Assembly (NCBI GenBank): GCA_964270895.1
Contig: OZ185450.1
DNA from: Podarcis filfolensis
Taxonomy: Eukaryota
Direction: 5' to 3' (one strand)
DNA length: 64,000 nucleotides
Shown: positions 1-64,000 of the stretch, one piece after another
How the letters are laid out: each line of letters begins with the position of its first letter
How positions within the stretch are numbered: position 1 is the stretch's first letter
Translations under genes and position numbers: made by a program
The notes under the pieces: generated by a model
Told to the model about the DNA's origin: nothing
What the model saw: only the letters and a program-made list of their open reading frames with translations
Databases searched by the model: none

Positions 1-1628
1 GTGGGTAGTGAACTTTTGGATCAGAAGTGACTAGATCTGAAGCTTGGGGATAAAATTTGTGAAGGATTGTAACCTTACTATGGGGTTTGGGGCACTGGAA
101 AGGATGTTGTTGGAAAGACTGGCTGCTTCCTTCACTTATCTAATTTGCTTCCACAACTTGCTTCATAACTACTCCCCTCCCCCTTCCTTTGTCCCTGGCC
201 TTGCTTTGCTAACACTCTAGCTTCTGATTCAGAGCTTGTCCTGTCCCAGCAGGCATGCACATAGGTTTCCTGAGTGGTTAGACATGCAATGTAGCCCCAT
301 GTGCTACTCATTGCCAGACCGAAAGAGAAATGAGCCAACAGTGGCTGCAGTCCTGGGTGTAGAAAACAGCATGTGTCACTGCTCTTCTCCTCCTCCTCCC
401 AACTCCTGTGTTCATGCTTTCTTGTAGCCTCTCTGACTCCTCCTGTGAGAATGAAGTTGTTCTCCCCATACAGATTCACCAGTCCTTTGATTAAGGTGTT
501 GGTCAAACCTAACAGCCTCCTCTTCCCTTGTGTAAAAATACCAGTACTTGCAGATTACAATACAATAATCAGATATATGGAGTTTGATATATTAAATGGC
601 GAGGCCCTGGTTTAAGAGTATCAGAAGGGGTGTACAAGGGGAAGGAAAGAGATTGCTGCAGCAGTATAAAATAAAGGAGCCTATTAAATGCCAACAGAAG
701 GTTAAAGTTACTAAAAGCAATGCAGGGTGTCTTATAAAGCTGCCTTTAATCTTAAATGCAAGGCAAGTAAATACCTAGGTTTGTTTGCTTTGGCTCTATC
801 AAATAGCACCATACTGCCTCTCAAATATGCTAGTACAGCAGCTAAATACAAATGTTACATTATTTTAATTGTTGTGTAAAGTACTATGTCAACTGACAAA
901 ATGCCTTTTGTAGCAATGCGAAAGTAGGTATTTTTTATTTTGCATCATGTATGTTATCCTGTATATCTGCATGGAAAAATCAGAGTATCAAACTCCACAA
1001 CATGCAGTAAGAACAAGATACTAGTATGAATTGCCCCTAATACGAACTCTGAGTTGTGACTGCAACACACATCATTGGCCCTCTAGTAACCCCAAAGGGG
1101 TTGGGGAGGATAGAAGGGACAGTTAAGGATTCCATTTTTCTGTTAACATAATATTTATATTTTGAAGATTTTTCCCCCTTGGAACACCAATTAGAAACTG
1201 TAGTGTTAAGCAATATATGTAAATAGTTGAAATAAATAACAACATAAAAATGCTGGGTTGATGGCAGAAAGATGAAGAAATTAATGTAGCTTGGTATTAG
1301 GTAGAATTTTTTAAAGAATAATGTAAAAACAGGGTTTTTATGAATATAAACAGATCTGTAAGGCTTTGCTCCCTCTGCACTCCATATCGTGAGTTTCTTA
1401 CGAAAATCTACATGCAATGCTTGAAGTTAGCCAGGCACCAAGTGAATTTTGCAGCTTATAGAAATGAAAATAGTAGTAGTAGTAGCAGTAAACTTAATGG
1501 GACAACCATAGCTCAAGGTGCTATTTGGTGATTAGATTGTATATCTGGGTTTCTAACACTGCCTACATGCAATCAAACCACATGTCTAAATCCATGCCCT
1601 GGATAGGGTGGCTGTACTATTAATTTGT

Positions 1629-1720
1629 GGAATGGTTATAGCTCAGTAGCAGAGTACCTGCTGTGCATGTATGTTGAATGTTCTAGTTCAACTCCTGGCA
1701 TCTCTGGTTAAAAGGATCTT
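1629..1720 (+). mobile_element. tRNA-derived SINE head fragment
   Basis: A-box/B-box-like tagctcagtagcagag...ggttcaactcctggcatc; same family as 9735 and 32042. Confidence 0.55.
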
Positions 1721-4195
1721 TGTGAGTTGGGCTTGCCCTTCTGCCTAAGGTCTAGGACTTTACAGAGCTAACTCTGTAAAAGGCACCTTCATATGCTCAT
1801 AATCCTTTAGGGTTTTTTATAGTGCAATCTCAAATGCTTACATCCTGATCCAGTTCTAATAACATGTAAAAATTGAGTGATATTGCATCGGGATGTGACT
1901 GCACAACCCACTGGAAGTAATGCAGTGTGAATAGGCAGCACAGTTTTTAGAGAGATGACCTTCTGAGGTAGTGCTAGCTAAACTTCTATTCTGTCCCATG
2001 GCCATATTATACCAGTTCTGTACCGGATGCACTATTTGCCAGTGTATTCTTGCTGCCAGTTATCTTTGAAGCACTGAATTACTTGGGGTCAAGTTATTTG
2101 AAGGATTACCTGCACTTGGACCTTAAGATTGGCAGCAAAGGTTCTGCTCATGGGGCCACCAGTAAGGTCCATCAGGCTGGTGGGCACAAAATACAAGGCC
2201 TTTTCAGTGGTGGCTCTAGCATTGTGAAATTTCTTATGAGAGGAGCACTGTTGACTGCTTTTAAATGGGTCAAAGGATTAGTGGTTTAACTCAGCTTTTA
2301 CTTGAATAATGGTGCTGGTTTATACTGTTAAGTTGTAATTATATTGGTTGCTGCTACAGGTAATGGCTGGTTTGCATGGGGGTTACATTCCTGACACCCA
2401 TGGACGTCGGTAGAGCGTGCATTACCCCATTACTCCCCCTTTTCTGGCCACTTCTGGGTCACCATGATGCATTCATGCACGGTCACTTGCCAATTGGACA
2501 CAGGTGAATCGATAGTTGCTTGTATTTTATTGTTACTCTGCAGTGAAGTAGTTTACCTTTTGCTTTGCATAGTCACCTTTTAAAATTGTGTTACAATTTT
2601 ATTTGTGAATGGCCGAGAGAGAGACAGAGAAGGGAAGGGAGAAAGATGGCATTGACATTTGGATGTATATCCAACTGACACTTGCAGTTTCTACTCCAGC
2701 AAGTGATATGGCTGCAGAACCTTGTGCTTCTTACCAGGATTGAGGTAGGATTCTACATTTTTGCTCTCCATGCTGCCCTCTGACAAGTGTAAAGATCCCA
2801 GCCTTCCTCCCAGCCTTTGATCTGGAGAAGTCCTTGGAAATAATCCCACCTGTTGTGCAGTGATCCCTGCTCTCTTTTCAGTACCAAGGCTAGGCAGAAG
2901 GCTGTTTCTTGGCAGCGCTAAACCAAACAGACAACCTCCCTCCCGCCCCCATTTCCAGAGCTGGAAAGGATGGTGTGGGCTTCTTTAGACACTAAGCTGC
3001 TGAGCCACCTGGGACACTTGGGCAACACTTGTTTAAGTCCAGATCCAAACTCAAATGAAGGATTGTCCCATACTTTGTGGAAAAGTGTGAGGCCAGGGAC
3101 CAGTGAATGGTCAGGTCCTGGTGACCCAAATGTTTGATCTGGCTTCCAGGGCCAGCCAAAAGTTGTGGACCCTTGATGATATAATGCTATTCATAATACT
3201 AAGTTAATGCGAATATGACAAAAGTTGAAATTTCCAAGATACATTTCAGGGTATGTGGATCAGAACTCCTTTGAAGTGAGTATAATAACACATTATATGT
3301 GTCCATATCAGTATGTGTTTAGTTACAACAGGATCTGGTAGACGTAGATACATATTCCAGACAAGGCTTAAAAAAAAACAACAACCTGCCAAAAACCTCA
3401 CAGGGCTCTATTCGATTTATGTTCTGTGTCAGAATCTCTGCAAAGTAAAACTTCCTCTTGATTAAAGAACTCTCCTCGCAAAAGACTGATCAGGAAATTC
3501 AGACTTCCCAGCTCTGTGTTTCCTATGTCTGACTGCTCCAAGAGGGTTACTCCCTTGTGCTGCTTATGTTCCCACCCCCCTCCTGTTCACTGGCACTTGT
3601 GTTCCACTTTCAGCTGTTCTAATCTTTAAACAGAATGTTAGCAAGTTGTATTACTGTCTACTTCTGTCACACATACATCAGCTGTGTTATTAGGCACTTA
3701 ACTTCTTGAGAGCTGGCCATTTTAGTCTGTTGCAGGGCGGGAAAGCATCTTGTGACACCTGAAAGACTTAACAAGTTTCTTGTGGCAGCTTATGTCACAA
3801 TAAATCTGCTAGTCATTGAGTGCCACAAGATTCAGATTTATTGTAGACAACTACTTGGGATACATCGTGTTCTCTCCCCTTGGAATGGTGTTTACTAAGG
3901 TAACTATTACAAGAGCTGAGAAACTCAAGCATACATTTGAGGGTGCCATTGATCCCCATTAAGTAGCAATGCCTTAAGCAGTATAATTCCTACAGTTTGG
4001 ACAGAAAGCCAGTCGGCTTAAAAGGATGCAGAAGCTATGCATAGTTGATTAACACCTTTTGGGTGACTGAGTCTGATGTTGCCTTGGTAGTGATGTAGTA
4101 TTAAAAGTAACTTCTTACTCCAGTAGCTTAGTGCTACCATAATATGAGTAAGATATCTGTAGGTTCACTAACCAGAAAGCTGCATCAATATATTT

Positions 4196-4260
4196 CATAG
4201 AATCATAGAATCATAGAGTTGGAAGAGACCACAAGGGCCATCGAGTCCAACCCCCTGCCA
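4196..4260 (-). mobile_element. CR1 LINE 3' end
   Basis: Reverse complement of the 46287-46359 copy, with an (ATTCTATG)n tail. Confidence 0.8.
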
Positions 4261-7200
4261 TACAATGGATATCCTTTGCATATGGCACTTTTTTCCGCAA
4301 TGGAAAAAGAGCAGTGTGTTTCAAAAGCAAGTTCCTTGCTTTAATAGCACTTCACATGACAATTTTCCTTGAAACTTCACCATGGAAGTTTCTCAAACTG
4401 TTGGACTTGGGGGGGCATTGACTCTCACATTAGGAAGATTTTGAGTAACTTTAAAATGGAACTGTTAGCAGACAATGTCTTGAATTATTATATATTAATT
4501 ACTGGGGAGAGCTGTTGCGTACAGTGGGCCAGCTTCCGTACATCAGGTGAATGCTTTCCATTTCTCCTCGCTTTCCTGCCCCTTCCTAGCTGGCGTGTGA
4601 AGTACTTTGCAACTGTGAAACAAAGAGCTTGGACAGCACAGTTTGGAAATGCAACTGAACAGAACAGCAGATTCTAGAAGATGCACAAGTTTTTTTTATT
4701 ATAAATATTTGTGCACTTTATAGAACCTGTATCTCTACTGTTCTAAGTTGTATTACTCTACTGCGTAGTCAGATAGAATACCTTTTTTTAAAAAAGTGGT
4801 ATCTTAAAGCAACATTATGCCTAGTATCATCAGGTTTCTTAACTGTGGGAAAATTGATACTTAAGACATTTCAAAATTTGCAGATGTAGCTTTTTGAAAG
4901 TCTCGTTAGTCTTCTGTTAAGTAAAGTCCTTTTCAACAAAGTGAAATGTGTGAATTCAATGCAAATGGTGTATTAATGGAGATTAGGGAGGCCAAGAGAA
5001 ATTATTACTGAACATGTGGCTGTAACATTCTATGATGAACTGTGTTGTATGATATGAAGTGTGTGTGTGTGTCTCACAGAAAGAATGAGAGAGACCAGGT
5101 GGTGGGCCCTATGAGCTCAGAGGGCTTACCACGTCTTTTCAAAGACCTCTCTAGCTGCCGTGTTCTGGTTGGGTGGCTCACTTACTGTACTGTGTGGTAA
5201 GGACTCTGAGCTTGCACTGCCCATCTGCTGATCTCTACTCATTGTGGTGTTGGTGGAGAGATAAGTGGAAGAAATGCCTCAGTGAGCAGCATAGAATGCA
5301 CAGTTGCAGCATAAGCTGAAAGGCCCCACTATGGAGTGTAGTGGCTAGTGTGGCTGTTCCATACTTGGTGATCTGGCATTTGGAAAGAGACCATAATAGA
5401 AGTGGGTAGAGCACAGCTGGGGGGGGGGTTGGAATGAGAGACCATATAGAGGCTGCATGCTGCACCTGGTCTACAGACCAGTACATATTGGTGGAATGGA
5501 TATATTTGCATGAGACCTACTAGTTCCAGTCACAATCTAGAGTGTTGACTTGTTTGACTAGCTGATTATTTTACTTAAAGCTAAAAGGTATGTGAACTGT
5601 TAAGGGCTTCTTTTTTCTGACAGTTATGAAGCAATGACATTGTAAACTATTAAATGTTTAAAATAGTGCAATGCATAGAATAACTGTGTGATTTATATTC
5701 ATGCAACCTGCAGTTCTTGGTTTCTTATCCTGGAACTGCAAGAATAGACCAGCTACAGACATTTTAAAAATGGATGAAATAACATGCAGCAAACTATATA
5801 AGAGAGGCAGTCTTTAAATGCTTTGTAAACTATGTTGTGGGGGGAGGGACTGGACCCTGCCCCCTACAGGGATGAGGAGCAAAGAACTGACTCTTGCCTT
5901 TATGTCAGATGACAGAATTAATGATGCAATTAAAAGAAGCAGTCTCTTAGATTGTGGTGTTCTTGGCTCTACTGAATATTTGACTAGTTAATTCTTTATT
6001 GGTTTCCCATCTTTAGTGACATCCCCTTGAAGTGTCCTTTCCACTTCATTCATTCATAACCACCCTCTGATCCATCCTAAAACATTTGTTCTTTACAGTA
6101 ACTTTGAACTCCATCTTAGCAGAAGGGTGAGGTTAGCTTCTTCACAGCTGTATGGATGGTTATTCAAATACAGCTGAGCTCAGTTCTTTTCCCTTGGTTC
6201 TTTTGATTTTTGAATGGTCCAGGAGGTAGGTATCTACCTATTTTTCTGCCAGTAGAAGAATACTTTTCTTCCATTAGCCAGATGATCTCTTGTGGTCTCC
6301 TAAGATTCTTTCTCCTTGGGATACATGTATTTCCAGCCCAGATTTGACTACAAGGAAAATGTTAATTTAGTATGTTCAAGCTTTGGTAATCCAAATGATA
6401 AACCAGGCTTTTCACTGAGAAGAGTTAAAGCATCAGAATATTTTGCTTTTGAGGCTCTTTGTTCAAGAGAACTGTTTGCTCTTCCAAGCATGTCTTTGCA
6501 CCAGTAATGTAGTTTCATGTATGGAAATCCTGTGTGGTCCATTATGTGAAGCTCTTGAGTAGCACTGTTCAGCATTAATTCTAGTTGAATATAGCACACA
6601 AACAAGAATTTGCAGATGTGATCACAATTAGGCAACGCAACATTTCACTTGATGCCTTCAGACCTCCCATTCTTAGGCTGTAGAAATTGTAAATGCAGCT
6701 AAAGCTTTGAACAGATGCTTTAAGACCTTTAAAGCACAGTAAATCACTTCAGTGATGAGAGCAGCTTACTGTCGGGACTATTTGGCTTTTATAAATCCGC
6801 ATGCGCAGAACACTGCATGAGGCGGATCTAGTCTCTGGCATCAAACTTAGATTTATAAGAATTTCAGTCTTCATGCTTCAGAAAAACCCAAACAAACAGA
6901 TTTTATTTTGGATATGTACTTTTCCCATTATAAAGGCAGTGCATGCAAAAGGCTGCAGCATTCAGAATCTGAAACTTACAGTATTGGTTGCTGCTTTATG
7001 ACATCTGGTCACTGATCCTTGTTGTCCCTTCACCTTTCGCTTATCATACTGTTCTTTGCCGGAACTGAATTCTGCAAAGCTATATATTTAATCTAGGGCA
7101 AAACCTAAAATCTCAGGGTTTTGGGTTTTTTTGTTGTTTTTTTTGCATAGGATATGAATTGCCGTATATTAAATACAAAATTGCATTGAATTGTATCTAA

Positions 7201-7630
7201 TATTTGGAGTAGACCCATTGAACTTAATGGACTTTACTAACATAGCTCCATTAATTTCAGTGAATCTACTTGGAGTTGAACTTAGTTGGACACAGCCTAA
7301 TAAATCTCAAAAGCTTCAGGAAATGGTTTTCACCAATAATATTCATCATCAATACATAAAGCTAATCTTTATATAGAAGCAGCTGGATCCAAAATACTGG
7401 GAATGAAACTAACTACAATTCTGAACTGTTTTACATCAATTTGAAAAGACAAACTTTTTGACTAATCAGCATTAGAAGAATATACAGCTTCTGATTCAGA
7501 AATGTGACCACTTTTTGTATTTCGGGGGGCGGGCAACCAAAGGTGGCTTAGTGGAAACAAACTTTGTAATTTTTTTTACATTTGCACAAATCTAAGGAAG
7601 ATGACAAGTCCAAATATGAAGAGATTAAAT

Positions 7631-7766
7631 CAGGCATAGGCAAACTCGGCCCTCCAAATGTTTTGAGACTACAATTCCCATCATCCCTGACCACTGGTCC
7701 TGTTAGCTAGGGATGATGGGAGTTGTAGTTCCAAAACATCTGGAGGGCCAAGTTTGCCTATGCCTG
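7631..7766. mobile_element. hAT-type MITE, 136 bp
   Basis: 16-bp TIR CAGGCATAGGCAAACT/AGTTTGCCTATGCCTG, perfect 8-bp TSD GATTAAAT, internally palindromic. Confidence 0.92.
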
Positions 7767-9734
7767 GATTAAATACTGTCAACTTGAATTTGAGTGTCAA
7801 TTCCTATTGGAGCATTATGAAGCAAAAGGTTGTGGTAATAATCCACTTAAATGCCATTATAAATGAAAAGTTATAAATATTTGTTTTGCACAACTTTATG
7901 TGCCCAATTCAATATGATTGTAGTCCTTTGTGAACATTATTACTGGGTTATCCTGCTTGAGTTTTATTGCCTTAGTAATAGTTGCCTTTTTAATAATTAT
8001 TTTAGTTAACCTGTTTTTTACTGAATTTTATTAGGCAACATGGTAATTTTATTAAACATTCAAGTTCCCATGGCAGAATAGAAGCTACCGGTATTCCAAA
8101 GATGCATACTAGCAATTGTGCTGTGTAACTTTTATTTTTGTTTAAGTTCTTGACACAATAAACAGACTTGATTTCTCTATGTTCCCCTTTCTTGTCATAA
8201 TTCCTGCTGCAAAGTTGCATGTTCTCTGAGCACTGGGCAAAATAAAATATTGTAAGGTTTTCTAAGGAAGTAAAAATGTCATGAAGAAATAAAGGTTTGC
8301 CTTAGCAGCTTTTGACACTGTTTCTGTGCACTCTTCATGTATGTCCTGACTAGAAAGCAGCAGCAAACCGTTCATGCTTGATGCAAGCTAGAGACATGTT
8401 TCATTAGTCAGTCTCAGTGACAAGTTTGCACCATTTGCATTAGTGACCATGTCTCCATAGACTTTCACAGTTTGAGAACACAGGCCAACATGCTCAGTTC
8501 ATACCTGTTTTTGAAATAGAGGGCAGTGATACAGAAGTGGGAGAAGTATTGGATTGGCAGAAGGGTGTCCTGTACTGTTAAGTTTAGCTTGTGGGAAAGA
8601 TAAACAAGCAGGCCTGTGCTGAGCCAAGTGTAAAATAAAACAACTGCAATTTGTGAGAGCAGAGAGTGTTGGCAAGCCTGAGCTGAGGCGTCAGAGCTGT
8701 TTTACAACTGCTGCTATTGGTGGTTAGACCATACTGACAAAACAGGAAAGAGAAGCTAAGCTTAGTGAGTAGATGGTCTTGTTGATTTAAATAGCTATTC
8801 CTTCACAGTGAATCCCTTTTGTTTTGGAAACTGATTGATTGATTGATTGATGTTCATTTAGGTTATCTTCTCAGTTTAAGAGGTCATACCGTAATCCAGT
8901 CAGTCAGGATATTTACTCTTTGGAAATCTTGAGTTCTCTTGTCGGTAGAACCACTTACTATCTAATGAGCTTACTTCCTCCCACCAAAACTTGCATCTAG
9001 CCTAATCACTTGTGTACTAGAGTATGATCAGTTTTGGACTTATGGCAACATTTTGCTTGCTCCCTAGATAGTTGAGCCAAAAAATATGCATGAATGGATG
9101 CTTTCATATGTTACAGTATGGTGTCTGTGCGTGCACATGCAAAATACGCAAGCCGCTGCATAATTCTGAAAGGACTACTGTTGTTCAAGGTGTCAACCTA
9201 CAGCAGTGATTTAGAGTGGTCTCCCAGTATGCTGGCTATAAATGGATTTTGAATGACCCATGTATGTAGCCAAACTTCCTCAAGAAATTGATTCTAATAT
9301 CTATTTTGTACTTAAAAGGGCACAATGCAACATGGTGCAACTGAAAGCAGGAAAATGGCTTCTGTTTGGTCCATGAACCTGTTACAGTTTTGCTGCAAGT
9401 ATTGGAACCATAAAAAAGCTCATCCAGTTCCTTAAATGAGAGGTAACTCATCTTTTTTGACCCAAGGGTCATATTCACACTTCAGGGCTGCATGCCAGAT
9501 ACGGGTGTGAGCAAACTGCACACACAGGAACACATTCTCTCCCCATAACTTACTTGAAGGTGGGGTGACTCAGCGCTTTTACTTCAGTCATCAAATAATT
9601 ACTCTGATGTCCAGGATTGGGGACAATTTCCATTCTCATCAAGGTGCTGGGCTCTGCCTGTGTCTACTTGTCTTGGGTGGCCAGAAAAAATGGCTTGGGG
9701 CCAGATAAGGATAGCAACTACATCCTAAATTCAA

Positions 9735-10440
9735 GGGGAGGGCTGTAGCTCAGAAGAGTAGATGCCTTAGAAGCAGAAGATCCCAGGTTTCATCCCTGGT
9801 GTTTCCAAGTAGGGCTGGGAAAGACTCATGCCAAAAACTCTGGAGAGCTATTGCTCAGTCAGTGTAGACCAGGGGTCAGCAAACCTTTTCAGCAGGGGGC
9901 TGGTCCCCTGTCCCTGATACCTTCTGGGTGGCAGGACTATAAGCCATGCCCCCCCACGACTCTCCCCTCCCTTCTCCACAGCATCGGACGAGCCCTGGTG
10001 GCTGCTTACGAGCACCAGGGACGAGCCCCGGTGGCTGTCTTACGAGCAGCAGGGGCTGGCGGCGGGGGCGGGACGATGAGCGGTGCACGAAAGGGCTCCG
10101 GGGAGGGGCTGCTTAAAATGGCAGCTGCTCGAGCTCTGCTGCTGCTGGCACCAACAAAGCCCAGCCCCCTTCCTCCTCTAGGCAGGGTGGGGAGAAGCCA
10201 GGAGGAGGGAGAGAGGAGGAGGCACCGCCACCGCCATGTGAGGGAGAGGGAAAGAACACACGCACTGGCGATCCATGTGGCGATTCCTGGTCTGTCCGCG
10301 GGCCGGATCCAGAAGGCACTTGGTCCTGATCCGGCCTGTGGGCCTTAGTTTGCCGACCCATGGTGTAGAAAGTACTGAGCTATGTGAACTAATGGCTTGA
10401 CTCTGTATAGCTGTATAGCAGCTGATCATCCTATGTTCCC
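9735..10440 (+). mobile_element. tRNA-derived SINE (Squam3-like) split by a hAT insertion
   Basis: Head at 9735-9869 and tail at 10363-10440 rejoin to match the uninterrupted copy at 32042-32229. Confidence 0.7.
9870..10362. mobile_element. Non-autonomous hAT (Charlie-like) element, about 490 bp
   Basis: TIR CAGGGGTCAGCAAAC / GTTTGCCGACCCATG; 8-bp TSD GTGTAGAC/GTGTAGAA; GC-rich interior. Confidence 0.85.
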
Positions 10441-10466
10441 TAGTTGGAACCTGAACTAAAGCTGCT

Positions 10467-10666
10467 GTCAAAACAAAAAAATTTTTTTCCTTCCAGTAGC
10501 ACCTTAAAGACCAACTAAGTTAGTTCTTGGTATGAGCTTTCGTGTGCATGCACACGAAAGCTCATACCAAGAACTAACTTAGTTGGTATTCAAGGTGCTA
10601 CTGGAAGGAAATTTTTTTTTTTTTGTTTTGACTATGGCAGACCAACACGGCTACCTATCTGTAACT
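10467..10666. mobile_element. Penelope-like element terminal fragment forming a 166-bp palindrome
   Basis: Arms 10467-10548 and 10549-10632 are inverted with 2 substitutions plus homopolymer length differences. Tail gactatggcagaccaacacggctacc. Flanking 15-bp direct repeat AACTAAAGCTGCTGT. Family assignment is from recognition. Confidence 0.75.
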
Positions 10667-11914
10667 AAAGCTGCTGTGTCCAGTTTTATGTTGACTGTTT
10701 TATTCCTGCTATTTGGTTTGAAGACTTTGCCATAGCTAGTTATGAATTTATAGACAAAATTTCTAATGTTGTAAATGGTATACCTGGCACCAAAAAGTAC
10801 TGTAGCACTAAGGGGTGCAGAATGTTGAAGGGACAATCTTGTTTATTTAAATTTCATTTATTTGTTGCTTCCCATAAAATAAATTGAAGCAATTTCACAT
10901 TCTTCAGAAACTTTAGGAAAATGTTTACGTTACTTCCACTCTATACTACAGTTTTAAAACTTTGCTTCTGTAACCGTACACTGGCGTTATGCAATGGGTT
11001 CCGCCTTCCCATTTTTGTATTACAGGTAAGAATAACTTGTATGGCCACTTGTTCTTAATGGAAAACTTAATCCATTCTGAAACAGGTGTACAGTTGTCTA
11101 ATCTCTTACAAAGCTGTAGTTCTTCATCTTCCTAAATCAGCCTTCCTGGCAAGTAAGCATTAGTATGTCAAATTTGGATCAGTTTAACATTGTTGCTCAT
11201 GTAGATCCAAATAGCTGCACCCCAATCCAGCTTTTTTGCAGCTTGATTCCTGTGCTTTTCAGTGGCCCTCATCTGATAACTGATGACTAGTTTGTGTATT
11301 CAGCATCACTACTGAATTTCCTCTGCTCAAACATAGCTGGTTTGCTGGTGATCTCCAGCTTATCTAGTGTATCATTAAACCCAAAGTACATGTTTACTGT
11401 GATAAATGTTTTGGGATGCTTTTATGGGAAGCAATTGATTAATTAAATGGAGGGACATGGTTACTGCTTGTATAATTTAGTGCTTAAATAATAAGGGGCT
11501 TTATTCGTAATAAATAAATTGAAATAATATGCTAAGATATACCAGATACTAGCAATTCTGTAGATCTTGTTAAATAGCAGTAATATAAAGATAAATGGAA
11601 GCAGGACTTTCAAGACAGTATTCCAGAAGTCTGGAATTGTTTCTTTTTTAAGGGAGCCACCTTTTTGATAACTACAAGCTATAGTGAAAAGTGGTAAGAC
11701 AGCCTTCCAATGTCATTGGACACCTTGGAAGTCTTGGAAAAAGAGGTGATGGTAGGCACTGACATTGCAATAAGGTGGAGATTTTAAACATCTGGTGGAA
11801 ATGTGAGAAAGCAAATATTCCTGTGTCTGTAGTTGCCAGTGTCTTGAAACAGATCTATAGATATGATGTTAAAGCTGTTTGCATAGTAGAATTAGGTAAC
11901 AAAATGTTCTAGAT

Positions 11915-12128
11915 CAGTGGTTCCCAATTGGTGGCCCACAGACACCAGGGGTCTGTGTAACCCACCCAGGGGGTCATTGAGACTATTCACATAACAAAAC
12001 TACCATAGAGATATCAAAATTTGCAAAAGTAGGTGGTCTGTGTGTTGGTTTTTGGGGGGAAAAAGGGTCCACAATACTTTCAGACCCCTGAAAAACAGGG
12101 GTCCCAATTAGCTAATTGGGAATCACTG
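11915..12128. mobile_element. hAT-like MITE
   Basis: TIR CAGTGGTTCCCAA / TTGGGAATCACTG; no matching TSD seen. Confidence 0.55.
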
Positions 12129-12584
12129 AAGTTCTCACTAAAGCTTATCTTCTCTTCCTTGAATAGGATGTTCCTTGAGTTGTTGAGGCCTCAGCGGACA
12201 GATGGTATCAACTGCTGCTGGGTTTTGGAACTCTTTATAAAGAACGTTGTGGAGGTGCTGGGAGTATAGTGATGTAAAAAGGACCTTTCCTCAGCATTCT
12301 TGTTGCTTTATTGCCTTGCAAAGCCTACAGTGGCCAGAGGGGAACAGCCCTCTTGCAACCATGTTACTGAGCACTGGGTCTGGATGAAAGCAAAATGTTA
12401 GCGTCCAAAGAAACCAGTAGGTAGCATACGATTTTGCATGTTGCAGTAGTTTAGTTCACATGGGACAATGCAGTACTAGAATACGGATCTAAGCTTTGGT
12501 TACAAATTCAAGGAATGAGGAAGCAAAGCTGTGTACTGCTGTGTAGGAGTTTTGTTGGTTTATAATGATAAGGTGTTTAACCTG

Positions 12585-12960
12585 TTATGGATGGGGCTGG
12601 ACTCGCCTGATAGGTCAGGTGCACAGCTCTAAGGTTCTCCTAGCTGCATTGCTGCCATTGGAGCCCCAGTGGAGGCCTTACTGATGTTGTGCATCTTTTC
12701 CAAGCCTAGGCTGGTGCAGAAGTTGTAGCCTTTCCTAAGCAGGGATAGTTCAGGCATGGTTTCTGGTAACCCCTCATTTGGATTGTTGCAGTGTGTTATA
12801 TGTGGGGCTTGCTTTTGAATATTGATCAGAAACTGAAGTTACCGTAGTATAAAATAAAGCAACTAGATTGCTAACTAGGACCACATATTGTAGTGTATCT
12901 CACCAGCATTAAATGAGCCTTGCTGATAGCTGCACTGTTTCCAAATCTAGTTCAGGATGT
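12585..12960 (+). mobile_element. Degenerate L2-clade LINE ORF2 fragment
   Basis: Decayed similarity to the L2 RT C-terminal region (...gatcagaaactgaagttaccgtagtataaaataaagcaactagattgctaac, the KLQLVQNAAARLL-type segment). Confidence 0.45.
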
Positions 12961-13134
12961 TGGTGTTGAATTTCAAACCATTAGGGCTTAACAGGCAAGT
13001 ACATTAGGCCCACAACTTACATGGGGGTATTGCGTCTAAAGCCAAAATCACTTATAGTCAAAACTCATTGGGTTCAATGGCGGGTGGGATTGCCAAAATC
13101 ATTTTTCATGGAGCCCTGAACCTTTTTCACCATA

Positions 13135-13360
13135 CAGTGGTACCTCAGGTTACAGACGCTTCAGGTTACAGACTCCGCTAACCCAGAAATAGTACCTCGG
13201 GTTAAGAACTTTGCTTCAGGATGAGAACAGAAATTGTGCTCCGGCAGCATGGCAGCAATGGGAGGTCCCATTAGCTAAAGTGGTGCTTCAGGTTAAGAAC
13301 AGTTTCAGGTTAAGAATGGACCTCTGGAACGAATTAAGTTATTAACCTGAGGTACCACTG
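13135..13360. mobile_element. Tc1/mariner (Tigger-like) MITE
   Basis: TA|CAGTGGTACCTCAGGTTA ... TAACCTGAGGTACCACTG|TA; inverted homologue of 56923-57155. Confidence 0.9.
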
Positions 13361-13974
13361 TATTTATATATTTCCTAGGTGCCTCCACTATGAAGTTGAA
13401 TGCCACAATTTCAGTTGTTGGCTGGTTTTAATTTAAATTATTTTTAATCATTTAAGTATTTATAACCTGCTCTTCGTTGAATATTTTCAGTTCCAGAGCA
13501 GGGGACAATAACAACAATATAGAAATATATGGATAAAATAATATAGAAAAAATACAGAATCCATAAGAACAAGTTCAGTAAATAACAAAATAGCAGCTCC
13601 ATCATAAAGCAAACAAAGCTAAAGTCCAATAAGGACAAAAATTAAAATTTTCTATGTAAACAAAGAATACAGGCAAGTCAGCAGACTGAAACAACCAAAT
13701 GATCTTAGCAACAGTTTCCACCCCATCTCTCATCAGCACTGTGCTTTTCTATTGTTTTATATGTGATGGTTTATTGGTATTCTTTGCTATGCAATAATAA
13801 ATCTCCCTGAAATCAATAGTTGTAGGTATTGGTTTTCTCAGCTTATATTTATAGCACTTAAAAACTAGGTGCTGCATAAAATATATAGACAGGCCCTGTT
13901 GAATTGACAATTTAAGTTAGACACAGCACCAGAAACAAAATACTAAAGTTGAACAGTTGATGAGATAATTGATC

Positions 13975-14175
13975 TAAGGTGGTGGATACTCTTTCATTGG
14001 AGGTTTTTAAACAGAGCTTGGATGGCCATCTGTCAGGGATTATTTAGTTGCAAGTCCTACACTGAAGAGGGTGGAACTAGATGTCCCTATGGGTCCCTTC
14101 AAACTCTGTTGTTGTTAAATTTATTTATACCCTGCCTTTTTCCGTGATGGACTCAAGGCGACTTACAATTCTATG
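13975..14175 (+). mobile_element. CR1 3' fragment with a short L2-type tail nested in its end
   Basis: ttggaggtttttaaacagagcttggatggccatctgtcaggg...cccttcaaactct, then a gttgttgtt-aaatttatttataccctgcc insert, then aattctatgat. Confidence 0.55.
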
Positions 14176-16246
14176 ATCCTATTAGCTTGCACATTTACAG
14201 GCTATTCAGGAAAGCCCTGACTTCTTTGTTTCCTTGGTGTTCAGAGTGCTGTGGCAGACAGGTTCCTTTGAAATGGCAGGCTGCAACCACCAACGGAAGT
14301 TGAAAAGTCGATATACCATACATAGTTGCTCCTTTAGCCATAGGGCTCTTCCTGCTTAGTCATTTTTGTTGACTTGTACCGATTTGATTCACTTGGATTT
14401 GTATAGAGGGCTCTCTCCCTGTAAACCAGTGATGGAGTGCTGCTTGCTCATAACAGCTTTGAACTAAAGCCATATCCCAGCCACGGTTTCCTTTTTGGCT
14501 TATAACCCTGGACTTGGTTGTGGAAGTTATTGTAAATCCCAGCTTGTGCTATAAACTGGATTGCTGATCCATGGCACAGTCAAAACTGTTTACTTGGTTT
14601 TTTAAATTCTTGGCACTGCCATCTTGGTGTACCAAATGAAAGCACTCTTGGAGTAGAATGAGTCAGATTTCCATTTCAGGCCATAACCTTGTCACAAGAG
14701 GACAGCACAGAAGGCAAGGTCTTGAGATTTACTTTACAGTGGCATTTCAGTACAACAGACTTTGTGCTTGGTTCAAAACACTGCATTAAAGATAGAGTAA
14801 CTTCAAAAGTCTGCAACTTTACTGTAGAAAAACCAAAGGAGCCAAGGGATTAAAGCTGTTGCTAAATACAAGAGTACTGTCTCCCTCTGTGGGTCATTCT
14901 TAACATCAGTTGAAAAACAAAAAAATAGAGCATAACTAGGGAAATGCTTTATGCAAACTAACTTGTTTCTTCTGTTTGCTAACCTTAGTGGAGATGAACA
15001 TAGTTCTTCCTCTGTGGTTTGGACCATGTCCGTTGCATCAGTTTTTGTTGTTGTCTTAGTCGTGTTCGACTCTGTGATCCCATGATAGTTACTAATTTTT
15101 TTTCAACCTGAAACACGGTTGTGGCATCCAGTTAAGTCCACGGCCTACTCTGCTTTTGCCCTTTACCACAACTGTGTCAAATTATGTCATCCTGCAAACC
15201 TTGAATCAAGTTTCCTGTACAATCTGTTTAAAAGATTTGCGAGAAAACAATCAGCTGTTCCTACTATGGGTGGATTTTGTGTTCTCTACTAGGGGGGCAA
15301 CACTTTAAAAGTGTATTGAAATGAGACAAGTGAATTTTATCAGTGTATGGAAAAAGTAAGGCTTGGAAGAGTGTTGCAGCATCATTCAACTCTTGCTGTG
15401 CCTTCTGCAAATCACCAGGGACAGACAGAATGTTGATCAGGATGTAAGACAAATTGGGAAGTCCCCAGTTTGGATTACTGTATATCAAGCCACATTTTTT
15501 CCAGCTTCCCATGCTGCAGTACTACTGACTTACCTTATAGGGTGGCTCTTAAGGATTCCAATGTGATACACAGGATGTACTTTAAAGGCTCACAAGTGAT
15601 ATATTCTAGGTATATTAATGACATCCACAGTCATATTTATTTGACTTTTTAGATAATGTGATGTGTACATTTCTGTTTGTTTCTAGTATCTGGGGCTTGT
15701 GACCGTCTAGTACAGAGCAGCCAATGTGGTGACTACCAGATATTGTTGAACTAAAATTTTGATTATCCCTTCCCATTGGCTATGATGGGAGTTGTAGTCC
15801 CATCAACATCTGGAAGATGGCTGCTTCTGCCCTGTAGTCTTTATTTTATTTTATTTTTGCTTCTGTCCAAGCATATTCAGATCCTTAGCATGCCCATACT
15901 TTCAGTTAAACTTTCTTCCAAGTATTTGGACTGTAAGATTGGGAAGTTAGATTGCAACAGAGTCAAGGTTTGAATTTATCAGAAGACTATGCTTACACTA
16001 ACAAAACCTTAAGAACATTTCTGTAAATGTTTGAAGATACTGCAGGTGCCAGTTATGGGAAATAATTATTGCTGACTTCAATTCATTGGTGATTTCTTGG
16101 TAACAACCACAAATCCACAGCTATGCCTCAGACTACCTGAATGAAGTTTGGGAATCCCTGATCTAGGGTATGCACTTCAGTTGAACAGGCTTCTTAAAAT
16201 TGCCTGCACTTCAAAGAAGCTGTGTAAAATAAAGTAAATTCTATGC

Positions 16247-16458
16247 CAGAGCTTTCCAAGCTGTGTGTCACATTAGTGTGTCGGCTGCAGTGTATAGGTG
16301 TGTTGCGCGAACGCTCCCCATGCTCCTCCTGGGGCTGGAAAGGGGTTAGTTTAACCTCTGGTTTGCTAGTAAAGCTGAATTACTGTGTCGCTAAATGATG
16401 CAAATAAAAAGTGTGACTAAAAAGTGTGTCACCAACATGAAAAGTTTGGAAAACTTTG
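16247..16458. mobile_element. hAT-type MITE
   Basis: TIR CAGAGCTTTCCAA / TTGGAAAACTTTG; TSD TTCTATGC/TTCTATAC. Confidence 0.8.
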
Positions 16459-17697
16459 TTCTATACCCATTACTTGTGGGTGAATGGTAACTGGTTGTCT
16501 AGGCCTCACAAAGAGTTTAATAGCTTCTTATTTAAGAAATACATGTCCACCTTTTGACTTTCAAAAGTCCTCAAGGGGGTTGACAGAGAAATGAATTAAA
16601 AACCCATAAAAACAGCATTAAAAATCATAAAATGAAGTGGCAAGCTGTTAATAAAAGCAGCAAACTACCATAATAAAACAACAAGTACATGATAAAATGA
16701 AGGGATGCTAAATGCAAGGGAATAGGATCCACTTTGACCCTCTTGTTACCTTGGCAGGTACTTGGTGAAATATTGAGGAATTAATTTGACAGTTTAGGCA
16801 CTACCACAAAAAAAGCTTGCTCTCACTAGCTGGGGACATACGGAGAAGGGCCTTTGAAGCTGACCTTGGTTGCCTGGCGGGTTCACGTGCTAACTAGTGC
16901 TCTTTTGCAGGTCACAAGCAATTTAGGCTGCTCTCAGTCAACACCTGGAAAGCAACTGGGATCTGGATTTATTCTTCACACAAATGATTTAATGGATAGC
17001 CTATAACCTTGATTTATTTGTATCTTAATAAAGCAATAATTTTCTTTAGTGTGTAAACACATTTTTAGACCAACTTACAGCCTAAGTAAATAATGACAAA
17101 CTGAAGTTGATGGTCAGGTTTGGTATGAGTATTCTGCATTATAAAAGACATCATTTTTTTGCCCAAGGGAAGGAACTAGAGATGTGAAGGCCCAGAATAA
17201 GCAGAAGGGGTAATTTTTCCCTTGCCCCTAGCCTTTATGTATCATGGGGCAACTAGCTTGTACAGGTGATCATAGCAGGCTTATTGGCTAAATAACAAGG
17301 TAAAATACTTTAAACTATGTTTTATTGGAATTTATAGTTGGTTGTAGCATACGTAATTAGATAGCCATTCTTTCAGGGAAGAAGAATCTAGCCACAAGCC
17401 AGTTTGGAGGCTCACAGGGGAGTAGGACCATATGGCTAGGAATGAGCAACTTGGTTTCTCTGAAATGGCTTTATGTGTTGGGCATTTGGTATATCATTGA
17501 ATATGAGCTTTGTGTTTACGAGATAATGAGCAAACTAGGGACCCTGAGAATGTGGCATAGAACAACTGAGTTCTAACTTAAAGAGCACTTGGATAAGCTC
17601 TGAAAGTTATTTGTTTGCTTGTTACAAATGAAGCACAAGACATGTGTAAATGTTACCTCTTCTATAACAGTATATATATATTTTCTTTTTTGAACAG

Positions 17698-17800
17698 AGC
17701 TCAACAAAAACCCAGTGGAAGGATTTTCAGCAGGTTTAATAGATGACAATGATCTATATCGATGGGAAGTTCTTATTATTGGTCCACCAGATACACTGTA
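17698..17800 (+). CDS. UBE2G1: UBE2G1 (ubiquitin-conjugating enzyme E2 G1) coding exon 2
   Basis: ttttgaacag|AGCTCAAC...ACACTGTA|gtaagt; 103 nt encoding (E)LNKNPVEGFSAGLIDDNDLYRWEVLIIGPPDTL(Y), matching vertebrate UBE2G1. Exon 1 lies upstream of the window. Confidence 0.97.
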
Positions 17801-18697
17801 GTAAGTATCCCTAGCTGTTTAACTAAAATACCTGCTTGCTTAAGCATCTAATATTTTGATAACTAGCTTCTTCTGCCCTCTCAAGACTGATTTGATATGG
17901 AGCGGGGAATTAAATAGTGGTATAAAATGTATGTATTTGAAGTCTGAATTATCCTGGGTTACAGTAATTCTATCCTAAATCTAATGGGGATAACTTGTAA
18001 TATTGTGTTTGTAAGAAGTAAAACTAGCTACTTGTTTCAGTCTCCATGTAGATAATATTCTGTCTCCCTGCAGGGCACAAGGACAGACTTGCACTATGAA
18101 TAACTGACTGAAAGCAAAACTATAGCAAGACCTAGATACAAGCTTCCCCTTAAGACTTTGGAGGGAGTGAAGGATAAATGTTTTGAACAGGACAAGCTTT
18201 TCTCTTTTTTTTGGTTCATGAAGTTTGAGACCTAAATAAATTATCTTCCTTTATCACTTGAACTAAAGTGTACACATATAAAACAGACATTTTCCCAAAA
18301 CGAAACACTTGAGTATCCAGCTAGCACCAATAAGCAAAGCTCAGGACCGGAGAAAAGGTCTTGACAACCACAGTAGCATGGCAGCTGGCTAACATAATAT
18401 TATTCTAATTTTGGGTCTCGTATAGAAGACAATTGCCATTACCATATTCCTCAGGTGGAGGTACCTAAGGCATCATAAGGCAGATTGAGGTGGCAATCTT
18501 AAACATACTTATTATGAAATAAGCTGTGTTGAGCACAGTGGGATTTACTTCTGAGTAAACATGCCTAGGATTGCACTGTCAGTTTGCAAGTAAAAACGAC
18601 ATGCACCCTGATGTATGAGGCTTGGGGACTTCCATTGCAAAATGATGGTCTCTGCTCATTGTTTGAGAGTATCTACTTGTGCTACACTGGAGTCAAG

Positions 18698-18918
18698 TTA
18701 CAGATAGGTCTGTACACAGATAGGTGTTGGTCTGTCATAGTCAAAACAAAAAAAAAATTTTCCTTCCAGTAGCACCTTAAAGACCAACTAAGTTAGTTCT
18801 TGGTATCTGAAGTGTATCTGAAGAAGTGTGCATGCACACGAAAGCTCATACCAAGAACTAACTTAGTTGGTCTTTAAGGTGCTACTGGAAGGAAAAAATT
18901 TTTTTGTTTTGTTTTGAC
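18698..18918. mobile_element. Second Penelope-like palindromic insertion
   Basis: Arms 18740-18806 and 18848-18918, near-identical to the 10467 copy but with the tail on the opposite side; 12-bp direct repeat ACTGGAGTCAAG at 18686 and 18917. Confidence 0.78.
18814..18851 (+). ncRNA. Minimal type I hammerhead ribozyme motif (Penelope-type)
   Basis: GUAU-CUGAAGA-A-GUGUGC-AU-GCACAC-GAAA-GC-UC/AUAC: core CUGANGA and GAAA, 6-bp stem II, 4-bp stem I, palindromic AGCU stem III, CUC cleavage triplet. Activity untested. Confidence 0.65.
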
Positions 18919-21900
18919 TGGAGTCAAGAGTTGTTTGACAGGGCAAGTGGGTTGTGCTCCTCCTGTTTGGAGGCAGGAAACGTTGAAGCTTGCATCATTT
19001 ACACTCAACTATGTGTAAATTGCTGGGAGACATCCCTAGGACCTTAAGGCATATAATGCAGCAACTTTTCTAGAGCTAAGCAGGTATTGGGACTGGCCAG
19101 TGCTTGATGGGAGACTGCTTGGTGGGCATCACACTGACTACCCTTGCCATTCACTTGAGTTCATGGAAAGAAAGTGGAACATCATAAATACACATTTTTC
19201 CATGCAGAGTAGGTGGTGGTGCAACCAGCAAAATAGAGCCCCTCCTGAGGATCTTGGGGACCATATTGTATGCTCTGATCTGAATAATTTGGTTTGCTTA
19301 GGGTGGTCTTTGTTCTGTCTTTGGCTACAAAAACAGGGCCTTAAAGCTTTAAATGTAACTTCTCAAGGAAAAATTCTGAGGAATTATGTGCTTATGACCA
19401 TTTGTGAAATAGAAGGTGGCAGATGAATCACTTTCTGCTTGTTGGCATATTAATTGGAATAAATGCTGGGTATACAAATGGCAAGGCCTGGAAAAATATC
19501 TGGTGTCTGGTAGCATGGGCACCTAGAAAGAAGTGTGATACTGTTGCCTAGGAAATTAAAACATTTCTCTAGTCATGCTCCTGATGTAAAAGAGAGCCAG
19601 AAAAACAAGGCTACTTTCTTGAACAGGTGCTAGCTGCAAATGGCATTGATTATGTGAAACTACATGTCTTGCCACTATTCCTATTTAATATGTTCAAGTT
19701 CAGGCATCTGTCCTAGTGTTAACACCTGCCTCATACAAAACGCCATTTTAGGCACAGAGCCAACAAGCTGGCTTATTCATTAAATACATATGATGGTGAA
19801 ACGTGTATGTGGATTTGCAACACTTGCTTTGGAACAAATGTTTGCCAGTCCTGTACCCACAGAAACCTGAAAGATTTTTTTTATTCCCCTTTAGTGAAAT
19901 TTTCAATCTGCATATGGTCTTAAGGTGTTCAGATGTCTTGTGTTCTAGTGGGTGTTCAAATCCATACCTACAATATGGGTTCCAGTGTAACTAAATATAC
20001 ATGTCCCCTTCTCTTTCTGCTTTTCCTCTTCTACCTTAGGGATATCTATCTGAATTTATTGTGCTTTAGCTAAACTACAATTCCAAAGATTGGGACAGGT
20101 GGGAGGCAGGGGATAGAGTTGTACTGTAGACGTGCTCCTCCCTTCTTTCTACCCCATCCCAATCTTTTTATTATTGTTGTTGTGCTTTGTTAATGCCAAC
20201 ATACCCCTAACAACAAAAGAGCAAAGTAAAGTAGAACAAATAGCTGAGGTTTGTGAATAATCATTTTAAAAATTTGCCTTTTCAGTTGATAGGGCTCATA
20301 TAAAGAAAATATTGTTACATTCAGGTAGACTTAAGAGTTCATTATAGACTTGCCATATAGAGTGTTAGCATATAATTTCTGTAATCTATTATATGTAGCT
20401 AGTTCATGTACGGCAAGTAAAGATAGGTCTTACTTCTATTGGTGCATTGGTGGACTGTGTCTACTTTTCCTCTGTCAGTGTTTCTTTAAAGCAAACATGG
20501 CACAGTACCACCCAGACCATGATCTACTTGTGATTATCAACACATTAGTTGGACCTAGTGGTTTGAGTACCACCTCGTCAGTACAGTGAAGGGGGAAAGC
20601 AGAAAAGGCAATACATAGCAATCTGTAAAATCCATACGATGGTCATATGAAAGACTTTACTCTTTGTACATGTAGATTGGAGTGTCACTTTCTTTAAGTT
20701 ATACTGTTTGCATGTAACACTGAGCAAAATGGATTGTAAGCAGATAAACTTAAGGCCCAAGCTTAAGCATGTGTACTTGTAAACGAATCCCATTTAAAAA
20801 TCAGTGAGACTTACTTCAATTGGCTTTGCCACACATGACACTTAAGTCTGATTTTTAAACTAGCAAACCCTAGGCTAAATGCATTATGGTTCTCTAGTAC
20901 TTCCTCTTGAAATTGTAGACTTGACCCAATGAGCCATTCACTAAAGAGAAATAGGAAGAAGTTTAAGGAATTGATTAAATAAGTTTTTCTCAAATATTGG
21001 GTTGGGCCCCAACATTGGCCTTGAGCTACTTTCAGGTGGGCCACAGACTGCACAGTGCCTCCTTGCTTGCCTACCTTGCTCCATAGCCATGTCATAGCCT
21101 TTTGGTTCAACCTGTGCTGGCACCAGTGATTCTTTGGATGCTGAGTAAAAGTGGCTGGACTATAGAGAAGTAGGTGTAGGAAGGGATCCCTCTTCTGAGT
21201 GAAAAGGGCCAGATGAGGTGCTCAAAGAAATTAGAAAGTGAGATAAAGGGGTATTTTTTGTTAATAATAAATAAATAAATAAATAAAACTGGGAATAGAA
21301 AAGAAAGTTGTTGTAGAAGGAAGTAGTGAATGTGAAATGACCATGGAGGAGAGATGTAAGAAACCCGAAGTAGGGTTTTTTGGGGGCAGGAGGTAGAATA
21401 AAGTACAGGTTGAATGTGATAGACTGGAAGAAGTAGTTACAGGACATGGGTAAAAAAATACTTTTGAGGTTCTGCTGAAGTTTTATTCTGGAGGATGCAC
21501 TGTGTGTAGATCGCTAACAAAAAAAGTTTTACCTGGGCGGAATAATTATTTGTTCTATGTTACTTGATGTATTGCATTCATCAACTTTTGCAATAACCTT
21601 TACTGTCTCAAAAATGGCAAATATCTGTACTGCTGAAGACATTTTTATTATTCTGTACCTAGATATTATTCTTGAAAATAAATAAAATTATACAAAAATT
21701 ACTTTTGAGTGGCAAGTGCATAGAGGCTGGGGAAAAGATGAAAGAGAGTCTTCACATAATACTGTGGTTCAGCAGATTCTTCGTAAAATGAGGAGAGTGA
21801 GTCACAATACCTCCAGAGCAAATGCCCATTCTTGGCTTGAGGAAAGGGTGAGCTTTAGGACTCCTTGCCCCAAGGAAAACACTGTGGCAAAGAAATGAGA

Positions 21901-22316
21901 AATTTCCAGAGTTTGATTAGATATTGGTAATTGCCAACTGATAGTGCCAAATTCTGCCTTCATCTGCAACCATTTTATGACAGGCTCTGATGCACCACCA
22001 CCATTTTCTGACTGGTGAGCCTCAGAATTTTTCAGTTGTCTCAAGTGAACTCTGGGTGTAGAAAGTTTGAGAACCCCTGGAATAAATAATAATCCTGAGA
22101 TATATTCTGAAAAATTGATGCTGAAGCCCCAGAATAGGCATTGCTTGGGGAAATACACGTCTTGCTCTGCCATTTAATAAATAATCATTCCTAGTAATGC
22201 TCCAAAGTGTTGTACTAGGATCTGATGACTGCTTAAATTCAAAGCAATGGTGAACTTAAATCACTTGAAACTTCTAAATGCAGTGACTGAAAATTCTCCC
22301 CCCTTTTTTTTTCCAG

Positions 22317-22414
22317 TGAAGGCGGCGTCTTCAAAGCTCACCTTACTTTCCCAAAGGACTATCCACTCAGGCCGCCAAAAATGAAGTTTATCACAGAAAT
22401 ATGGCATCCAAATG
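22317..22414 (+). CDS. UBE2G1: UBE2G1 coding exon 3
   Basis: tttttccag|TGAAGGC...CCAAATG|gtaaga; 98 nt, [32 protein letters not shown] (E2 HPN motif); phases join exons 2 and 4. Confidence 0.97.
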
Positions 22415-23809
22415 GTAAGACGCTGATGTCATGTGTAAAGTGTGGTGTTCTGTCTTGCATCTGGAATGAATATGAACTAAGTTGAGAGCCCCAATTTTGG
22501 ATAATGGGAAATTATTAGGAAGGAATGTAAATATTTGGGTTCAGGGAAAAAAAAATACTTTGGCTGGTTTCTGTGTCTTTCCTTTAACTGTAGGTATGAT
22601 ATATTGGCCACGGGTGATATACAACATAAACTACCGCTCAAGATTGTTGTTAAAATACATGCATACCACCTTTATCTCCTTGGAGGAAATGTGGGATATA
22701 AATGCAGCAATAAAATTATTAAAATATTGGTTAGGTATCATCCATGTGACAGTTGGGTGATTAGGCTCTCAGTACACTGCTTGCATACAGTCTAATATAG
22801 AAAATTAGGTAGTATTTTAAATTTGTAGTGTGGAAACTGGAATTTTAAGCCTCATCTGACTCTGGATAACTTAGTTTCTTTGGATTATTTAGTTATTTAT
22901 TAAAATAATTCATATTTTATGCCTTTCATTTTGAAAAGAAATTCCAAAGTGATCCACAAACAAAACAACTAAATATCACAACAAAACAACTAAATAAAAC
23001 CAAGTTAAAATGTCAGCCACAGAAGCCAGGAGTGCCAGGAGCCAGTATTTATGGTCAGAGAAATGCCTTGAGTACATTTTCAATTTTCAGTGGAAACTTT
23101 GAGATCATTCCACAAGATAGATGCCACAATGGAGAAAGCTGTTTTTCTCTCCACTGTAAGATGTACATCTGCACACTGTGAAACAATGAATAGGGCCTCC
23201 TTTACTGGAACCTGTTTTAGTATTAGCCTCTGTTCCCCATTTTTAAAATGGAAATAATTGTGTATTGGATTACACAGCAGTTGCCATAGTCAACTAACGG
23301 CACACTTCTACTGGTGTATTTTGAAGATAAAGATAATTAGCAGTGGTGAATTGCAGTTTCCAGTTTAGCTGGTGGATCCATATATTGTGAATGTAAGCAG
23401 AGCCTTACTGGATTGGATCAAAGGTCCATCTGTTTCAACTTGCCCTTCCCAAGAGCCAGACAGATGCTTCCACAAACAGGGCATGAACATCACTGATAAT
23501 CATTGATATGTTTATCCTCCCCTAGCTAACATTCATCACCACATCTTTGGGCAGCAAATTCCATATATTAACTAGTTGTGAATCCTATTGTCAGTCAACT
23601 GAATCTTGCTCACTATTAACACTTGTACTCCATGTTTCTGACAAATATTCCTATTAATGTTATCCTTAATAGTTGGGTGGAATTGATGGCCATAGCAGAG
23701 GACAAAACTCTCCAGCAGCCTCACTACTTTGCTTTTCATTGTTATCTGAAGACAGGACTTGTGCTACAATGTTAAGGCTCTGAAATTCTATTTTTTTTCT
23801 TCTTGGTAG

Positions 23810-23988
23810 TTGATAAAAATGGTGATGTCTGTATTTCCATCCTTCATGAACCTGGTGAAGACAAATATGGCTATGAGAAACCTGAAGAACGCTGGCTTCC
23901 CATCCATACTGTGGAAACCATAATGATTAGTGTAATTTCTATGCTGGCAGATCCCAACGGTGACTCTCCTGCTAACGTTGATGCAGCG
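23810..23988 (+). CDS. UBE2G1: UBE2G1 coding exon 4 (catalytic Cys and acidic loop)
   Basis: cttggtag|TTGATAAA...GCAGCG|gtatga; 179 nt, VDKNGDVCISILHEPGEDKYGYEKPEERWLPIHTVETIMISVISMLADPNGDSPANVDAA; carries the Ubc7/Cdc34-type acidic insertion after the active-site Cys. Confidence 0.98.
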
Positions 23989-24287
23989 GTATGACTTGCA
24001 GCTTGTAAATAAATCTCTTCCCAGCATTACTGTTGAAATACCGTGGAATGGTTTCACGGCACACAGCTTTATCCCATTAAGATGACTTTTTAGTAATAAA
24101 AGGGACAGGAGTTGAACAAATGTAATGTGGTCATGGTATAATTTCAAGTGTAATAGGAGTCTCTCCCTATTTTGCTGTCCATATTCAGAGGTGACCAGCA
24201 TCTCTGGATTTTTTTAAATAAGCAGCCATATTTGTAATCTTTTTTTCTTAACTGTGTGAACAATAACAGGCATGTATGTAATAAATA

Positions 24288-24520
24288 CAGTGGTACCTTG
24301 TGTTGTGTAACCTACAGGTTACAGAATCTTTGGGTTACGGCTGTGGCAAACCCAGAAGTGGGTTTGCCGCTCACGCAGAAACACTCTGCGCGCTTTGCGC
24401 ATGTGCAGAAGCACTCTGCAGCACCATGCGTGTGTGCAGTAGCGATCCTCTGGTTGCGAAATTTTCGGGATATGGCCGGGCCTCAGGAACGGATCCCGTT
24501 CGTAACTGGAGGTACCACTG
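24288..24520. mobile_element. Tc1/mariner (Tigger-like) MITE
   Basis: TA|CAGTGGTACCT ... AGGTACCACTG|TA. Confidence 0.88.
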
Positions 24521-25278
24521 TATTACATGATAGTTGTCCAGTTGGTTATTTATATGTACCTGCCCTTTCCTGCTCATCTTGTGTGCTCAGGTTGAGAAGA
24601 GTTCCTACTTGATTGATACACCACTGCATATATTGGAGTATCACTTCTGTTTAGGTTCTTTGTCTCAGAAAGAGCTGCATACCTTTAAACCTCTGACTGA
24701 ACTTATACAAGCATGGAATATGGTATCTAATTGTCCATGAGTTTGGAGTTTTTCCTGGTACTGCCAAATTGGACTTGAAAATGTAGCATGCGGCCTTGTG
24801 AATTCTTGAAATAGAAGGAAGTGTTTCAGGAACTGTGGTTTCAATATTCTGCTTTGATCCTGGTGTGTCTTGATAAGTGGAAAGAGCAGGATGATTGATT
24901 ACGCAGATCTGATTAACTTACTCAAGATGCAGGATTTGGCACAGAATGTTGATTCTTCTAGCTTAGAATACATATAACCCTGATTCAGGCTTCAGAATGG
25001 ATGGCTTGTATACTGTCAATCAAAGATCAATGGAAAAGTCCTCCTTTTAAAAAACAAAACTGAATCCCAGATAGCACTTGCTATGACACCACCCATCAAG
25101 CTACCAATTAAAACTCTTGTTTTAATGACGGAAGTTTCGTATTTAATTACAAATGTTGGTTACTTTTATTGCCAAGTATTTTATAGCACTCTTCGTGGGT
25201 TTTAGAGGAGCTGAAAAAATAATGAAGTTACTTGTGGTGGCTTGAAGAATCATTTGAAATTTGGATTTCAATTTACAG

Positions 25279-25365
25279 AAAGAATGGAGGGAAGATAGAA
25301 ATGGAGAATTCAAAAGGAAAGTTGCCCGCTGTGTAAGAAAAAGCCAAGAGACTGCTTTTGAGTGA
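25279..25365 (+). CDS. UBE2G1: UBE2G1 last coding exon (exon 5)
   Basis: atttacag|AAAGAATGG...GAGTGA; KEWREDRNGEFKRKVARCVRKSQETAFE*. The exon continues 39 nt to a donor CAGG|gtaagt at 25404/25405. Confidence 0.97.
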   Translation, partial: KEWREDRNGEFKRKVARCVRKSQETAFE

Positions 25366-28137
25366 CACTTAATTCAGCAGCTAGTAGCTTCACTTTTTTT
25401 CAGGGTAAGTAGGGTTTAAAATTTTTTTAATGGAAAATTCCATTTTGCATTGGAAAATCCAGAACGTGTTTGTTACATGTTGAATGCTCAAGGCAGTGAG
25501 GTAAGTATTCACGTTCTACAAATGTGTATTTCCTCTCTCTCTCTCTTCTGCATTTATTCAGCAGATAAGATTTTGTTTTCCTTTATTGCTAGGAGATAGT
25601 TCTTTAATGTTCAGGCCAGATTATTTTATTATATTTATATATTGTAGTATTTTCATATTTTACACACACACCACAATTCTCCCACTCCAGTCACAAAAGG
25701 CTCCTAAAACTGAAATTAGAGCACCATTTCCTCTTTAAACAAAATTTATATACTGACTGATGGAGGGAGAACCCTCTAAGTAGTTTACAACATTATAAAA
25801 CATTAAAACAATTAAAAACAGTTCTGAAAAATAATCAAAAGGTGATAAAAACCAGTTGTGGCTGAAAAGAAAACGCATGTAACTTCTACACGTCGGGATA
25901 GCGTTGGCTAAACAAACATGTTTTAAACATTGCATACAGCACTGGAGTTTTGGTACACATGATAGAACACTGTCCATAGCCCCAGTCCCTGAAAAATCCA
26001 AGCAAGAGCCCAAGTGGTATAGTTCGCTGTGCGAACCCAGTCTAAATCCCTGCTCAGCAGCAGAAGCTACTTGGGGTAACGTGCTTACTGTGCTGTGGAA
26101 ATAAGGGGCGGTGTGGGAGAGGGCCATGTATTGTCACACTTCCCTTCCTTGGAGGGAAGAGGGAGGTTAAAAAAAATTGCAGCTCCACAAGCTCTAGCTG
26201 AGTGTACAAGGAGCAGAACCAGACGACGCTGTGGCTTAGGTACTGGGTCCCAAACCTGGGGCCTGAACCTGTTTCAGAAGTCGTTTAAAAGACACATAAA
26301 TGTCAAAGACTAGCCCACGTACTTGGAGATACTTACAAAACCCGAGAATATTGCAGCCTTCTAGCTTTTTGTTTCCTCAAAGACAAAGTACTGGTGTCAG
26401 GGGCTCGGTGAACAAGTGGGGAACACTAAGCAGGACTGGACACTACTGATATCTCCATGCAACACCTGGTTATAAGTAAAGTTATAACTCTTATCCCACC
26501 CCTGCCCCCAGCAAAAGAAGTAGTCGTGGTGTCTGGAAAATGTCAGCTTTTCAGCAGAAGCCTATTTGCCTAATATAACTCCAGTAGTACACTCCAAAGC
26601 TAAGCCATCCTGCATGAATGGAACATGTTTTGCTTAATAATTTGTGCCAGAGTTGGTAAAACATTAGTCTCTGTTGCTTGTATGTGTCTCTGTAGCACTT
26701 GTGGTTACTGCTGATGGTAATCCTGCAACTGATGATTTCCAAAGAATCTTGGTGTTGCCAGCTGAAAACTAAACATGCAGCTTTTGATGTATGTATATGA
26801 GAACTAGCTGTTTTTGGTAACTAGGCTTCTGCTTGTCTGTGTTGGCAGATATGCCCCTCACCCCAGTGGTTGAACTTTGCACTTGGCTTTATTAAATGTT
26901 GAGTTAGTCCCCTTTCAAGATTCCCTCAAACACTCCGTTGGGTATGGGGTGGTCATTGTGGGTACAGCCTTAACGGGACACTTCATATCTCTAATTTTGG
27001 GTTTGGGGGTTGCTTTTCAGTTATGCAGTCAGTGAGAAACTTATTGGGCAGTAAGCCTTCCAAATGCAGGGATATCTTAGCTGAGTTGTGTGGCCTGTAC
27101 AAAAAAGCAATCCCACCCATTTGCACATTGTAGAGGACTACTGCATGTGCCATATAAATGCTTGTGTCTTTTGCCTGTAATGAAAGTTTTACTGCAGGCA
27201 GATTTCCTCTCTGCAGCTGGCATGTTATTGCCACTGACGGTTTGAGTTGCCAAACTACCATTTTGGCACAGTATATTGTACTGCTACTCCCACTTACTAT
27301 TGATGCTTTTGGGATGCTTAATTTTAGTAGCTGCTGAGGGGAAAAGAAACCCTACTAAGTATTGTAGCTGAGTTGGTTTGACAACTAAGGTTATAGTGTT
27401 CTTGGTTTCAGCAAGTGAGCCCTGAAGCCCTGATACTTCAGCTCCCATTGCTCTTGCTGTAAATAAGTAAGATGCTTTTAATTGGGCAACAACCTGCTCA
27501 AAGTATACAAATTTGTAAGTTTCACAGAAATATTTAATGAAATAATGGGATGTAGCACCTAAAGGACACTGATGTAAAGAACAGACTCTCCTACACACTC
27601 AGTTGGTAGATGGAGCAATCTTTTTGAGTGAGCTGTTCCTGTCAGAAGTGGCTAAAAACGTGTGGCTGAACACAACTTTGCTGAAAACACAGGTTTTTCA
27701 GTGATGCGTCTTTTGTAACTTGAACATTCTGATGTATTTCATCAGGGCAATGCTGCCAACTTGATGTGCCCCTCAACATGTTTGTTTTTTAAATGGGATT
27801 TGCAGAAGATCAAACCATAGTTTTTAATTTAGGAAATGGCAGTTAAAGTTCATTTGAATCTCTGTAAAATACTTAAGTACAGAAGATGCTCATTGTGTTA
27901 GTATTCTAGTTGTGTGCTCCCTGTAGGACTGGCCTCTGGAAAGCAACCCTAGAGCAAACCTAACTGGGGCTCTGAACAGCAGTTCAGATGCTGGTACTGA
28001 GAGTTCTCACATCAGCCTATCTTGGAAGCACTCGCTACAGAGAACTTTCTTTTTCGGTCTGCTGCAGCCTGTCATTTGATGATGCCATGAAGACTAGATC
28101 TAGTTTGGCTGATGGTTCTTTGTTCTTACCTTTGTAG

Positions 28138-28665
28138 GTCTCCAATTGAGGAACATGGCACTGTTTTTCCTGCACTCTATCCACCTAATGCTGGACTTCT
28201 GTTTATACCAAGTTGGCAGACACTGGCTGGAACTGGGCTGCAATAAAACATGCCAGTTATTAATGCTGACAAAGAGCCTAACAAGTGCCAACAAGGATTT
28301 GCGCATTTTGAAAACTAATGGAACTGCTTTAACCTTCAGGAAGAATTGTAAAGATGTGTACATAGCACAACATGATCCGGATAATATATACTGTTCATGT
28401 ACATCCACAAATACACATTGTACCAAATAATGCTGTCTTGTAGTTAGAATAAGAATCGTGTAAATTCTAAAGATTTTTAGCAGGTTTTCCATTTTTCTCT
28501 TCTTCCCCCCTCCCTGGTTTTCCCTATGAGTCTTTAAAATTTCTCGTGAAGCATGTCAGTCTAAAACAAATTAGGATTTAAAAATTCTGTTTTAACTTTT
28601 TCTTTTCAGCCATTGAAGATTCATTAAAATCTCTCACTTTAATAAAGTTTAATACCTTTGTAATG
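28138..28665 (+). other. UBE2G1: UBE2G1 terminal non-coding exon (3'UTR); 3' end uncertain, may extend further
   Basis: Acceptor ttcttacctttgtag|GTCTCCAATTGAG. Repeat-free AU-rich sequence that resembles my recollection of the mammalian UBE2G1 3'UTR start (needs alignment). Confidence 0.75.
28641..28646 (+). terminator. Candidate UBE2G1 polyadenylation signal
   Basis: AATAAA at 28641 preceded by ATTAAA near 28623; other AATAAA at 28242 and 28974. Usage cannot be determined from DNA. Confidence 0.4.
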
Positions 28666-31600
28666 CTGTCCCTTCCCCCTTACCTTTTTTTCAGATTACA
28701 TAAATACAACACAGATCTATTACTTGATTCTAATGATGACTTGAGCACTGTCATCAGGAGGTGCAGTTCCTTCCCTTGCATTATGACCCAGCTGTGCTCA
28801 TCTCTTGGCTTGGATGTAGCAATAAGATTTTACAGCTGTGGAGCACCCTTGAGCCTGTTATCTTTCCCAAAAGGGTTGAGAGCATTTGTTTTGGAAGTGG
28901 TCAGCTAAGTATGTTAGCCCAATATAGGATGAACTGCTTTCTTTTGATTTCTTGCCTGGTTTGAAGTTGGATAAATAAAAGCATGCAGAGCTGTAGGCTT
29001 TCAAGTGAGTTCTGGTTTTGCTATCAAATGCTATTTCCCTTTCCCTCTTCTTCCTCTTTCCCCCCTCTTTATATTTCTTTGCCTTTTGATCTCCTGCAGG
29101 TTTTCCTCACTTAATGTATAAAGACAAATTGCGATGTATATTTTCATGTAACTTGATTTTGGAATTCTGTCACCTTCTGTAGTGAGTTCTTCCAAAATAT
29201 AAATTTTTCCAATAGCTTGGTGTCAAGTTGGCTGTTATGCAGTATAAAAAATGAGAGCACATTTTCAGAGAGCATTAAGCATGAAGATGCTGGTAGCCGA
29301 TGGACAACAACTGCTTGAGACTTCATCAAAAGGTGACTCGTATTCTTGGAAACTGACTTCTAAGGAGTTCAGTGAACCTCCATGGAAAGTGACTGTAACC
29401 TGATAATGCAGAAGATAGAAAAAATGCATTGAATTTTGCTTTCGTTGAAATACTGAGTGGTTGTTCCTTTGGAAATTAACTGTTCACATAAGCCAAAGTT
29501 GGACAAGTATAATATTCAACTGTAGACTCAGGGTGTTTCCAGACCGGGGATTAATTTGCAAACAGGTTATAGACAGCCATGGTTATTTTATTTACCAGGT
29601 TTTTCCTGGGGAGAGTAAATGGGGGAAGGAAATGTGGGCTGGTATTTTGATGCTAACTTTGTGTGGACACTATAAAAAAAAAGCATGCCTGAAGAGCACT
29701 GATTCTGCAGTCAACACCCATCCAGCAGCACCCTTTGATATGGAGGAAGAATAAATAAAATGACCATACTGATAGGGAGGGGGGTGGCACCATTGCAGAG
29801 GCCCTTCTTAATGGCAAAACTCCTTGCAACAATGGCTTTATGTTCTGGGCCAGTGTAATCTCTCCTCATTTGAGGCATTTAATCTTGCAATGTTACATTC
29901 ACTGTAGGATTTACTTGTAGGCTTCTTTGGTCTTTTCGTTCTGCAGCAATTTGTTTCTGCTGTTTACAGCAGTGCTTCAAAGGAGTGGCTGGAGGCAAAT
30001 TGCTTGCTTTAATTCTGAATCCACAAAGGAATAGTAGCAGCCTCCCTATGGTATAATGTGGGGGCAGGTGGCACTTAGGCTGAGTTACATGACACGAACG
30101 AAAAAGTACACACAGGTCCCTAGTAGTGCTGCATCATGCATTTGCCCCTGCAGTTCTTGACAAAACATACTAACTGCCCTCATTTTACAGTGACAGTACA
30201 GCCTCTGATGCCATGTAAATATCCTTCTGGTAGAAGGAAACATTTGTTAACATAACAGAGGGACTGAGTTGAATGGGTCTTCTGTGGCTTTTTTGTTGAA
30301 CGCAGTTAATTGCATTGGGTTTGAATGGAGGGATCTATGTGCTTGTAAAGCAACCTTTAAGCAGAAGCACTTTTATAAGCAGTGGGCCAGACCTGCCTGC
30401 TTTCAGGGCTACCATTTCAAACAAAAGGAATTATGGGGAAGGGGGGGGGACATATGGTAGGTTTCAGAGAGGAAAATAGTGTACCAGTTATGAATGCCAG
30501 GGGAATCACCATTGGTACCTGCCAATTAGAAGAAATAACAATTAAATCCTGAAATAGAGGTAGGGAGTTCTTGCCTCTGGATTTTCTTTAAAAGCAGCAA
30601 TGTTTTGTCCTATTTGTCTGGGTACATGCAGCAGCATAAAGTTACTCTAAGCTGCTATGAATTAGAAATGGTACTTAATTAAGTGCTCTCTTTTTAGCCA
30701 GACAGATGTATTTGCTGCTTCTGAGCTGTTTAGTACCCAGACACAATAGCTGGATTTAGACAATTGCTCAAACAAGAACCAAAATTGTTTGGCTCCTGCT
30801 GAGGTGGGGGGAGGAGAGTCCTTGCCAGCCAGCTGGCTAGCATTTGTTCTCTTCTGCTTGCGTAAGACATTGGGGGGGGGGGGACGGTTGTCTTACATTT
30901 TGGCCATCTATTCCATAATTAAAATATGAAGGGAAATATCCCAGTGATTCTAGGGCAGCTATTGTGATCCAAAAGGCGGCCAGCTGGATGTGGAATAATA
31001 AGGTCTCCCAACTTGCGTCTACACAAAGCATTCACTTATTTGTCCCTTGAACACAAGCTGCACTGCAGTGATGGCAGTTTGAGAGGCAGGAGAATTTCTC
31101 TTGTCACCTTGGGTGAAGCAGGGCTGAGCAGAGAACCCAGCTGGATTGTGGGAAAGCTTTGACTTTTCCATTGGAAGTGGGCAGGGGAGGGGGGCTAGGA
31201 GAGAGCAGGCATCTAACTCTTTTGTCAGTTCTAAAGGATCCAGAATGGTTTGGGAGGGGTTGCTGGGGGATATTTCCCACTTCAGACAAATTAAACCACA
31301 TCTTTTTGAAGAAGCTGTCAAAACTTTTAAGGCTAAAATCTAATTGATCATTGTGTTATATGAAGTTACAACATTATTTTGTGCTTGCTTTTATAACAAG
31401 TTGTGTCCTGGCTACTGCTGGCATTAGACTTATTCTTTGGTTCTGAACATGTCTGCTTAAATCTGTGTTGTGGTTGATTGCAAGTGCTTACACTGTTACA
31501 CCATTTAAAGGACTACTGTGGAAGAGTTCCTGTTATTGGTTGGTTGGTGACCAAGAAGAAAATGCTAATGCAGCAGTTTGACACCACACACACACACACA

Positions 31601-32041
31601 CACTTTGAGACAGATGGATGCCAGCAAGGTGACAACTGCATGCTTTTTTCTTTTGTTGGAAATAAGCTTGGTTTCTTTTTTCCAAGCTCACCCCTAGAAC
31701 AGTTATTCAGAAATGGGAATGTCTCTCCTATTCTTCCTTCAGGGCCTGATAGATGGCTGTTAAGAGTGCAGTTCTTGGGATATTAACCAGCTTGTTTAAA
31801 AGGTTTATCTTGCCTTGTGGAGGTTTACAGGTCACTGCACAAACTGCAGGAAAGACTGACCTGTCTCTGTTAAGAAGGGTATATTGGTGGGCATAGGAGG
31901 CAAGATGTCAGCTGGATCCAAGGTTCAGTAAAAACATCTCTTCCAGTCCTGACTTTTTTAATTCATTTGTATCTTGTCTTTCAGGAAGATATTTCCATTG
32001 CTTATCTTACTAAAAGTGTGAATAGTAAAAAGAAGCTTGAA

Positions 32042-32229
32042 GGGTTTTAGCTCAGTGGGAGAGCATCTGCTTTGCACGCAGAAAATGCTAGGTTCAATTC
32101 CTGGCATCGCCAGGTAAGGCTAGGAAAAACTCCCGTGTCTCTGAAACACAGGAGAGCCAATCAGTGTGAACAATACTGAGCAAATGGACCATTAAATCGG
32201 CTTGGTATAAGGCAGCTTCCTGAGTTCTT
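32042..32229 (+). mobile_element. tRNA-derived SINE (Squam3-like), near full length
   Basis: tagctcagtgggagagcatctgctttgcacgcag...ggttcaattcctggcatc head; 3' end ...gtataaggcagcttcct. Confidence 0.75.
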
Positions 32230-32731
32230 AGGAATGTCATAGACCACTTCAATTTATAATTTTAAAAGCAGTACCTAAGTACGCATGCAGACCATAGGGA
32301 TTATGATTTTGAGTATTGCACTACAAGAAAATGTCTTCAGCGTATCTAAAGACCTGTCAGATTTCCTCAGGGAGTGACACCACTGAAAAGCCCTATCCCT
32401 TGTATCTGTAAATTTAATTTTGGTGTCAGATATCTGGTCCTCCACAGGCAATCATGGGGCCAGTTCACATCAGTGTAAAAGTGGTGGAGAATGTGTGGTT
32501 GTCCGGATATTGGACCTCGGTTCCCATCATTCATGACAATGGGCCAGAGTAGTTCAGGCAGGATGTAAATAATTTTTTGTACTCTGACTTTAGGGTAAAC
32601 ATGGCACATTTCATTCTCTGTTTTGCATTGGATGTAGCTGGGGTACACAGCAAACTTCTGGGAGAAGCTTTTTCATCACTGGCTACTATGGAAGTATGTG
32701 CAGGAATTATTCTACTGTACTGAAATACTAA

Positions 32732-32903
32732 CGGCGTTCCGTGTGCTGCTCTGGTGCCGGTTCGCCGGAGCAGCTTCGTCACGCTGGCCACGTGACCCAG
32801 AAGTGTCTGCGGACAGCACTGGCTCCCGGCCTCTAGAGTGAGATGAGCGCACAACCCTAGAGTCTGTCAAGACTGGCCCGTACAGGCAGGGGTACCTTTA
32901 CCT
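32732..32903 (+). mobile_element. 5'-truncated Sauria-type SINE (divergent subfamily)
   Basis: Aligns by eye to the 3' half of the 35351 copy; (CCTTTA)n tail; 14-bp direct repeat TACTGAAATACTAA at 32718 and 32904. Confidence 0.8.
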
Positions 32904-32919
32904 TACTGAAATACTAAAA

Positions 32920-33420
32920 TGTGAATACATGCTCTGGCGGATTGAACAAACGAGACCAATAGTGGGTCCAATGGTAAAGAAGGCTGTTTCTGCATGTGCT
33001 GTAGAAGAAAGTGAGGGGCAGATGAGGCTTGTCAACCTGGGAAGGTAACCCATCTAGGAGAAGGAAAACTGATCCTAAACTTCTACTGTCTTGCACATCT
33101 TCAGAAGAAAAGGCTAAGGAATAAACCCTGCAGAAATCCAGAGTGGACTTCCTAACACGATTGAATGTTGCTTTGTATGCCTCCTTCTGGCAACTCCTGC
33201 CAAGTTGGTGCCAAAACATATTGCTCTGCTTTCCTTTGGACCACATCAGTGAAGCCGAGAGGTGGGGTTTGTCATCTGGGCAACCCAGGACCTCTGTTCG
33301 CACTGCCCTGGCTGCATCCCAGGGAGGTTACTTCGGTGCTGGTAACACAGCGGTTTGACCTCCAAAGGCACACTCCATCTGTCTGTCTCTTGAGTCAGAC
33401 AGATGTCAACAGCAACTACT
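32920..33420 (+). mobile_element. Probable RTE-related interspersed repeat
   Basis: Contains cccatctaggagaaggaaaact...taaac and ends in a caacagcaactact-type tail; recognised from memory only. Confidence 0.35.
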
Positions 33421-34088
33421 AATGGAATTCAATGGGATACTACAAAGAATGTAGTATTCCTTCTTCCCAATCTGGAAAATATTAGGATTGGATAGCATAT
33501 TAAAGATCTAGACAACTCTTGGCACAATCAAAACAAATTTTAGGTAGTCATGTTGGCCACTAGGAAAAATGAAAATGCAGTAGCAGCATCATACTTCCTG
33601 TGAGGACTAATAATCCTCACAGTTCACTGAAACTCTGAACTTGGGTTTGCTCCTTTTCAATCTTACTTTGGTCCTAATGTAAAGTTCTACTGTAGTGTTG
33701 CTTTTGGATTTTGGCAAATGCCACAGAGGCCCAAGTCTGTAATAAGAGACATAATTAGTAGTGTAGTCTGTATGCCTACACAGGAGTAAGCTCCATTGAG
33801 TTCGGTGGGACTTATTCTCAGGTACATAAAAGGATTGCAGTGTTTATCAGAAACCCTTTTTCTTCCAGATTTTGTACTACTACAAAGGAGTGGAGATAAA
33901 TGTTTTAACACTTAATTGTTCTAATTTTTATTTTTCTCCATCGCTATTCCTGTTATTGGCACACAACTTACAAGTTTACAGAAAAGATTTTCTCTCTCCC
34001 CCCCCCCCCCCGTACAGGACAGGGAGAAGCAGAATTTAATTTTTACACACACAAAAACAACATGTAAAGACTTGGTCTATATGCAAAT

Positions 34089-34384
34089 TTTATTATTCTG
34101 TTTCTAAAACCAATCCAAAGTTACTTAAAAAACGGAGGTCAACAGCACACAACATTAACTCCACCAAGGATTCAGGGCTCCCTGCATGTCAGGTCTGTGG
34201 TGGCTTGAAGACTCCTCCTTGCAGGGCTTCTCTTCTCTCACATCACTCCCAGGTTCATCTGCTTTCTGTCGCTCGGGGCCTTTCTTTGGGAGTATCTACC
34301 TTCTTGTGCTTCTCACTGTGGATTATTCTCTGTTCTTTCCTGTCCCTGTCTGTGGCTGTCTGGAGACCTAACTCTCGCATGCTC
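34089..34384 (-). pseudogene. RBMX2: Disabled 3' coding tail and 3'UTR of the RBMX2 retrocopy
   Basis: After the TAG (34387-34385) the frame continues EHARVRSPDSHRQGQERTENNPQ to a second in-frame stop TGA (34315-34313) in R/S/E-rich sequence. Minus-strand AATAAA at 34094-34089. Confidence 0.6.
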
Positions 34385-35074
34385 CTACTTAGACTCCCGT
34401 TCATGTTGTGCCCAGCTTGCATGTTTGTGCCCAGATGTGCTACTCCAGATCTGCTGACTCGCATTGGCATTCCATTCATACCTTGGGTCTTCCTTCTCCA
34501 CTTTGATCTTGGTTTTAGGAGGCGAGTCTGCAAGCTGTTCCTCTTTCACCCGTTTTTGGTGCTCTCTTTTCTCTTTCTTCTCCTTGCTTTTCTCTTTTTT
34601 GTGTTTCTTTACCACCACCTCACTGTCTTTGGGGGACTCTGGTGAACTTGGAGGTGTTTTAGCACCACATCCTCTTTCTCGGAGCGCTTTTGTCACATCA
34701 TCAATATCCTCGGAGTCTTTCGGTGGGCGGTAGTTAGCCACATGGTCCACACGAATTGTCCTTCCTTTAATCTTTATTCCATTAAAATTATCAACCACAA
34801 GAATGGTGCTTCTCTGATCTTCATAGCAAATGAAACAGAAGCCTTTGGATTTCCCTGTCTTCTTATCACGCACCAGATTTATGTTCACAATTTCCCCATA
34901 CTGTGAAAACACACAAACAATGTCGCCTTCCGTCAGCTCATAGGGAAGACCACCCACAAACACCCAAGCACTGTCACTGTACTCTGCATGCCAGGAGACC
35001 TTATCTTGTACACCAAGCTGTGCCTCACGCTCATTCAGCTCATTGATCAGCTTCACTTTGGTTAGTGGATTCAT
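34385..35074 (-). CDS. RBMX2: Intronless RBMX2 retrocopy ORF (229 aa; intact RRM, truncated tail)
   Basis: MNPLTKVKLINELNEREAQLGVQDKVSWHAEY...GGLPYELTEGDIVCVFSQYGEIVNINLVRDKKTGKSKGFCFICYEDQRSTILVVDNFNGIKIKGRTIRVDHV is unmistakably RBMX2 (Snu17/Ist3 family). It is continuous, without the introns of the vertebrate parent gene. Whether it is expressed is unknown. Confidence 0.9.
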   Translation of the reverse strand: MNPLTKVKLINELNEREAQLGVQDKVSWHAEYSDSAWVFVGGLPYELTEGDIVCVFSQYGEIVNINLVRDKKTGKSKGFCFICYEDQRSTILVVDNFNGIKIKGRTIRVDHVANYRPPKDSEDIDDVTKALRERGCGAKTPPSSPESPKDSEVVVKKHKKEKSKEKKEKREHQKRVKEEQLADSPPKTKIKVEKEDPRYEWNANASQQIWSSTSGHKHASWAQHERESK

Positions 35075-35350
35075 GCTGGTTCTCTTCGTCTATTGTGTGC
35101 AAAAAAAGAAAAAGAAAAGAAAAAATATTTTTAAAACACTCATAAAAATTTACTGACCTTTCAAAAGCCCCGTTAGGTAGCAAATGCATTTACACTTCTG
35201 TTATGGCAGCGGAGTGGCCATGTGTTCTAATTTACAGAAGGCAGCCTTCTCTTTTCTCTCTTTTATTATTACTTATTGCACACCCCTCAACCTAAGGTCC
35301 CTGGGTAGATTGCAACACAATACTGTATTAATATTAAAGCACAATATTTA

Positions 35351-35693
35351 GGATGCGGGTGGCGCTGTGGGTTAAACCACAGAGCCTAGGGCTTGCCGAT
35401 CAGAAGGTAAGCAGTTCGAATCCCCGTGACGGGGTGAGCTCCCATTGCTCCGTCCCTGCTCCTGCCAACCTAGCAGTTTGAAAGCACGTCAAAGTGCAAG
35501 TAGATAAATAGGTACCACTCCGGCGGGAACATAAACGTGCGCTGCTCTGGTTCACCAGAAGTGGCTTAGTCATGCTGGCCACATGACCCGGAAGCTGTAT
35601 GCCGGCTCCCTCGGCCAATAAAGCGAGATGAGCGCCACAACTCCAGAGTCGATCACGACTGGACCTAACGGTCAGGGGTCCCTTTACCTTTTT
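35351..35693 (+). mobile_element. Full-length Sauria SINE
   Basis: tRNA-like head ggtggcgctgtgggttaaacc...ggttcgaatccc, (CCTTTA) tail, 10-bp TSD ACAATATTTA. Confidence 0.9.
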
Positions 35694-35714
35694 ACAATAT
35701 TTAAAACAGATTGA

Positions 35715-35880
35715 AGTATCGGACTACAGCCTGGAAGGCCACAGTTCAAATCCTAGCTCAGCTAGGAAGCTCAACCTGAGTGGCTTTGGGCCAGTCCCTG
35801 CCTCTCGGCCTACCTCACAGGGTTGGTGTGTTGAGGTTAAAAATGAGGGCGCGGGAGGACCACGTACGCCACCCTTGAGT
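35715..35880 (+). mobile_element. MIR-like CORE-type SINE remnant
   Basis: gttcaaatcc...ttgggccagtc...cctacctcacaggg core; related copies at about 36610-36760, 51300-51520 (-) and 59355-59531. Confidence 0.6.
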
Positions 35881-36236
35881 ACATAAAATAAAAATATGCT
35901 CAGAGAGGCACTTTGGCCATGGCCTCGCTTTTAAAAGCAAGACAAAACTTCCTCTCCAGTCAGAGGTGGTGGTACTCTGCACGTGCTCAGAGGCACATCG
36001 CCCTCGGGGCGGGAAAGGAAGACCTCGGAGAAGAACGCGCGGTGTAGAACTGTTCCTTCGAAACCCGAATTCGGTCCTCCTGCAGCTTCTTCCCAGCGGC
36101 CATAACTTCAGCCCAGTCAGGAAGGCTGTGCCGCTACTGCGCGCGCGCGCGCACCGCCTCCTTTTCTCTCCTCCCCCCTCCCTCCCCGACCCACCCCGCT
36201 CTATCTCGCCCCTCCGCCTCCCGCTCTCACCTCAGG

Positions 36237-36246
36237 TCTCGCGAGA
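36237..36246. promoter_or_regulatory. Palindromic CGCG element TCTCGCGAGA (BANP/ZBTB33-type motif)
   Basis: Exact match TCTCGCGAGA ending 28 nt upstream of the ANKFY1 ATG. Confidence 0.75.
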
Positions 36247-36273
36247 GCTCCGAGGCAGCGGCCCAGGGCCAAC

Positions 36274-36283
36274 ATGGCGGAAG
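36274..36283 (+). CDS. ANKFY1: ANKFY1 (Rabankyrin-5) exon 1 coding part
   Basis: gccaacATGGCGGAAG|gtatgc, strong Kozak context; joins exon 2 to give MAEEEVAKLEKH. Confidence 0.9.
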
Positions 36284-36609
36284 GTATGCGCGATGCGGGC
36301 GGCGGCGGCGGCGGCGGCAATGCCAGCTGCACCTTGAGGAGCGGGAGGGTTTTTTCTCCCACCTCAGGCGGTTTTTCTGTGGGGCGGAGCGCTTAGCTAA
36401 CAGTGGTTTTGGTGCTGCTGGGTTGGTGCGGGGTGGGGGCAGATTGAAACCGGCTTGGAGGGCGGGGGGGGGAGTGTTTGGGCGTGCCTCGTTTATTTGT
36501 GTTAGTATTTTATTTAACTCTATTCCCTCCCGAGGAGATCGAGGCAGGATAGGTGGACCTTTTCCCCACCCCCGTCTTATATCCTCACAAGAGCCCTGGG
36601 AGGTAGGCG

Positions 36610-36760
36610 AGGCCATAGTGGTGCAGCGGTTAGAGAGAATGTGGACCAGGGCTTGGGAGAGACCTGGGTTCAAATCCTCCCCACCCCACGCCTCCAACTC
36701 GGCCAAGTGACCTTGGGGGCAGGTCACAGCCCCTCAGCCTGACCTACCTCGCAGGGTTTG
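36610..36760 (+). mobile_element. MIR-like CORE-type SINE in ANKFY1 intron 1
   Basis: gtggtgcagcggttagag...ctgggttcaaatcc...gtgaccttggg...cctacctcgcaggg. Confidence 0.65.
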
Positions 36761-37169
36761 TTTTATTGGCGCCGTAAAATTTATAGACCATTGATTTTAA
36801 AAGGCACGCAAACAAAAAAAAAAGCACGCAAACACACACACATCAAAGCAGTTTACAAAGGATGAAATACTAAAATATAGAAAAATTCACAACCCTGCCT
36901 TCAAAATACAAAAGTTAAGATAACTGAAGCAGATTAAAAGTATCTCGGCTTTCTGGGTAGACTTTTAGCAGGTGCCAAAAAAAAAGAGTACGGTGAAGGC
37001 GCCTGCTTGTTCTCAATAGGCAGGGAGTTCCAAGGTGCACTAAAGGATCAAGCTCTTACAAATACGGAACGGGTATTATGTGGCATCTGTAAGTACTGCT
37101 GATTCCGCTGATCAAAGCCATTGAGTGGGTGCACATCTGATAAAGTAAACTTGTGCCGAGTTGTTGAGG

Positions 37170-37390
37170 GCTTCATATGCCAATAGTAACACCTTGAACT
37201 TGGCTCAGTAGCAAATTGGCAACTAGTGCAGGGCTCTGAGCACAGGTGTTATGGGTTGACGATGCCTTGCTGCTGTCAGCAATCATGCTGCAGCATTCTG
37301 CATGAACTGCAACTTCCAGATCAGGAGCACATTGCAGTAATCCAGTCTTGAAGTAATCGATGCATAAACTACTGTGGCAAGGCAAGGGTT
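37170..37390 (-). mobile_element. L2-clade LINE ORF2 fragment
   Basis: Minus-strand translation ATVVYASITSRLDYCN...KLQFMQNAAA is the typical L2 RT C-terminal motif. Confidence 0.8.
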
Positions 37391-40300
37391 GTGAGGAGGT
37401 CGCCTGGGAGTGAGTGTTACTTGGCCCTGGGTGGGGTGTTGTATGTATGCAGTGGGGCGTGAGAGAGACTTTTCCAACAACTCTTTCTGCTTGGTGAGTT
37501 AAGTAGAAGCTTATGTGTGGAAGTAGAGGAAGACTATCTTCCTAGAAAGGAGGTGTTTCTTTGAAATGGGGGAGTCATAGTGGCATCACTCCACCCCTGT
37601 ATGCATGCACCCACCCACCCACTTAGGAACATAAAGAGTCTGCCCTATACAATGTCACTTTCTACACTGACTGGTGGTAATGGTGTGTCCATTTGTCTAT
37701 CCTATCTCCTGGCATCTAGTGCTTTTAATTGAACCTAGGACCTTCTACATGAAAAAGTGTAGTTGGCCCCACTGAGTTACATGTGGGTAAATCCATACCA
37801 TAGATTTAAACTGCATTCAGCAAACACTTAAAGCACACAACCTCCGCCCTCCAAATAATCATGGGAACTGTAGTTTACCCCTCACAGATATACCATTCCT
37901 TATCAAACTATAGTTCCCAGGATTCTTTGTGGAAATATATGTGCTTTAAATGTGCTCTGGGTGTGTTTTTAATGTATGGTGCAGATCTGCCAGTCTCTCC
38001 CTCTAGTTGCCTACCAGTAGCAGCTTTCTAAGAGTCCAGTGGAAAATGCCATGGATTGAACCTGGCACCTTCTGCATTCAAATTCTGTGCGTATGACCCT
38101 TCCCATATCTCAGCTGCTTAGAACTCAGCTTGTTGCCTCGATTGTTAGTACTGTATCCCCTAAACAACTTCAATTAAGGCATACATTGTTTCCTGCACAC
38201 CCACAACAGCACAGCGGCTTTAAGACACTTTAGTAACTCTTCTGAACTTTTTGTAAAGGATTACAAAAATCACCTCCATATTATTTTGTGTATTCATGTT
38301 GCTTTTCTGTAACGTGTCTCTGCCCCAGGGAGAGTGCAGTCATTGTTATTATTTATACAGTACCCTCAGTGTGTATGGCCCTTCACAGAGAAGGCTGCCC
38401 AAGAACTGAAGTGGTGCTAGATCCCACCCAAAGCTGGGATCTACTTAGTAATAGTAGTCATGGCCCATGGGGTCCTTGGTGTGCATGCTATTTTACAGAG
38501 GCAAAACAAGGCAAGGGAAGGTTCTTGCTGGAAGAGATTCGTTCTGTTATGCATAACGCAGTCCGTGTGCTTGGTGCTTTATAGAATTACAGCAAGACAA
38601 CAGGTCTCTGCCTGAAACAGCTTACAATGTAAAAGTCTAGAGGTGGTGTGGAGGATGGAGGCAGAGGGGGAGGCAGGCTGAAGCCAAGGTTAACAGTGGG
38701 GAGGAATGTGCACTAGGTTTACTTGTATCTATGTGGGCTTCATTTCACTAGGAGATAAGAACTAAGGAACTTTGTGAAAGCATCCATAAAAAGTTAGCCT
38801 TTGGTGAGGGATATGAACAAAAGCAATTAAAAGCAAAGGGAAGTTTATTCAGTTGTTTCTTTTGCAGAGGATAGGAAGATGAGGGATCCTAGAATTGTAG
38901 AGTTGCACAGGCCCACAAGGGTCATCTAGTCCAACCCCCCCCCCCCCATGCAGGAATATTTTTGCTGAACTTGTGGCTCAAACCCACAACCCATCTCATG
39001 GATGTTTCCTTGAGCATTGGGGTTATGTGTGTGGTAGGGAGGGCCCTTGAATGTACTTGTTCCTGGAAAAATATAGCAGAAAATGTATGTAAGGGTTTGT
39101 ATTTCTTTTCCTTGAAGGAGCTTGGGGTGGCATACATACTTATCCCTTCTCACCTCTTATTTTCCTCCCTGCAAATCTCTGAAACAGGTTAGGTTGAGAA
39201 ACAGTGGCAGGTTCAAGTTCGTCTGGTTAATTTCATGGCTGATGTGGGATTTTGACCCAGCTCTTTCCATTTGTGGAAGGTTTCAGTGACATCAGTGAGT
39301 CTTCATTGGTAGTAAATGCACTTAGAATAGGGTGTTGAGTTGCATGAAGCAACCTAGGTTGCAGTGCTAAACAAATCCAGCCCAATGTACTATTTTGTAA
39401 ATATGTTTAAGACTACAGCTCATGTCATATTTTCATGGGGTCCTGTTTAAGGCAGATTTACAGACATGAAGTCCAATTTAGTTCAGTGGGGCTTCTCCCT
39501 AGTTAGTGTGTGCAGGATTGTGGCATTAGATTTAGAAAGGACTAGCTGCCAAGTAAGTGACCATAAGATTGCACCCATACCTAAATGCTAGTCTCACCTC
39601 AATGAATGAATGACCATTTCTTTAGGATCGAGCTGTTCAGTTGCATATCCAAGAACATGGTTTACTATCTTATTAACTATCTTAGTTTGGATGTGATGCT
39701 GAGCCAAGGAATGTGGTGTGTTTCTTCTGTGCTCTTGCGAAATGCAAATAGTTTCTGATTTACTGTGACATGCAAACAAAGTCACAGATTGCATATCCGT
39801 TTAGTAAATTTTTATTTGCTTTCCATATAGTCATTTCACTTTCCTGGGATGTTCAGAGATGACTTGGATTTTTTAAACAGTACTGAAAATTGTGCAACAC
39901 CTACATGTGATGATCTGGCAGATTTCACTGACTTCCTCTCACAGCCAGAGATCTGTCCACGCAGTTTCATTTCTCAGAAAGTTTTCTTGGGAGAATAAGA
40001 AGAACCCAGGTCTTCATAATGAAGAGACCTGCTTTTAAGGTTTCTTTCCCCTCAAATTTCTGAAGTGTTTGTCTTTGGTTGGTTTGCCCTCTGTGCCCTG
40101 GGTGAGCAAATGGTAGTAGATAAATAATCACAACAAAGTGTGGGTGGGCAAGTTTTTCCAAAGTAAATAGGACTTGGCTTAATGGTAAAAAGCTGTTGAG
40201 GCACTGTTGTGCAACAGTTTGGACTGCTGCCCACTTAAAGAAGTTACTTAGTTTATTGAGTAAATTGTTTGAATATGAATAACTGTGCACATGAAGGAGC

Positions 40301-40653
40301 AGTTCTGAAGAAAAACATATACTTCCCTGTTTTTAGATAATAGATATGTTACAGCAGTTAAGAGACATTCCCACTTGTGTTTGAGAAGAGATAAGTCCTC
40401 TAGTAAAAACACTAGCCATTTGCACCAGCTATATTCAAAATAAGGCTTCAGTTCTTTAGTTGATTGAGCCATTAAAACATGCTTTTTAAGTTAAAAAGGG
40501 GTTGTTTTAACATTCCATCCTCAGTCTGTGTCACTGAAGAACTGTATGTGTCATCTTTGAATATCAACCAGGCTGGAAAAATCCCATCTGGACATCTAGA
40601 GATCTCTTGCAAAAGTCTTCAAATAGAAGGAGATAAACTTTAGCATTGCCCTA

Positions 40654-40990
40654 AATGTGGGTGGCGCTGTGGGTTAAATGACAGAACCTAGGGCTTGCCG
40701 ATCAGAAGGTTGACGGTTTGAAACCCCGCAACGGGGTGAGCTCCCGTTTCTCGGTCCCTGCTCCTGCCAACCTAGCAGTTCAAAAGCACGAAGTGCAAGT
40801 AGATAAATAGGTACTGCTCCGGCGGGAAGGTAAACGGCGTTTCCGTGTGCTGCTCTGGTTTGCCAGAAGCGGCTTAGTCATGCTGGCCACATGACCCGGA
40901 AGCTGTACGCTGGCTCCCTCGGCCAGTAAAGCGAGATGAGCACCGCAACCCTGGACCTAATGGTCAGGGGTCCCTTTACCTTTACCTTTA
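40654..40990 (+). mobile_element. Sauria SINE
   Basis: Highly similar to 35351-35693 with a small internal deletion; three tail repeats. Confidence 0.9.
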
Positions 40991-41384
40991 ATAGTTGCAG
41001 TCAAGCTAATGGTATAGACCAGCCTTCTCCAACTTGGTAGCTACCAATCCCTGACCATTGGCCATACTGGATGGGCAGATGGAAGCTGGAGTCCAAGAAC
41101 ATCTACAGCTCTACAGTTTCCCCAACCCTTGCTTTAACAAATGGTTTATCTGCTGGCCAGCTAAGTAGTTGGTTTCTACAAGAAGCAACCACAACCTGCT
41201 CTGAATATATCTAGAGATGCTGAATGCTCTGCTGCAGATGAAAGCATTCCATGCAATGCCTAACTATGCATTATTCAGTGAAAGTTCCCTGATCAATACT
41301 GGTATCCTTCACTGCCTTAAAGTGATGGTGTGTGATTTTCTTGTAAAGCTTTTGGCTTTCTTAACCATGAAAGGTAAATTCTAT

Positions 41385-41515
41385 ATAGAATCATAGAATT
41401 GTAGAGTTGGAAGGGACCCTGAGAATCAACCCCCCTGCAACGCAGAAATATGCAGCTGTCCCATGTAGGGATCAAACCTGCAATCTTGGCATTATCAGCA
41501 TCACACTCAGAATAA
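41385..41515 (-). mobile_element. tRNA-headed SINE with CR1-derived tail
   Basis: catagaattgtagagttggaagggacc...ccccctgcaacgcag...gggatcaaacctgc; related copies at about 38899-39000 (-), 46876-46982 (+) and 56202-56270 (-). Confidence 0.6.
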
Positions 41516-42899
41516 CCGGATAATATAGTGGCAGTATTTAGATTGCAAGACTTCATTCTCCTTTTTTCAGTCCAAACTGAAGGACTCCTGGGAAGAGTTG
41601 CGGTTGAGTTTGCTTGGCTCATTTTGTTTGTTACAATTATTCATATTCTGCCTTTCAAGGTTGCTGAGAATTAAGATTGAACTTCATTAAAACATGCACA
41701 CACAATAAACAGCATGAAACTAAATGATTTGATTGTGGCCAAGTGCAGTAGTTAATATGGAAGGCAGCTGTTCCAGGATGCTTAAGGACCATGCATGGAG
41801 TCACTACTCACCAGTATTTATTGAATAGGGAATCCCTGCCCGTGTGCATCCTTTGTAGAGTTCCTTTTACTGTTAAACATACCTTGCTGGAGCCTGCACA
41901 GGATCCTGAGGTCTAAGGAGACATCATGTAGGGGCTGGTCAAACCAGAACAGGGTGCAGGGATTGCCTCTTGATGACCCTGGGGAGTGGGTGCAGAGTTC
42001 AGAGTGGCATACTGGCAGGCTATACCACTGGAACACCCCCTTCCTGCCCAGTATCCAACTCCTCATTGATAACCGACTATTGAAGCATCTCCTTTCACTC
42101 ATGGCCCTGACGCAGTCTGTTCCAAACCACTGGGCCCCTTCCCAGGGTCGTTTGCAGGCAGCTCCTCCAGCTGTGCCCCCCCCCCCCGTCCAACCAGCCC
42201 CTCCACGATGGCTCTTTGGGACTCATGACACACAGTTCTCAACTGCTCAGCAAGCCTTTCTTGCACACCCGGTCCCCTGCTCCAGGTATAACCTCAATTC
42301 TGGTGTAACTTTTAAAATTGCAGTTGCCTTTAAAATATTGGTAACCTCCTTCCTAAGAATAAATGCTTGGTACGGAATAAGTATACTACCAGAGTCTTGG
42401 ACTAGATTTGTAAGGATCGTGTTAGATGATTCAGAATTTCTTTGTTAACGTACACCTACTTTGCGATGTCAGTTCTTTATATCTACAACCAGTGTAAAAT
42501 GTGAATGGTGATCTTAGCCAAGCCTTGATGCATTTGCTAGCAGCGTATCAAAGCACAGTTAATGCCACATATCTGGCTTTTTAGCAAATCTTGCTGGCTG
42601 GTACTTAATGGAAACAATTAGTCATTCTTGGTGGATTTGACAGCATAAAGATCAATGAAGAAAGCCTCTTTAATGTCATCAGATGCAGTGTATTGATACA
42701 ATAACTTAGCATACACCTCCCCCACTATGAGGGTTGTTGAAGTGCAGCCTATAGCCTCAGACTTCCTTTATCATTGCTCATTTTGAAGGGTATCAAGTAT
42801 AAAAGCCAGGACGTTCCTTAGGCCTCCTACCTGAGATCCCCAGAGATGCCACGGAAACTGTTTGGGTCTCTTTAGGGACAAATTGTGATGGCAGCATGA

Positions 42900-43345
42900 C
42901 TGAGCTGTATGAAGTTATGGGTGGCATAGAGAAAGTGGACAGAGAGAGGTTCTGTTCTCCCTCTGTCTCCCATAATACTAGATCCCAGGCTCATCCAATG
43001 AACTGAACACTGGAAGAATCAAGATAGACAAAAGGAGGTGTGTCTTTTCACTGCACATGGTTGCACTATGGAATTCGCTCCCGCAAGGCATGGCTGCCAA
43101 CTCAGATGGCTTTAAAATGGTGTTAAGTCAAATTTATGGGGAGGATTAATACTATCAGTGGCTGCTAGTCATGGTGGTTATATATTGCCTCCAGTATCAT
43201 TGTTCATATACCTCTGAATACCAGTTGTTAGGGCTCATTACTGGGAGACTGCTGTTCCACACATCTCCTGCTTGTGACTGTGAGAATGTAATGCTGGATC
43301 GGATGCATCGCTGGTCTGAGCCAGCAGGTTCTTGGAGCAGCCTTC
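42900..43345 (+). mobile_element. CR1 LINE 3' fragment
   Basis: Decayed EKVDRE...RTRGH...DKRK...LWNSLP-type C-terminal coding sequence followed by 3'UTR. Confidence 0.65.
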
Positions 43346-44983
43346 CCTATCCTTGAGTCCCCAAATGATGTTGGACCGCATTTCCCATAATCCTTAACCA
43401 TTGGCCATGCTGACTGAGGATGATGCATGCTGTGGTCCAGAAACATCTAAGGACTCAAATTTGGGGGATTTTGTATGCAGAGTGTGTACTCTACCATTTA
43501 GCTGCGGCTAGTTTTTTTTTTTTTTAATCCTTTCGCTCTTAACTTACCTGAGGTCCCAACAAGCCAGAGTTCCAGTACTTCCAAAAGGTATTCCAAAAGT
43601 TTTGACTTGAGCAAGTCTCTGACATGTCAAAGTATGTCTTAAGAGCGGAGCTCTTAAAATTGATTTTAGTCCGATTAGGGATTAGGATTGGTCACTTCAG
43701 GGAATGCATTTCTGGGATTTTTTAGAATCTGAAAGACTGACACCAACAAAAATGTGCCTATTTTTTGCTGTGCTGGCCTTGTTCCTTTTCACCGGGGGTG
43801 GGTGGAGGTGGAGATTTGTATTGCCAGCACAAGGTGGGAAGGAATCTTCACACCAGGCAGGAGTATCGTTGGCATACTGTAGTTCTTTCTGAAGTTTCTG
43901 CTTTTGGAAATGTATTTATTTGTGGGAGCAGCAGGTGGATCTTCTGCTGATGCTTTAGTGCTCAAGTGCTCTGTGATGTTTAGCAGCGTGTTTACTGTAG
44001 AACTCTGCATCTTCAGAAATCCTTGCGTGTCATTGTCCTCACCTTTTATCTCAAGGCTTGTACACGCAAAACCTTTTTTTAAATAGTCCAGCATCTTTTT
44101 AAAATTGGGTGCCGCAGAGAGAATGTACTGATGAACAATCATACAGTGGAATGACTAATGGTGCAATCGTGTGCATTCTCAGAAAGCTCCTCTGTGTTTG
44201 ATGGAATCAAAATGAATGTTTGTCACAAACTAATTCCCCACAGAACTGCATGCAAAGGGACAAACTTGAGGGCATCTCCTAGTTTGGTTATTCCTGGCAT
44301 AGACCATCCAGTGTGATACCCTCCAGTTGTTGTTGGACTACAATTCTCATCATTCCTGACCATTTGCTGTGCTGGCTGGGGCTCATGGGAGTTGGAGTCC
44401 ACAACTTCTAGAAGGCACTGCATTGGCTATGCTGGCTCTGTGCCTTTGAAGCTGTATTGTACTGAGCCAGACAATTGGTCCATCTAGGCCAATACTGTCT
44501 GCTTGGACTGCCAGGGGTCTTCCCAGGCCTGGTACATGAGGCAGAGATAGATAGGACCCTAGATCCTTTTGGTTGCAAAGCACGTGCTACACTACTCAGC
44601 TGTTTATACAAATAAAGTGTTTCTATCCCACTCTTTAGCTTACAAAAAACACACACCAGTAGTTCCTTCCCTTCAGACTCAATATCTAAGAGACGTGACA
44701 CGATTGAAAAAGGATGAGGAGGGATGAGTAAAGAGGCAGGGAGGCAAACTCAGACACCAGTCTTACAGATCTTATAACAGTCAGCTGGGACTGAAGCAGT
44801 TCATGAAGCCTGTTGGAATGACTGCCGCTGTGTGAGTTGAGGGAGAGCCAAAGGCAGCTCTTCTCTTCGTAGAGAAGATGGAAAAGGCTCGCTTCCCTCC
44901 TCTCCCTGTGCTCTGCAGCCTGGTGCAGAGGTGCCAGTCGGCTTTTGCTCCACGTTTTGAATTTTGTTCCGTTGTCTTTGCAG

Positions 44984-45176
44984 AAGAGGTGGCCAAACTG
45001 GAAAAACATCTGATGCTTCTCCGTCAGGAATATGTCAAGTTGCAGAAGAAGCTGACTGAGACGGAGAGGAAATGCACTCTCTTGGCCGCTCAGTCTAACA
45101 AGGAGAGTGCCAGCGACTCCTTCATCAGTCGGCTGCTTGCCATCGTAGCAGAGTTGTATGAGCAGGAGCAATACAG
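44984..45176 (+). CDS. ANKFY1: ANKFY1 exon 2 (N-terminal coiled coil)
   Basis: ctttgcag|AAGAGG...TACAG|gtaaac; 193 nt, EEVAKLEKHLMLLRQEYVKLQKKL...LYEQEQY. Confidence 0.96.
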
Positions 45177-46264
45177 GTAAACGTGTGGTGGTGAAGACAG
45201 AACCATGGGCTGGGTTCTGCTGCTGTGTGAAGCAGAACTTAAGTTATGACCCCATCTGCCAAGCCATGGTTTGACTCTGACATTTGAATCCGGCCTCTGC
45301 CTTTTAAAGATTTCATCAGATTACCCACTTGGGCCTCAACCTTGTTTTGCAACCATAAGTGCTGTAAATTTGTACACAAATAAGCTTAACTTCCTTTCCA
45401 TTTTTTGCATCCATTACCAATTCTTCACTTCCACCAACACCCTTTCAGCTTTTACCGGGTACAGTCTCTTCTGAAATGCTGTGCCTCTTTTTCTCTTTGT
45501 GCTATTTTACACTATGTTTGCCATTTGCAAGAAAGCAGGGACAATGCATTAAGCACAGGAAGCAAAATAGTTTAAACACCTTTAGAGGACGCTTGCCTAT
45601 GTAGGCATATTGTTCACACATGTAACATGGAAGCCATTAGATTGCTTCTGAACATTGGAAAAAACAATGTTCCAAGATCTTATACTGGGTGAAATGCAGT
45701 CTAATCTAATCTTTCAGAAGGCAGAAACTCATCCTCCAACTTAACAGAATGGAAGCAAGGAGTTTCCTGTGTTTTCCTGCAGGGTAAAGTTAGAAACAAA
45801 CTCTTTTGCTTGTGTCAATTATTATTTTGTGTCAAAATAATTATTTTGTGTCAAAATAATTGATTCCAGGCCAAGCATGTATTTGTGGAGGATTGAGAGG
45901 TGCAGTTAATGGCCCTTGTAAAGACAGTGTTGCTTTAAAGTATTGCTGCTCACTTAATACATAAATGCAGCATATTTTGCTGGGAAACAGAGCCAGACAA
46001 ATGTTCTTTGCTTTTTTTTTTAAGTTTGAAGTTAAATATTTATCTTGGACAAATATACTTTTGCTTTGCTTCCTAAGCACTTCCTATTCTTCAAAACTGG
46101 AAGTTCATGCTGTTTTGGTGTTCAGTCTTTTTTGGAAAGAGAAAGGGGACACACCCTATAACTTGTTGCTCATAACTTTTCAGCTAGTGTGTAAGACCAA
46201 ATTTCTTAATTCACAAACCTCTTCCTTGGAACTAAGCAGAGGCTTGACAACCATATGTCAGGAG

Positions 46265-46359
46265 TGCTCTGATGGTGTTTCCTGCTTGGCAGGGGGTTGG
46301 ACTCGATGGCCCTTGTGGTCTCTTCCAACTCTATGATTCTATGATTCTATGATTCTATG
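46265..46359 (+). mobile_element. CR1 LINE 3' end with (ATTCTATG)n tail
   Basis: tggcagggggttggactcgatggcccttgtggtctcttccaactctatgattctatgattctatgattctatg. Confidence 0.85.
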
Positions 46360-46982
46360 TGTTTCATGTTTGCTGAAATGCAGAGATCACCGTTCTGCAT
46401 TATGCAGTGGTGGTGGTAAAATCACTTAAAGACTTTGAATATAGTACAGTGATTAAACATAAGACAGGCTCAGCCTTTCAGGCCTACAGGTTGATAGTCA
46501 TTTGTCAGTTGAGGGTCTCTCTTGTCAGCCCAAGCTCTGATAAACACTTAGCAAAGAAAGAGTTATTTTTCAGCTCCTAAACACTTTCTCACCAGACGTC
46601 TTAATGCACAGAACCTTGTTGGATCGTATTTAAGAGCCATCTAATTCATCATCTGGTTTTCACAAAGTGGCCAGGCAAATACTTCAGAGAGGCCCTAAGC
46701 AGGGCCTAGCGAACAGTCTCAATTGCTGGACTGCCTCTGAACCTTGATACTCCAATACTCCACGACAGAAGAAATGTGGGTTATAAATATATATAAAAAT
46801 ATGTTGCTGCCAATGCTGCTTGGTAGACCTGTCAGCCATCACCTGTGAATTGGTATAATCCCTAATTGCCCTGAGGGATAGCCCCATAGGGTGGAGCATG
46901 AGACTCTTATAATCTCGGGGTCGTGGGTTCAAACCCCATATTGCACAAAATATTCTTGCACTGCAATGAGTTGGAATGGATG

Positions 46983-47139
46983 NNNNNNNNNNNNNNNNNN
47001 NNNNNNNNNNNNNNNNNNNNNNNNNNNNNNNNNNNNNNNNNNNNNNNNNNNNNNNNNNNNNNNNNNNNNNNNNNNNNNNNNNNNNNNNNNNNNNNNNNNN
47101 NNNNNNNNNNNNNNNNNNNNNNNNNNNNNNNNNNNNNNN
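46983..47139. other. Assembly gap (157 N)
   Basis: Run of n in the sequence. Confidence 1.
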
Positions 47140-47637
47140 GTGGGTGGGTGTATATTCGGTCATAACGTAAGAGAAAAGAGATAGAAATGCTATGAAAGCT
47201 TGCTTCCTGTCCCAATACATTATATGTGTTACATAAAGACTATATAGGGTTTGGACTGGGTATCAGTTTAATGCATTCAATTTATTGAGAAGAAATAATA
47301 TGCAAGTTAGTATTGTTCTGTTTAATTAATTGTAGCTATAACATAGAAGCTTGTATAAATGCCATAGACTATTTGTTGTGTTTCTGAGGGGGGTCTATTT
47401 TGCAACCTTCATCAATCTGATGTCCTCCAGATGTTTTGGACTACAGCTCCCATCAGCCCCAGCATCATACAACTGTTGACGAGGTCTCATGGATAATATA
47501 TTGTTAGGATATTTGTGTTCAGTATACATAGCAGCTAACCTGGAGATTATGGGTATGATTGTTTTGTTTGGTTGTATTTTGTTTTCTATTTCAGCAACTT
47601 AAACAGGAATACTTGAGTGTATAACAATGTGCACTTA

Positions 47638-47907
47638 CCATATTGGCCCGAATATAAGCCATACTTCTTTTTCCAAATTCCGACCGTGAAAAGTTAAAGT
47701 GCAGCTTAAATTTGTGACCTTACAAAAATTTGCTTTTACGATATCGCTGCTGAAACAGACATACGGTAAAACGGAACAGGTGTGAGTGCCTGCGGAATTT
47801 TAAGGGAGCAGCTTATATTTTGGTATTGTCTTTTTTCTCCCTCCCCCCCCCACCAATTTAAAGGTGCAGCTTATATTCGGGTGTGGCTTATATTCGGGCC
47901 AATACGG
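47638..47907. mobile_element. Tc1/mariner MITE
   Basis: TA|CCATATTGGCCCGAATATAAGCC ... GGCTTATATTCGGGCCAATACGG|TA. Confidence 0.9.
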
Positions 47908-48983
47908 TATCAATGTATTCATTCTTATCATTCCTGTATATGTATCAACCACTAATGCCTTTTTTAAGCCATGTGAGCCCATCACTTTGACAGTGAGTTT
48001 AAATTTCCGTATGATTAAAATAATATTTCTGAAGCAAAAGGCACAGCTTTTTTCTAAGATTATTCTTAACATTTGTGGCAGTTATTTAAGGGGTGCCATT
48101 CCTTCCTATGTGGTGGTGCTTGCCATTTCCGGTTCTGTTTTTCTTTTCTTTTTACTTCTGCTAAATACATACTTTTTAAAAAAATGGGTGCTTGTTTAAT
48201 TGGCAGCATCCTTTTAGCCTCTTAAGAATTATTTTTTTTAAATCTGATGAGACACACGGTGTTAAATTACCTCATTTATCCCCCCACTTTTTGCTCTACA
48301 GCAATAATAAATTTATAAATCTCTGTCGTATTCCCCCATCACATTACCCACTCAACCCCACCCCACCCCCAGTCTTGCTTTAAACAACCTTCACATGGCT
48401 GTGAGCAAGCATGCAAATCCTTTAGCTATGAACCTTTTAATTGTTACCAGCACTGCCCAAACGGACAGGGTGGATCAGAGCTGCTTCCCCGATTGTGTTT
48501 TTTTTTAAAAAAAGAAATTAAATACAAAAGGTCCAGACATGCAGCCACAACTGGCCTGAGATGCAGCCTTGATGGTGTTAGAAGGGCCAGGCCCATTGTG
48601 GGTGCATCACTGAGAGAAGAGGAGATGTCGCTCTAATTCTTCTAACATTTTTCTTCTCAGATGAGCATTTTGCCCCTTAATCGCGTGCCTGGGAATAGCA
48701 AACAAGCCTAACTCGGTTAGCTTCCCTCCTTGTTTGTGCACAGCCAGCATTTTCTTATCCCGTTCACAAAGCGTGCAGACTCCCTGCTTCTTTCTGAAGG
48801 CTTCTTTGTGGCTGTTTGGGACCGTAAGAAGCCTGCAAAAGTGCCGTGGGGAATCCGCATATCGCCGCTGCTCTGCCTTTCTCCTCTACGGCAGAATACC
48901 CTGAGTTTCCTTGCTGTTGTGCAGAAGTTTGCAAAGTCATCTAAGCGCAGGTGTGTGTGTGTGTTTGTCTTGTGTTTCTCCAG

Positions 48984-49102
48984 TGACCTGAAGATAAAGG
49001 TTGGAGACAGGCGCATCAGTGCTCACAAATTTGTATTGGCAGCTCGCAGCGAGACTTGGAGCCTGGCCAACCTGGTGTCTACGGAGGAGCTGGATCTGTC
49101 AG
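48984..49102 (+). CDS. ANKFY1: ANKFY1 exon 3 (start of BTB/POZ domain)
   Basis: ttctccag|TGACCTG...TCAG|gtcggt; 119 nt, SDLKIKVGDRRISAHKFVLAARSETWSLANLVSTEELDLS. Confidence 0.96.
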
Positions 49103-50665
49103 GTCGGTTTCTGATTGGCTGGGGTGGGGGGGGAGTGAGAGAGATGCTTTCATTGGCTTTGGGCGAGCAGTGAAAAGATGAAAGGCCCCTTTGGTAGAGG
49201 AGGTTGCAGTCTTCTCCTTCAGGAGGTGCTCCGCCCACAGAAAGAGGCACTTGATCCATTAATTATGAAGCCTTTGTCTCCAGAACATGCTAATGGGCCT
49301 TTGAAAGCTCTGTGTTTAACGCTAGTTAAATCAGTAGCCCATCCCACTTTCATTTTAATGATGTGGATGTTAAGTGTGGTGGCCTCTTCGTCTTACAGAA
49401 TGGGAGCCCGCTTAGAGCTGGGAGACAAAGCCGTCTGAAACAGCCCGGTTATTCCTTTTGTTTTGAGGGTTGCTGTGTCAGAGCGGCCTGTGTAGCAATT
49501 CCATGTAAGGCAACTGTTGAGACGCCAGTCTTTTATCTTTAGTGAAATTAGCTCTTTAATCAGTTGGGCGCCTCTTTCTCTTCTCTTCCCTTCTCTCTTT
49601 CCCTCCCATGCATACACCTTCCCTAAAAACCTGCAGCGATGGAGAGAGAGAGAGAGAGTAAATTCTGGCCAGAGACGTTGATTCTAAACAAGCAATTATA
49701 TTGCCAATTTTAGGTTTGCATTATAAAATGTGCCGTGTTAAAAAGAGAGCCTTATAGATCACTTTATTTTTAAAGGCAGCCCCTGCCCTCGGGCTTACGA
49801 TAGCACAAAAGGAAAAATGGATTTGGTGAGAGGAGGAAATACGCAAGCCCAGGCATTATTTATTTGTAGTTGCGGGATCTTCTGATGACCCACTGGGATC
49901 GAAAACAGCTCAGGGAAAGGAGGCACCAAAAGTTGCTGGTTTCTCAGCTGGGCTAATGAATTGAGTTACTTCTCTTCCTTCCTCTGCTGCAGCCTGATGT
50001 AGTGGCTGCTGCCAGATGGCAGGAGATTGTAGGAGGAACCTGGCTTCTCAGCAGAGCTGGTGGCAGTGTCTCCACATCCCTTGTCTCTCCTCCACCTCTG
50101 CCACTGTAGTGGCTCTGCTGTCAGGTGGCAGATTTCCACCATGGGACACCCATGCTAGTGTATTAGGATGACTTTCATTGGTGATATGGGGTAGAAAGAG
50201 AATTAAAACAGTTGCCCCATGGAAAGGTTTCCATGTCTAAAAGTGCATGGTTTCATAACATGATGATTGCATGCAACACTAGTCCAGTTGAAACTGCCTG
50301 GCCTTGCATTTGGAGGGCAGAAGGTGTGTTGTGTCCTGTTCCGGATCTTTTTTGTGTGAGGGAGGGGGGCGGGAATGAAATAAGTGGGAAGGACATAAAC
50401 TATTCCAGCTCCAGCGATGGTATAGTTTTATCATCCAGCCCAGGGTCATGCTGGCAGAATAGGAGGGCCCAGAATGCCCACTCTGGCATCAGTGAGATAA
50501 TCTGGATGCTGGACCTTTCTGCAGCCTCACATAGAAGCTATAGGGATCCTGATTTCCCTCTGAGGGCAGACTTCTCTCTCTTGGAGAGGGAGATCCAGTT
50601 AATCCTAAGGCACCTGTCAGGTTTTAAAATGTTTACAGGTTAAGTCCAAGGAAAGCTTTTTAGTA

Positions 50666-50866
50666 CAGTCGTACCTTGGTTCTTGGTTTCTCGAATGTTT
50701 TGGCTCCCGAACGCCGCAAACCTGGACGTGATTGTTCCAGTTTGCGAACTATTTTTGGAAGCTGAACATCCTATGGGGCTTCTGAATGGCTGCAGGAGCT
50801 TCCAAATGTTTTGGAAGTTGAATGGACTTCTGGAATGGATTCCGTTCGACTTCCAAAGTACGACTG
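50666..50866. mobile_element. Tc1/mariner (Tigger-like) MITE
   Basis: TA|CAGTCGTACCTTGG ... CCAAAGTACGACTG|TA. Confidence 0.85.
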
Positions 50867-52109
50867 TAATTGAATATAACATTTAAACTTCACTAATGTG
50901 CTTCGTTGAATTCCCTCCCCCCAATCAATTGGTTCAGTTCAGCTGCTTCCGGGCATTGGGAAAAGATGGTGTCCTACATATATTGCAAACCAGATAGGAA
51001 ATCAGACATGCTAAATCGGATACCAATTTATATAGGGGATTGGAAAATTATTGGGGGTTTTATACATTCTGCTGAACTCTACATTGGGTTGTTGTTTTTT
51101 AGCTGCTACTTTTTATTTGTTTATTTTAGTTTATAAACTGCTCTAGGAGTTTTACTGAGGAGTTTATTTAACAAATTGGGCCAGGAGGAGGAATACCTGA
51201 AAACCACCTCTTTCTCTGCCCCCCTCCCCGAAATGGTGCCTTTTATCATTGGAGAGTGACCAGTTGGAGACCACCCATTTTAAAGTACTTCTCTCACCCA
51301 TTTTAGATGATTTTATCTCTCCCTTTCTCCAAGAAGCTTAAAGGTGGTATTCATGGCTTTACCTAGCCCTCTTTTACCTTGCAATGAGCTTGTGAGGTAG
51401 GTTAGGCTGAGGGTGGTTGACTGGCCTAAACTGAACTTCGTGGTGGTGGACAGGATTTGAACCCTGTCTCTCTGTTGGCCCCTTGTCTCACATTTTAAGC
51501 ACCATGAAAATGGAGTGGAGGTGAAAGTAGAATACTTAGGTGTCAAGCAGTTTCTGAAGTTGAAATGTGGGGCTGGGGGAAGAAGAACGCTAGGGCTGCC
51601 ACCTGCTCTTGACTATGTTTTAGTTGTGAGTTGGTGGGGCGTTGAAGCTGTCGGGGCTTCCCCAGATGATTGACGTCTTGCCTCTTACATCTCTGGCTGC
51701 ATCTTGGAAAACAGCTTCTAATATTAGTGATCCCACCAGCTCCTCTTTCTAGGGGGTGAGCAGGCAGCCAACACCCTTGTTGCCGCAGAGCTATAAATAC
51801 CACCTTTACTAGTTCCTGAGATCAGGGGGTGGGTTGTATGCCCACCTAGCACTCACAGCAGCAGTGTGATGCTGCATTTCTTTACTACAGTGAGGGAAAT
51901 GCCAGGAACTCTCCCCCCCCATACACATTGTAAGTACAGAAACAAGTTCGTTGCTAATGTCTTGAGCATAAGAAGTGTGGTTGCTGGTGCATAAGTACTG
52001 AGTGTGCAGTTGGGGGGTGGTTTGGTAAGTGCATTCAGGGTCTAGAGCCCTGCATGCTGGTGGTCCTCTAAAGGCCAAATCATAATCCCCTTCATGCTCT
52101 CCCCAACAG

Positions 52110-52245
52110 ATGCTGACCCGGCCGTGACAACGGCGATGTTGCGTTGGATCTATACAGATGAGCTGGAGCTGAGAGAAGATGACGTGTTCCTGACCGAGCT
52201 GATGAAACTGGCAAACAGGTTTCAGTTACAGCTCCTCAGGGAAAG
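52110..52245 (+). CDS. ANKFY1: ANKFY1 exon 4 (BTB), ending at a GC donor
   Basis: ccccaacag|ATGCTGAC...GAAAG|gcaagt; 136 nt, DADPAVTTAMLRWIYTDELELREDDVFLTELMKLANRFQLQLLRE(R). Confidence 0.93.
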
Positions 52246-53024
52246 GCAAGTCTCTGAATGAGCGGTTGAATTTGTTTCTTAATTAACCAGGCTATTTGTC
52301 CTAACGCAAGTGATTGTTTTTCCCCCTGTGGATCCCTCTGGGAAGCGGCTTTGAATTCAAAGATGGGCACTCTCAGAAATGCAGCTGTGATCAGGACCAG
52401 TGGTGGGATCTCTTTCCTTTGGAAAGATCTGCTGAGGATGCTTGGGTCAGCCTTCCTGGTGACCTCCAGGTGTTCTGGGCTCACTGGTTAAGGTTGGTTT
52501 AGGTAAAGGTTGTCCTATTGCACGCATGGGTTAGAAGGCCCTCTTGATGCTTCCTCCAGCAAATGAAGGAAATCTCGCCAGGTTCTTTGTCAAACCTATA
52601 CATTGGAACTGACTTTGTAGTAACGAGCGTGACTGTAGTGACACGGAGAATCTCTTCTGCCCTGGGATCTTGTGTGCTCCTATTAATTTATCCCAATTGT
52701 GTATGTGCAAATGAACTTGGCTTTACTAGATGTATCACATCTGCCTATTTCTGGAAGTATGGGCAAGGCAACATTCCAGGGGCGTGTTAATAGATTATAA
52801 TGCTCAGATATTACTTGAATCAGGTATTACACTGGCTGTGGCAAAGTTTCTTTTGGAGGTTATAAGAAACAAAGATCATTATGCCCTAGATAAAACAAAA
52901 TGACTGCCTTGGTTCTACCATCTGTCTGTATGGTCGTTTTAACTGTATCTAGTTTTGAAATTGTTATGGTTTATGTTTTATGGGTCTTTGGACCGCAATA
53001 AAGTATTGATGATGATACTTGAAT

Positions 53025-53062
53025 CATTATTTACATTATTTACATTATTTACATTATTTACA
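53025..53062. repeat. (CATTATTTA)4 tandem repeat
   Basis: Four perfect 9-mer units. Confidence 0.9.
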
Positions 53063-53605
53063 ACAGGGTGATGGTGTTAGCAGCACAAGCAGAAAAGTCT
53101 TGCCTCTCTCATTCAACTGGATGAATGGTAGCTTAACGGCAGAATGCCTCCTGTGAATGTCTTGCAGGGTGTTAGGCTTTTAGCCAAGAATATTAATCTT
53201 AACTTCAGAAGTCTTCAAGTGCAGGACAGGCAATTCCTTCGGAGCTGAAGGCTACTCCTTGAACACTGATCTGCTCTGAATATGGAAACCATAGTTTCCT
53301 GGTTTGGATGCAGTGGGAAACTGTGGTTAATGAACTCAGGCACTCTTCAGTTGTTGCTCAGCAAAGAGGGAAGGGATGACACACGCCACTTGCATATCTT
53401 AGTTTAATTAACTGAGATAGTTATGTCCGATCTGGGCCAAGATCTTTCAAAGAACTTCTTCAGTTTTACTAATACTTTATAAAGCAGGTCTGTGTTCATA
53501 CTTTTTAGCTACTGAGATAAGTCTTTTGATGCGGGCAATGAAAATCATCTCCTAGTAAATCCCCTTTTTGCTGACCCCCGGCTCTTTCCCTGTCTGTCTT
53601 GGTAG

Positions 53606-53729
53606 GTGTGAAAAAGGAGTCATGTCACTTGTGAACGTCAGAAACTGCATCCGCTTCTATCAAACAGCTGAGGAGCTGAATGCCAGCACTTTGATGAACT
53701 ACTGTGCAGAGATAATTGCTAGTCATTGG
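53606..53729 (+). CDS. ANKFY1: ANKFY1 exon 5
   Basis: cttggtag|GTGTGAAA...CATTGG|gtaagc; 124 nt, CEKGVMSLVNVRNCIRFYQTAEELNASTLMNYCAEIIASHW. Confidence 0.96.
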
Positions 53730-54647
53730 GTAAGCGCCGAGAGAGGAGCATGGGGTGCTTCAAGAGGTCAAATGAGGATATGTGTTTTTTAATGTAAAAA
53801 TGCAGCATTTACTCTGTTTCCAAGGCAAAGATTTCTGTAAAATTTGAAACTATACTGAGAATCCCCCATATTCTGTTCTGCAGCTGCTTTGGGCTGTACC
53901 ATGTACAGCAGGGGAATTGCGTGTTTAAAGGTTGCCCCAGGAAACAACAAATGCCACCTCGCATGTGGAAAGCTGGCATGTTGGAGAGAAGAATTTTAGC
54001 CCCGCATTCTCTTTGCCTTGTTAGCTTCCCACTTGCAAAGAAGTTTTCGTTTTCATTTGGTCGGCAGTTTGGTGTATGCATCTGCTTAAAATGGGATGTC
54101 TTGGCATTGACAGCAGAACTGATGCCTGTACTGAAAACAGGCGGTTCCTGGTCTGTAATTATTGATTCATAGCTCAGTTCCAAAGCGTGTTCCCCCCTCC
54201 ACCCGTGGAAACATTTTGCAGCGTGGGAGAAAAAGTGCCTCATTAAAGATCATCAGCCTCTGTTACATGTGTGGATAAATAATCTCACAGGTTGAGACAA
54301 CAAAACGTTGGAGGATGTTCCTGGTACAATGATTCATGCCCATGGGAGAGCCTTGTGTTCAAAGCTAAGATACGGAAGGAGCATGCTTATACCACCCAGA
54401 GCAATAAAACAGGTGGGGAGCCTGTGGCCTGCCATGTGTTGTTGGCATCCAGCTCCCATCATCCCTGACCATTGGCCATGTTGGCTGGGGCTTATGGGAA
54501 TTGTAGTACAAAGCACCAGGTTGGTGACGGCTGGTCTAAGCAGCTTGCAGTAATTTATTTATACAGTACCCATCTTGCAGTAGTGTAGCACAGCTTCAAA
54601 CCCAGCTTTCTCCATTCCTTGTGCTGCCCACGCATACATTTCTTTAA

Positions 54648-54697
54648 ACACACACACACAGACACACACGCGCACACACACACACACACACACACTT
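54648..54697. repeat. Interrupted (CA)n microsatellite
   Basis: acacacacacacagacacacacgcgcacacac...; a purer (CA)n lies at about 56634-56672. Confidence 0.9.
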
Positions 54698-55288
54698 TGT
54701 AAAGTAAAAATAAAATATAAAGCAGGAACAAACATAGTACACTAACCAAAACAAAACATAGACCCATAAACTCTAGTATTGCAGTGAAAACAAGAGAGTT
54801 GGAAATCATTTTACAGATTCACAGAAACACATGTGCTGCTCTTGCTGCAGCATTTATACTTTTCAAGCCAGAAACCAATAAATGCTTGGGAATTGTATTC
54901 AGCCACATAGACTTTTGAGAGGCAGGCGGGAAAATCTGACCACATACAATCAAATGTACTTTTTCAGTTTGACTCCCCCCAAAAGTCTGGGTTTTTTCCT
55001 GTTACCCATACACTTCTAAAAGCACAGATGCATGTAGAAATGGCTGATACTTTTTTATGCTTGCTCTATGCTGTATTTTTATTTATGTGTTTGTTAAGAT
55101 GTAAGCCCAACGGTGGGGAGTGTTGTTTTAATTTCATGTAAGCTGCTCTGGGAACCTTTCTGACAAGGAAAGGGTACAAATGCTACAAATAAATAAATAG
55201 CGCTGGAGAAATGACTGAAGCTGGGGGGGGGGGGCTAAGGTTGGAGCCAAGATATGTGACTTTCTTGATTGATGATTTTTTCCTCCAG

Positions 55289-55438
55289 GATGATTTGAGG
55301 AAAGAAGACTTTAGCAGTATGAGTGCTCAGCTATTGTATAAAATGATCAAATCCAAAACAGAGTTTCCTTTGCACAAAGCTATTAAAGTGGAGAGAGAAG
55401 ACGTCGTTTTCCTGTATCTTATTGAAATGGATTCGCAG
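55289..55438 (+). CDS. ANKFY1: ANKFY1 exon 6
   Basis: tcctccag|GATGAT...TCGCAG|gtaggc; 150 nt, DDLRKEDFSSMSAQLLYKMIKSKTEFPLHKAIKVEREDVVFLYLIEMDSQ. Confidence 0.96.
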
Positions 55439-55953
55439 GTAGGCAGAGATCCTCCCCTAAATCTGCACTAGGATAGAATTTTGGAGATATCTCTCGATTG
55501 CTCATTACTAAAAAGTCAGTTCCCTCTGCCTCTTAAGAAAGCAGAATAGACTTTAGCATCTGAAAGGAGTTTTTAAAAACAAACACCACCTTCCCTAGTT
55601 TGCAGTTACAGTTCTCCCCCCCCCCCCATATCACTAATAAAACCTTTCTCTTCGAAATGATTGTTGCTTCCCCCACAACCTCCACTGTCTTTTCTTTTAA
55701 CTGTCCGTAAGCCCGCCTTACGTTCGAACCATTGTTCTATTTAGTCCAGGTCGGCCTTAGTTCTTGAGCCTGGGATTTGCGTCATGCTTTGTCACTGAGC
55801 ATGGCCTCTCCTAAGCTTCTCTGCCGCCCTGCGTGGCTCCTTAGTGAGCGGCGTTAAATGTAGAATAAACACCAGAATCTTCGTTTTTCTTTTATCTGCT
55901 GCTTTTGCTATCATGCTGTGCGGTGTCCGACTTCTAATCCTGTTTCCCTGCAG

Positions 55954-56119
55954 CTGCCTGGGAAGCTAAACGAAGTAGATCACAACGGAGATCTTGCTTT
56001 AGATCTGGCACTTTCTCGAAGACTGGAAAGCATTGCAACCACCCTGGTTAATCACAAGGCAGATGTGGACATGGTGGACAAGAAAGGCTGGAGCTTGCTG
56101 CATAAAGCTATTCAAAGGG
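55954..56119 (+). CDS. ANKFY1: ANKFY1 exon 7 (ankyrin repeats)
   Basis: ccctgcag|CTGCCT...AGGG|gtaaga; 166 nt, LPGKLNEVDHNGDLALDLALSRRLESIATTLVNHKADVDMVDKKGWSLLHKAIQR. Confidence 0.96.
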
Positions 56120-56630
56120 GTAAGAATAAACTGTGTTTGTAAAATATATAGTTCACTTTCCAGCTAAGAATTCGTTCTGTACATTCCTGGCAAAAACACC
56201 TCATGGAATCGCAGAGTTGGCAGGGACCTTGAGGGTCACCTAATCCAATCCCCTGTAATGCAGGAATCTCAGATTTCATAGGTGCTAGCATTTAAATTTG
56301 TAGATCGGGGTAGGGAACCTTGGGCCCCCTGGAGCCAGATGCTGGCCTCCAGGCCTCTCTGTCATCAGTAAACGAATGGATAGAAGATATGTACAAACTT
56401 GCAACACACGAACAAGTCCCCTACAAACGTCAGCTTGCCATGGCAAATTTAATGATATTTGGAATTCATTTTTATAAACACTGTATTAGGTTAAGTTTAG
56501 GTTAACTACAATAACAAGCATGTAGTGTATATAGTTTACACGGGTGTTGTTGTTTTTCTATTCGCATCTTATTTTACCTTGCACACTTGAAATTGTATAC
56601 TTCCTGTATTTCAGTAAAGAATATATATTT

Positions 56631-56674
<44 letters not shown>

Positions 56675-56922
56675 AATCATCATTAAAACAACCACCTTAT
56701 ATAAAACACTATTAACAAAACATCTTAAAAAATAGACGGAACAGCACAACCGCAAGAAAAGTCATAAAATTCACAAAGCATTACAGCACTTGTAATCCAC
56801 AAAACAATATTAGCAACATTAACAAACAACCAAAAACTAACCAAGGACGTCTTCCCAGCAAATTCCTCCACCCACCTGTTTTTCATGTCCACAGCAAACA
56901 GTAGGTTGTGTGTAAGCATGTA

Positions 56923-57155
56923 CAGTGGTACCTTGGGTTAAGAACTTAATTCGTTCTGGAGGTCTGTTCTTAACCTGAAACTGTTCTTAACCTGAAGCCC
57001 CACTTTAGCTAATGGGGCCTCCTGCGCCGCCGCTGCATGATTTCTGTTCTCATCCTGAAGCAAAGTTCTTAACCCAAGGTAATATTTCTGGGTTAGCAGA
57101 GTCTGTAACCTGAAGCGTGTGTAACTTGAAGCGTATGTGACCCAAGATACCACTG
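56923..57155. mobile_element. Tc1/mariner (Tigger-like) MITE
   Basis: TA|CAGTGGTACCTTGGGTTA ... CCAAGATACCACTG|TA; reverse complement of the 13135 family. Confidence 0.9.
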
Positions 57156-58753
57156 TATCTCCAACTTGAGAGAAAGATCTCTGCAGACTAGAAATGTCTT
57201 CTATTCTGGGCCATCTTGCATGATCAAGTTAGAGAGTTGTTGAACTGATGTTGGACATTACACAGCAGATTAACTTAGCTTTAGAAAAAACCTCCAAAAG
57301 TCTGGCAAAGCATGTGGTGTGTTTGGTGGTTCTGAAGTTTTCAGTGCAAGAAAAGGGATCCTTTTGAGGATTCATACAGTTAGACAGGAATTGGTTGCCA
57401 TGGCAGTGATATGCAGAGAGCAAAGGAACAGAGCAGTAGCATCTTGAATTACATCTTCCTCTGGCAAGAGAAAGTGGGGCTTGTTGCCTGCCCTTCTTTG
57501 TTAGCAATTCAAGCCGATGGCCAGCAATTTCTGTTCTTCCCTTGGGCTAAATACTTGTAGAAAATAAACTTCATCTAAATGTATAATAGGAAAATTATAG
57601 TCCTCTGCAAGGTATGAGTAACCCATGAAGATAAACTTCTTTCCATATCACTTAATACCAGCTGTAGTCAAGATCAGAGGGTTTTTGGTTGGCTAGCCAG
57701 AAATCATGTTCACCCTTGTGTCCCTCTCTCTCCTCCCTGCCCCCCAGGATTGGCTGTGATGAGCCTGCAAGGAGTGTCAACTTTGTGTGGTGGTGGAAGC
57801 AAACCTTTCCCCTCCATTCCCAGCCCTGAGCTGAGTAGCTAGAGGGACTTGTCCATGGTGCTTTGAGCTTCAGAGCGTCTCCGAAAGCAGCAGGGCGCTT
57901 TGTTCATTCTGAGAATTAGTTTGAGGTTTGGGAGAACCTCTATAACTCCTCCCAGTTCAGGAGAAGGGCAAGGTATTTCACCAGAATTGTAAAAACCCCT
58001 TGGTCCCTAGTTACGAAACTGCAGGTTAAGGGCCTCCAACCTTGCAGGAGATTTCTTTTGAAGCTGGAATACAACTGACAACAGTCTACCTTGCCAGAGC
58101 AGGTTTAGGGTCTTGGCCCATCTTACGGGTTCCAGGCTCCGCTATACGGATCTTGCAGGCTCTTTAAGCAACGTTACTTCATCTGGTTCAGATTGCGAAA
58201 TGCCAAAAACGTTAAGGAGATCTTTGGATCTCCCTTCACTGTGCTGGAATGGGTGTTCTGTGCTTCCCAGTTACAGGCAGCTTGCTTGTGAAAAGCTGCA
58301 GAATGGTGTGGGGGCCATTTTTTGGTGAACGCGTTGCCATCACTTAATGCCTGTGCTGGAGTTGTGCTGATGGGTGGCTGTGATGCTTACTCAGCACAAG
58401 AAAGCAAGGGTCTCCATGATTGGAGGCACCTGAAGAAGCATCGCACTGCAGCACTTCATGGGAAAGTTCTGATGTACAACCGGTGCCTGTCGAGCCCTTG
58501 TGATCCACATGCACCTGCAACTCCATCTCCCTCCTTCCTATCCTTTTTACCCCATCCCATCCTTTCTTGGCCATTCCATGGGCTGTTTGTAGAACCTGTA
58601 CAGGCTGCGCTTCCTCCATAAGATCAAAATCCAGAAATAGGACTGCTACTTTCTCAGGGCCACCATTTCTGGTGTTTCCCCATTTAGGACATAAGCACTA
58701 AACTGTATGTGAATTGACATGTCATATGGATGCATCAGAAGTTTTAAAATTTA

Positions 58754-59017
58754 CAGTGGTACCTCGCAAGACGAATGCCTCGGAAGACGAAAAACTCGCA
58801 AGACGAAAGAGTTTTTCGTTTTTTGAGTTGCTTCGCAAGACGATTTTCCCTATGGGCTTGCTTCGCAAGACCAAAACGTCTTGCGAGTTTGTTTCCTTTT
58901 TTCTTAAAACCGCTTGAAGAGGTGCAGTTGCGACTGACCGTGCTTCGCAAGACGAAAAACCACGCAAGACGAAAAGACTCGCGGAACGAATCAATTTTGT
59001 CTTGCGAGGCACCACTG
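58754..59017. mobile_element. Tc1/mariner MITE with repeated CGCAAGAC motifs
   Basis: TA|CAGTGGTACCTCGCAAGAC ... GTCTTGCGAGGCACCACTG|TA. Confidence 0.9.
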
Positions 59018-59780
59018 TATTTTTTAAATCTGTTTTTCTATATGGTTCCTGGTGGTCTCCCATTTAAGAGGCCGACCTGGTCCAGGGCTACTTAGTCTTA
59101 GCTGTGTTGCAACCTCAGATACTCCCAAATATGCCTGCTTCTCGACTCTCTTTTAAACAGCTTATTTTCCATTCTTCTCCCCATCTAAACACATAGGGAA
59201 AGCAGTCACTTAGAAGAGAGAGGCATCCAGCAACTTTTTTGTGGGTCCTCCGTGTGTTATTTGTATTTTCTTCAGAACTCTAAATAAGCAGAACACAGTG
59301 AGCCAAACAAGTTGCCCAGGCACTTGCTGAATAATCTTGCTTTATCTTCTTACGTGAGTGTGCTGTGGTGATGAGAGTGTTGGACTAGGATTTTGGATTC
59401 CAGGCTTCAAATTCCCACTTGGCCATGAAGCTAACTGGGTGACCTTGGGCCAGTCACTGCCTCTTAGCCTAGCCTACCTCACATGGTTGTTTTAGGGATG
59501 AAATGGGGCAGGGAGAAGCCACCTTGAGCTCATAATGTTAATAACACACCCAAATAGAGACCACTAATCCTCTTTCCATCAAAAGCCCTGCATCTGGGTC
59601 TTTTTAAATTTTTTAACAAACCTATTCCTTTTCTACAGATACAAGGAATACTCTGCCGTTTACACTTTTCTGACTGATATGGCAAATGGGGAAGGATTGT
59701 TAGGGAGGGTTTCTTTGGAGTGAGTGCTTTTCAAAAATCCTGCTACCTGACTTCTGCTCTTTCCTTGTCATTCCCCAAAG

Positions 59781-59985
59781 GAGATAAATTTGCTGCTAGC
59801 TTCCTTGTTAAAAACGGTGCCCGGGTGAATGCTGCAACCTTGGGAGACCAGGAGACTCCCTTGCACCTTGTGGCCTCCTATAGCCCCAAGAAGCACAAGC
59901 CGGACATCATGGCAGAGATGGCACAGATTGCAGAGTCCCTCTTGAAGGCAGGAGCCAATCCGAACATGCAGGACAGCAAAGGAAG
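59781..59985 (+). CDS. ANKFY1: ANKFY1 exon 8 (ankyrin repeats)
   Basis: ttccccaaag|GAGATAAA...GGAAG|gtgact; 205 nt, GDKFAASFLVKNGARVNAATLGDQETPLHLVA...GANPNMQDSKG(R). Confidence 0.95.
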
Positions 59986-60099
59986 GTGACTGTTGGGTGG
60001 CGTTGTGTTTGTATGTTTCCTTGACCTATTGCTTGAAATGTTGATCTGGACATCTGAAGATGCTTTATGCAGAATTGGAAAAATTGGTCCATCAAACCC

Positions 60100-60545
60100 T
60101 TGTACCCACGTACCTATGGGACCGCCTCTCCTGGTATGCCCTGTGGAGCACTTTGGAGGTCCCGAGCCTCAAGGAAGTTAGATTGGTTTCAACTAGGGCC
60201 AGGGCCTTTTCAGCACTGGCCCCGACGTGGTGGAACGCTCTGTCACAAGAGACTAGGGCCCTGCGGGACTCGACATCTTTCCTCAGGGCCTGCAAGACAG
60301 AGCTGTTCCACCTGGCCTTTGGTTTGGAATCGGTCTGACCCTTATGTTTCCCTCCCCTTATGGTCTTGATTTATCAGCTACTTTAAAATGAGGCTGCACC
60401 TGTACTTTAAATTGGTTTTTTTTTCTTTGCCCCCCCTCTTTCCCCCTATTATGTTTTTACTGTGATTTTATTGGTGTTAGCCGCCCTGAGCCCGGCTCTG
60501 GCCGGGGAGGGTAGGGTATAAATAAAATTTGTTGTTGTTGTTGTA
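60100..60545 (+). mobile_element. L2-clade LINE 3' end
   Basis: Translation RAFSALAPTWWNAL...SFLRACKTELF (L2 ORF2 C-terminus), 3'UTR gccgccctgagccc...gggtataaataaaattt and (GTT)n tail. Confidence 0.85.
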
Positions 60546-61382
60546 TTGCTTATTTTGGCTGGCAGAGGTACCAGTGATAGAAACTGCAACCTTTGCATGT
60601 AAAAGCATGTATGTTATTGATGGGATTCCAGTGCCAGGGTAAAACGTATTTGTTATCCCAGGCATCTGGTGACTGAAATTTGGGCTGTTCAATGTCTTAG
60701 GTGGTGTTGAACCAGCGGGCGGGGAGAGATGCCAGGTGACCTGGCGGTGGTAATTCAGATCCATCCGTAGGAAGTGGAGCAGGGTTAAAAACACCAGGGT
60801 CCTGAGACTCAGAAACCAAGAAGACAAAAACTTCTTAAAAAGAATGGGAAAAAATTATAATTTATCTAGGAGACCACTGCAAGCAGATGGAAACATTAGC
60901 AGGATTTGAAACTCACTTGTAATGTAACAAATACTATGGGTATTATGGATTGATTTAAAATATAGAATATGGAATAATACGCAGTTGTAAATGCTGGCAG
61001 TAGGACCCATGGAGGGGATGGGGCGGGAAGTCTCAAGATTCAGAGTAATCTCTGTATATGGATATGTATTTGGAATGTTATAAATTTATATTTGTAAAAT
61101 CAAATAAAAACGATTTCAATACATAAATAAATATCTGCACCCCGTTAAGTCTGTCACTGAAAATAGGTGAAACCTGTTGACGGGTACAGAAGTAAATCTA
61201 AAACCGACTGCTGAATGCTTAGTAATAGCTGTTAATAATTAAAATGGATGTTGGTCTCCGGTGTAAATAAGACAAGCAGGTAGAGCCATTTGAGGGAGGA
61301 GTTGAGTGTCAGGTGCTCCAAGAAGTTGCCAACTTACAAAAGAGATCTTGCTCCTTGACCTTTGCCCTAATTCAACTGACCC

Positions 61383-61386
<4 letters not shown>

Positions 61387-61442
<56 letters not shown>
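61387..61442. repeat. (CT)28 microsatellite
   Basis: Perfect dinucleotide run ending 10 nt before ANKFY1 exon 9. Confidence 0.95.
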
Positions 61443-61445
<3 letters not shown>

Positions 61446-61452
61446 CCCCCAG

Positions 61453-61521
61453 GACTCCACTGCATGCTTCCATCGTTGTGAGAAATGACCCAGTATTCAG
61501 CCAGCTGCTCCAGTGCAAGCA
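61453..61521 (+). CDS. ANKFY1: ANKFY1 exon 9
   Basis: (CT)28 gcacccccag|GACTCCA...AAGCA|gtaagt; 69 nt, TPLHASIVVRNDPVFSQLLQCK(Q). Confidence 0.93.
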
Positions 61522-62124
61522 GTAAGTGTGAAACTGGATTAATGCAATAATCTATCTGGATGGTGCTCTTAATAGGAGAAACCATGTCCTTGTCAAGTTT
61601 TGGGTACGTTAGGAGACCGTCTGGGAACGATGGACTTTTCCTGAATTTCAGGCAGAATTTTCCTAAACTTCTTCCCTTCGTAGCCGGCAACTTGTCTGGC
61701 AGTTCTTGTCTGTGGAATTGTGTGTTTCTTATCACCGTTCTGTTTTGCAACAGGCACTTGGGTGGGTCTTCTCGATAGGGCAGGGAGGTGGCTGGAACGG
61801 TGAGCTTGGGGAAGTGGCTCAGTGGTGGCAGAATGGAAGTGTTTCTGTACTAAAAGGTCTCAGATGATTCAAATTCAAGTTGCCAAACCTCCCAGTAAAT
61901 GAAAAGCTGCCAGTGAGAATGGGCAAATGTCAATCAGGAGAAAAAGAATGCTAGTTGACTAGGTAGGCAGAAAATACAAAAATTGGATGTTGAAGGCACA
62001 ATAAACAGACAGGTGAAATCCGGTGAACTGGCCAGTGTTAGAAAGCCTTGATTTGTGTCTCCTGAGAACAAAGTCCCGACTTGAAATTGTTCGTGGGGCA
62101 TAATCGGAATCTTGTTGTTGCCAG

Positions 62125-62324
62125 GCTCGATTTGGAACTGAAGGATCATGAAGGAAGCACTGCTTTGTGGCTTGCTGTTCAGTATATCACGGTGTCTTCT
62201 GACCCGTCTGTCAACCCCTTTGAGGATGTCCTGGTGGAAAATGGCACTTCCTTCGATGAGAACAGCTTTGCGGCCAGGCTCATCCAGCGGGGCAGCAATA
62301 CAGACGCTCCCGACACAGCAACCG
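62125..62324 (+). CDS. ANKFY1: ANKFY1 exon 10
   Basis: ttgccag|GCTCGAT...ACCG|gtgaga; 200 nt, LDLELKDHEGSTALWLAVQY...RGSNTDAPDTAT. Confidence 0.95.
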
Positions 62325-62896
62325 GTGAGAGAAATTGTGTCGTCCCAGTAACTTAGTCCCTAAGAAAGCAGTTGAGAAATCAGATAGAAGACAAGCCAAA
62401 GGAAGAAAGAGGCAACAGCAGAGCTGAAACTTTAAAGCGAGCAACCTTTTGGTTTGCTTTAGCACAGAGGGCAATGAAAAGAGGGTGCAGTGGGAGGGGT
62501 GTGTGGCCTGCATGTTTCAGATAGCTAACATTTTTTGTGAATTGAGCAAAAAGACACTGGAGTCTCTTGAGGAAACAAAATTCCAGCTGTTGTACATCAG
62601 GGGGAAGACAAATCAAAAGGTTCTTGAGTAGCACTGCCCCAGTTGTGAAACGCCCTCTTTCTGGAGGCATGGGTGTTTGGGGGTTCATGGTTTGATGGAA
62701 ATTTACTTGGGTTTGTTTTTCTTCTTCTAGTTTTTTGTGGTGATGGTTAGACTTAAGTGTGTTTTATGTCATAGTACTGATTTTGAGGTTTTATTGTTGG
62801 TATTGCTGATACAGTATGGTTTTTATACTGTGGCTTTATTATTGATGTTGCTGGTGTTTTCCTGTTACCTTAATTGTGTTCTGTGATTTGTAATAA

Positions 62897-62897
62897 T

Positions 62898-62964
<67 letters not shown>
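62897..62964. repeat. Compound (TG)13(AG)21 microsatellite
   Basis: Directly visible. Confidence 0.95.
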
Positions 62965-62967
<3 letters not shown>

Positions 62968-62992
62968 GCTTTGAGGTCACTTGTGACAAAAA

Positions 62993-63329
62993 GTGGGCGC
63001 TGTGGGTTAAACCACAGAGCCTAGGACTTGCCGATCAGAAGGTCGGCAGTTCGAATCCCTGTGATGGGGTGAGCTCCCGTTGCTCGGTCCCTGCTCCTGC
63101 CAACCTAGCAGTTCAAAAGCACGTCAAAATGCAAGTAGATAAATAGGTACCGCTCCGGCGGGAAGGTAAATGGTGTTTCTGTGCGCTGCTCTGGTTCGCC
63201 AGAAGCGGCTTAGTCATGCTGGCCGCATGAGCTGTACGCCAGCTTCCTTGGCCAATAAAGTGAGATGAGCACCGCAACCCCAGAGTCGGTCACGACAGGA
63301 CCTAATGGTCAGGGGTCCCTTTACTTTTT
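62993..63329 (+). mobile_element. Sauria SINE
   Basis: Highly similar to the 35351 and 40654 copies. Confidence 0.9.
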
Positions 63330-63497
63330 AAGCACACTTAATAATCAGGAAGTCAGTAATAAGCCACATCAGTTCAGTTGTGCCCTGCCCTCCAGTGTCC
63401 TGGCTTAGAATGCAAGATAACAGCTGGAATTTCGGCTCCTGTTCTAACTCTGCTTTTTCTTTTTCTCTCCCCCACCCGTGTGGCTGGCTGCCTATAG

Positions 63498-63595
63498 GAA
63501 ACTGCTTGCTGCAGAGAGCAGCAGGGGCAGAAAACGAGGCTGCCGCTCTGTTCCTGGCAACTCATGGGGCCAAAGTTAACCACCGGAATAAAGCG
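63498..63595 (+). CDS. ANKFY1: ANKFY1 exon 11 (gene continues beyond the window)
   Basis: cctatag|GAAACTGC...AAAGCG|gtaggt; 98 nt, GNCLLQRAAGAENEAAALFLATHGAKVNHRNKA. Cumulative CDS is 1470 nt and all exon phases are consistent. Confidence 0.94.
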
Positions 63596-64000
63596 GTAGG
63601 TGAAGAGAAGGGAATGTCGAATGAAATAGAATTCTGCTCAGACACTCCATATATCTGTTTGGTGCATGGAGGGAAATTAACAGCACCGTAACTGCTTACT
63701 GTAGAGTGCAAGTATTAAAATGCAGATAGTTTGGACCATTTCTCATTTTACTGTGATGAGATGGAGAAAGGGTGTGTGTGTGTTCGGCCTGGGCGATGTA
63801 TCGATTCATTGCCCTGGGCCAGTTTGAAGGCCAGAGTGCAATGGCACCTTCACCTGGCAGTATATTGCGGGTGGGGCTTGCCTGCACCTGACTCTGCCAC
63901 TAGTGGCCAGCGCACAGAGGGAGGAACAAGCTGCATTGGCCCCGGCCCCATGGGGTGTCAGGTGAAACCACTGCCATTCCTGCCAAGGGACTTCTACCCC

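What the first reader, a model, noticed from the sequence alone, without database searches (positions are those of the whole stretch)
34089..35089. RBMX2 retrocopy with preserved RRM but stop-interrupted tail: candidate functional retrogene
Seen: 229 uninterrupted codons, the first 135 or so being very close to vertebrate RBMX2. Both visible stops (34387 and 34315) fall in the low-complexity tail and could be single-base changes (TAY to TAG, CGA to TGA). No clean poly(A) tail or TSD remains. Established: RBMX2 is the Snu17/Ist3 subunit of the RES splicing complex, and the yeast protein is little more than the RRM region. Inference: decayed insertion hallmarks plus an intact RRM fit selection for a shortened RES subunit, though a few unusual substitutions (EYS, ILVV) could signal early decay.
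Basis: partly seen in the sequence, partly recalled or inferred. Interest (0 to 1): 0.75.

Follow-up and report, generated by a model that had tools for sequence, protein, structure and literature searches.

The report
Truncated RBMX2 retrogene kept in lizards
An intronless, shortened copy of the splicing-factor gene RBMX2 has sat between ANKFY1 and UBE2G1 since before wall lizards and the common lizard diverged, and selection still protects its RNA-binding half, so it is most likely a working gene; whether it is transcribed could not be tested here.

Summary
Window 34385-35074 (-) is a 229-codon ORF, collinear with RBMX2 and lacking all five parental introns.

The same copy, with the same TAG at codon 230 and the same 2-nt deletion further on, sits in the ANKFY1|copy|UBE2G1 slot in Podarcis muralis, P. 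raffonei, P. lilfordi and Zootoca vivipara. There it is already annotated as "RBMX2-like" or "RBMX2".

- **Codons 1-135 (RRM core):** my codon branch model gives omega 0.17 on the branches linking the five orthologous copies (p 1.6e-4 against neutrality; parents 0.024). Synonymous change runs at about the flank rate.
- **Codons 136-229 (tail):** omega 1.35, which is neutral.
- **Indels:** no frameshifts in the ORF, against 7.6 expected.

It is therefore a conserved retrogene whose effective product is a yeast-Snu17-sized RRM protein.

The intron-containing parent lies on a ~51-Mb chromosome that matches published Podarcis Z lengths. The lacertid Z is homologous to the mammalian X. An "out-of-Z" origin is therefore likely, but I did not test it directly.

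Expression is not shown. Eighteen small, possibly RNA runs hold copy-specific words.

The scan had not noted this gene on other DNA.

The parts
34058..35100 (-). Stretch derived from the parental RBMX2 mRNA (5'UTR remnant, CDS, ex-CDS, 3'UTR). The T-rich 35101-35125 may also be parental 5'UTR.
   Evidence: Alignment to parental mRNA reconstructed from L005/L006; no intron at any of the 5 parental intron positions.
34385..35074 (-). ORF of 229 codons plus TAG stop
   Evidence: Same length in P. muralis, P. raffonei and P. lilfordi; 226 codons in Zootoca through a 12-nt deletion and a 3-nt insertion, both in frame.
34670..35074 (-). Codons 1-135: N-terminal segment, RRM and C-terminal extension. 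This is the part under purifying selection.
   Evidence: Omega 0.17 among the five orthologous copies, p 1.6e-4 against 1. 6-7 nonsynonymous against 11 synonymous changes. Least-diverged 500 nt of the intergenic region. No indels.
34751..34963 (-). RRM_1 domain (residues 38-108), RNP2 and RNP1 intact
   Evidence: Pfam PF00076 at E 1.9e-21; alignment.
34388..34669 (-). Codons 136-229: Lys/Glu/Ser-rich tail, evolving neutrally
   Evidence: Omega 1.35, not different from 1; parents 0.12, p 1e-7. All 7 differences between two P. muralis assemblies fall in residues 153-216.
34385..34387 (-). TAG stop replacing parental TAT (Tyr230); shared by all five species
34357..34358 (-). Site of a 2-nt deletion relative to the parent (frameshift), shared by all five species. 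It creates the apparent TGA at 34313-34315.
   Evidence: the ORF at 34255-34533 carries the parental frame.
34243..34245 (-). Relic of the parental TGA stop
   Evidence: alignment.
34089..34094 (-). AATAAA polyadenylation signal inherited from the parent, conserved in all five species
34916..34918 (-). Codon 53 GTT (Val), private to this window; Ile in parents and P. muralis, Leu in the other copies
34796..34798 (-). Codon 93 GTG (Val), private to this window; Ala in all other copies, in the parents, in human and in yeast
36000..36400 (.). CpG island (GC 0.66-0.68, CpG o/e 0.92-0.99) at the ANKFY1 start, divergent from the copy and about 1 kb from its ATG. Candidate shared promoter.
   Evidence: ANKFY1 is head-to-head with the copy in all species.
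35023..35059 (.). Not sent to any search tool afterwards.

Best explanation
This is a processed copy of the RBMX2 mRNA. It was inserted between ANKFY1 and UBE2G1 on the lacertid lineage, before Podarcis and Zootoca split. Early on it acquired a stop at codon 230 and a frameshift. It has since been kept as a protein-coding retrogene. The selected product is the first ~135 residues: the RRM with its N- and C-terminal extensions, which matches the whole of yeast Snu17/Ist3. The remaining 94 codons drift. Inferred, not shown: it is transcribed divergently from, or near, the ANKFY1 CpG-island promoter; it uses the inherited AATAAA; and its protein acts as a minimal RES-complex subunit that can stand in for, or compete with, the full-length parent. 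The parent is probably Z-linked.
For: No introns where the parent has five, plus parental UTRs. The copies are orthologous, in the same slot, with the same stop and the same 2-nt deletion in 5 genomes. The copies and the lacertid parents form separate clades (bootstrap 92 and 88), with about 10 fixed synonymous differences. Ongoing gene conversion is therefore unlikely. Omega for codons 1-135 is 0.17 against 1 (p 1.6e-4). It stays below 1 under an alternative topology (p 9e-5) and in two separate subsets of branches. Counts are 6-7 nonsynonymous to 11 synonymous, binomial p 1-2e-3. The neutral-scaled length of the tree linking the five copies in the RRM (about 0.13 per nt) is close to the flank tree length of 0.107, so the constraint is on the protein, not on the DNA. 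There are 0 frameshifting indels against 7.6 expected (p 5e-4), while the 320 nt after the stop carry 4 indels. Two P. muralis assemblies differ at 7 residues, all beyond residue 152. Natural orthologues of 139-158 aa exist in Hymenoptera and Drosophila, and yeast IST3 is 148 aa. Small runs hold 0.27-0.42 of the copy's 31-mers. That is what a full orthologous copy would give (0.31-0.37), not the parental mRNA (0.06-0.15).
Against: No direct evidence of transcription or translation. The runs are only guessed to be RNA, the reads tool could not be used, and two protein-fragment searches found no lacertid transcript-derived fragments. Constraint is about 7 times weaker than on the parent (0.17 against 0.024, p 0.002). 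This window's copy has two private replacements in the RRM, one at an Ala that is invariant from yeast to human. The branch model is my own implementation on 5+5 sequences and rests on about 18 substitutions.
Confidence: 0.72

Rival explanations
1. It was a working retrogene for most of its history but is now relaxed or dying in this particular species.
For: Two private replacements in the RRM of this window's copy, I/L53V and A93V, against one or two private synonymous changes. Omega in the Podarcis branches (0.21) is higher than on the Zootoca side (0.11).
Against: Both replacements are conservative. The ORF, the start codon, the RNP motifs and AATAAA are intact. Two changes cannot be told apart from the clade-wide omega of about 0.2.
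Confidence: 0.12
2. It is a neutrally decaying processed pseudogene whose ORF survives by chance.
For: Stop and frameshift in the tail, no poly(A) or TSD, a neutral tail, and no proven transcript.
Against: Omega 0.17 with p 1.6e-4. Neutral expectations are about 74 substitutions with P(no stop) of 0.047, and 7.6 frameshifting indels with P(0) of 5e-4. The RRM part is a conservation island inside intergenic DNA that diverges 3-9%.
Confidence: 0.05
3. The conservation reflects a non-coding role, such as an ANKFY1 promoter-proximal element or a lncRNA, or gene conversion from the parent, and not a protein.
For: The copy lies about 1 kb from the ANKFY1 CpG island. A block of about 65 nt just upstream (35130-35195) is also conserved.
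Against: Synonymous sites change at the flank rate while replacement sites are depressed. The copy and parent clades are reciprocally monophyletic, with fixed synonymous differences. Parental exons are split by introns into pieces of 52-178 nt.
Confidence: 0.03
4. The protein is made but does not act as a normal RES subunit. It might be a tail-less competitor of the parent, or an RRM protein with a new partner or tissue role.
For: The parental tail is itself constrained (omega 0.12). The copy has lost 50 residues of it and lets the rest drift. Its RRM constraint is relaxed relative to the parent.
Against: Nothing tested here separates this from the main reading. Short orthologues function without any tail in yeast and insects.
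Confidence: 0.15

Closest known systems
Database models of the same gene: 'RBMX2-like' XP_028564780 (P. muralis), XP_053223207 / CAI5794972 (P. raffonei / P. lilfordi), 'RBMX2' XP_034996098 (Zootoca vivipara)
   Same: Orthologous position, the same stop, 226-229 aa, 93% identical to the window's protein.
   Different: This window's exact protein is not in the collection. I found no paper that describes these models as a retrogene, tests selection on them or places their parent.
Parental vertebrate RBMX2 (human RES subunit, PDB 5z56 chain Y; lacertid parent 279 aa, 6 coding exons)
   Same: Collinear through residue ~199; RRM, RNP motifs and flanking extensions are kept; 97.8% identical to the lacertid parent over 1-135.
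   Different: No introns, a different chromosome, the last 50 residues lost, the remaining tail neutral, and RRM constraint about 7 times weaker.
Yeast Snu17/Ist3 (148 aa) and short insect RBMX2 orthologues (139-158 aa)
   Same: The selected part of the copy (1-135) matches essentially the whole of these proteins (query 10-132 against IST3 4-126).
   Different: Those are the sole, intron-bearing or ancestral genes of their genomes. This is a secondary, truncated duplicate beside a full-length parent.
Mammalian out-of-X retrogenes (Potrzebowski et al. 2008, PMC2276528)
   Same: An autosomal intronless copy of a gene whose parent lies on the differentiated sex chromosome. The lacertid Z shares gene content with the therian X (PMC6534595).
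   Different: This is a ZW system, where no excess traffic off the Z was found in birds or Lepidoptera (PMC3242482). Germline expression is untested and the product is truncated.

Membership tests
Processed retrocopy / retrogene | Lacks the parent's introns and carries parental UTR sequence | tested here: met
   The parent has 6 coding exons (L005, L006, L009). The copy is continuous across all 5 junctions, with a 5'UTR remnant and a 3'UTR with AATAAA.
Processed retrocopy / retrogene | Poly(A) tail and target-site duplications | tested here: not met
   No A-run after the signal. The only flanking repeat (35231-35260 against 33975-33998) lies 130 and 60 nt away from the ends of homology, and the intervening DNA does not match the parent locus. 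This is expected for an old insertion.
Processed retrocopy / retrogene | Lies at a different locus from the parent | tested here: met
   Copy on 44.6-46.8 Mb records between ANKFY1 and UBE2G1; parent on 47.4-51.5 Mb records next to a Rab33-type gene.
Functional retrogene | Orthologues retained with an open frame across species | tested here: met
   Five genomes, 226-229 codons, only in-frame indels.
Functional retrogene | dN/dS significantly below 1 after the duplication | tested here: met
   Codons 1-135: 0.17, p 1.6e-4. Whole ORF: 0.52, p 0.029. The tail alone is not below 1.
Functional retrogene | Transcribed (and translated) | tested here: inconclusive
No transcript-derived protein fragments were found.
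RBMX2 / Snu17 (Ist3) RES-complex subunit | Single RRM with RNP1/RNP2 and the family's N- and C-terminal extensions | tested here: met
RBMX2 / Snu17 (Ist3) RES-complex subunit | Vertebrate-type charged C-terminal tail under constraint | tested here: not met
   Truncated at 229 of 279 residues. The remaining tail has omega 1.35 against 0.12 in the parents.
RBMX2 / Snu17 (Ist3) RES-complex subunit | Binds BUD13 and SNIP1/Pml1 and joins the activated spliceosome | not testable with these tools
   Needs biochemistry.
Out-of-sex-chromosome retrogene | Parent on the differentiated sex chromosome | tested here: inconclusive
   Parent records are 51.49 Mb (P. raffonei), 51.10 (P. lilfordi), 51.02 (P. 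muralis) and 47.44 (L. agilis). Published Z lengths are 51.4 Mb for P. cretensis, 'almost the same' in P. raffonei (PMC12860763), and 50.7 Mb for P. lilfordi (PMC10214862). The P. raffonei accession is out of size order. The lacertid Z carries orthologues of human-X genes, including mbnl3 and klhl13 (PMC6534595). I saw no record title or coverage ratio.

The most novel reading that the evidence does not exclude
This is an 'out-of-Z' retrogene. The parent sits on the lacertid Z, which is homologous to the mammalian X. The autosomal RRM-only copy is kept because it supplies RES function where the Z copy is hemizygous or silenced, for example in ZW females or in meiotic cells. That would be a ZW mirror of mammalian out-of-X traffic. 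It may be one of several, since the scan also noted an intronless NXT2-derived gene in this genome.
Probability: 0.2. Interest if true: 0.75.

Novelty: new member of a known kind. Interest (0 to 1): 0.5.

Why it matters
Retrogenes that survive for tens of millions of years are rare, and few have been characterised in reptiles. This one is unusual in three ways. First, it is a core spliceosome component. Second, it was truncated early and yet kept, so it shows in nature which part of vertebrate RBMX2 is indispensable, namely the yeast-sized RRM core. Third, its parent probably lies on a Z chromosome that shares gene content with the mammalian X. This gives a concrete test case for whether gene export from sex chromosomes also happens in ZW vertebrates, where studies of birds found none. 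For annotation, it argues against calling this locus a pseudogene in Podarcis genomes, and against calling it the RBMX2 orthologue in Zootoca.

Tried and rejected
1. **Reads.** I asked to lay four runs on window 33000-38000. The later searches used only window 34388-34669 and 34670-35020. The look-up of the P. muralis parent and the comparison of two P. muralis proteins used database ids, not window letters.

2. **Tail search.** No hits in the 52-164 aa range.

3. **RRM search, codons 19-135.** No lacertid fragments, so no transcript contig could be fetched.

4. **Rhineura outgroup protein.** Not on record. I used a cordylid gene and an unnamed Logan transcript as outgroups instead.

5. **TSD search.** There is a two-part repeat at 35231-35260 and 33975-33998. 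It is not adjacent to the ends of homology, and the DNA in between does not match the parent locus. I treat it as unproven.

6. **Upstream DNA as parental 5'UTR.** A 10/12 match is the only similarity to the parent's upstream DNA. I rejected it as chance.

7. **Gene conversion and non-coding constraint.** Both considered and rejected; see the rival explanations.

8. **The near-identity of the P. raffonei and P. lilfordi ORFs (2/687).** I first took it for extra constraint. It fits better with the mosaic genealogies seen all along this locus.

Full report
**What is there.** On the minus strand, 34385-35074 is an ORF of 229 codons ending in TAG. Pfam finds one RRM_1 domain at residues 38-108 (E 1.9e-21). 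Against solved structures, the best match is human RBMX2 (5z56 chain Y, E 5e-94), collinear over residues 1-199. Next comes yeast IST3/Snu17, with query 10-132 aligned to 4-126 of 148.

**It is a processed copy.** I fetched the intron-containing RBMX2 genes of Lacerta agilis, Podarcis muralis and P. raffonei (279 aa) and rebuilt their coding sequences exactly. Each has six coding exons, and the first holds only ATGAA. The window sequence runs without a break across all five junctions.
- It begins with about 25 nt of the parental 5'UTR, plus a T-rich stretch that is also parental.
- It continues through about 190 nt of parental 3'UTR with AATAAA at 34089-34094.
- There is no poly(A) run.
- The only flanking direct repeat is not next to the ends of homology.

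**The tail.** Relative to the parent, the copy has TAT to TAG at codon 230. About 10 codons later it has a 2-nt deletion at about 34357/34358. The parental frame continues in the ORF at 34255-34533 listed, up to the relic of the parental stop at 34243-34245.

**It is old and shared.** The word search found a 229-aa 'RBMX2-like' protein of P. muralis at 93% identity. Its 90% cluster also holds P. raffonei/P. lilfordi (229 aa) and Zootoca vivipara (226 aa). In the three Podarcis genomes the gene lies between ANKFY1, head-to-head, and UBE2G1. In Zootoca only ANKFY1 was listed within the fetched locus. The five sequences align throughout. All share the TAG and the 2-nt deletion, so both lesions predate the Podarcis-Zootoca split. 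Cleaned flanking DNA places the window species 2.5-3% from each of the three Podarcis and 5.7% from Zootoca. It is therefore a fourth Podarcis. A tree of the ORF puts the five copies (bootstrap 92) as sister to the Lacerta+Podarcis parents (88), far inside the long branch to the outgroups. The copy was therefore made on the lacertid lineage, before the Lacerta-Podarcis split.

**Selection.** A sliding comparison shows that 34595-35094 is the least-diverged 500 nt of the intergenic region: 0.2-2.5%, against 3-9% around it. I listed every variable codon. Among the five copies, codons 1-135 carry 6-7 replacement and 11 synonymous changes, where about 73% replacements are expected (binomial p 1-2e-3).

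I wrote a GY94/F3x4 branch model, with the parents as background and the stem as its own class:

| Partition or branches | Omega | Test against 1 | Parents (background) | Test against parents |
|---|---|---|---|---|
| Codons 1-135, branches linking the five copies | 0.17 | p 1.6e-4 | 0.024 | p 0.002 |
| Codons 136-229, same branches | 1.35 | p 0.47 | 0.12 | p 1e-7 |
| Codons 1-135, alternative topology | 0.15 | p 9e-5 | | |
| Codons 1-135, Podarcis branches only | 0.21 | p 0.009 | | |
| Codons 1-135, Zootoca side only | 0.11 | p 0.007 | | |

The neutral-scaled length of the tree linking the five copies in the RRM part is about 0.13 per nt, and the flank tree length is 0.107. Synonymous sites are therefore not constrained, which argues against a non-coding role. 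About ten fixed synonymous differences between all copies and all lacertid parents argue against gene conversion.

Indels occur at 0.0147 per nt in the flank. That predicts 10.1 in the ORF, of which 7.6 would shift the frame. The ORF has two, of 12 and 3 nt, both in Zootoca. The 320 nt after the stop have four, of 5, 4, 3 and 5 nt. Two P. muralis assemblies differ at seven residues, all beyond residue 152.

**What it probably does.** The selected part equals the whole of yeast Snu17. Hymenopteran and Drosophila orthologues are only 139-158 aa long. I therefore infer a minimal RES-type RRM protein. Its promoter is not established. The nearest candidate is the ANKFY1 CpG island at 36000-36400, which is divergent and about 1 kb away. 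The pyrimidine tract and AG just before the ATG, which another note read as a 3' splice site, descend largely from the parental 5'UTR. This neither proves nor excludes their use as an acceptor.

**Expression.** Not shown. One run search listed 18 small runs (39-148 million letters, 'RNA?' by guess) of three related organisms. They hold 0.27-0.42 of the sampled words. I computed locally what different sources would give:
- full orthologous copies: 0.31-0.56
- parental mRNAs: only 0.06-0.15

So these runs hold copy-derived sequence, but their RNA status is unproven. I worked beside those places afterwards.

**Parent and sex chromosome.** The parent lies on records of 51.49, 51.10, 51.02 and 47.44 Mb (P. 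raffonei, P. lilfordi, P. muralis, L. agilis). A Rab33-type GTPase gene lies 7.5 kb upstream. Published Z chromosomes are 51.4 Mb in P. cretensis, 'almost the same' in P. raffonei (PMC12860763), and 50.7 Mb in P. lilfordi (PMC10214862). The lacertid Z carries orthologues of human-X and chicken-4p genes, including mbnl3, klhl13, lpar4 and gab3, and arose 85-150 Mya (PMC6534595). From memory, human RBMX2 and RAB33A lie at Xq26.1, near MBNL3. Z-linkage of the parent is therefore likely, about 0.8, but it was not tested directly.

**Novelty.** The gene models exist in public annotation. I found no paper on an RBMX2 retrogene in any reptile, or on gene export from a squamate Z. It is a new, well-supported member of a known kind.

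Noticed in passing
window 24400-45000 against L001-L004: The genealogy changes along the locus. The window species is about 1% from P. raffonei across 39500-44500 but 2.5-5% elsewhere, and other pairs show their own low-divergence tracts. The P. raffonei and P. lilfordi ORFs differ at only 2 of 687 nt, while the DNA on both sides differs by 3-4%. This fits the mosaic, introgressed genomes reported for Podarcis.
   Followed up: partly
window 35130-35195: A block of about 65 nt just upstream of the copy is almost invariant in all five species (about 2 variable sites where about 7 are expected). It does not match the parent locus. It could be a promoter, 5'UTR or intron element of the retrogene.
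   Followed up: partly
window 35231-35260 and 33975-33998: A two-part direct repeat (a GA-rich 9-mer and a second 9-mer, collinear) brackets the copy at 130 nt and 60 nt from the ends of homology. It may be a degraded TSD of a larger insertion, or chance.
   Followed up: partly
L005/L006/L009 (lacertid parents) against L007/L008: The lacertid parental RBMX2 is itself shortened (279 aa against 293-300 in the outgroups). The DNA after its TGA still reads like the ancestral C-terminus.
   Followed up: partly
P0122 / L002 (Zootoca vivipara): NCBI names the Zootoca copy 'RBMX2', not '-like', and no Zootoca protein sits in the parental 90% cluster. The intron-containing parent may be unannotated or missing there.
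   Followed up: no
P0124 (UniProt A0A670JJK7, P. muralis, 255 aa): A second public model of the same locus skips the stop and frameshift region with an intron, and ends in the ancestral C-terminal reading. I did not test whether RNA supports that intron.
   Followed up: no
one search hit list: Several mammals carry annotated, shortened 'RBMX2-like' proteins: opossum 171 aa, aardvark 174, hare 195 and 201, fruit bat 178, pika 193. Repeated retrocopying of this X-linked gene may be common.
   Followed up: no
another piece of this genome (scan note s1-287802): The scan noted an intact intronless NXT2-derived gene. NXT2 is X-linked in human, so this may be a second copy exported from the lacertid Z. 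I did not check it.
   Followed up: no
window 34003-34016: A run of 14 G on the gene's strand, downstream of the copy. It varies in length and sequence among the five species.
   Followed up: no

What the first reader, a model, noticed from the sequence alone, without database searches (positions are those of the whole stretch)
35074..36283. Head-to-head RBMX2 retrocopy and ANKFY1 around a CGCG-element promoter
Seen: the two ATGs point away from each other 1.2 kb apart across one CpG island containing the palindrome TCTCGCGAGA. A Sauria SINE and a CORE-type SINE lie between them. Established: this motif is a methylation-sensitive activator site in CpG-island promoters and has been associated with bidirectional initiation. 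Inference: normally unstable upstream-antisense transcription from ANKFY1 may have been converted into a lineage-specific mRNA that converges on the UBE2G1 3' end.
Basis: partly seen in the sequence, partly recalled or inferred. Interest (0 to 1): 0.7.

Follow-up and report, generated by a model that had tools for sequence, protein, structure and literature searches.

The report
Lizard RBMX2 retrogene beside ANKFY1 promoter
Wall lizards and their relatives keep an RNA-derived, selectively preserved copy of the splicing-factor gene RBMX2 back-to-back with the ANKFY1 promoter, a known way for such copies to become expressed; whether it really borrows that promoter could not be tested here.

Summary
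The geometry is real. An intronless RBMX2 copy lies on the minus strand (about 35127-34046; ORF 35074-34385, 229 aa). It faces away from ANKFY1 exon 1 (ATG at 36274, donor after 36283), with the two ATGs 1,200 bp apart. TCTCGCGAGA occurs once in 64 kb (36237-36246; none in shuffles). A SINE with a 10-bp target-site duplication sits between the genes.

One part is overstated. The CpG island covers only about 35950-36500. It ends about 840 bp from the retrocopy, whose own 5' flank is CpG-poor.

New evidence:
- The copy fuses all six parental exons.
- It sits at the same locus, with the same TAT-to-TAG stop and 2-bp deletion, in Podarcis muralis, P. raffonei, P. lilfordi and Zootoca vivipara.
- Codons 1-135 (RRM) show omega about 0.18 (P=3e-4). 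The tail evolves neutrally.

It therefore behaves as a functional lacertid retrogene, already annotated in RefSeq as "RBMX2-like".

Some sequence features argue against a simple unspliced antisense read-through: 11 upstream ATGs and a conserved AATAAA. A spliced leader or a local promoter remain open. The UBE2G1 3' UTR ends at least 4.7 kb away. The parent gene is probably Z-linked.

The parts
34046..35127 (-). Processed RBMX2 retrocopy: 5'UTR remnant, CDS, 3'UTR and poly(A)-signal region.
   Evidence: blastn to the P. raffonei parental gene L002 gives six collinear blocks that equal its six exons, at 84-94% identity, with all five introns absent. The 3' homology ends just after the parental AATAAA.
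34385..35074 (-). 229-aa ORF including the stop codon. The TAG at 34387-34385 replaces parental TAT (Tyr230) and removes the last 50 residues.
   Evidence: The same stop and a 2-bp deletion just after it are shared by all five lacertid copies.
34670..35074 (-). Codons 1-135 (N-terminus plus RRM), under purifying selection.
   Evidence: Within the retrocopy clade there are 11 synonymous and 7 non-synonymous changes, omega about 0.18, binomial P=3.4e-4. Fixed differences from the parents are 8 synonymous and 1 non-synonymous. The five-species variable fraction is 0.040 against 0.105-0.15 in introns and intergenic DNA.
34388..34669 (-). Lys/Ser-rich tail, codons 136-229, evolving neutrally.
   Evidence: 5 synonymous and 31 non-synonymous changes, omega about 1.4. 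Variable fraction 0.111.
34089..34094 (-). Parental AATAAA poly(A) signal, retained in the retrocopy.
   Evidence: It aligns with the parental 3'UTR signal.
34035..34062 (-). TG microsatellite plus a short A-rich stretch where the poly(A) tail should be. A 7-nt TAAAAAT (34045-34039) repeats at 35134-35128 and is a possible target-site duplication.
   Evidence: The sequence is low-complexity, so this is inconclusive.
35075..35127 (-). 5'UTR-derived segment: a pyrimidine tract (an expanded parental T-run) followed by AG at 35091-35090, 15 nt before the ATG. This is a candidate 3' splice site.
   Evidence: It is a candidate only, with no RNA evidence.
35135..35193 (-). 59-nt block directly upstream of the retrocopy with only 2 variable sites among five species. 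It contains the donor-like AAG|GTCAGT (exon end at 35158).
   Evidence: Roughly 6-9 variable sites would be expected at the 0.105-0.15 neutral level. This is suggestive but not significant once the many windows examined are taken into account.
35262..35267 (-). AATAAA hexamer on the retrocopy strand, between the island and the retrocopy. A hexamer is present here in all five species.
35351..35693 (+). tRNA-headed (Sauria-type) SINE, with the target-site duplication ACAATATTTA at 35341-35350 and 35694-35703.
   Evidence: It is present in the window species, P. muralis and P. raffonei. P. lilfordi and Zootoca have an exact empty site. There are 3 more copies in the window.
35712..35875 (.). Older SINE-like repeat shared by all five species. 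It contains the donor-like GAG|GTAGGC on the minus strand (exon end at 35814).
   Evidence: The family was not verified.
35950..36500 (.). ANKFY1 CpG island (GC 0.56-0.69, CpG o/e 0.81-0.99).
   Evidence: Its five-species variable fraction is 0.117, no lower than in introns.
36237..36246 (.). Palindromic CGCG element TCTCGCGAGA. 27 nt separate it from the ANKFY1 ATG.
   Evidence: It is identical in P. raffonei, P. lilfordi and Zootoca, and reads TATCGCGAGA in P. muralis.
36274..36283 (+). Coding part of ANKFY1 exon 1 (ATGGCGGAAG), with the GT donor at 36284.
44984..45176 (+). ANKFY1 exon 2, in frame with exon 1.
25258..25365 (+). UBE2G1 last coding exon and stop codon. The conserved 3'UTR-like block runs to about 29265.

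Best explanation
An mRNA of the multi-exon RBMX2 gene was reverse-transcribed and inserted about 0.8 kb upstream of ANKFY1, in the opposite orientation to it. RBMX2 encodes the RES-complex splicing factor and is probably Z-linked in lacertids. The insertion happened in an ancestor of Podarcis and Zootoca. The copy lost its last 50 residues to a nonsense mutation but has kept its N-terminus and RRM under purifying selection. It therefore acts as a truncated RBMX2 paralogue, i.e. a retrogene. It brought no promoter, only about 40 nt of 5'UTR. Its transcription most likely starts on the minus strand at the upstream edge of the ANKFY1 CpG-island promoter, whose conserved TCTCGCGAGA element is known to fire in both directions. 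The transcript probably reaches the ORF through a spliced 5' leader. Candidate donors are at 36231, 36195 and 35814, and the candidate acceptor is at 35091-35090. The transcript would end at the inherited AATAAA (34094-34089). Shown here: the retrocopy origin, shared locus, selection, geometry and motif conservation. Inferred: expression, use of the island, splicing of the leader and Z-linkage of the parent.
For: Retrocopy origin: six parental exons are fused. The parent lies on a different chromosome of the same assembly, CM049769.1 against CM049764.1. One ancient event: the copy sits in the same place between UBE2G1 and ANKFY1 in P. muralis, P. raffonei, P. lilfordi and Zootoca. All share the same TAG and 2-bp deletion. 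dS between retrocopy and parent is 0.18-0.23, against 0.085 between the Podarcis and Zootoca copies. Function: omega is about 0.18 in codons 1-135 (P=3.4e-4), there are 8 synonymous and 1 non-synonymous fixed differences, and the RRM varies 2.5-3.5 times less than neutral DNA. No promoter of its own: only about 40 nt of parental 5'UTR are present and the flank is CpG-poor. Nearby promoter: the ANKFY1 island lies 0.5-0.85 kb away in every species, and the CGCG element is conserved in 4 of 5. Literature: the element drives divergent start sites a few tens of nt on each side and is methyl-sensitive (PMC6192621). Expressed retrocopies head-to-head within 2 kb of a gene are treated as promoter piggybacking and are co-expressed with that gene at r about 0.6 (PMC4772013). 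Insertions of 353 bp in three Podarcis and about 250 bp in Zootoca are tolerated in the spacer, as expected for an intron or untranscribed spacer.
Against: The island stops about 840 bp from the retrocopy (about 490 bp without the SINE). The minus-strand path holds 11 upstream ATGs. One of these opens a 49-codon uORF that overlaps the main ATG. The path also holds an AATAAA present in all five species about 150 nt before the retrocopy. The island itself is no more conserved than intron DNA. P. muralis has a mismatch in the motif yet keeps the ORF. No retro-type protein from Lacerta agilis is in the protein collection.
Confidence: 0.5

Rival explanations
1. The retrogene is functional but runs from its own small, CpG-poor promoter just upstream of the insertion (about 35130-35340). 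This might include a 68-nt 5'UTR mini-intron (donor at 35158, acceptor at 35090). The neighbouring ANKFY1 island would then contribute at most open chromatin.
For: The 59-nt block 35135-35193 is the best conserved non-coding stretch in the spacer, with 2 variable sites. It contains a consensus-like donor that is identical in all five species. A/T-rich TATA-like sequence lies at 35125-35135. A start site below 35143 would give a leader free of upstream ATGs. The conserved AATAAA at 35267-35262 would stop island-derived antisense RNA before it reaches the copy.
Against: The conservation of a 59-nt block is not significant after allowing for the many windows examined. No recognised promoter element was demonstrated. 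In mammals, head-to-head retrocopies this close to a CpG island usually share its promoter (PMC4772013).
Confidence: 0.3
2. Transcription comes from elsewhere. Possible sources are a start site inside the shared old SINE-like repeat or the Sauria SINE, or a distant alternative exon spliced to the acceptor at 35090.
For: Transposable elements often donate promoters and donor sites. A conserved donor-like site lies in the old repeat at 35814.
Against: The Sauria SINE is absent in two species that keep the ORF and lies in the opposite orientation. There is nothing specific to support a promoter in the old repeat.
Confidence: 0.12
3. The copy is a non-functional processed pseudogene. The low divergence of its RRM part would then reflect gene conversion from the parent, a mutational cold spot, or a DNA-level (regulatory) constraint.
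For: The copy has a premature stop and a frameshifted remnant of the tail. The tail and 3'UTR evolve neutrally. L. agilis has no annotated retro-type protein.
Against: The synonymous to non-synonymous ratio is far from neutral in codons 1-135 (P=3.4e-4 and 3.6e-5). This argues for constraint at the protein level. dS to the parent is uniformly about 0.18-0.23 in both the RRM and the tail, so there has been no recent conversion. The 229-codon frame is intact in four Podarcis genomes (window species, P. muralis, P. raffonei, P. lilfordi). In Zootoca it is 226 codons, shortened only by in-frame changes.
Confidence: 0.06

Closest known systems
Promoter 'piggybacking' by head-to-head retrocopies (Carelli et al. 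2016, PMC4772013; example HTR7P1 beside HEBP1)
   Same: An intronless mRNA-derived copy lies within 2 kb of a protein-coding gene, pointing away from it, next to that gene's CpG-island promoter. The copy carries no promoter of its own.
   Different: The known cases are mammalian and backed by CAGE and co-expression data. Here the species are lizards and no transcript data could be read. The island ends 0.5-0.85 kb before the copy.
CGCG element / BANP-type motif TCTCGCGAGA in TATA-less CpG-island promoters (Mahpour et al. 2018, PMC6192621)
   Same: An exact 10-bp palindrome sits inside an island next to a housekeeping-type gene start and is conserved among species.
   Different: Activity, methylation state and start sites are unknown here. 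Only 27 nt separate the motif from the ANKFY1 ATG. The reported sense starts at +28 to +51 would therefore fall at or beyond the ATG, so the real ANKFY1 start is probably upstream of the motif.
RefSeq 'RNA-binding motif protein, X-linked 2-like' of Podarcis muralis and P. raffonei, and the 226-aa 'RBMX2' of Zootoca vivipara
   Same: These are orthologous genes with 89-93% protein identity to the window ORF. They sit at the same locus and have the same premature stop.
   Different: Those entries are automatic annotations. I found no paper that describes the gene as a retrogene or discusses its promoter.
Out-of-X retrogenes of mammals, such as the RBMX-derived RBMXL1 and RBMXL2 (cited from my own knowledge, not checked here)
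   Same: An RNA-binding-protein gene on a sex chromosome homologous to the mammalian X spawns an autosomal, intronless, selectively kept copy.
   Different: Here the sex chromosome would be a Z in a ZW system, the gene is RBMX2 rather than RBMX, and Z-linkage is inferred only from chromosome size and published synteny.

Membership tests
Processed retrocopy / retrogene | Collinear with the spliced parental mRNA, with all introns absent | tested here: met
   Six exon blocks are fused. The parental introns in L002 and L006 were mapped.
Processed retrocopy / retrogene | Located away from the parent gene | tested here: met
   In P. raffonei the copy is on CM049764.1 (45.1 Mb) and the parent on CM049769.1 (51.5 Mb).
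Processed retrocopy / retrogene | Poly(A) tail and target-site duplication | tested here: inconclusive
   Only a TG microsatellite and a short A-rich remnant are present. There is a 7-nt TAAAAAT repeat at both ends, in low-complexity sequence.
Processed retrocopy / retrogene | Retrogene status: ORF kept under purifying selection | tested here: met
   Omega is about 0.18 in codons 1-135, P=3.4e-4. The tail is neutral.
Processed retrocopy / retrogene | Transcribed | not testable with these tools
Bidirectional (head-to-head) promoter pair | Divergent start sites less than about 1 kb apart (2 kb in PMC4772013) | not testable with these tools
   The start sites are unknown. The ATGs are 1,200 bp apart here, and 846-1,186 bp apart in the other four species.
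Bidirectional (head-to-head) promoter pair | One CpG island spans both gene starts | tested here: not met
   The island covers about 35950-36500 only. The retrocopy's 5' end at about 35127 lies in DNA with CpG o/e 0.34-0.48.
Bidirectional (head-to-head) promoter pair | Co-expression of the two genes | not testable with these tools
   No expression data could be reached.
CGCG-element promoter | Exact TCTCGCGAGA inside a promoter CpG island | tested here: met
   The motif is at 36237-36246 with 0 expected by shuffling. It is conserved in 4 of 5 species.
CGCG-element promoter | Unmethylated, and drives divergent initiation | not testable with these tools
   This needs methylome and start-site data.
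RBMX2 / Snu17-type RES-complex subunit | N-terminal region plus a single RRM of RBMX2 type | tested here: met
   RRM_1 matches at E=1.9e-21. Residues 1-135 are 97-99% identical to the lacertid parents.
RBMX2 / Snu17-type RES-complex subunit | Full-length basic C-terminal tail | tested here: not met
   The protein is truncated at codon 230 of 279, and the remaining tail is neutral.

The most novel reading that the evidence does not exclude
A Z-linked splicing-factor gene of lacertids, on the chromosome homologous to the mammalian X, exported an autosomal retrogene. That retrogene has survived for tens of millions of years by converting ANKFY1's CGCG-driven upstream-antisense transcription into a spliced mRNA. 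Another report of this scan, not checked here, describes an NXT2 retrogene in the same genome. Together they would point to out-of-Z retrogene traffic in a ZW vertebrate, mirroring the out-of-X traffic of mammals.
Probability: 0.2. Interest if true: 0.6.

Novelty: new member of a known kind. Interest (0 to 1): 0.35.

Why it matters
If the retrogene is transcribed from the ANKFY1 island, it would be a clean non-mammalian example of a promoter-less gene copy rescued by divergent transcription. Natural variants are ready for testing. P. muralis carries a point change in the CGCG element. P. lilfordi and Zootoca lack the 353-bp SINE. Zootoca has a different 250-bp insertion in the spacer. If the parent is Z-linked, the case also bears on whether genes leave the Z in ZW vertebrates as they leave the X in mammals. 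The gene is already annotated in related species and the mechanism is a textbook one, so a specialist would find this interesting but not surprising.

Tried and rejected
No transcript start, end, splice or expression level could be examined.
- Transcript contigs in the protein collection: the retro-type cluster has no member from run assemblies. The ubiquitously needed parent has only one 59-aa fragment, so this absence says nothing.
- The Ensembl 255-aa P. muralis model merely splices over the stop codon and gives no 5' information.
- ARAGORN finds no tRNA gene in the SINE head. The SINE call rests instead on its target-site duplication, copy number and an empty orthologous site.
- Gene conversion as the cause of RRM conservation was rejected, because dS to the parent is about 0.2 throughout.
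- A CpG-island promoter of the retrocopy's own was rejected.
- 'SINE needed for expression' was rejected as a requirement, since the ORF is kept in species without it.
- Outgroup loci (Lacerta agilis, non-lacertid squamates) could not be fetched. That would need a joined ANKFY1 or UBE2G1 protein as a query. The parental RBMX2 exons were joined only inside scripts, for codon statistics.
- The N run at 46983-47139 was left untouched.
- Literature search for an RBMX2 retrogene found nothing relevant.
Full report
WHAT IS THERE. The window comes from a lacertid lizard. Its DNA is 92-97% identical to Podarcis muralis over the 19 kb of the window (25000-43922) that aligns to locus L001, and the retrocopy region is closest to P. 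raffonei.

On the plus strand lie UBE2G1 and ANKFY1. The last UBE2G1 coding exon is at 25258-25362, with the stop at 25363-25365. ANKFY1 exon 1 is ATGGCGGAAG at 36274-36283, followed by GT. It joins in frame to exon 2 at 44984-45176, giving MAEEEVAKLEKHL. P. muralis annotation uses the same ATG.

Between the two genes, on the minus strand, is a 229-codon ORF at 35074..34385. It carries an RRM (Pfam RRM_1, E=1.9e-21). Its best matches are RBMX2 and "RBMX2-like" proteins.

IT IS A PROCESSED RETROCOPY. The stretch 35113..34060 aligns in six collinear blocks to the six exons of the multi-exon P. raffonei RBMX2 gene, at 84-94% identity. All five introns are missing.

The copy includes about 40 nt of the parental 5'UTR, among them an expanded T-run. 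It also includes the whole 3'UTR up to and just past the parental AATAAA at 34094-34089. Where the poly(A) tail should be there is a TG microsatellite and a short A-rich remnant. A 7-nt TAAAAAT repeat at both ends is only a possible target-site duplication.

The parent lies on another chromosome of the same assembly.

IT IS OLD, SHARED AND SELECTED. The copy sits at the same place, between UBE2G1 and ANKFY1 and divergent from ANKFY1, in four other genomes:
- P. muralis (L001)
- P. raffonei (L004)
- P. lilfordi (L005)
- Zootoca vivipara (L003)

All five copies share a TAT-to-TAG change at parental codon 230 and a 2-bp deletion just after it. The truncation is therefore ancestral. dS between copy and parents is 0.18-0.23. 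It is 0.085 between the Podarcis and Zootoca copies and 0.066 between the Podarcis and Lacerta parents. The insertion is thus roughly twice as old as the Podarcis-Zootoca split.

The selection results differ sharply between the two parts of the ORF:

| Region | Changes within the retrocopy clade (syn / non-syn) | Omega | Binomial P (omega<1) | Fixed differences from parents (syn / non-syn) | Five-species variable fraction |
|---|---|---|---|---|---|
| Codons 1-135 (N-terminus + RRM) | 11 / 7 | about 0.18 | 3.4e-4 | 8 / 1 | 0.040 |
| Tail, codons 136-229 | 5 / 31 | about 1.4 | 0.82 | 3 / 2 | 0.111 |
| Retrocopy 3'UTR | - | - | - | - | 0.121 |
| ANKFY1 intron 1 and the spacer | - | - | - | - | 0.105-0.15 |

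Uniform dS to the parent rules out recent gene conversion. The copy therefore behaves as a retrogene encoding a tail-less RBMX2 paralogue. Selection implies that it is expressed.

RefSeq already lists it as "RBMX2-like" in Podarcis and as "RBMX2" in Zootoca. I found no paper on it.

THE PROMOTER QUESTION. The palindrome TCTCGCGAGA is at 36237-36246. It is the only copy in 64 kb, with none in 100 shuffles. It is conserved in P. raffonei, P. lilfordi and Zootoca and has one mismatch in P. muralis.

Mahpour et al. show that this "CGCG element" is methyl-sensitive. They also show that it drives divergent start sites a few tens of nt on either side (PMC6192621).

Carelli et al. treat expressed retrocopies lying head-to-head within 2 kb of a gene as cases of borrowed bidirectional promoters. 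Such pairs are co-expressed at r about 0.6, and piggybacking accounts for about 11% of expressed retrocopies (PMC4772013). The arrangement here belongs to that known class.

- The CpG island spans only about 35950-36500. It ends about 840 bp from the retrocopy's 5' end, or about 490 bp in species without the SINE.
- The DNA next to the retrocopy is CpG-poor.
- The island is no better conserved than intron DNA.

On the minus strand, between the island and the ORF, there are 11 upstream ATGs. One opens a 49-codon uORF that overlaps the main ATG. An AATAAA at 35267-35262 has an equivalent in all five species. A plain unspliced antisense read-through would therefore make a poor mRNA, and by the U1/poly(A)-signal logic it would tend to end early.

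Features that could rescue it:
- A long pyrimidine tract followed by AG at 35091-35090, 15 nt before the ATG.

The 59 nt at 35135-35193 are the best conserved non-coding stretch of the spacer, with 2 variable sites. They could equally mark a small local promoter or first exon.

THE REPEATS BETWEEN THE GENES. The SINE at 35351-35693 has a 10-bp target-site duplication. It is present in the window species, P. muralis and P. raffonei. P. lilfordi and Zootoca have an exact empty site. It is therefore not needed to maintain the gene. Zootoca has its own palindromic insertion of about 250 bp at 35193. These tolerated insertions suit an intron or an untranscribed spacer better than a translated-mRNA leader.

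My weights are 0.5 for initiation at the ANKFY1 island (probably with a spliced leader), 0.3 for a local promoter, 0.12 for another source and 0.06 for a pseudogene.

As a result, outgroup ANKFY1/UBE2G1 loci, including Lacerta agilis, were not fetched.

UBE2G1 CONVERGENCE. The orientation is convergent. However, the conserved UBE2G1 3'UTR-like block ends near 29.26 kb. The retrocopy carries its own poly(A) signal at 34094-34089. The two 3' ends are therefore at least 4.7 kb apart, and no overlap is predicted.

SIDE RESULT. The parental gene's chromosome is 51.0-51.5 Mb in three Podarcis assemblies. That is the size reported for the Podarcis Z (PMC12860763). The lacertid Z is homologous to chicken 4p and the human X and includes mbnl3, which from memory is a near neighbour of RBMX2 in humans (PMC6534595). 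The retrogene is thus probably an "out-of-Z" copy. This is an inference and was not tested.

VERDICT. This is a new member of a known kind, of moderate interest.

Noticed in passing
L002:8001-12542 (P. raffonei parent); L006:3001-7392 (L. agilis parent): The multi-exon parental RBMX2 lies on a 51.0-51.5 Mb chromosome in Podarcis, the size published for the Podarcis Z. The lacertid Z is the homologue of the mammalian X. The retrogene is therefore probably an out-of-Z copy.
   Followed up: partly
window 35341-35703: The SINE insertion is present in P. raffonei but absent, with an exact empty site, in P. lilfordi. These two species differ by only 1.2% left of 35074 but by 3.6-4.7% to the right of it. 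This suggests a genealogy switch (incomplete lineage sorting or introgression) at the retrocopy's 5' end. The three orthologous SINE copies differ by about 7-8%, more than their flanks.
   Followed up: partly
L003, inserted at the point corresponding to window 35193: Zootoca carries a palindromic insertion of about 250 bp (MITE-like) in the spacer that the Podarcis genomes lack.
   Followed up: no
window 35040-35189, minus strand: A 49-codon upstream ORF starts at 35189 and overlaps the retrogene ATG out of frame. If the putative 68-nt mini-intron (35157-35090) were removed, it would instead end in a TGA that overlaps the main ATG.
   Followed up: no
protein P0124 (Ensembl P. muralis, 255 aa): An automatic gene model removes the shared stop codon by a small artificial intron and adds 26 residues. 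It should not be taken as evidence for a longer protein.
   Followed up: partly
cluster of P0001: No retro-type RBMX2 protein from Lacerta agilis is in the protein collection, although its parental RBMX2 is. The copy may be broken, lost or simply not annotated there.
   Followed up: no
window 34002-34015: A run of 14 C (G on the retrocopy strand) lies just beyond the retrocopy's 3' end. Its length and sequence vary among the five species.
   Followed up: no
window 46983-47139: A run of 157 N lies in ANKFY1 intron 2.
   Followed up: no
L005:17530-20690: P. lilfordi annotation gives UBE2G1 a 171-aa product whose range reaches about 2.8 kb further downstream than in the other species (to about window 28170). 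This is possibly an alternative last exon inside the 3'UTR region.
   Followed up: no

Follow-up and report, generated by a model that had tools for sequence, protein, structure and literature searches.

Based on the alignment of an intron-less RBMX2 copy from Podarcis filfolensis with its parent gene in the same genome, the sequence just upstream of the copy's start codon (a short leader, the AG that precedes it and the 3' half of a T-rich tract) comes from the first exon of the parent. The copied site was likely sharpened afterwards, by G-to-T changes and a longer tract. It is now likely the acceptor for an intron of 0.6-1.1 kb, across which the copy would be spliced to a non-coding exon whose transcription starts at the CpG-island promoter of a neighbouring gene. 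The candidate donors for this intron are 36231, 35688 (at the head of a SINE) and a weaker one at 35814, and splicing into position 35089 would remove the upstream ATGs below the donor used. We hold this combination, a selected retrogene with an inherited, sharpened candidate acceptor and a long intron to the neighbour's promoter, as a tentative reading, to which we give slightly less than an even chance. Positions without a contig refer to the window, the whole stretch of 64,000 nt that was analysed, and the features are collected in Table 1.

Table 1. Features in and around the RBMX2 retrocopy, in window coordinates.
Feature	Position	Strand	Evidence or remark
Rest of the parent's last exon, copied	34034..34384	-	homology ends near 34060; AATAAA at 34094; A-rich remnant at ~34043-34034
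Intron-less RBMX2 ORF (Snu17/Ist3-type RRM), 229 aa	34385..35074	-	ORF, family match, alignment to parent
15-nt leader, in frame with the ATG at 35074	35075..35089	-	13/15 identical to parent exon 1
Candidate acceptor TAG	35090..35092	-	parent has GAG here; Glu codon also in the P. lilfordi model P0125
Pyrimidine run, 25 nt, 22 T	35101..35125	-	ends 12 nt before the exon border
AT-rich stretch with 39 bases absent in the parent	35114..35155	-	alignment; short parent spacing also in P0125
15-mer holding the donor-like border 35158/35157	35156..35170	-	13/15 against parent C20:17784667-17784653
Dispersed SINE copy	35351..35692	-	9-10-nt flanking duplication; donor-like border 35688/35687 at its head
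CpG island, CpG o/e 0.81-0.94	35900..36499		promoter for the plus-strand neighbour and possibly for the retrogene
Donor-like border 36231/36230	36227..36233	-	top donor score on this strand of the island; intron length would be 1141 nt
First coding exon of the neighbour	36274..36283	+	ATG 36274, donor after 36283; joins in frame to exon 44984-45176

The retrocopy, its parent and its lacertid relatives

An RRM_1 domain was found in the ORF, and the matching database proteins carry RBMX2 names (an exact-match look-up of the copy's protein in a protein collection found none). The parent gene is made of six exons (C20:17779867-17784650), all five of whose introns are cleanly missing from the copy in the alignment of the two, and the copy lies on another contig, C15, so that they are unlinked. 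The ORF is a processed retrocopy of RBMX2, made via a fully spliced mRNA, and the retrocopy status proposed from the window alone is thereby borne out. Of 1271 31-mers compared, 75 also occur in the parent mRNA of the same genome. Codon 230 of the copy is a stop, where the parent has Tyr and continues to 279 aa, and the last 50 residues of the parent protein are missing from the copy; two 3-nt deletions both keep the frame, and frame-breaking indels occur solely downstream of codon 230. At the 3' end, homology stops ~25 nt past the parent's AATAAA and is followed only by a short A-rich patch. The parent's first AATAAA is broken in the copy by a 4-nt deletion (near 34082), and it is possible that the new AATAAA of the copy, where the parent has AATGAA, compensates for the broken signal. 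A search for a target-site duplication returned just 9-11-mers of low complexity that lie 60-90 nt beyond the 5' border, none of them convincing.

Over the first 489 nt, copy and parent differ by 22 silent and 5 replacement codons (dN 0.013, dS 0.258, dN/dS 0.05). Within the first 399 nt, 18 silent changes stand against 2 replacement changes, with 32 expected under drift of the copy (P ~5e-12, in a test that takes half of the silent changes as falling on the copy's branch). Judged by these codon differences, the retrogene is under strong purifying selection, acting on the RRM, which implies production of the protein now or until recently. The same stop is found in annotated proteins of Podarcis muralis, P. 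raffonei, P. lilfordi and Zootoca vivipara (all five members of one cluster). These RefSeq/UniProt models, named 'RBMX2-like' in the three Podarcis species and 'RBMX2' in Z. vivipara, are 93-95% identical to the copy and fall into one tree group with it; they are automatic annotation only and were compared as proteins. In the tree (13 rows, from which P0124, P0125, P0129 and P0130 were omitted), all five retro-type rows group together (86/79, below the starred level) within the lacertid group (100/95), which argues for a single retroposition among lacertids whose product was retained by selection on the RRM. Across the two clusters read, Z. vivipara has only a retro-type protein (226 aa, under the plain RBMX2 name) and Lacerta agilis only a parent-type one, a pattern that could reflect annotation gaps, or loss of the parent in one species and of the copy in the other.

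The contig that bears the parent, C20 (50.3 Mb), also carries a lone LRRC8-family match, which we take by synteny to be LRRC8A; the other eight of the nine matches to this family are found on C6 (four) and C2 (four). Other lacertids have their parent-type proteins on contigs of 47-51 Mb. In the lacertid Z, the chicken 4p/human X block is combined with chicken 17 genes, including lrrc8a (PMC6534595). On this synteny, the parent is likely Z-linked and the copy autosomal, so that the retroposition was likely a Z-to-autosome move. The case is like the mammalian out-of-X retrogenes in that a conserved housekeeping gene of the mammalian-X block was copied elsewhere and kept by selection; it differs from them in the chromosome that was left, the X in mammals but likely the lacertid Z, with female heterogamety, in the lizard. 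No excess of retrogene moves off the Z was found for birds or silkworm (PMC3242482).

The acceptor-like site and its origin

Read directly from the letters, the TAG, the 15-nt leader and the donors at 35158/35157 and 36231/36230 lie where the sequence-only reading had placed them. The TAG is a YAG that, with its tract, resembles a U2-type 3' splice site, and we treat it as a candidate. This site (35090) is the only one among the 2167 minus-strand YAGs of the window to have a run of at least 20 pyrimidines at up to 40 nt distance and free of an intervening AG, and 2/2196 have one on the plus strand; the tract at 35125-35101 is the longest before any of the 2167. From -20 to -4 the candidate has 12 pyrimidines out of 17 (the parent's homologous site has 10), a count inside the span of the five real parental acceptors (16, 16, 15, 11 and 12). 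There is no competing AG, the next one upstream of the TAG being at -51. The branch-point adenine usually lies at about -18 to -40; here, an A-run occupies -43 to -37, and no yUnAy is closer than -54. The TAG is also the stop of an upstream ORF of 17 codons (35143-35090, minus strand), in frame with the main ORF, which with the parent's GAG in this place would read into RBMX2.

Positions 35113-35070 match the parent's exon 1 (C20:17784649-17784606) at 37/44 bases. The alignment thus gives a parental origin to leader, AG and spacer as well as to 13 of the tract's 25 bases (35113-35101, the parent's T-run), the remaining 12 (35125-35114) having no parental match. Given the origin from a fully spliced mRNA, this match to exon 1 means that the site was untranslated exon at birth. 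The proposal of a newly gained splice site consequently falls, in the very way that the sequence-only reading had named as fatal to it: leader and AG, together with the tract's 3' half, derive from the parent's unspliced exon 1. The site is uncommon, and its rarity comes largely from parental inheritance and growth of the T-rich run.

On the intron side, copy and parent differ at five positions (three G-to-T, one T-to-C and one G-to-A). Two of the G-to-T changes are inside the tract and the third makes TAG from GAG, so that all three favour the acceptor; the other two differences are neutral for it. The P. lilfordi parent model P0125, which has an N-terminal extension, reads through the region like the parent in our genome, and, since the parental G's and the short spacing are common to two species, it was likely the copy that changed, by G-to-T substitution and by lengthening of the tract, with the qualification that the two parents compared are younger than the retroposition. 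Four more proteins were examined for datable N-terminal extensions, and none came from a parent both old enough and alignable. The 39 extra bases may be either an insertion in the copy or a loss in the parent. Upstream of them, the 15-mer match is displaced by 39 bases relative to the parent; random 100-mers reach it in 6/5000 cases (narrow test, 31 x 100 nt) and random 301-mers in 48/2000 (wider test, 111 x 301 nt), frequencies (0.1-2.4%) that refer to a window picked after the match was seen. The 5' end of the copied sequence is probably at this 15-mer (35170-35156), and the donor context at 35158/35157 probably descends from the parent. In contrast to the acceptor and, probably, to the donor at 35158, the borders at 36231 and 35688 are not of parental exon origin.

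Promoter access and candidate introns

The retrogene is head-to-head with a plus-strand gene, at 1.2 kb from ATG to ATG (i.e. less than 2 kb), which we take to be ANKFY1 (ANKFY1-like). A Pfam scan of 30 of the 66 plus-strand frames gave hits to ankyrin families in 2 of the 30, and a FYVE exon of the neighbour lies at C15:11858312. The island contains the palindrome TCTCGCGAGA at 36237-36246, a motif that we assume to be linked to BANP. Further along the plus strand, ubiquitin-conjugating exons at 22318-22413 and 23806-23997 presumably belong to UBE2G1; a GC-richer patch at 9850-10400, on a background of 38-42%, may be the first exon region of this gene. Single-piece, near full-length matches to the ubiquitin-conjugating family at C10:39799426-39799968 (minus strand) and C7:86181021-86181422 (plus strand), one of them with 2 stops, are possible further retrocopies.

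Close to the retrogene, the 200 bases before the leader have a GC content of 0.35 and a CpG o/e of 0.34, the island being 0.8-1.4 kb off, and a motif scan of 35000-35350 found no CpG island, TATA, CCAAT or GC box. An unspliced leader from the island would contain 11 ATGs downstream of 36231, plus a SINE, and a leader with that many upstream ATGs makes a poor message. The SINE, which we presume to be a Sauria-SINE, is 89-91% identical to its best matches among the loci compared and fairly young, and, standing between promoter and retrogene, it is a marker for dating the choice of donor.

Donors were ranked by a crude, hand-made count of U1 matches (not a trained model), in which 36231 scores 6.75 and 35158 scores 7.5; 43 minus-strand sites score at least 7, and neither donor is rare. 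Donor 36231 is only 43 nt from the neighbour's plus-strand ATG, so that its use needs a start site within the neighbour's first exon or intron. A divergent transcript normally starts left of the neighbour's start site, in which case 36231 would fall outside the transcript. A minus-strand ATG at 36275 overlaps the neighbour's ATG inside one palindrome, and 15 codons from it reach donor 36231 in phase 0, as an in-frame fusion to RBMX2. Splicing 36231 with this ATG would add 20 residues in frame, an extension carried by 0/5 retro-type protein models (from other species, where the site may differ), which counts weakly against this donor. A host gene with a targeting peptide begun at ATG 36275 was considered and dropped, the same bases being the neighbour's start and none of the five models being extended.

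The AT-rich, motif-poor upstream region, the 11 ATGs of an unspliced leader and the mammalian precedents discussed below together favour the long intron, and one running from the CpG island is plausible. Nearly as likely is a possible reading in which the site would be a relic from the 5' UTR of the parent, still unspliced, in a mono-exonic gene whose transcripts start near the ATG (at ~35170 or in the tract) with the help of the open chromatin of the neighbour's island; slippage would then account for the tract, and the TAG would merely end the upstream ORF. T-runs do lengthen and lose interruptions through slippage, and the look of an inherited site needs no splicing to explain it, which, like the weak branch-point consensus with no yUnAy near enough, weighs against the long intron. 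The parental leader, AG and half tract fit the relic as well, and the 15-mer at 35170 would mean that the copy includes the parent's whole 5' end. Most mammalian retrogenes are, moreover, mono-exonic (PMC4772013). The relic accords poorly with the lack of promoter motifs in the scan and with the fact that three of three G-to-T changes point to an acceptor; the parent's own promoter motifs lie upstream of the 15-mer, outside the copied part. Of the gained 5'UTR intron put forward in the sequence-only reading, CpG-island capture via a candidate 5' intron thus remains the likeliest part, whereas the newly gained site falls and a 68-nt version is unlikely.

This short version would run from the donor border 35158/35157 to the acceptor. 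As an intronization, positions 35157-35090 would be a real mini-intron: after Z-to-autosome retroposition, latent parental sites 29 nt apart would have become a working 68-nt intron through a gain of 39 bases and the three G-to-T changes, with a branch point less than 33 nt from the donor, a course of events that we regard as improbable. It has in its favour a good donor (13 minus-strand sites in the 64 kb, 0.2 per kb, score at least 7.5) combined with a YAG, the probably parental donor context, the removal of the upstream ATG at 35143 by excision, and the splicing of human introns of 43-65 nt described in bioRxiv 10.1101/784868. The geometry is against it: of the 17 adenines in the interval, 12 lie before the tract, 4-32 nt from the donor, and 5 at -9 to -2, with a single yUnAy at a distance of 15 nt from the donor, whereas the steric limit from donor to branch point is about 50 nt (PMC7969005). 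An intron of 68 nt is unlikely, given that no adenine before the tract lies more than 32 nt from the donor; the tract, a run of 25 nt, is also long, where SPF45-dependent short human introns have shortened ones (bioRxiv 10.1101/784868), and such an intron would leave the gene's access to a promoter unexplained. Less probable still is that the tract belongs to the insertion target site or represents the poly(A) tail that a retroelement left on the plus strand. The tract is A-rich on the plus strand and the 12 bases without parental match would allow this reading, but the alignment largely refutes it: the body of the would-be element is the parent's leader in antisense, which rules out a poly(A) remnant, and the 13 bases aligned to the parent's T-run agree with the earlier argument that this is no A-rich target site. 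Between 35141 and 35350, there is also no repeat match among the loci compared.

Relation to known retrogenes

Promoter capture, a new 5' exon and cryptic-site intronization are all known mechanisms, and retrogene intronization by way of cryptic splice sites from the parent is reportedly described in PMC3002245. Among the expressed retrogenes of mammals, 25-53% are multi-exonic, 75-93% of them via upstream exons; 11 human and 12 mouse retrocopies lie head-to-head with a gene less than 2 kb away, an arrangement in which promoters are shared (PMC4772013). Like HTR7P1 beside HEBP1, or NXT1 (PMC4772013), the present case has an intron-less copy less than 2 kb from the CpG island of a divergent gene and a candidate new 5' exon; it differs in being from a lizard, in being known from sequence alone, and in having its acceptor from the parent's UTR and not from flanking DNA. 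Silent cryptic parental splice sites become active in retrogenes (PMC3565874), and here too splice-like signals silent in a parent exon were likely strengthened in the copy. Unlike the intronization cases of that paper, only the acceptor is clearly parental, the donor of the likelier long intron would come from flanking DNA, and the splice is a candidate.

No account of the lacertid RBMX2 retrogene was found in the literature searched, although subscription papers and supplements may list it. Neither use of the acceptor nor traffic off the Z would alter a general rule. If the acceptor is used, the gene would be a reptile retrogene one half of whose 5' intron stems from the parental UTR and the other from the neighbour's promoter, a case traceable base by base in lacertid genomes. 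Whether or not it is spliced, the retrogene offers a testable instance of gene traffic off the Z, as a selected, likely autosomal copy of a spliceosome gene that is itself likely Z-linked.
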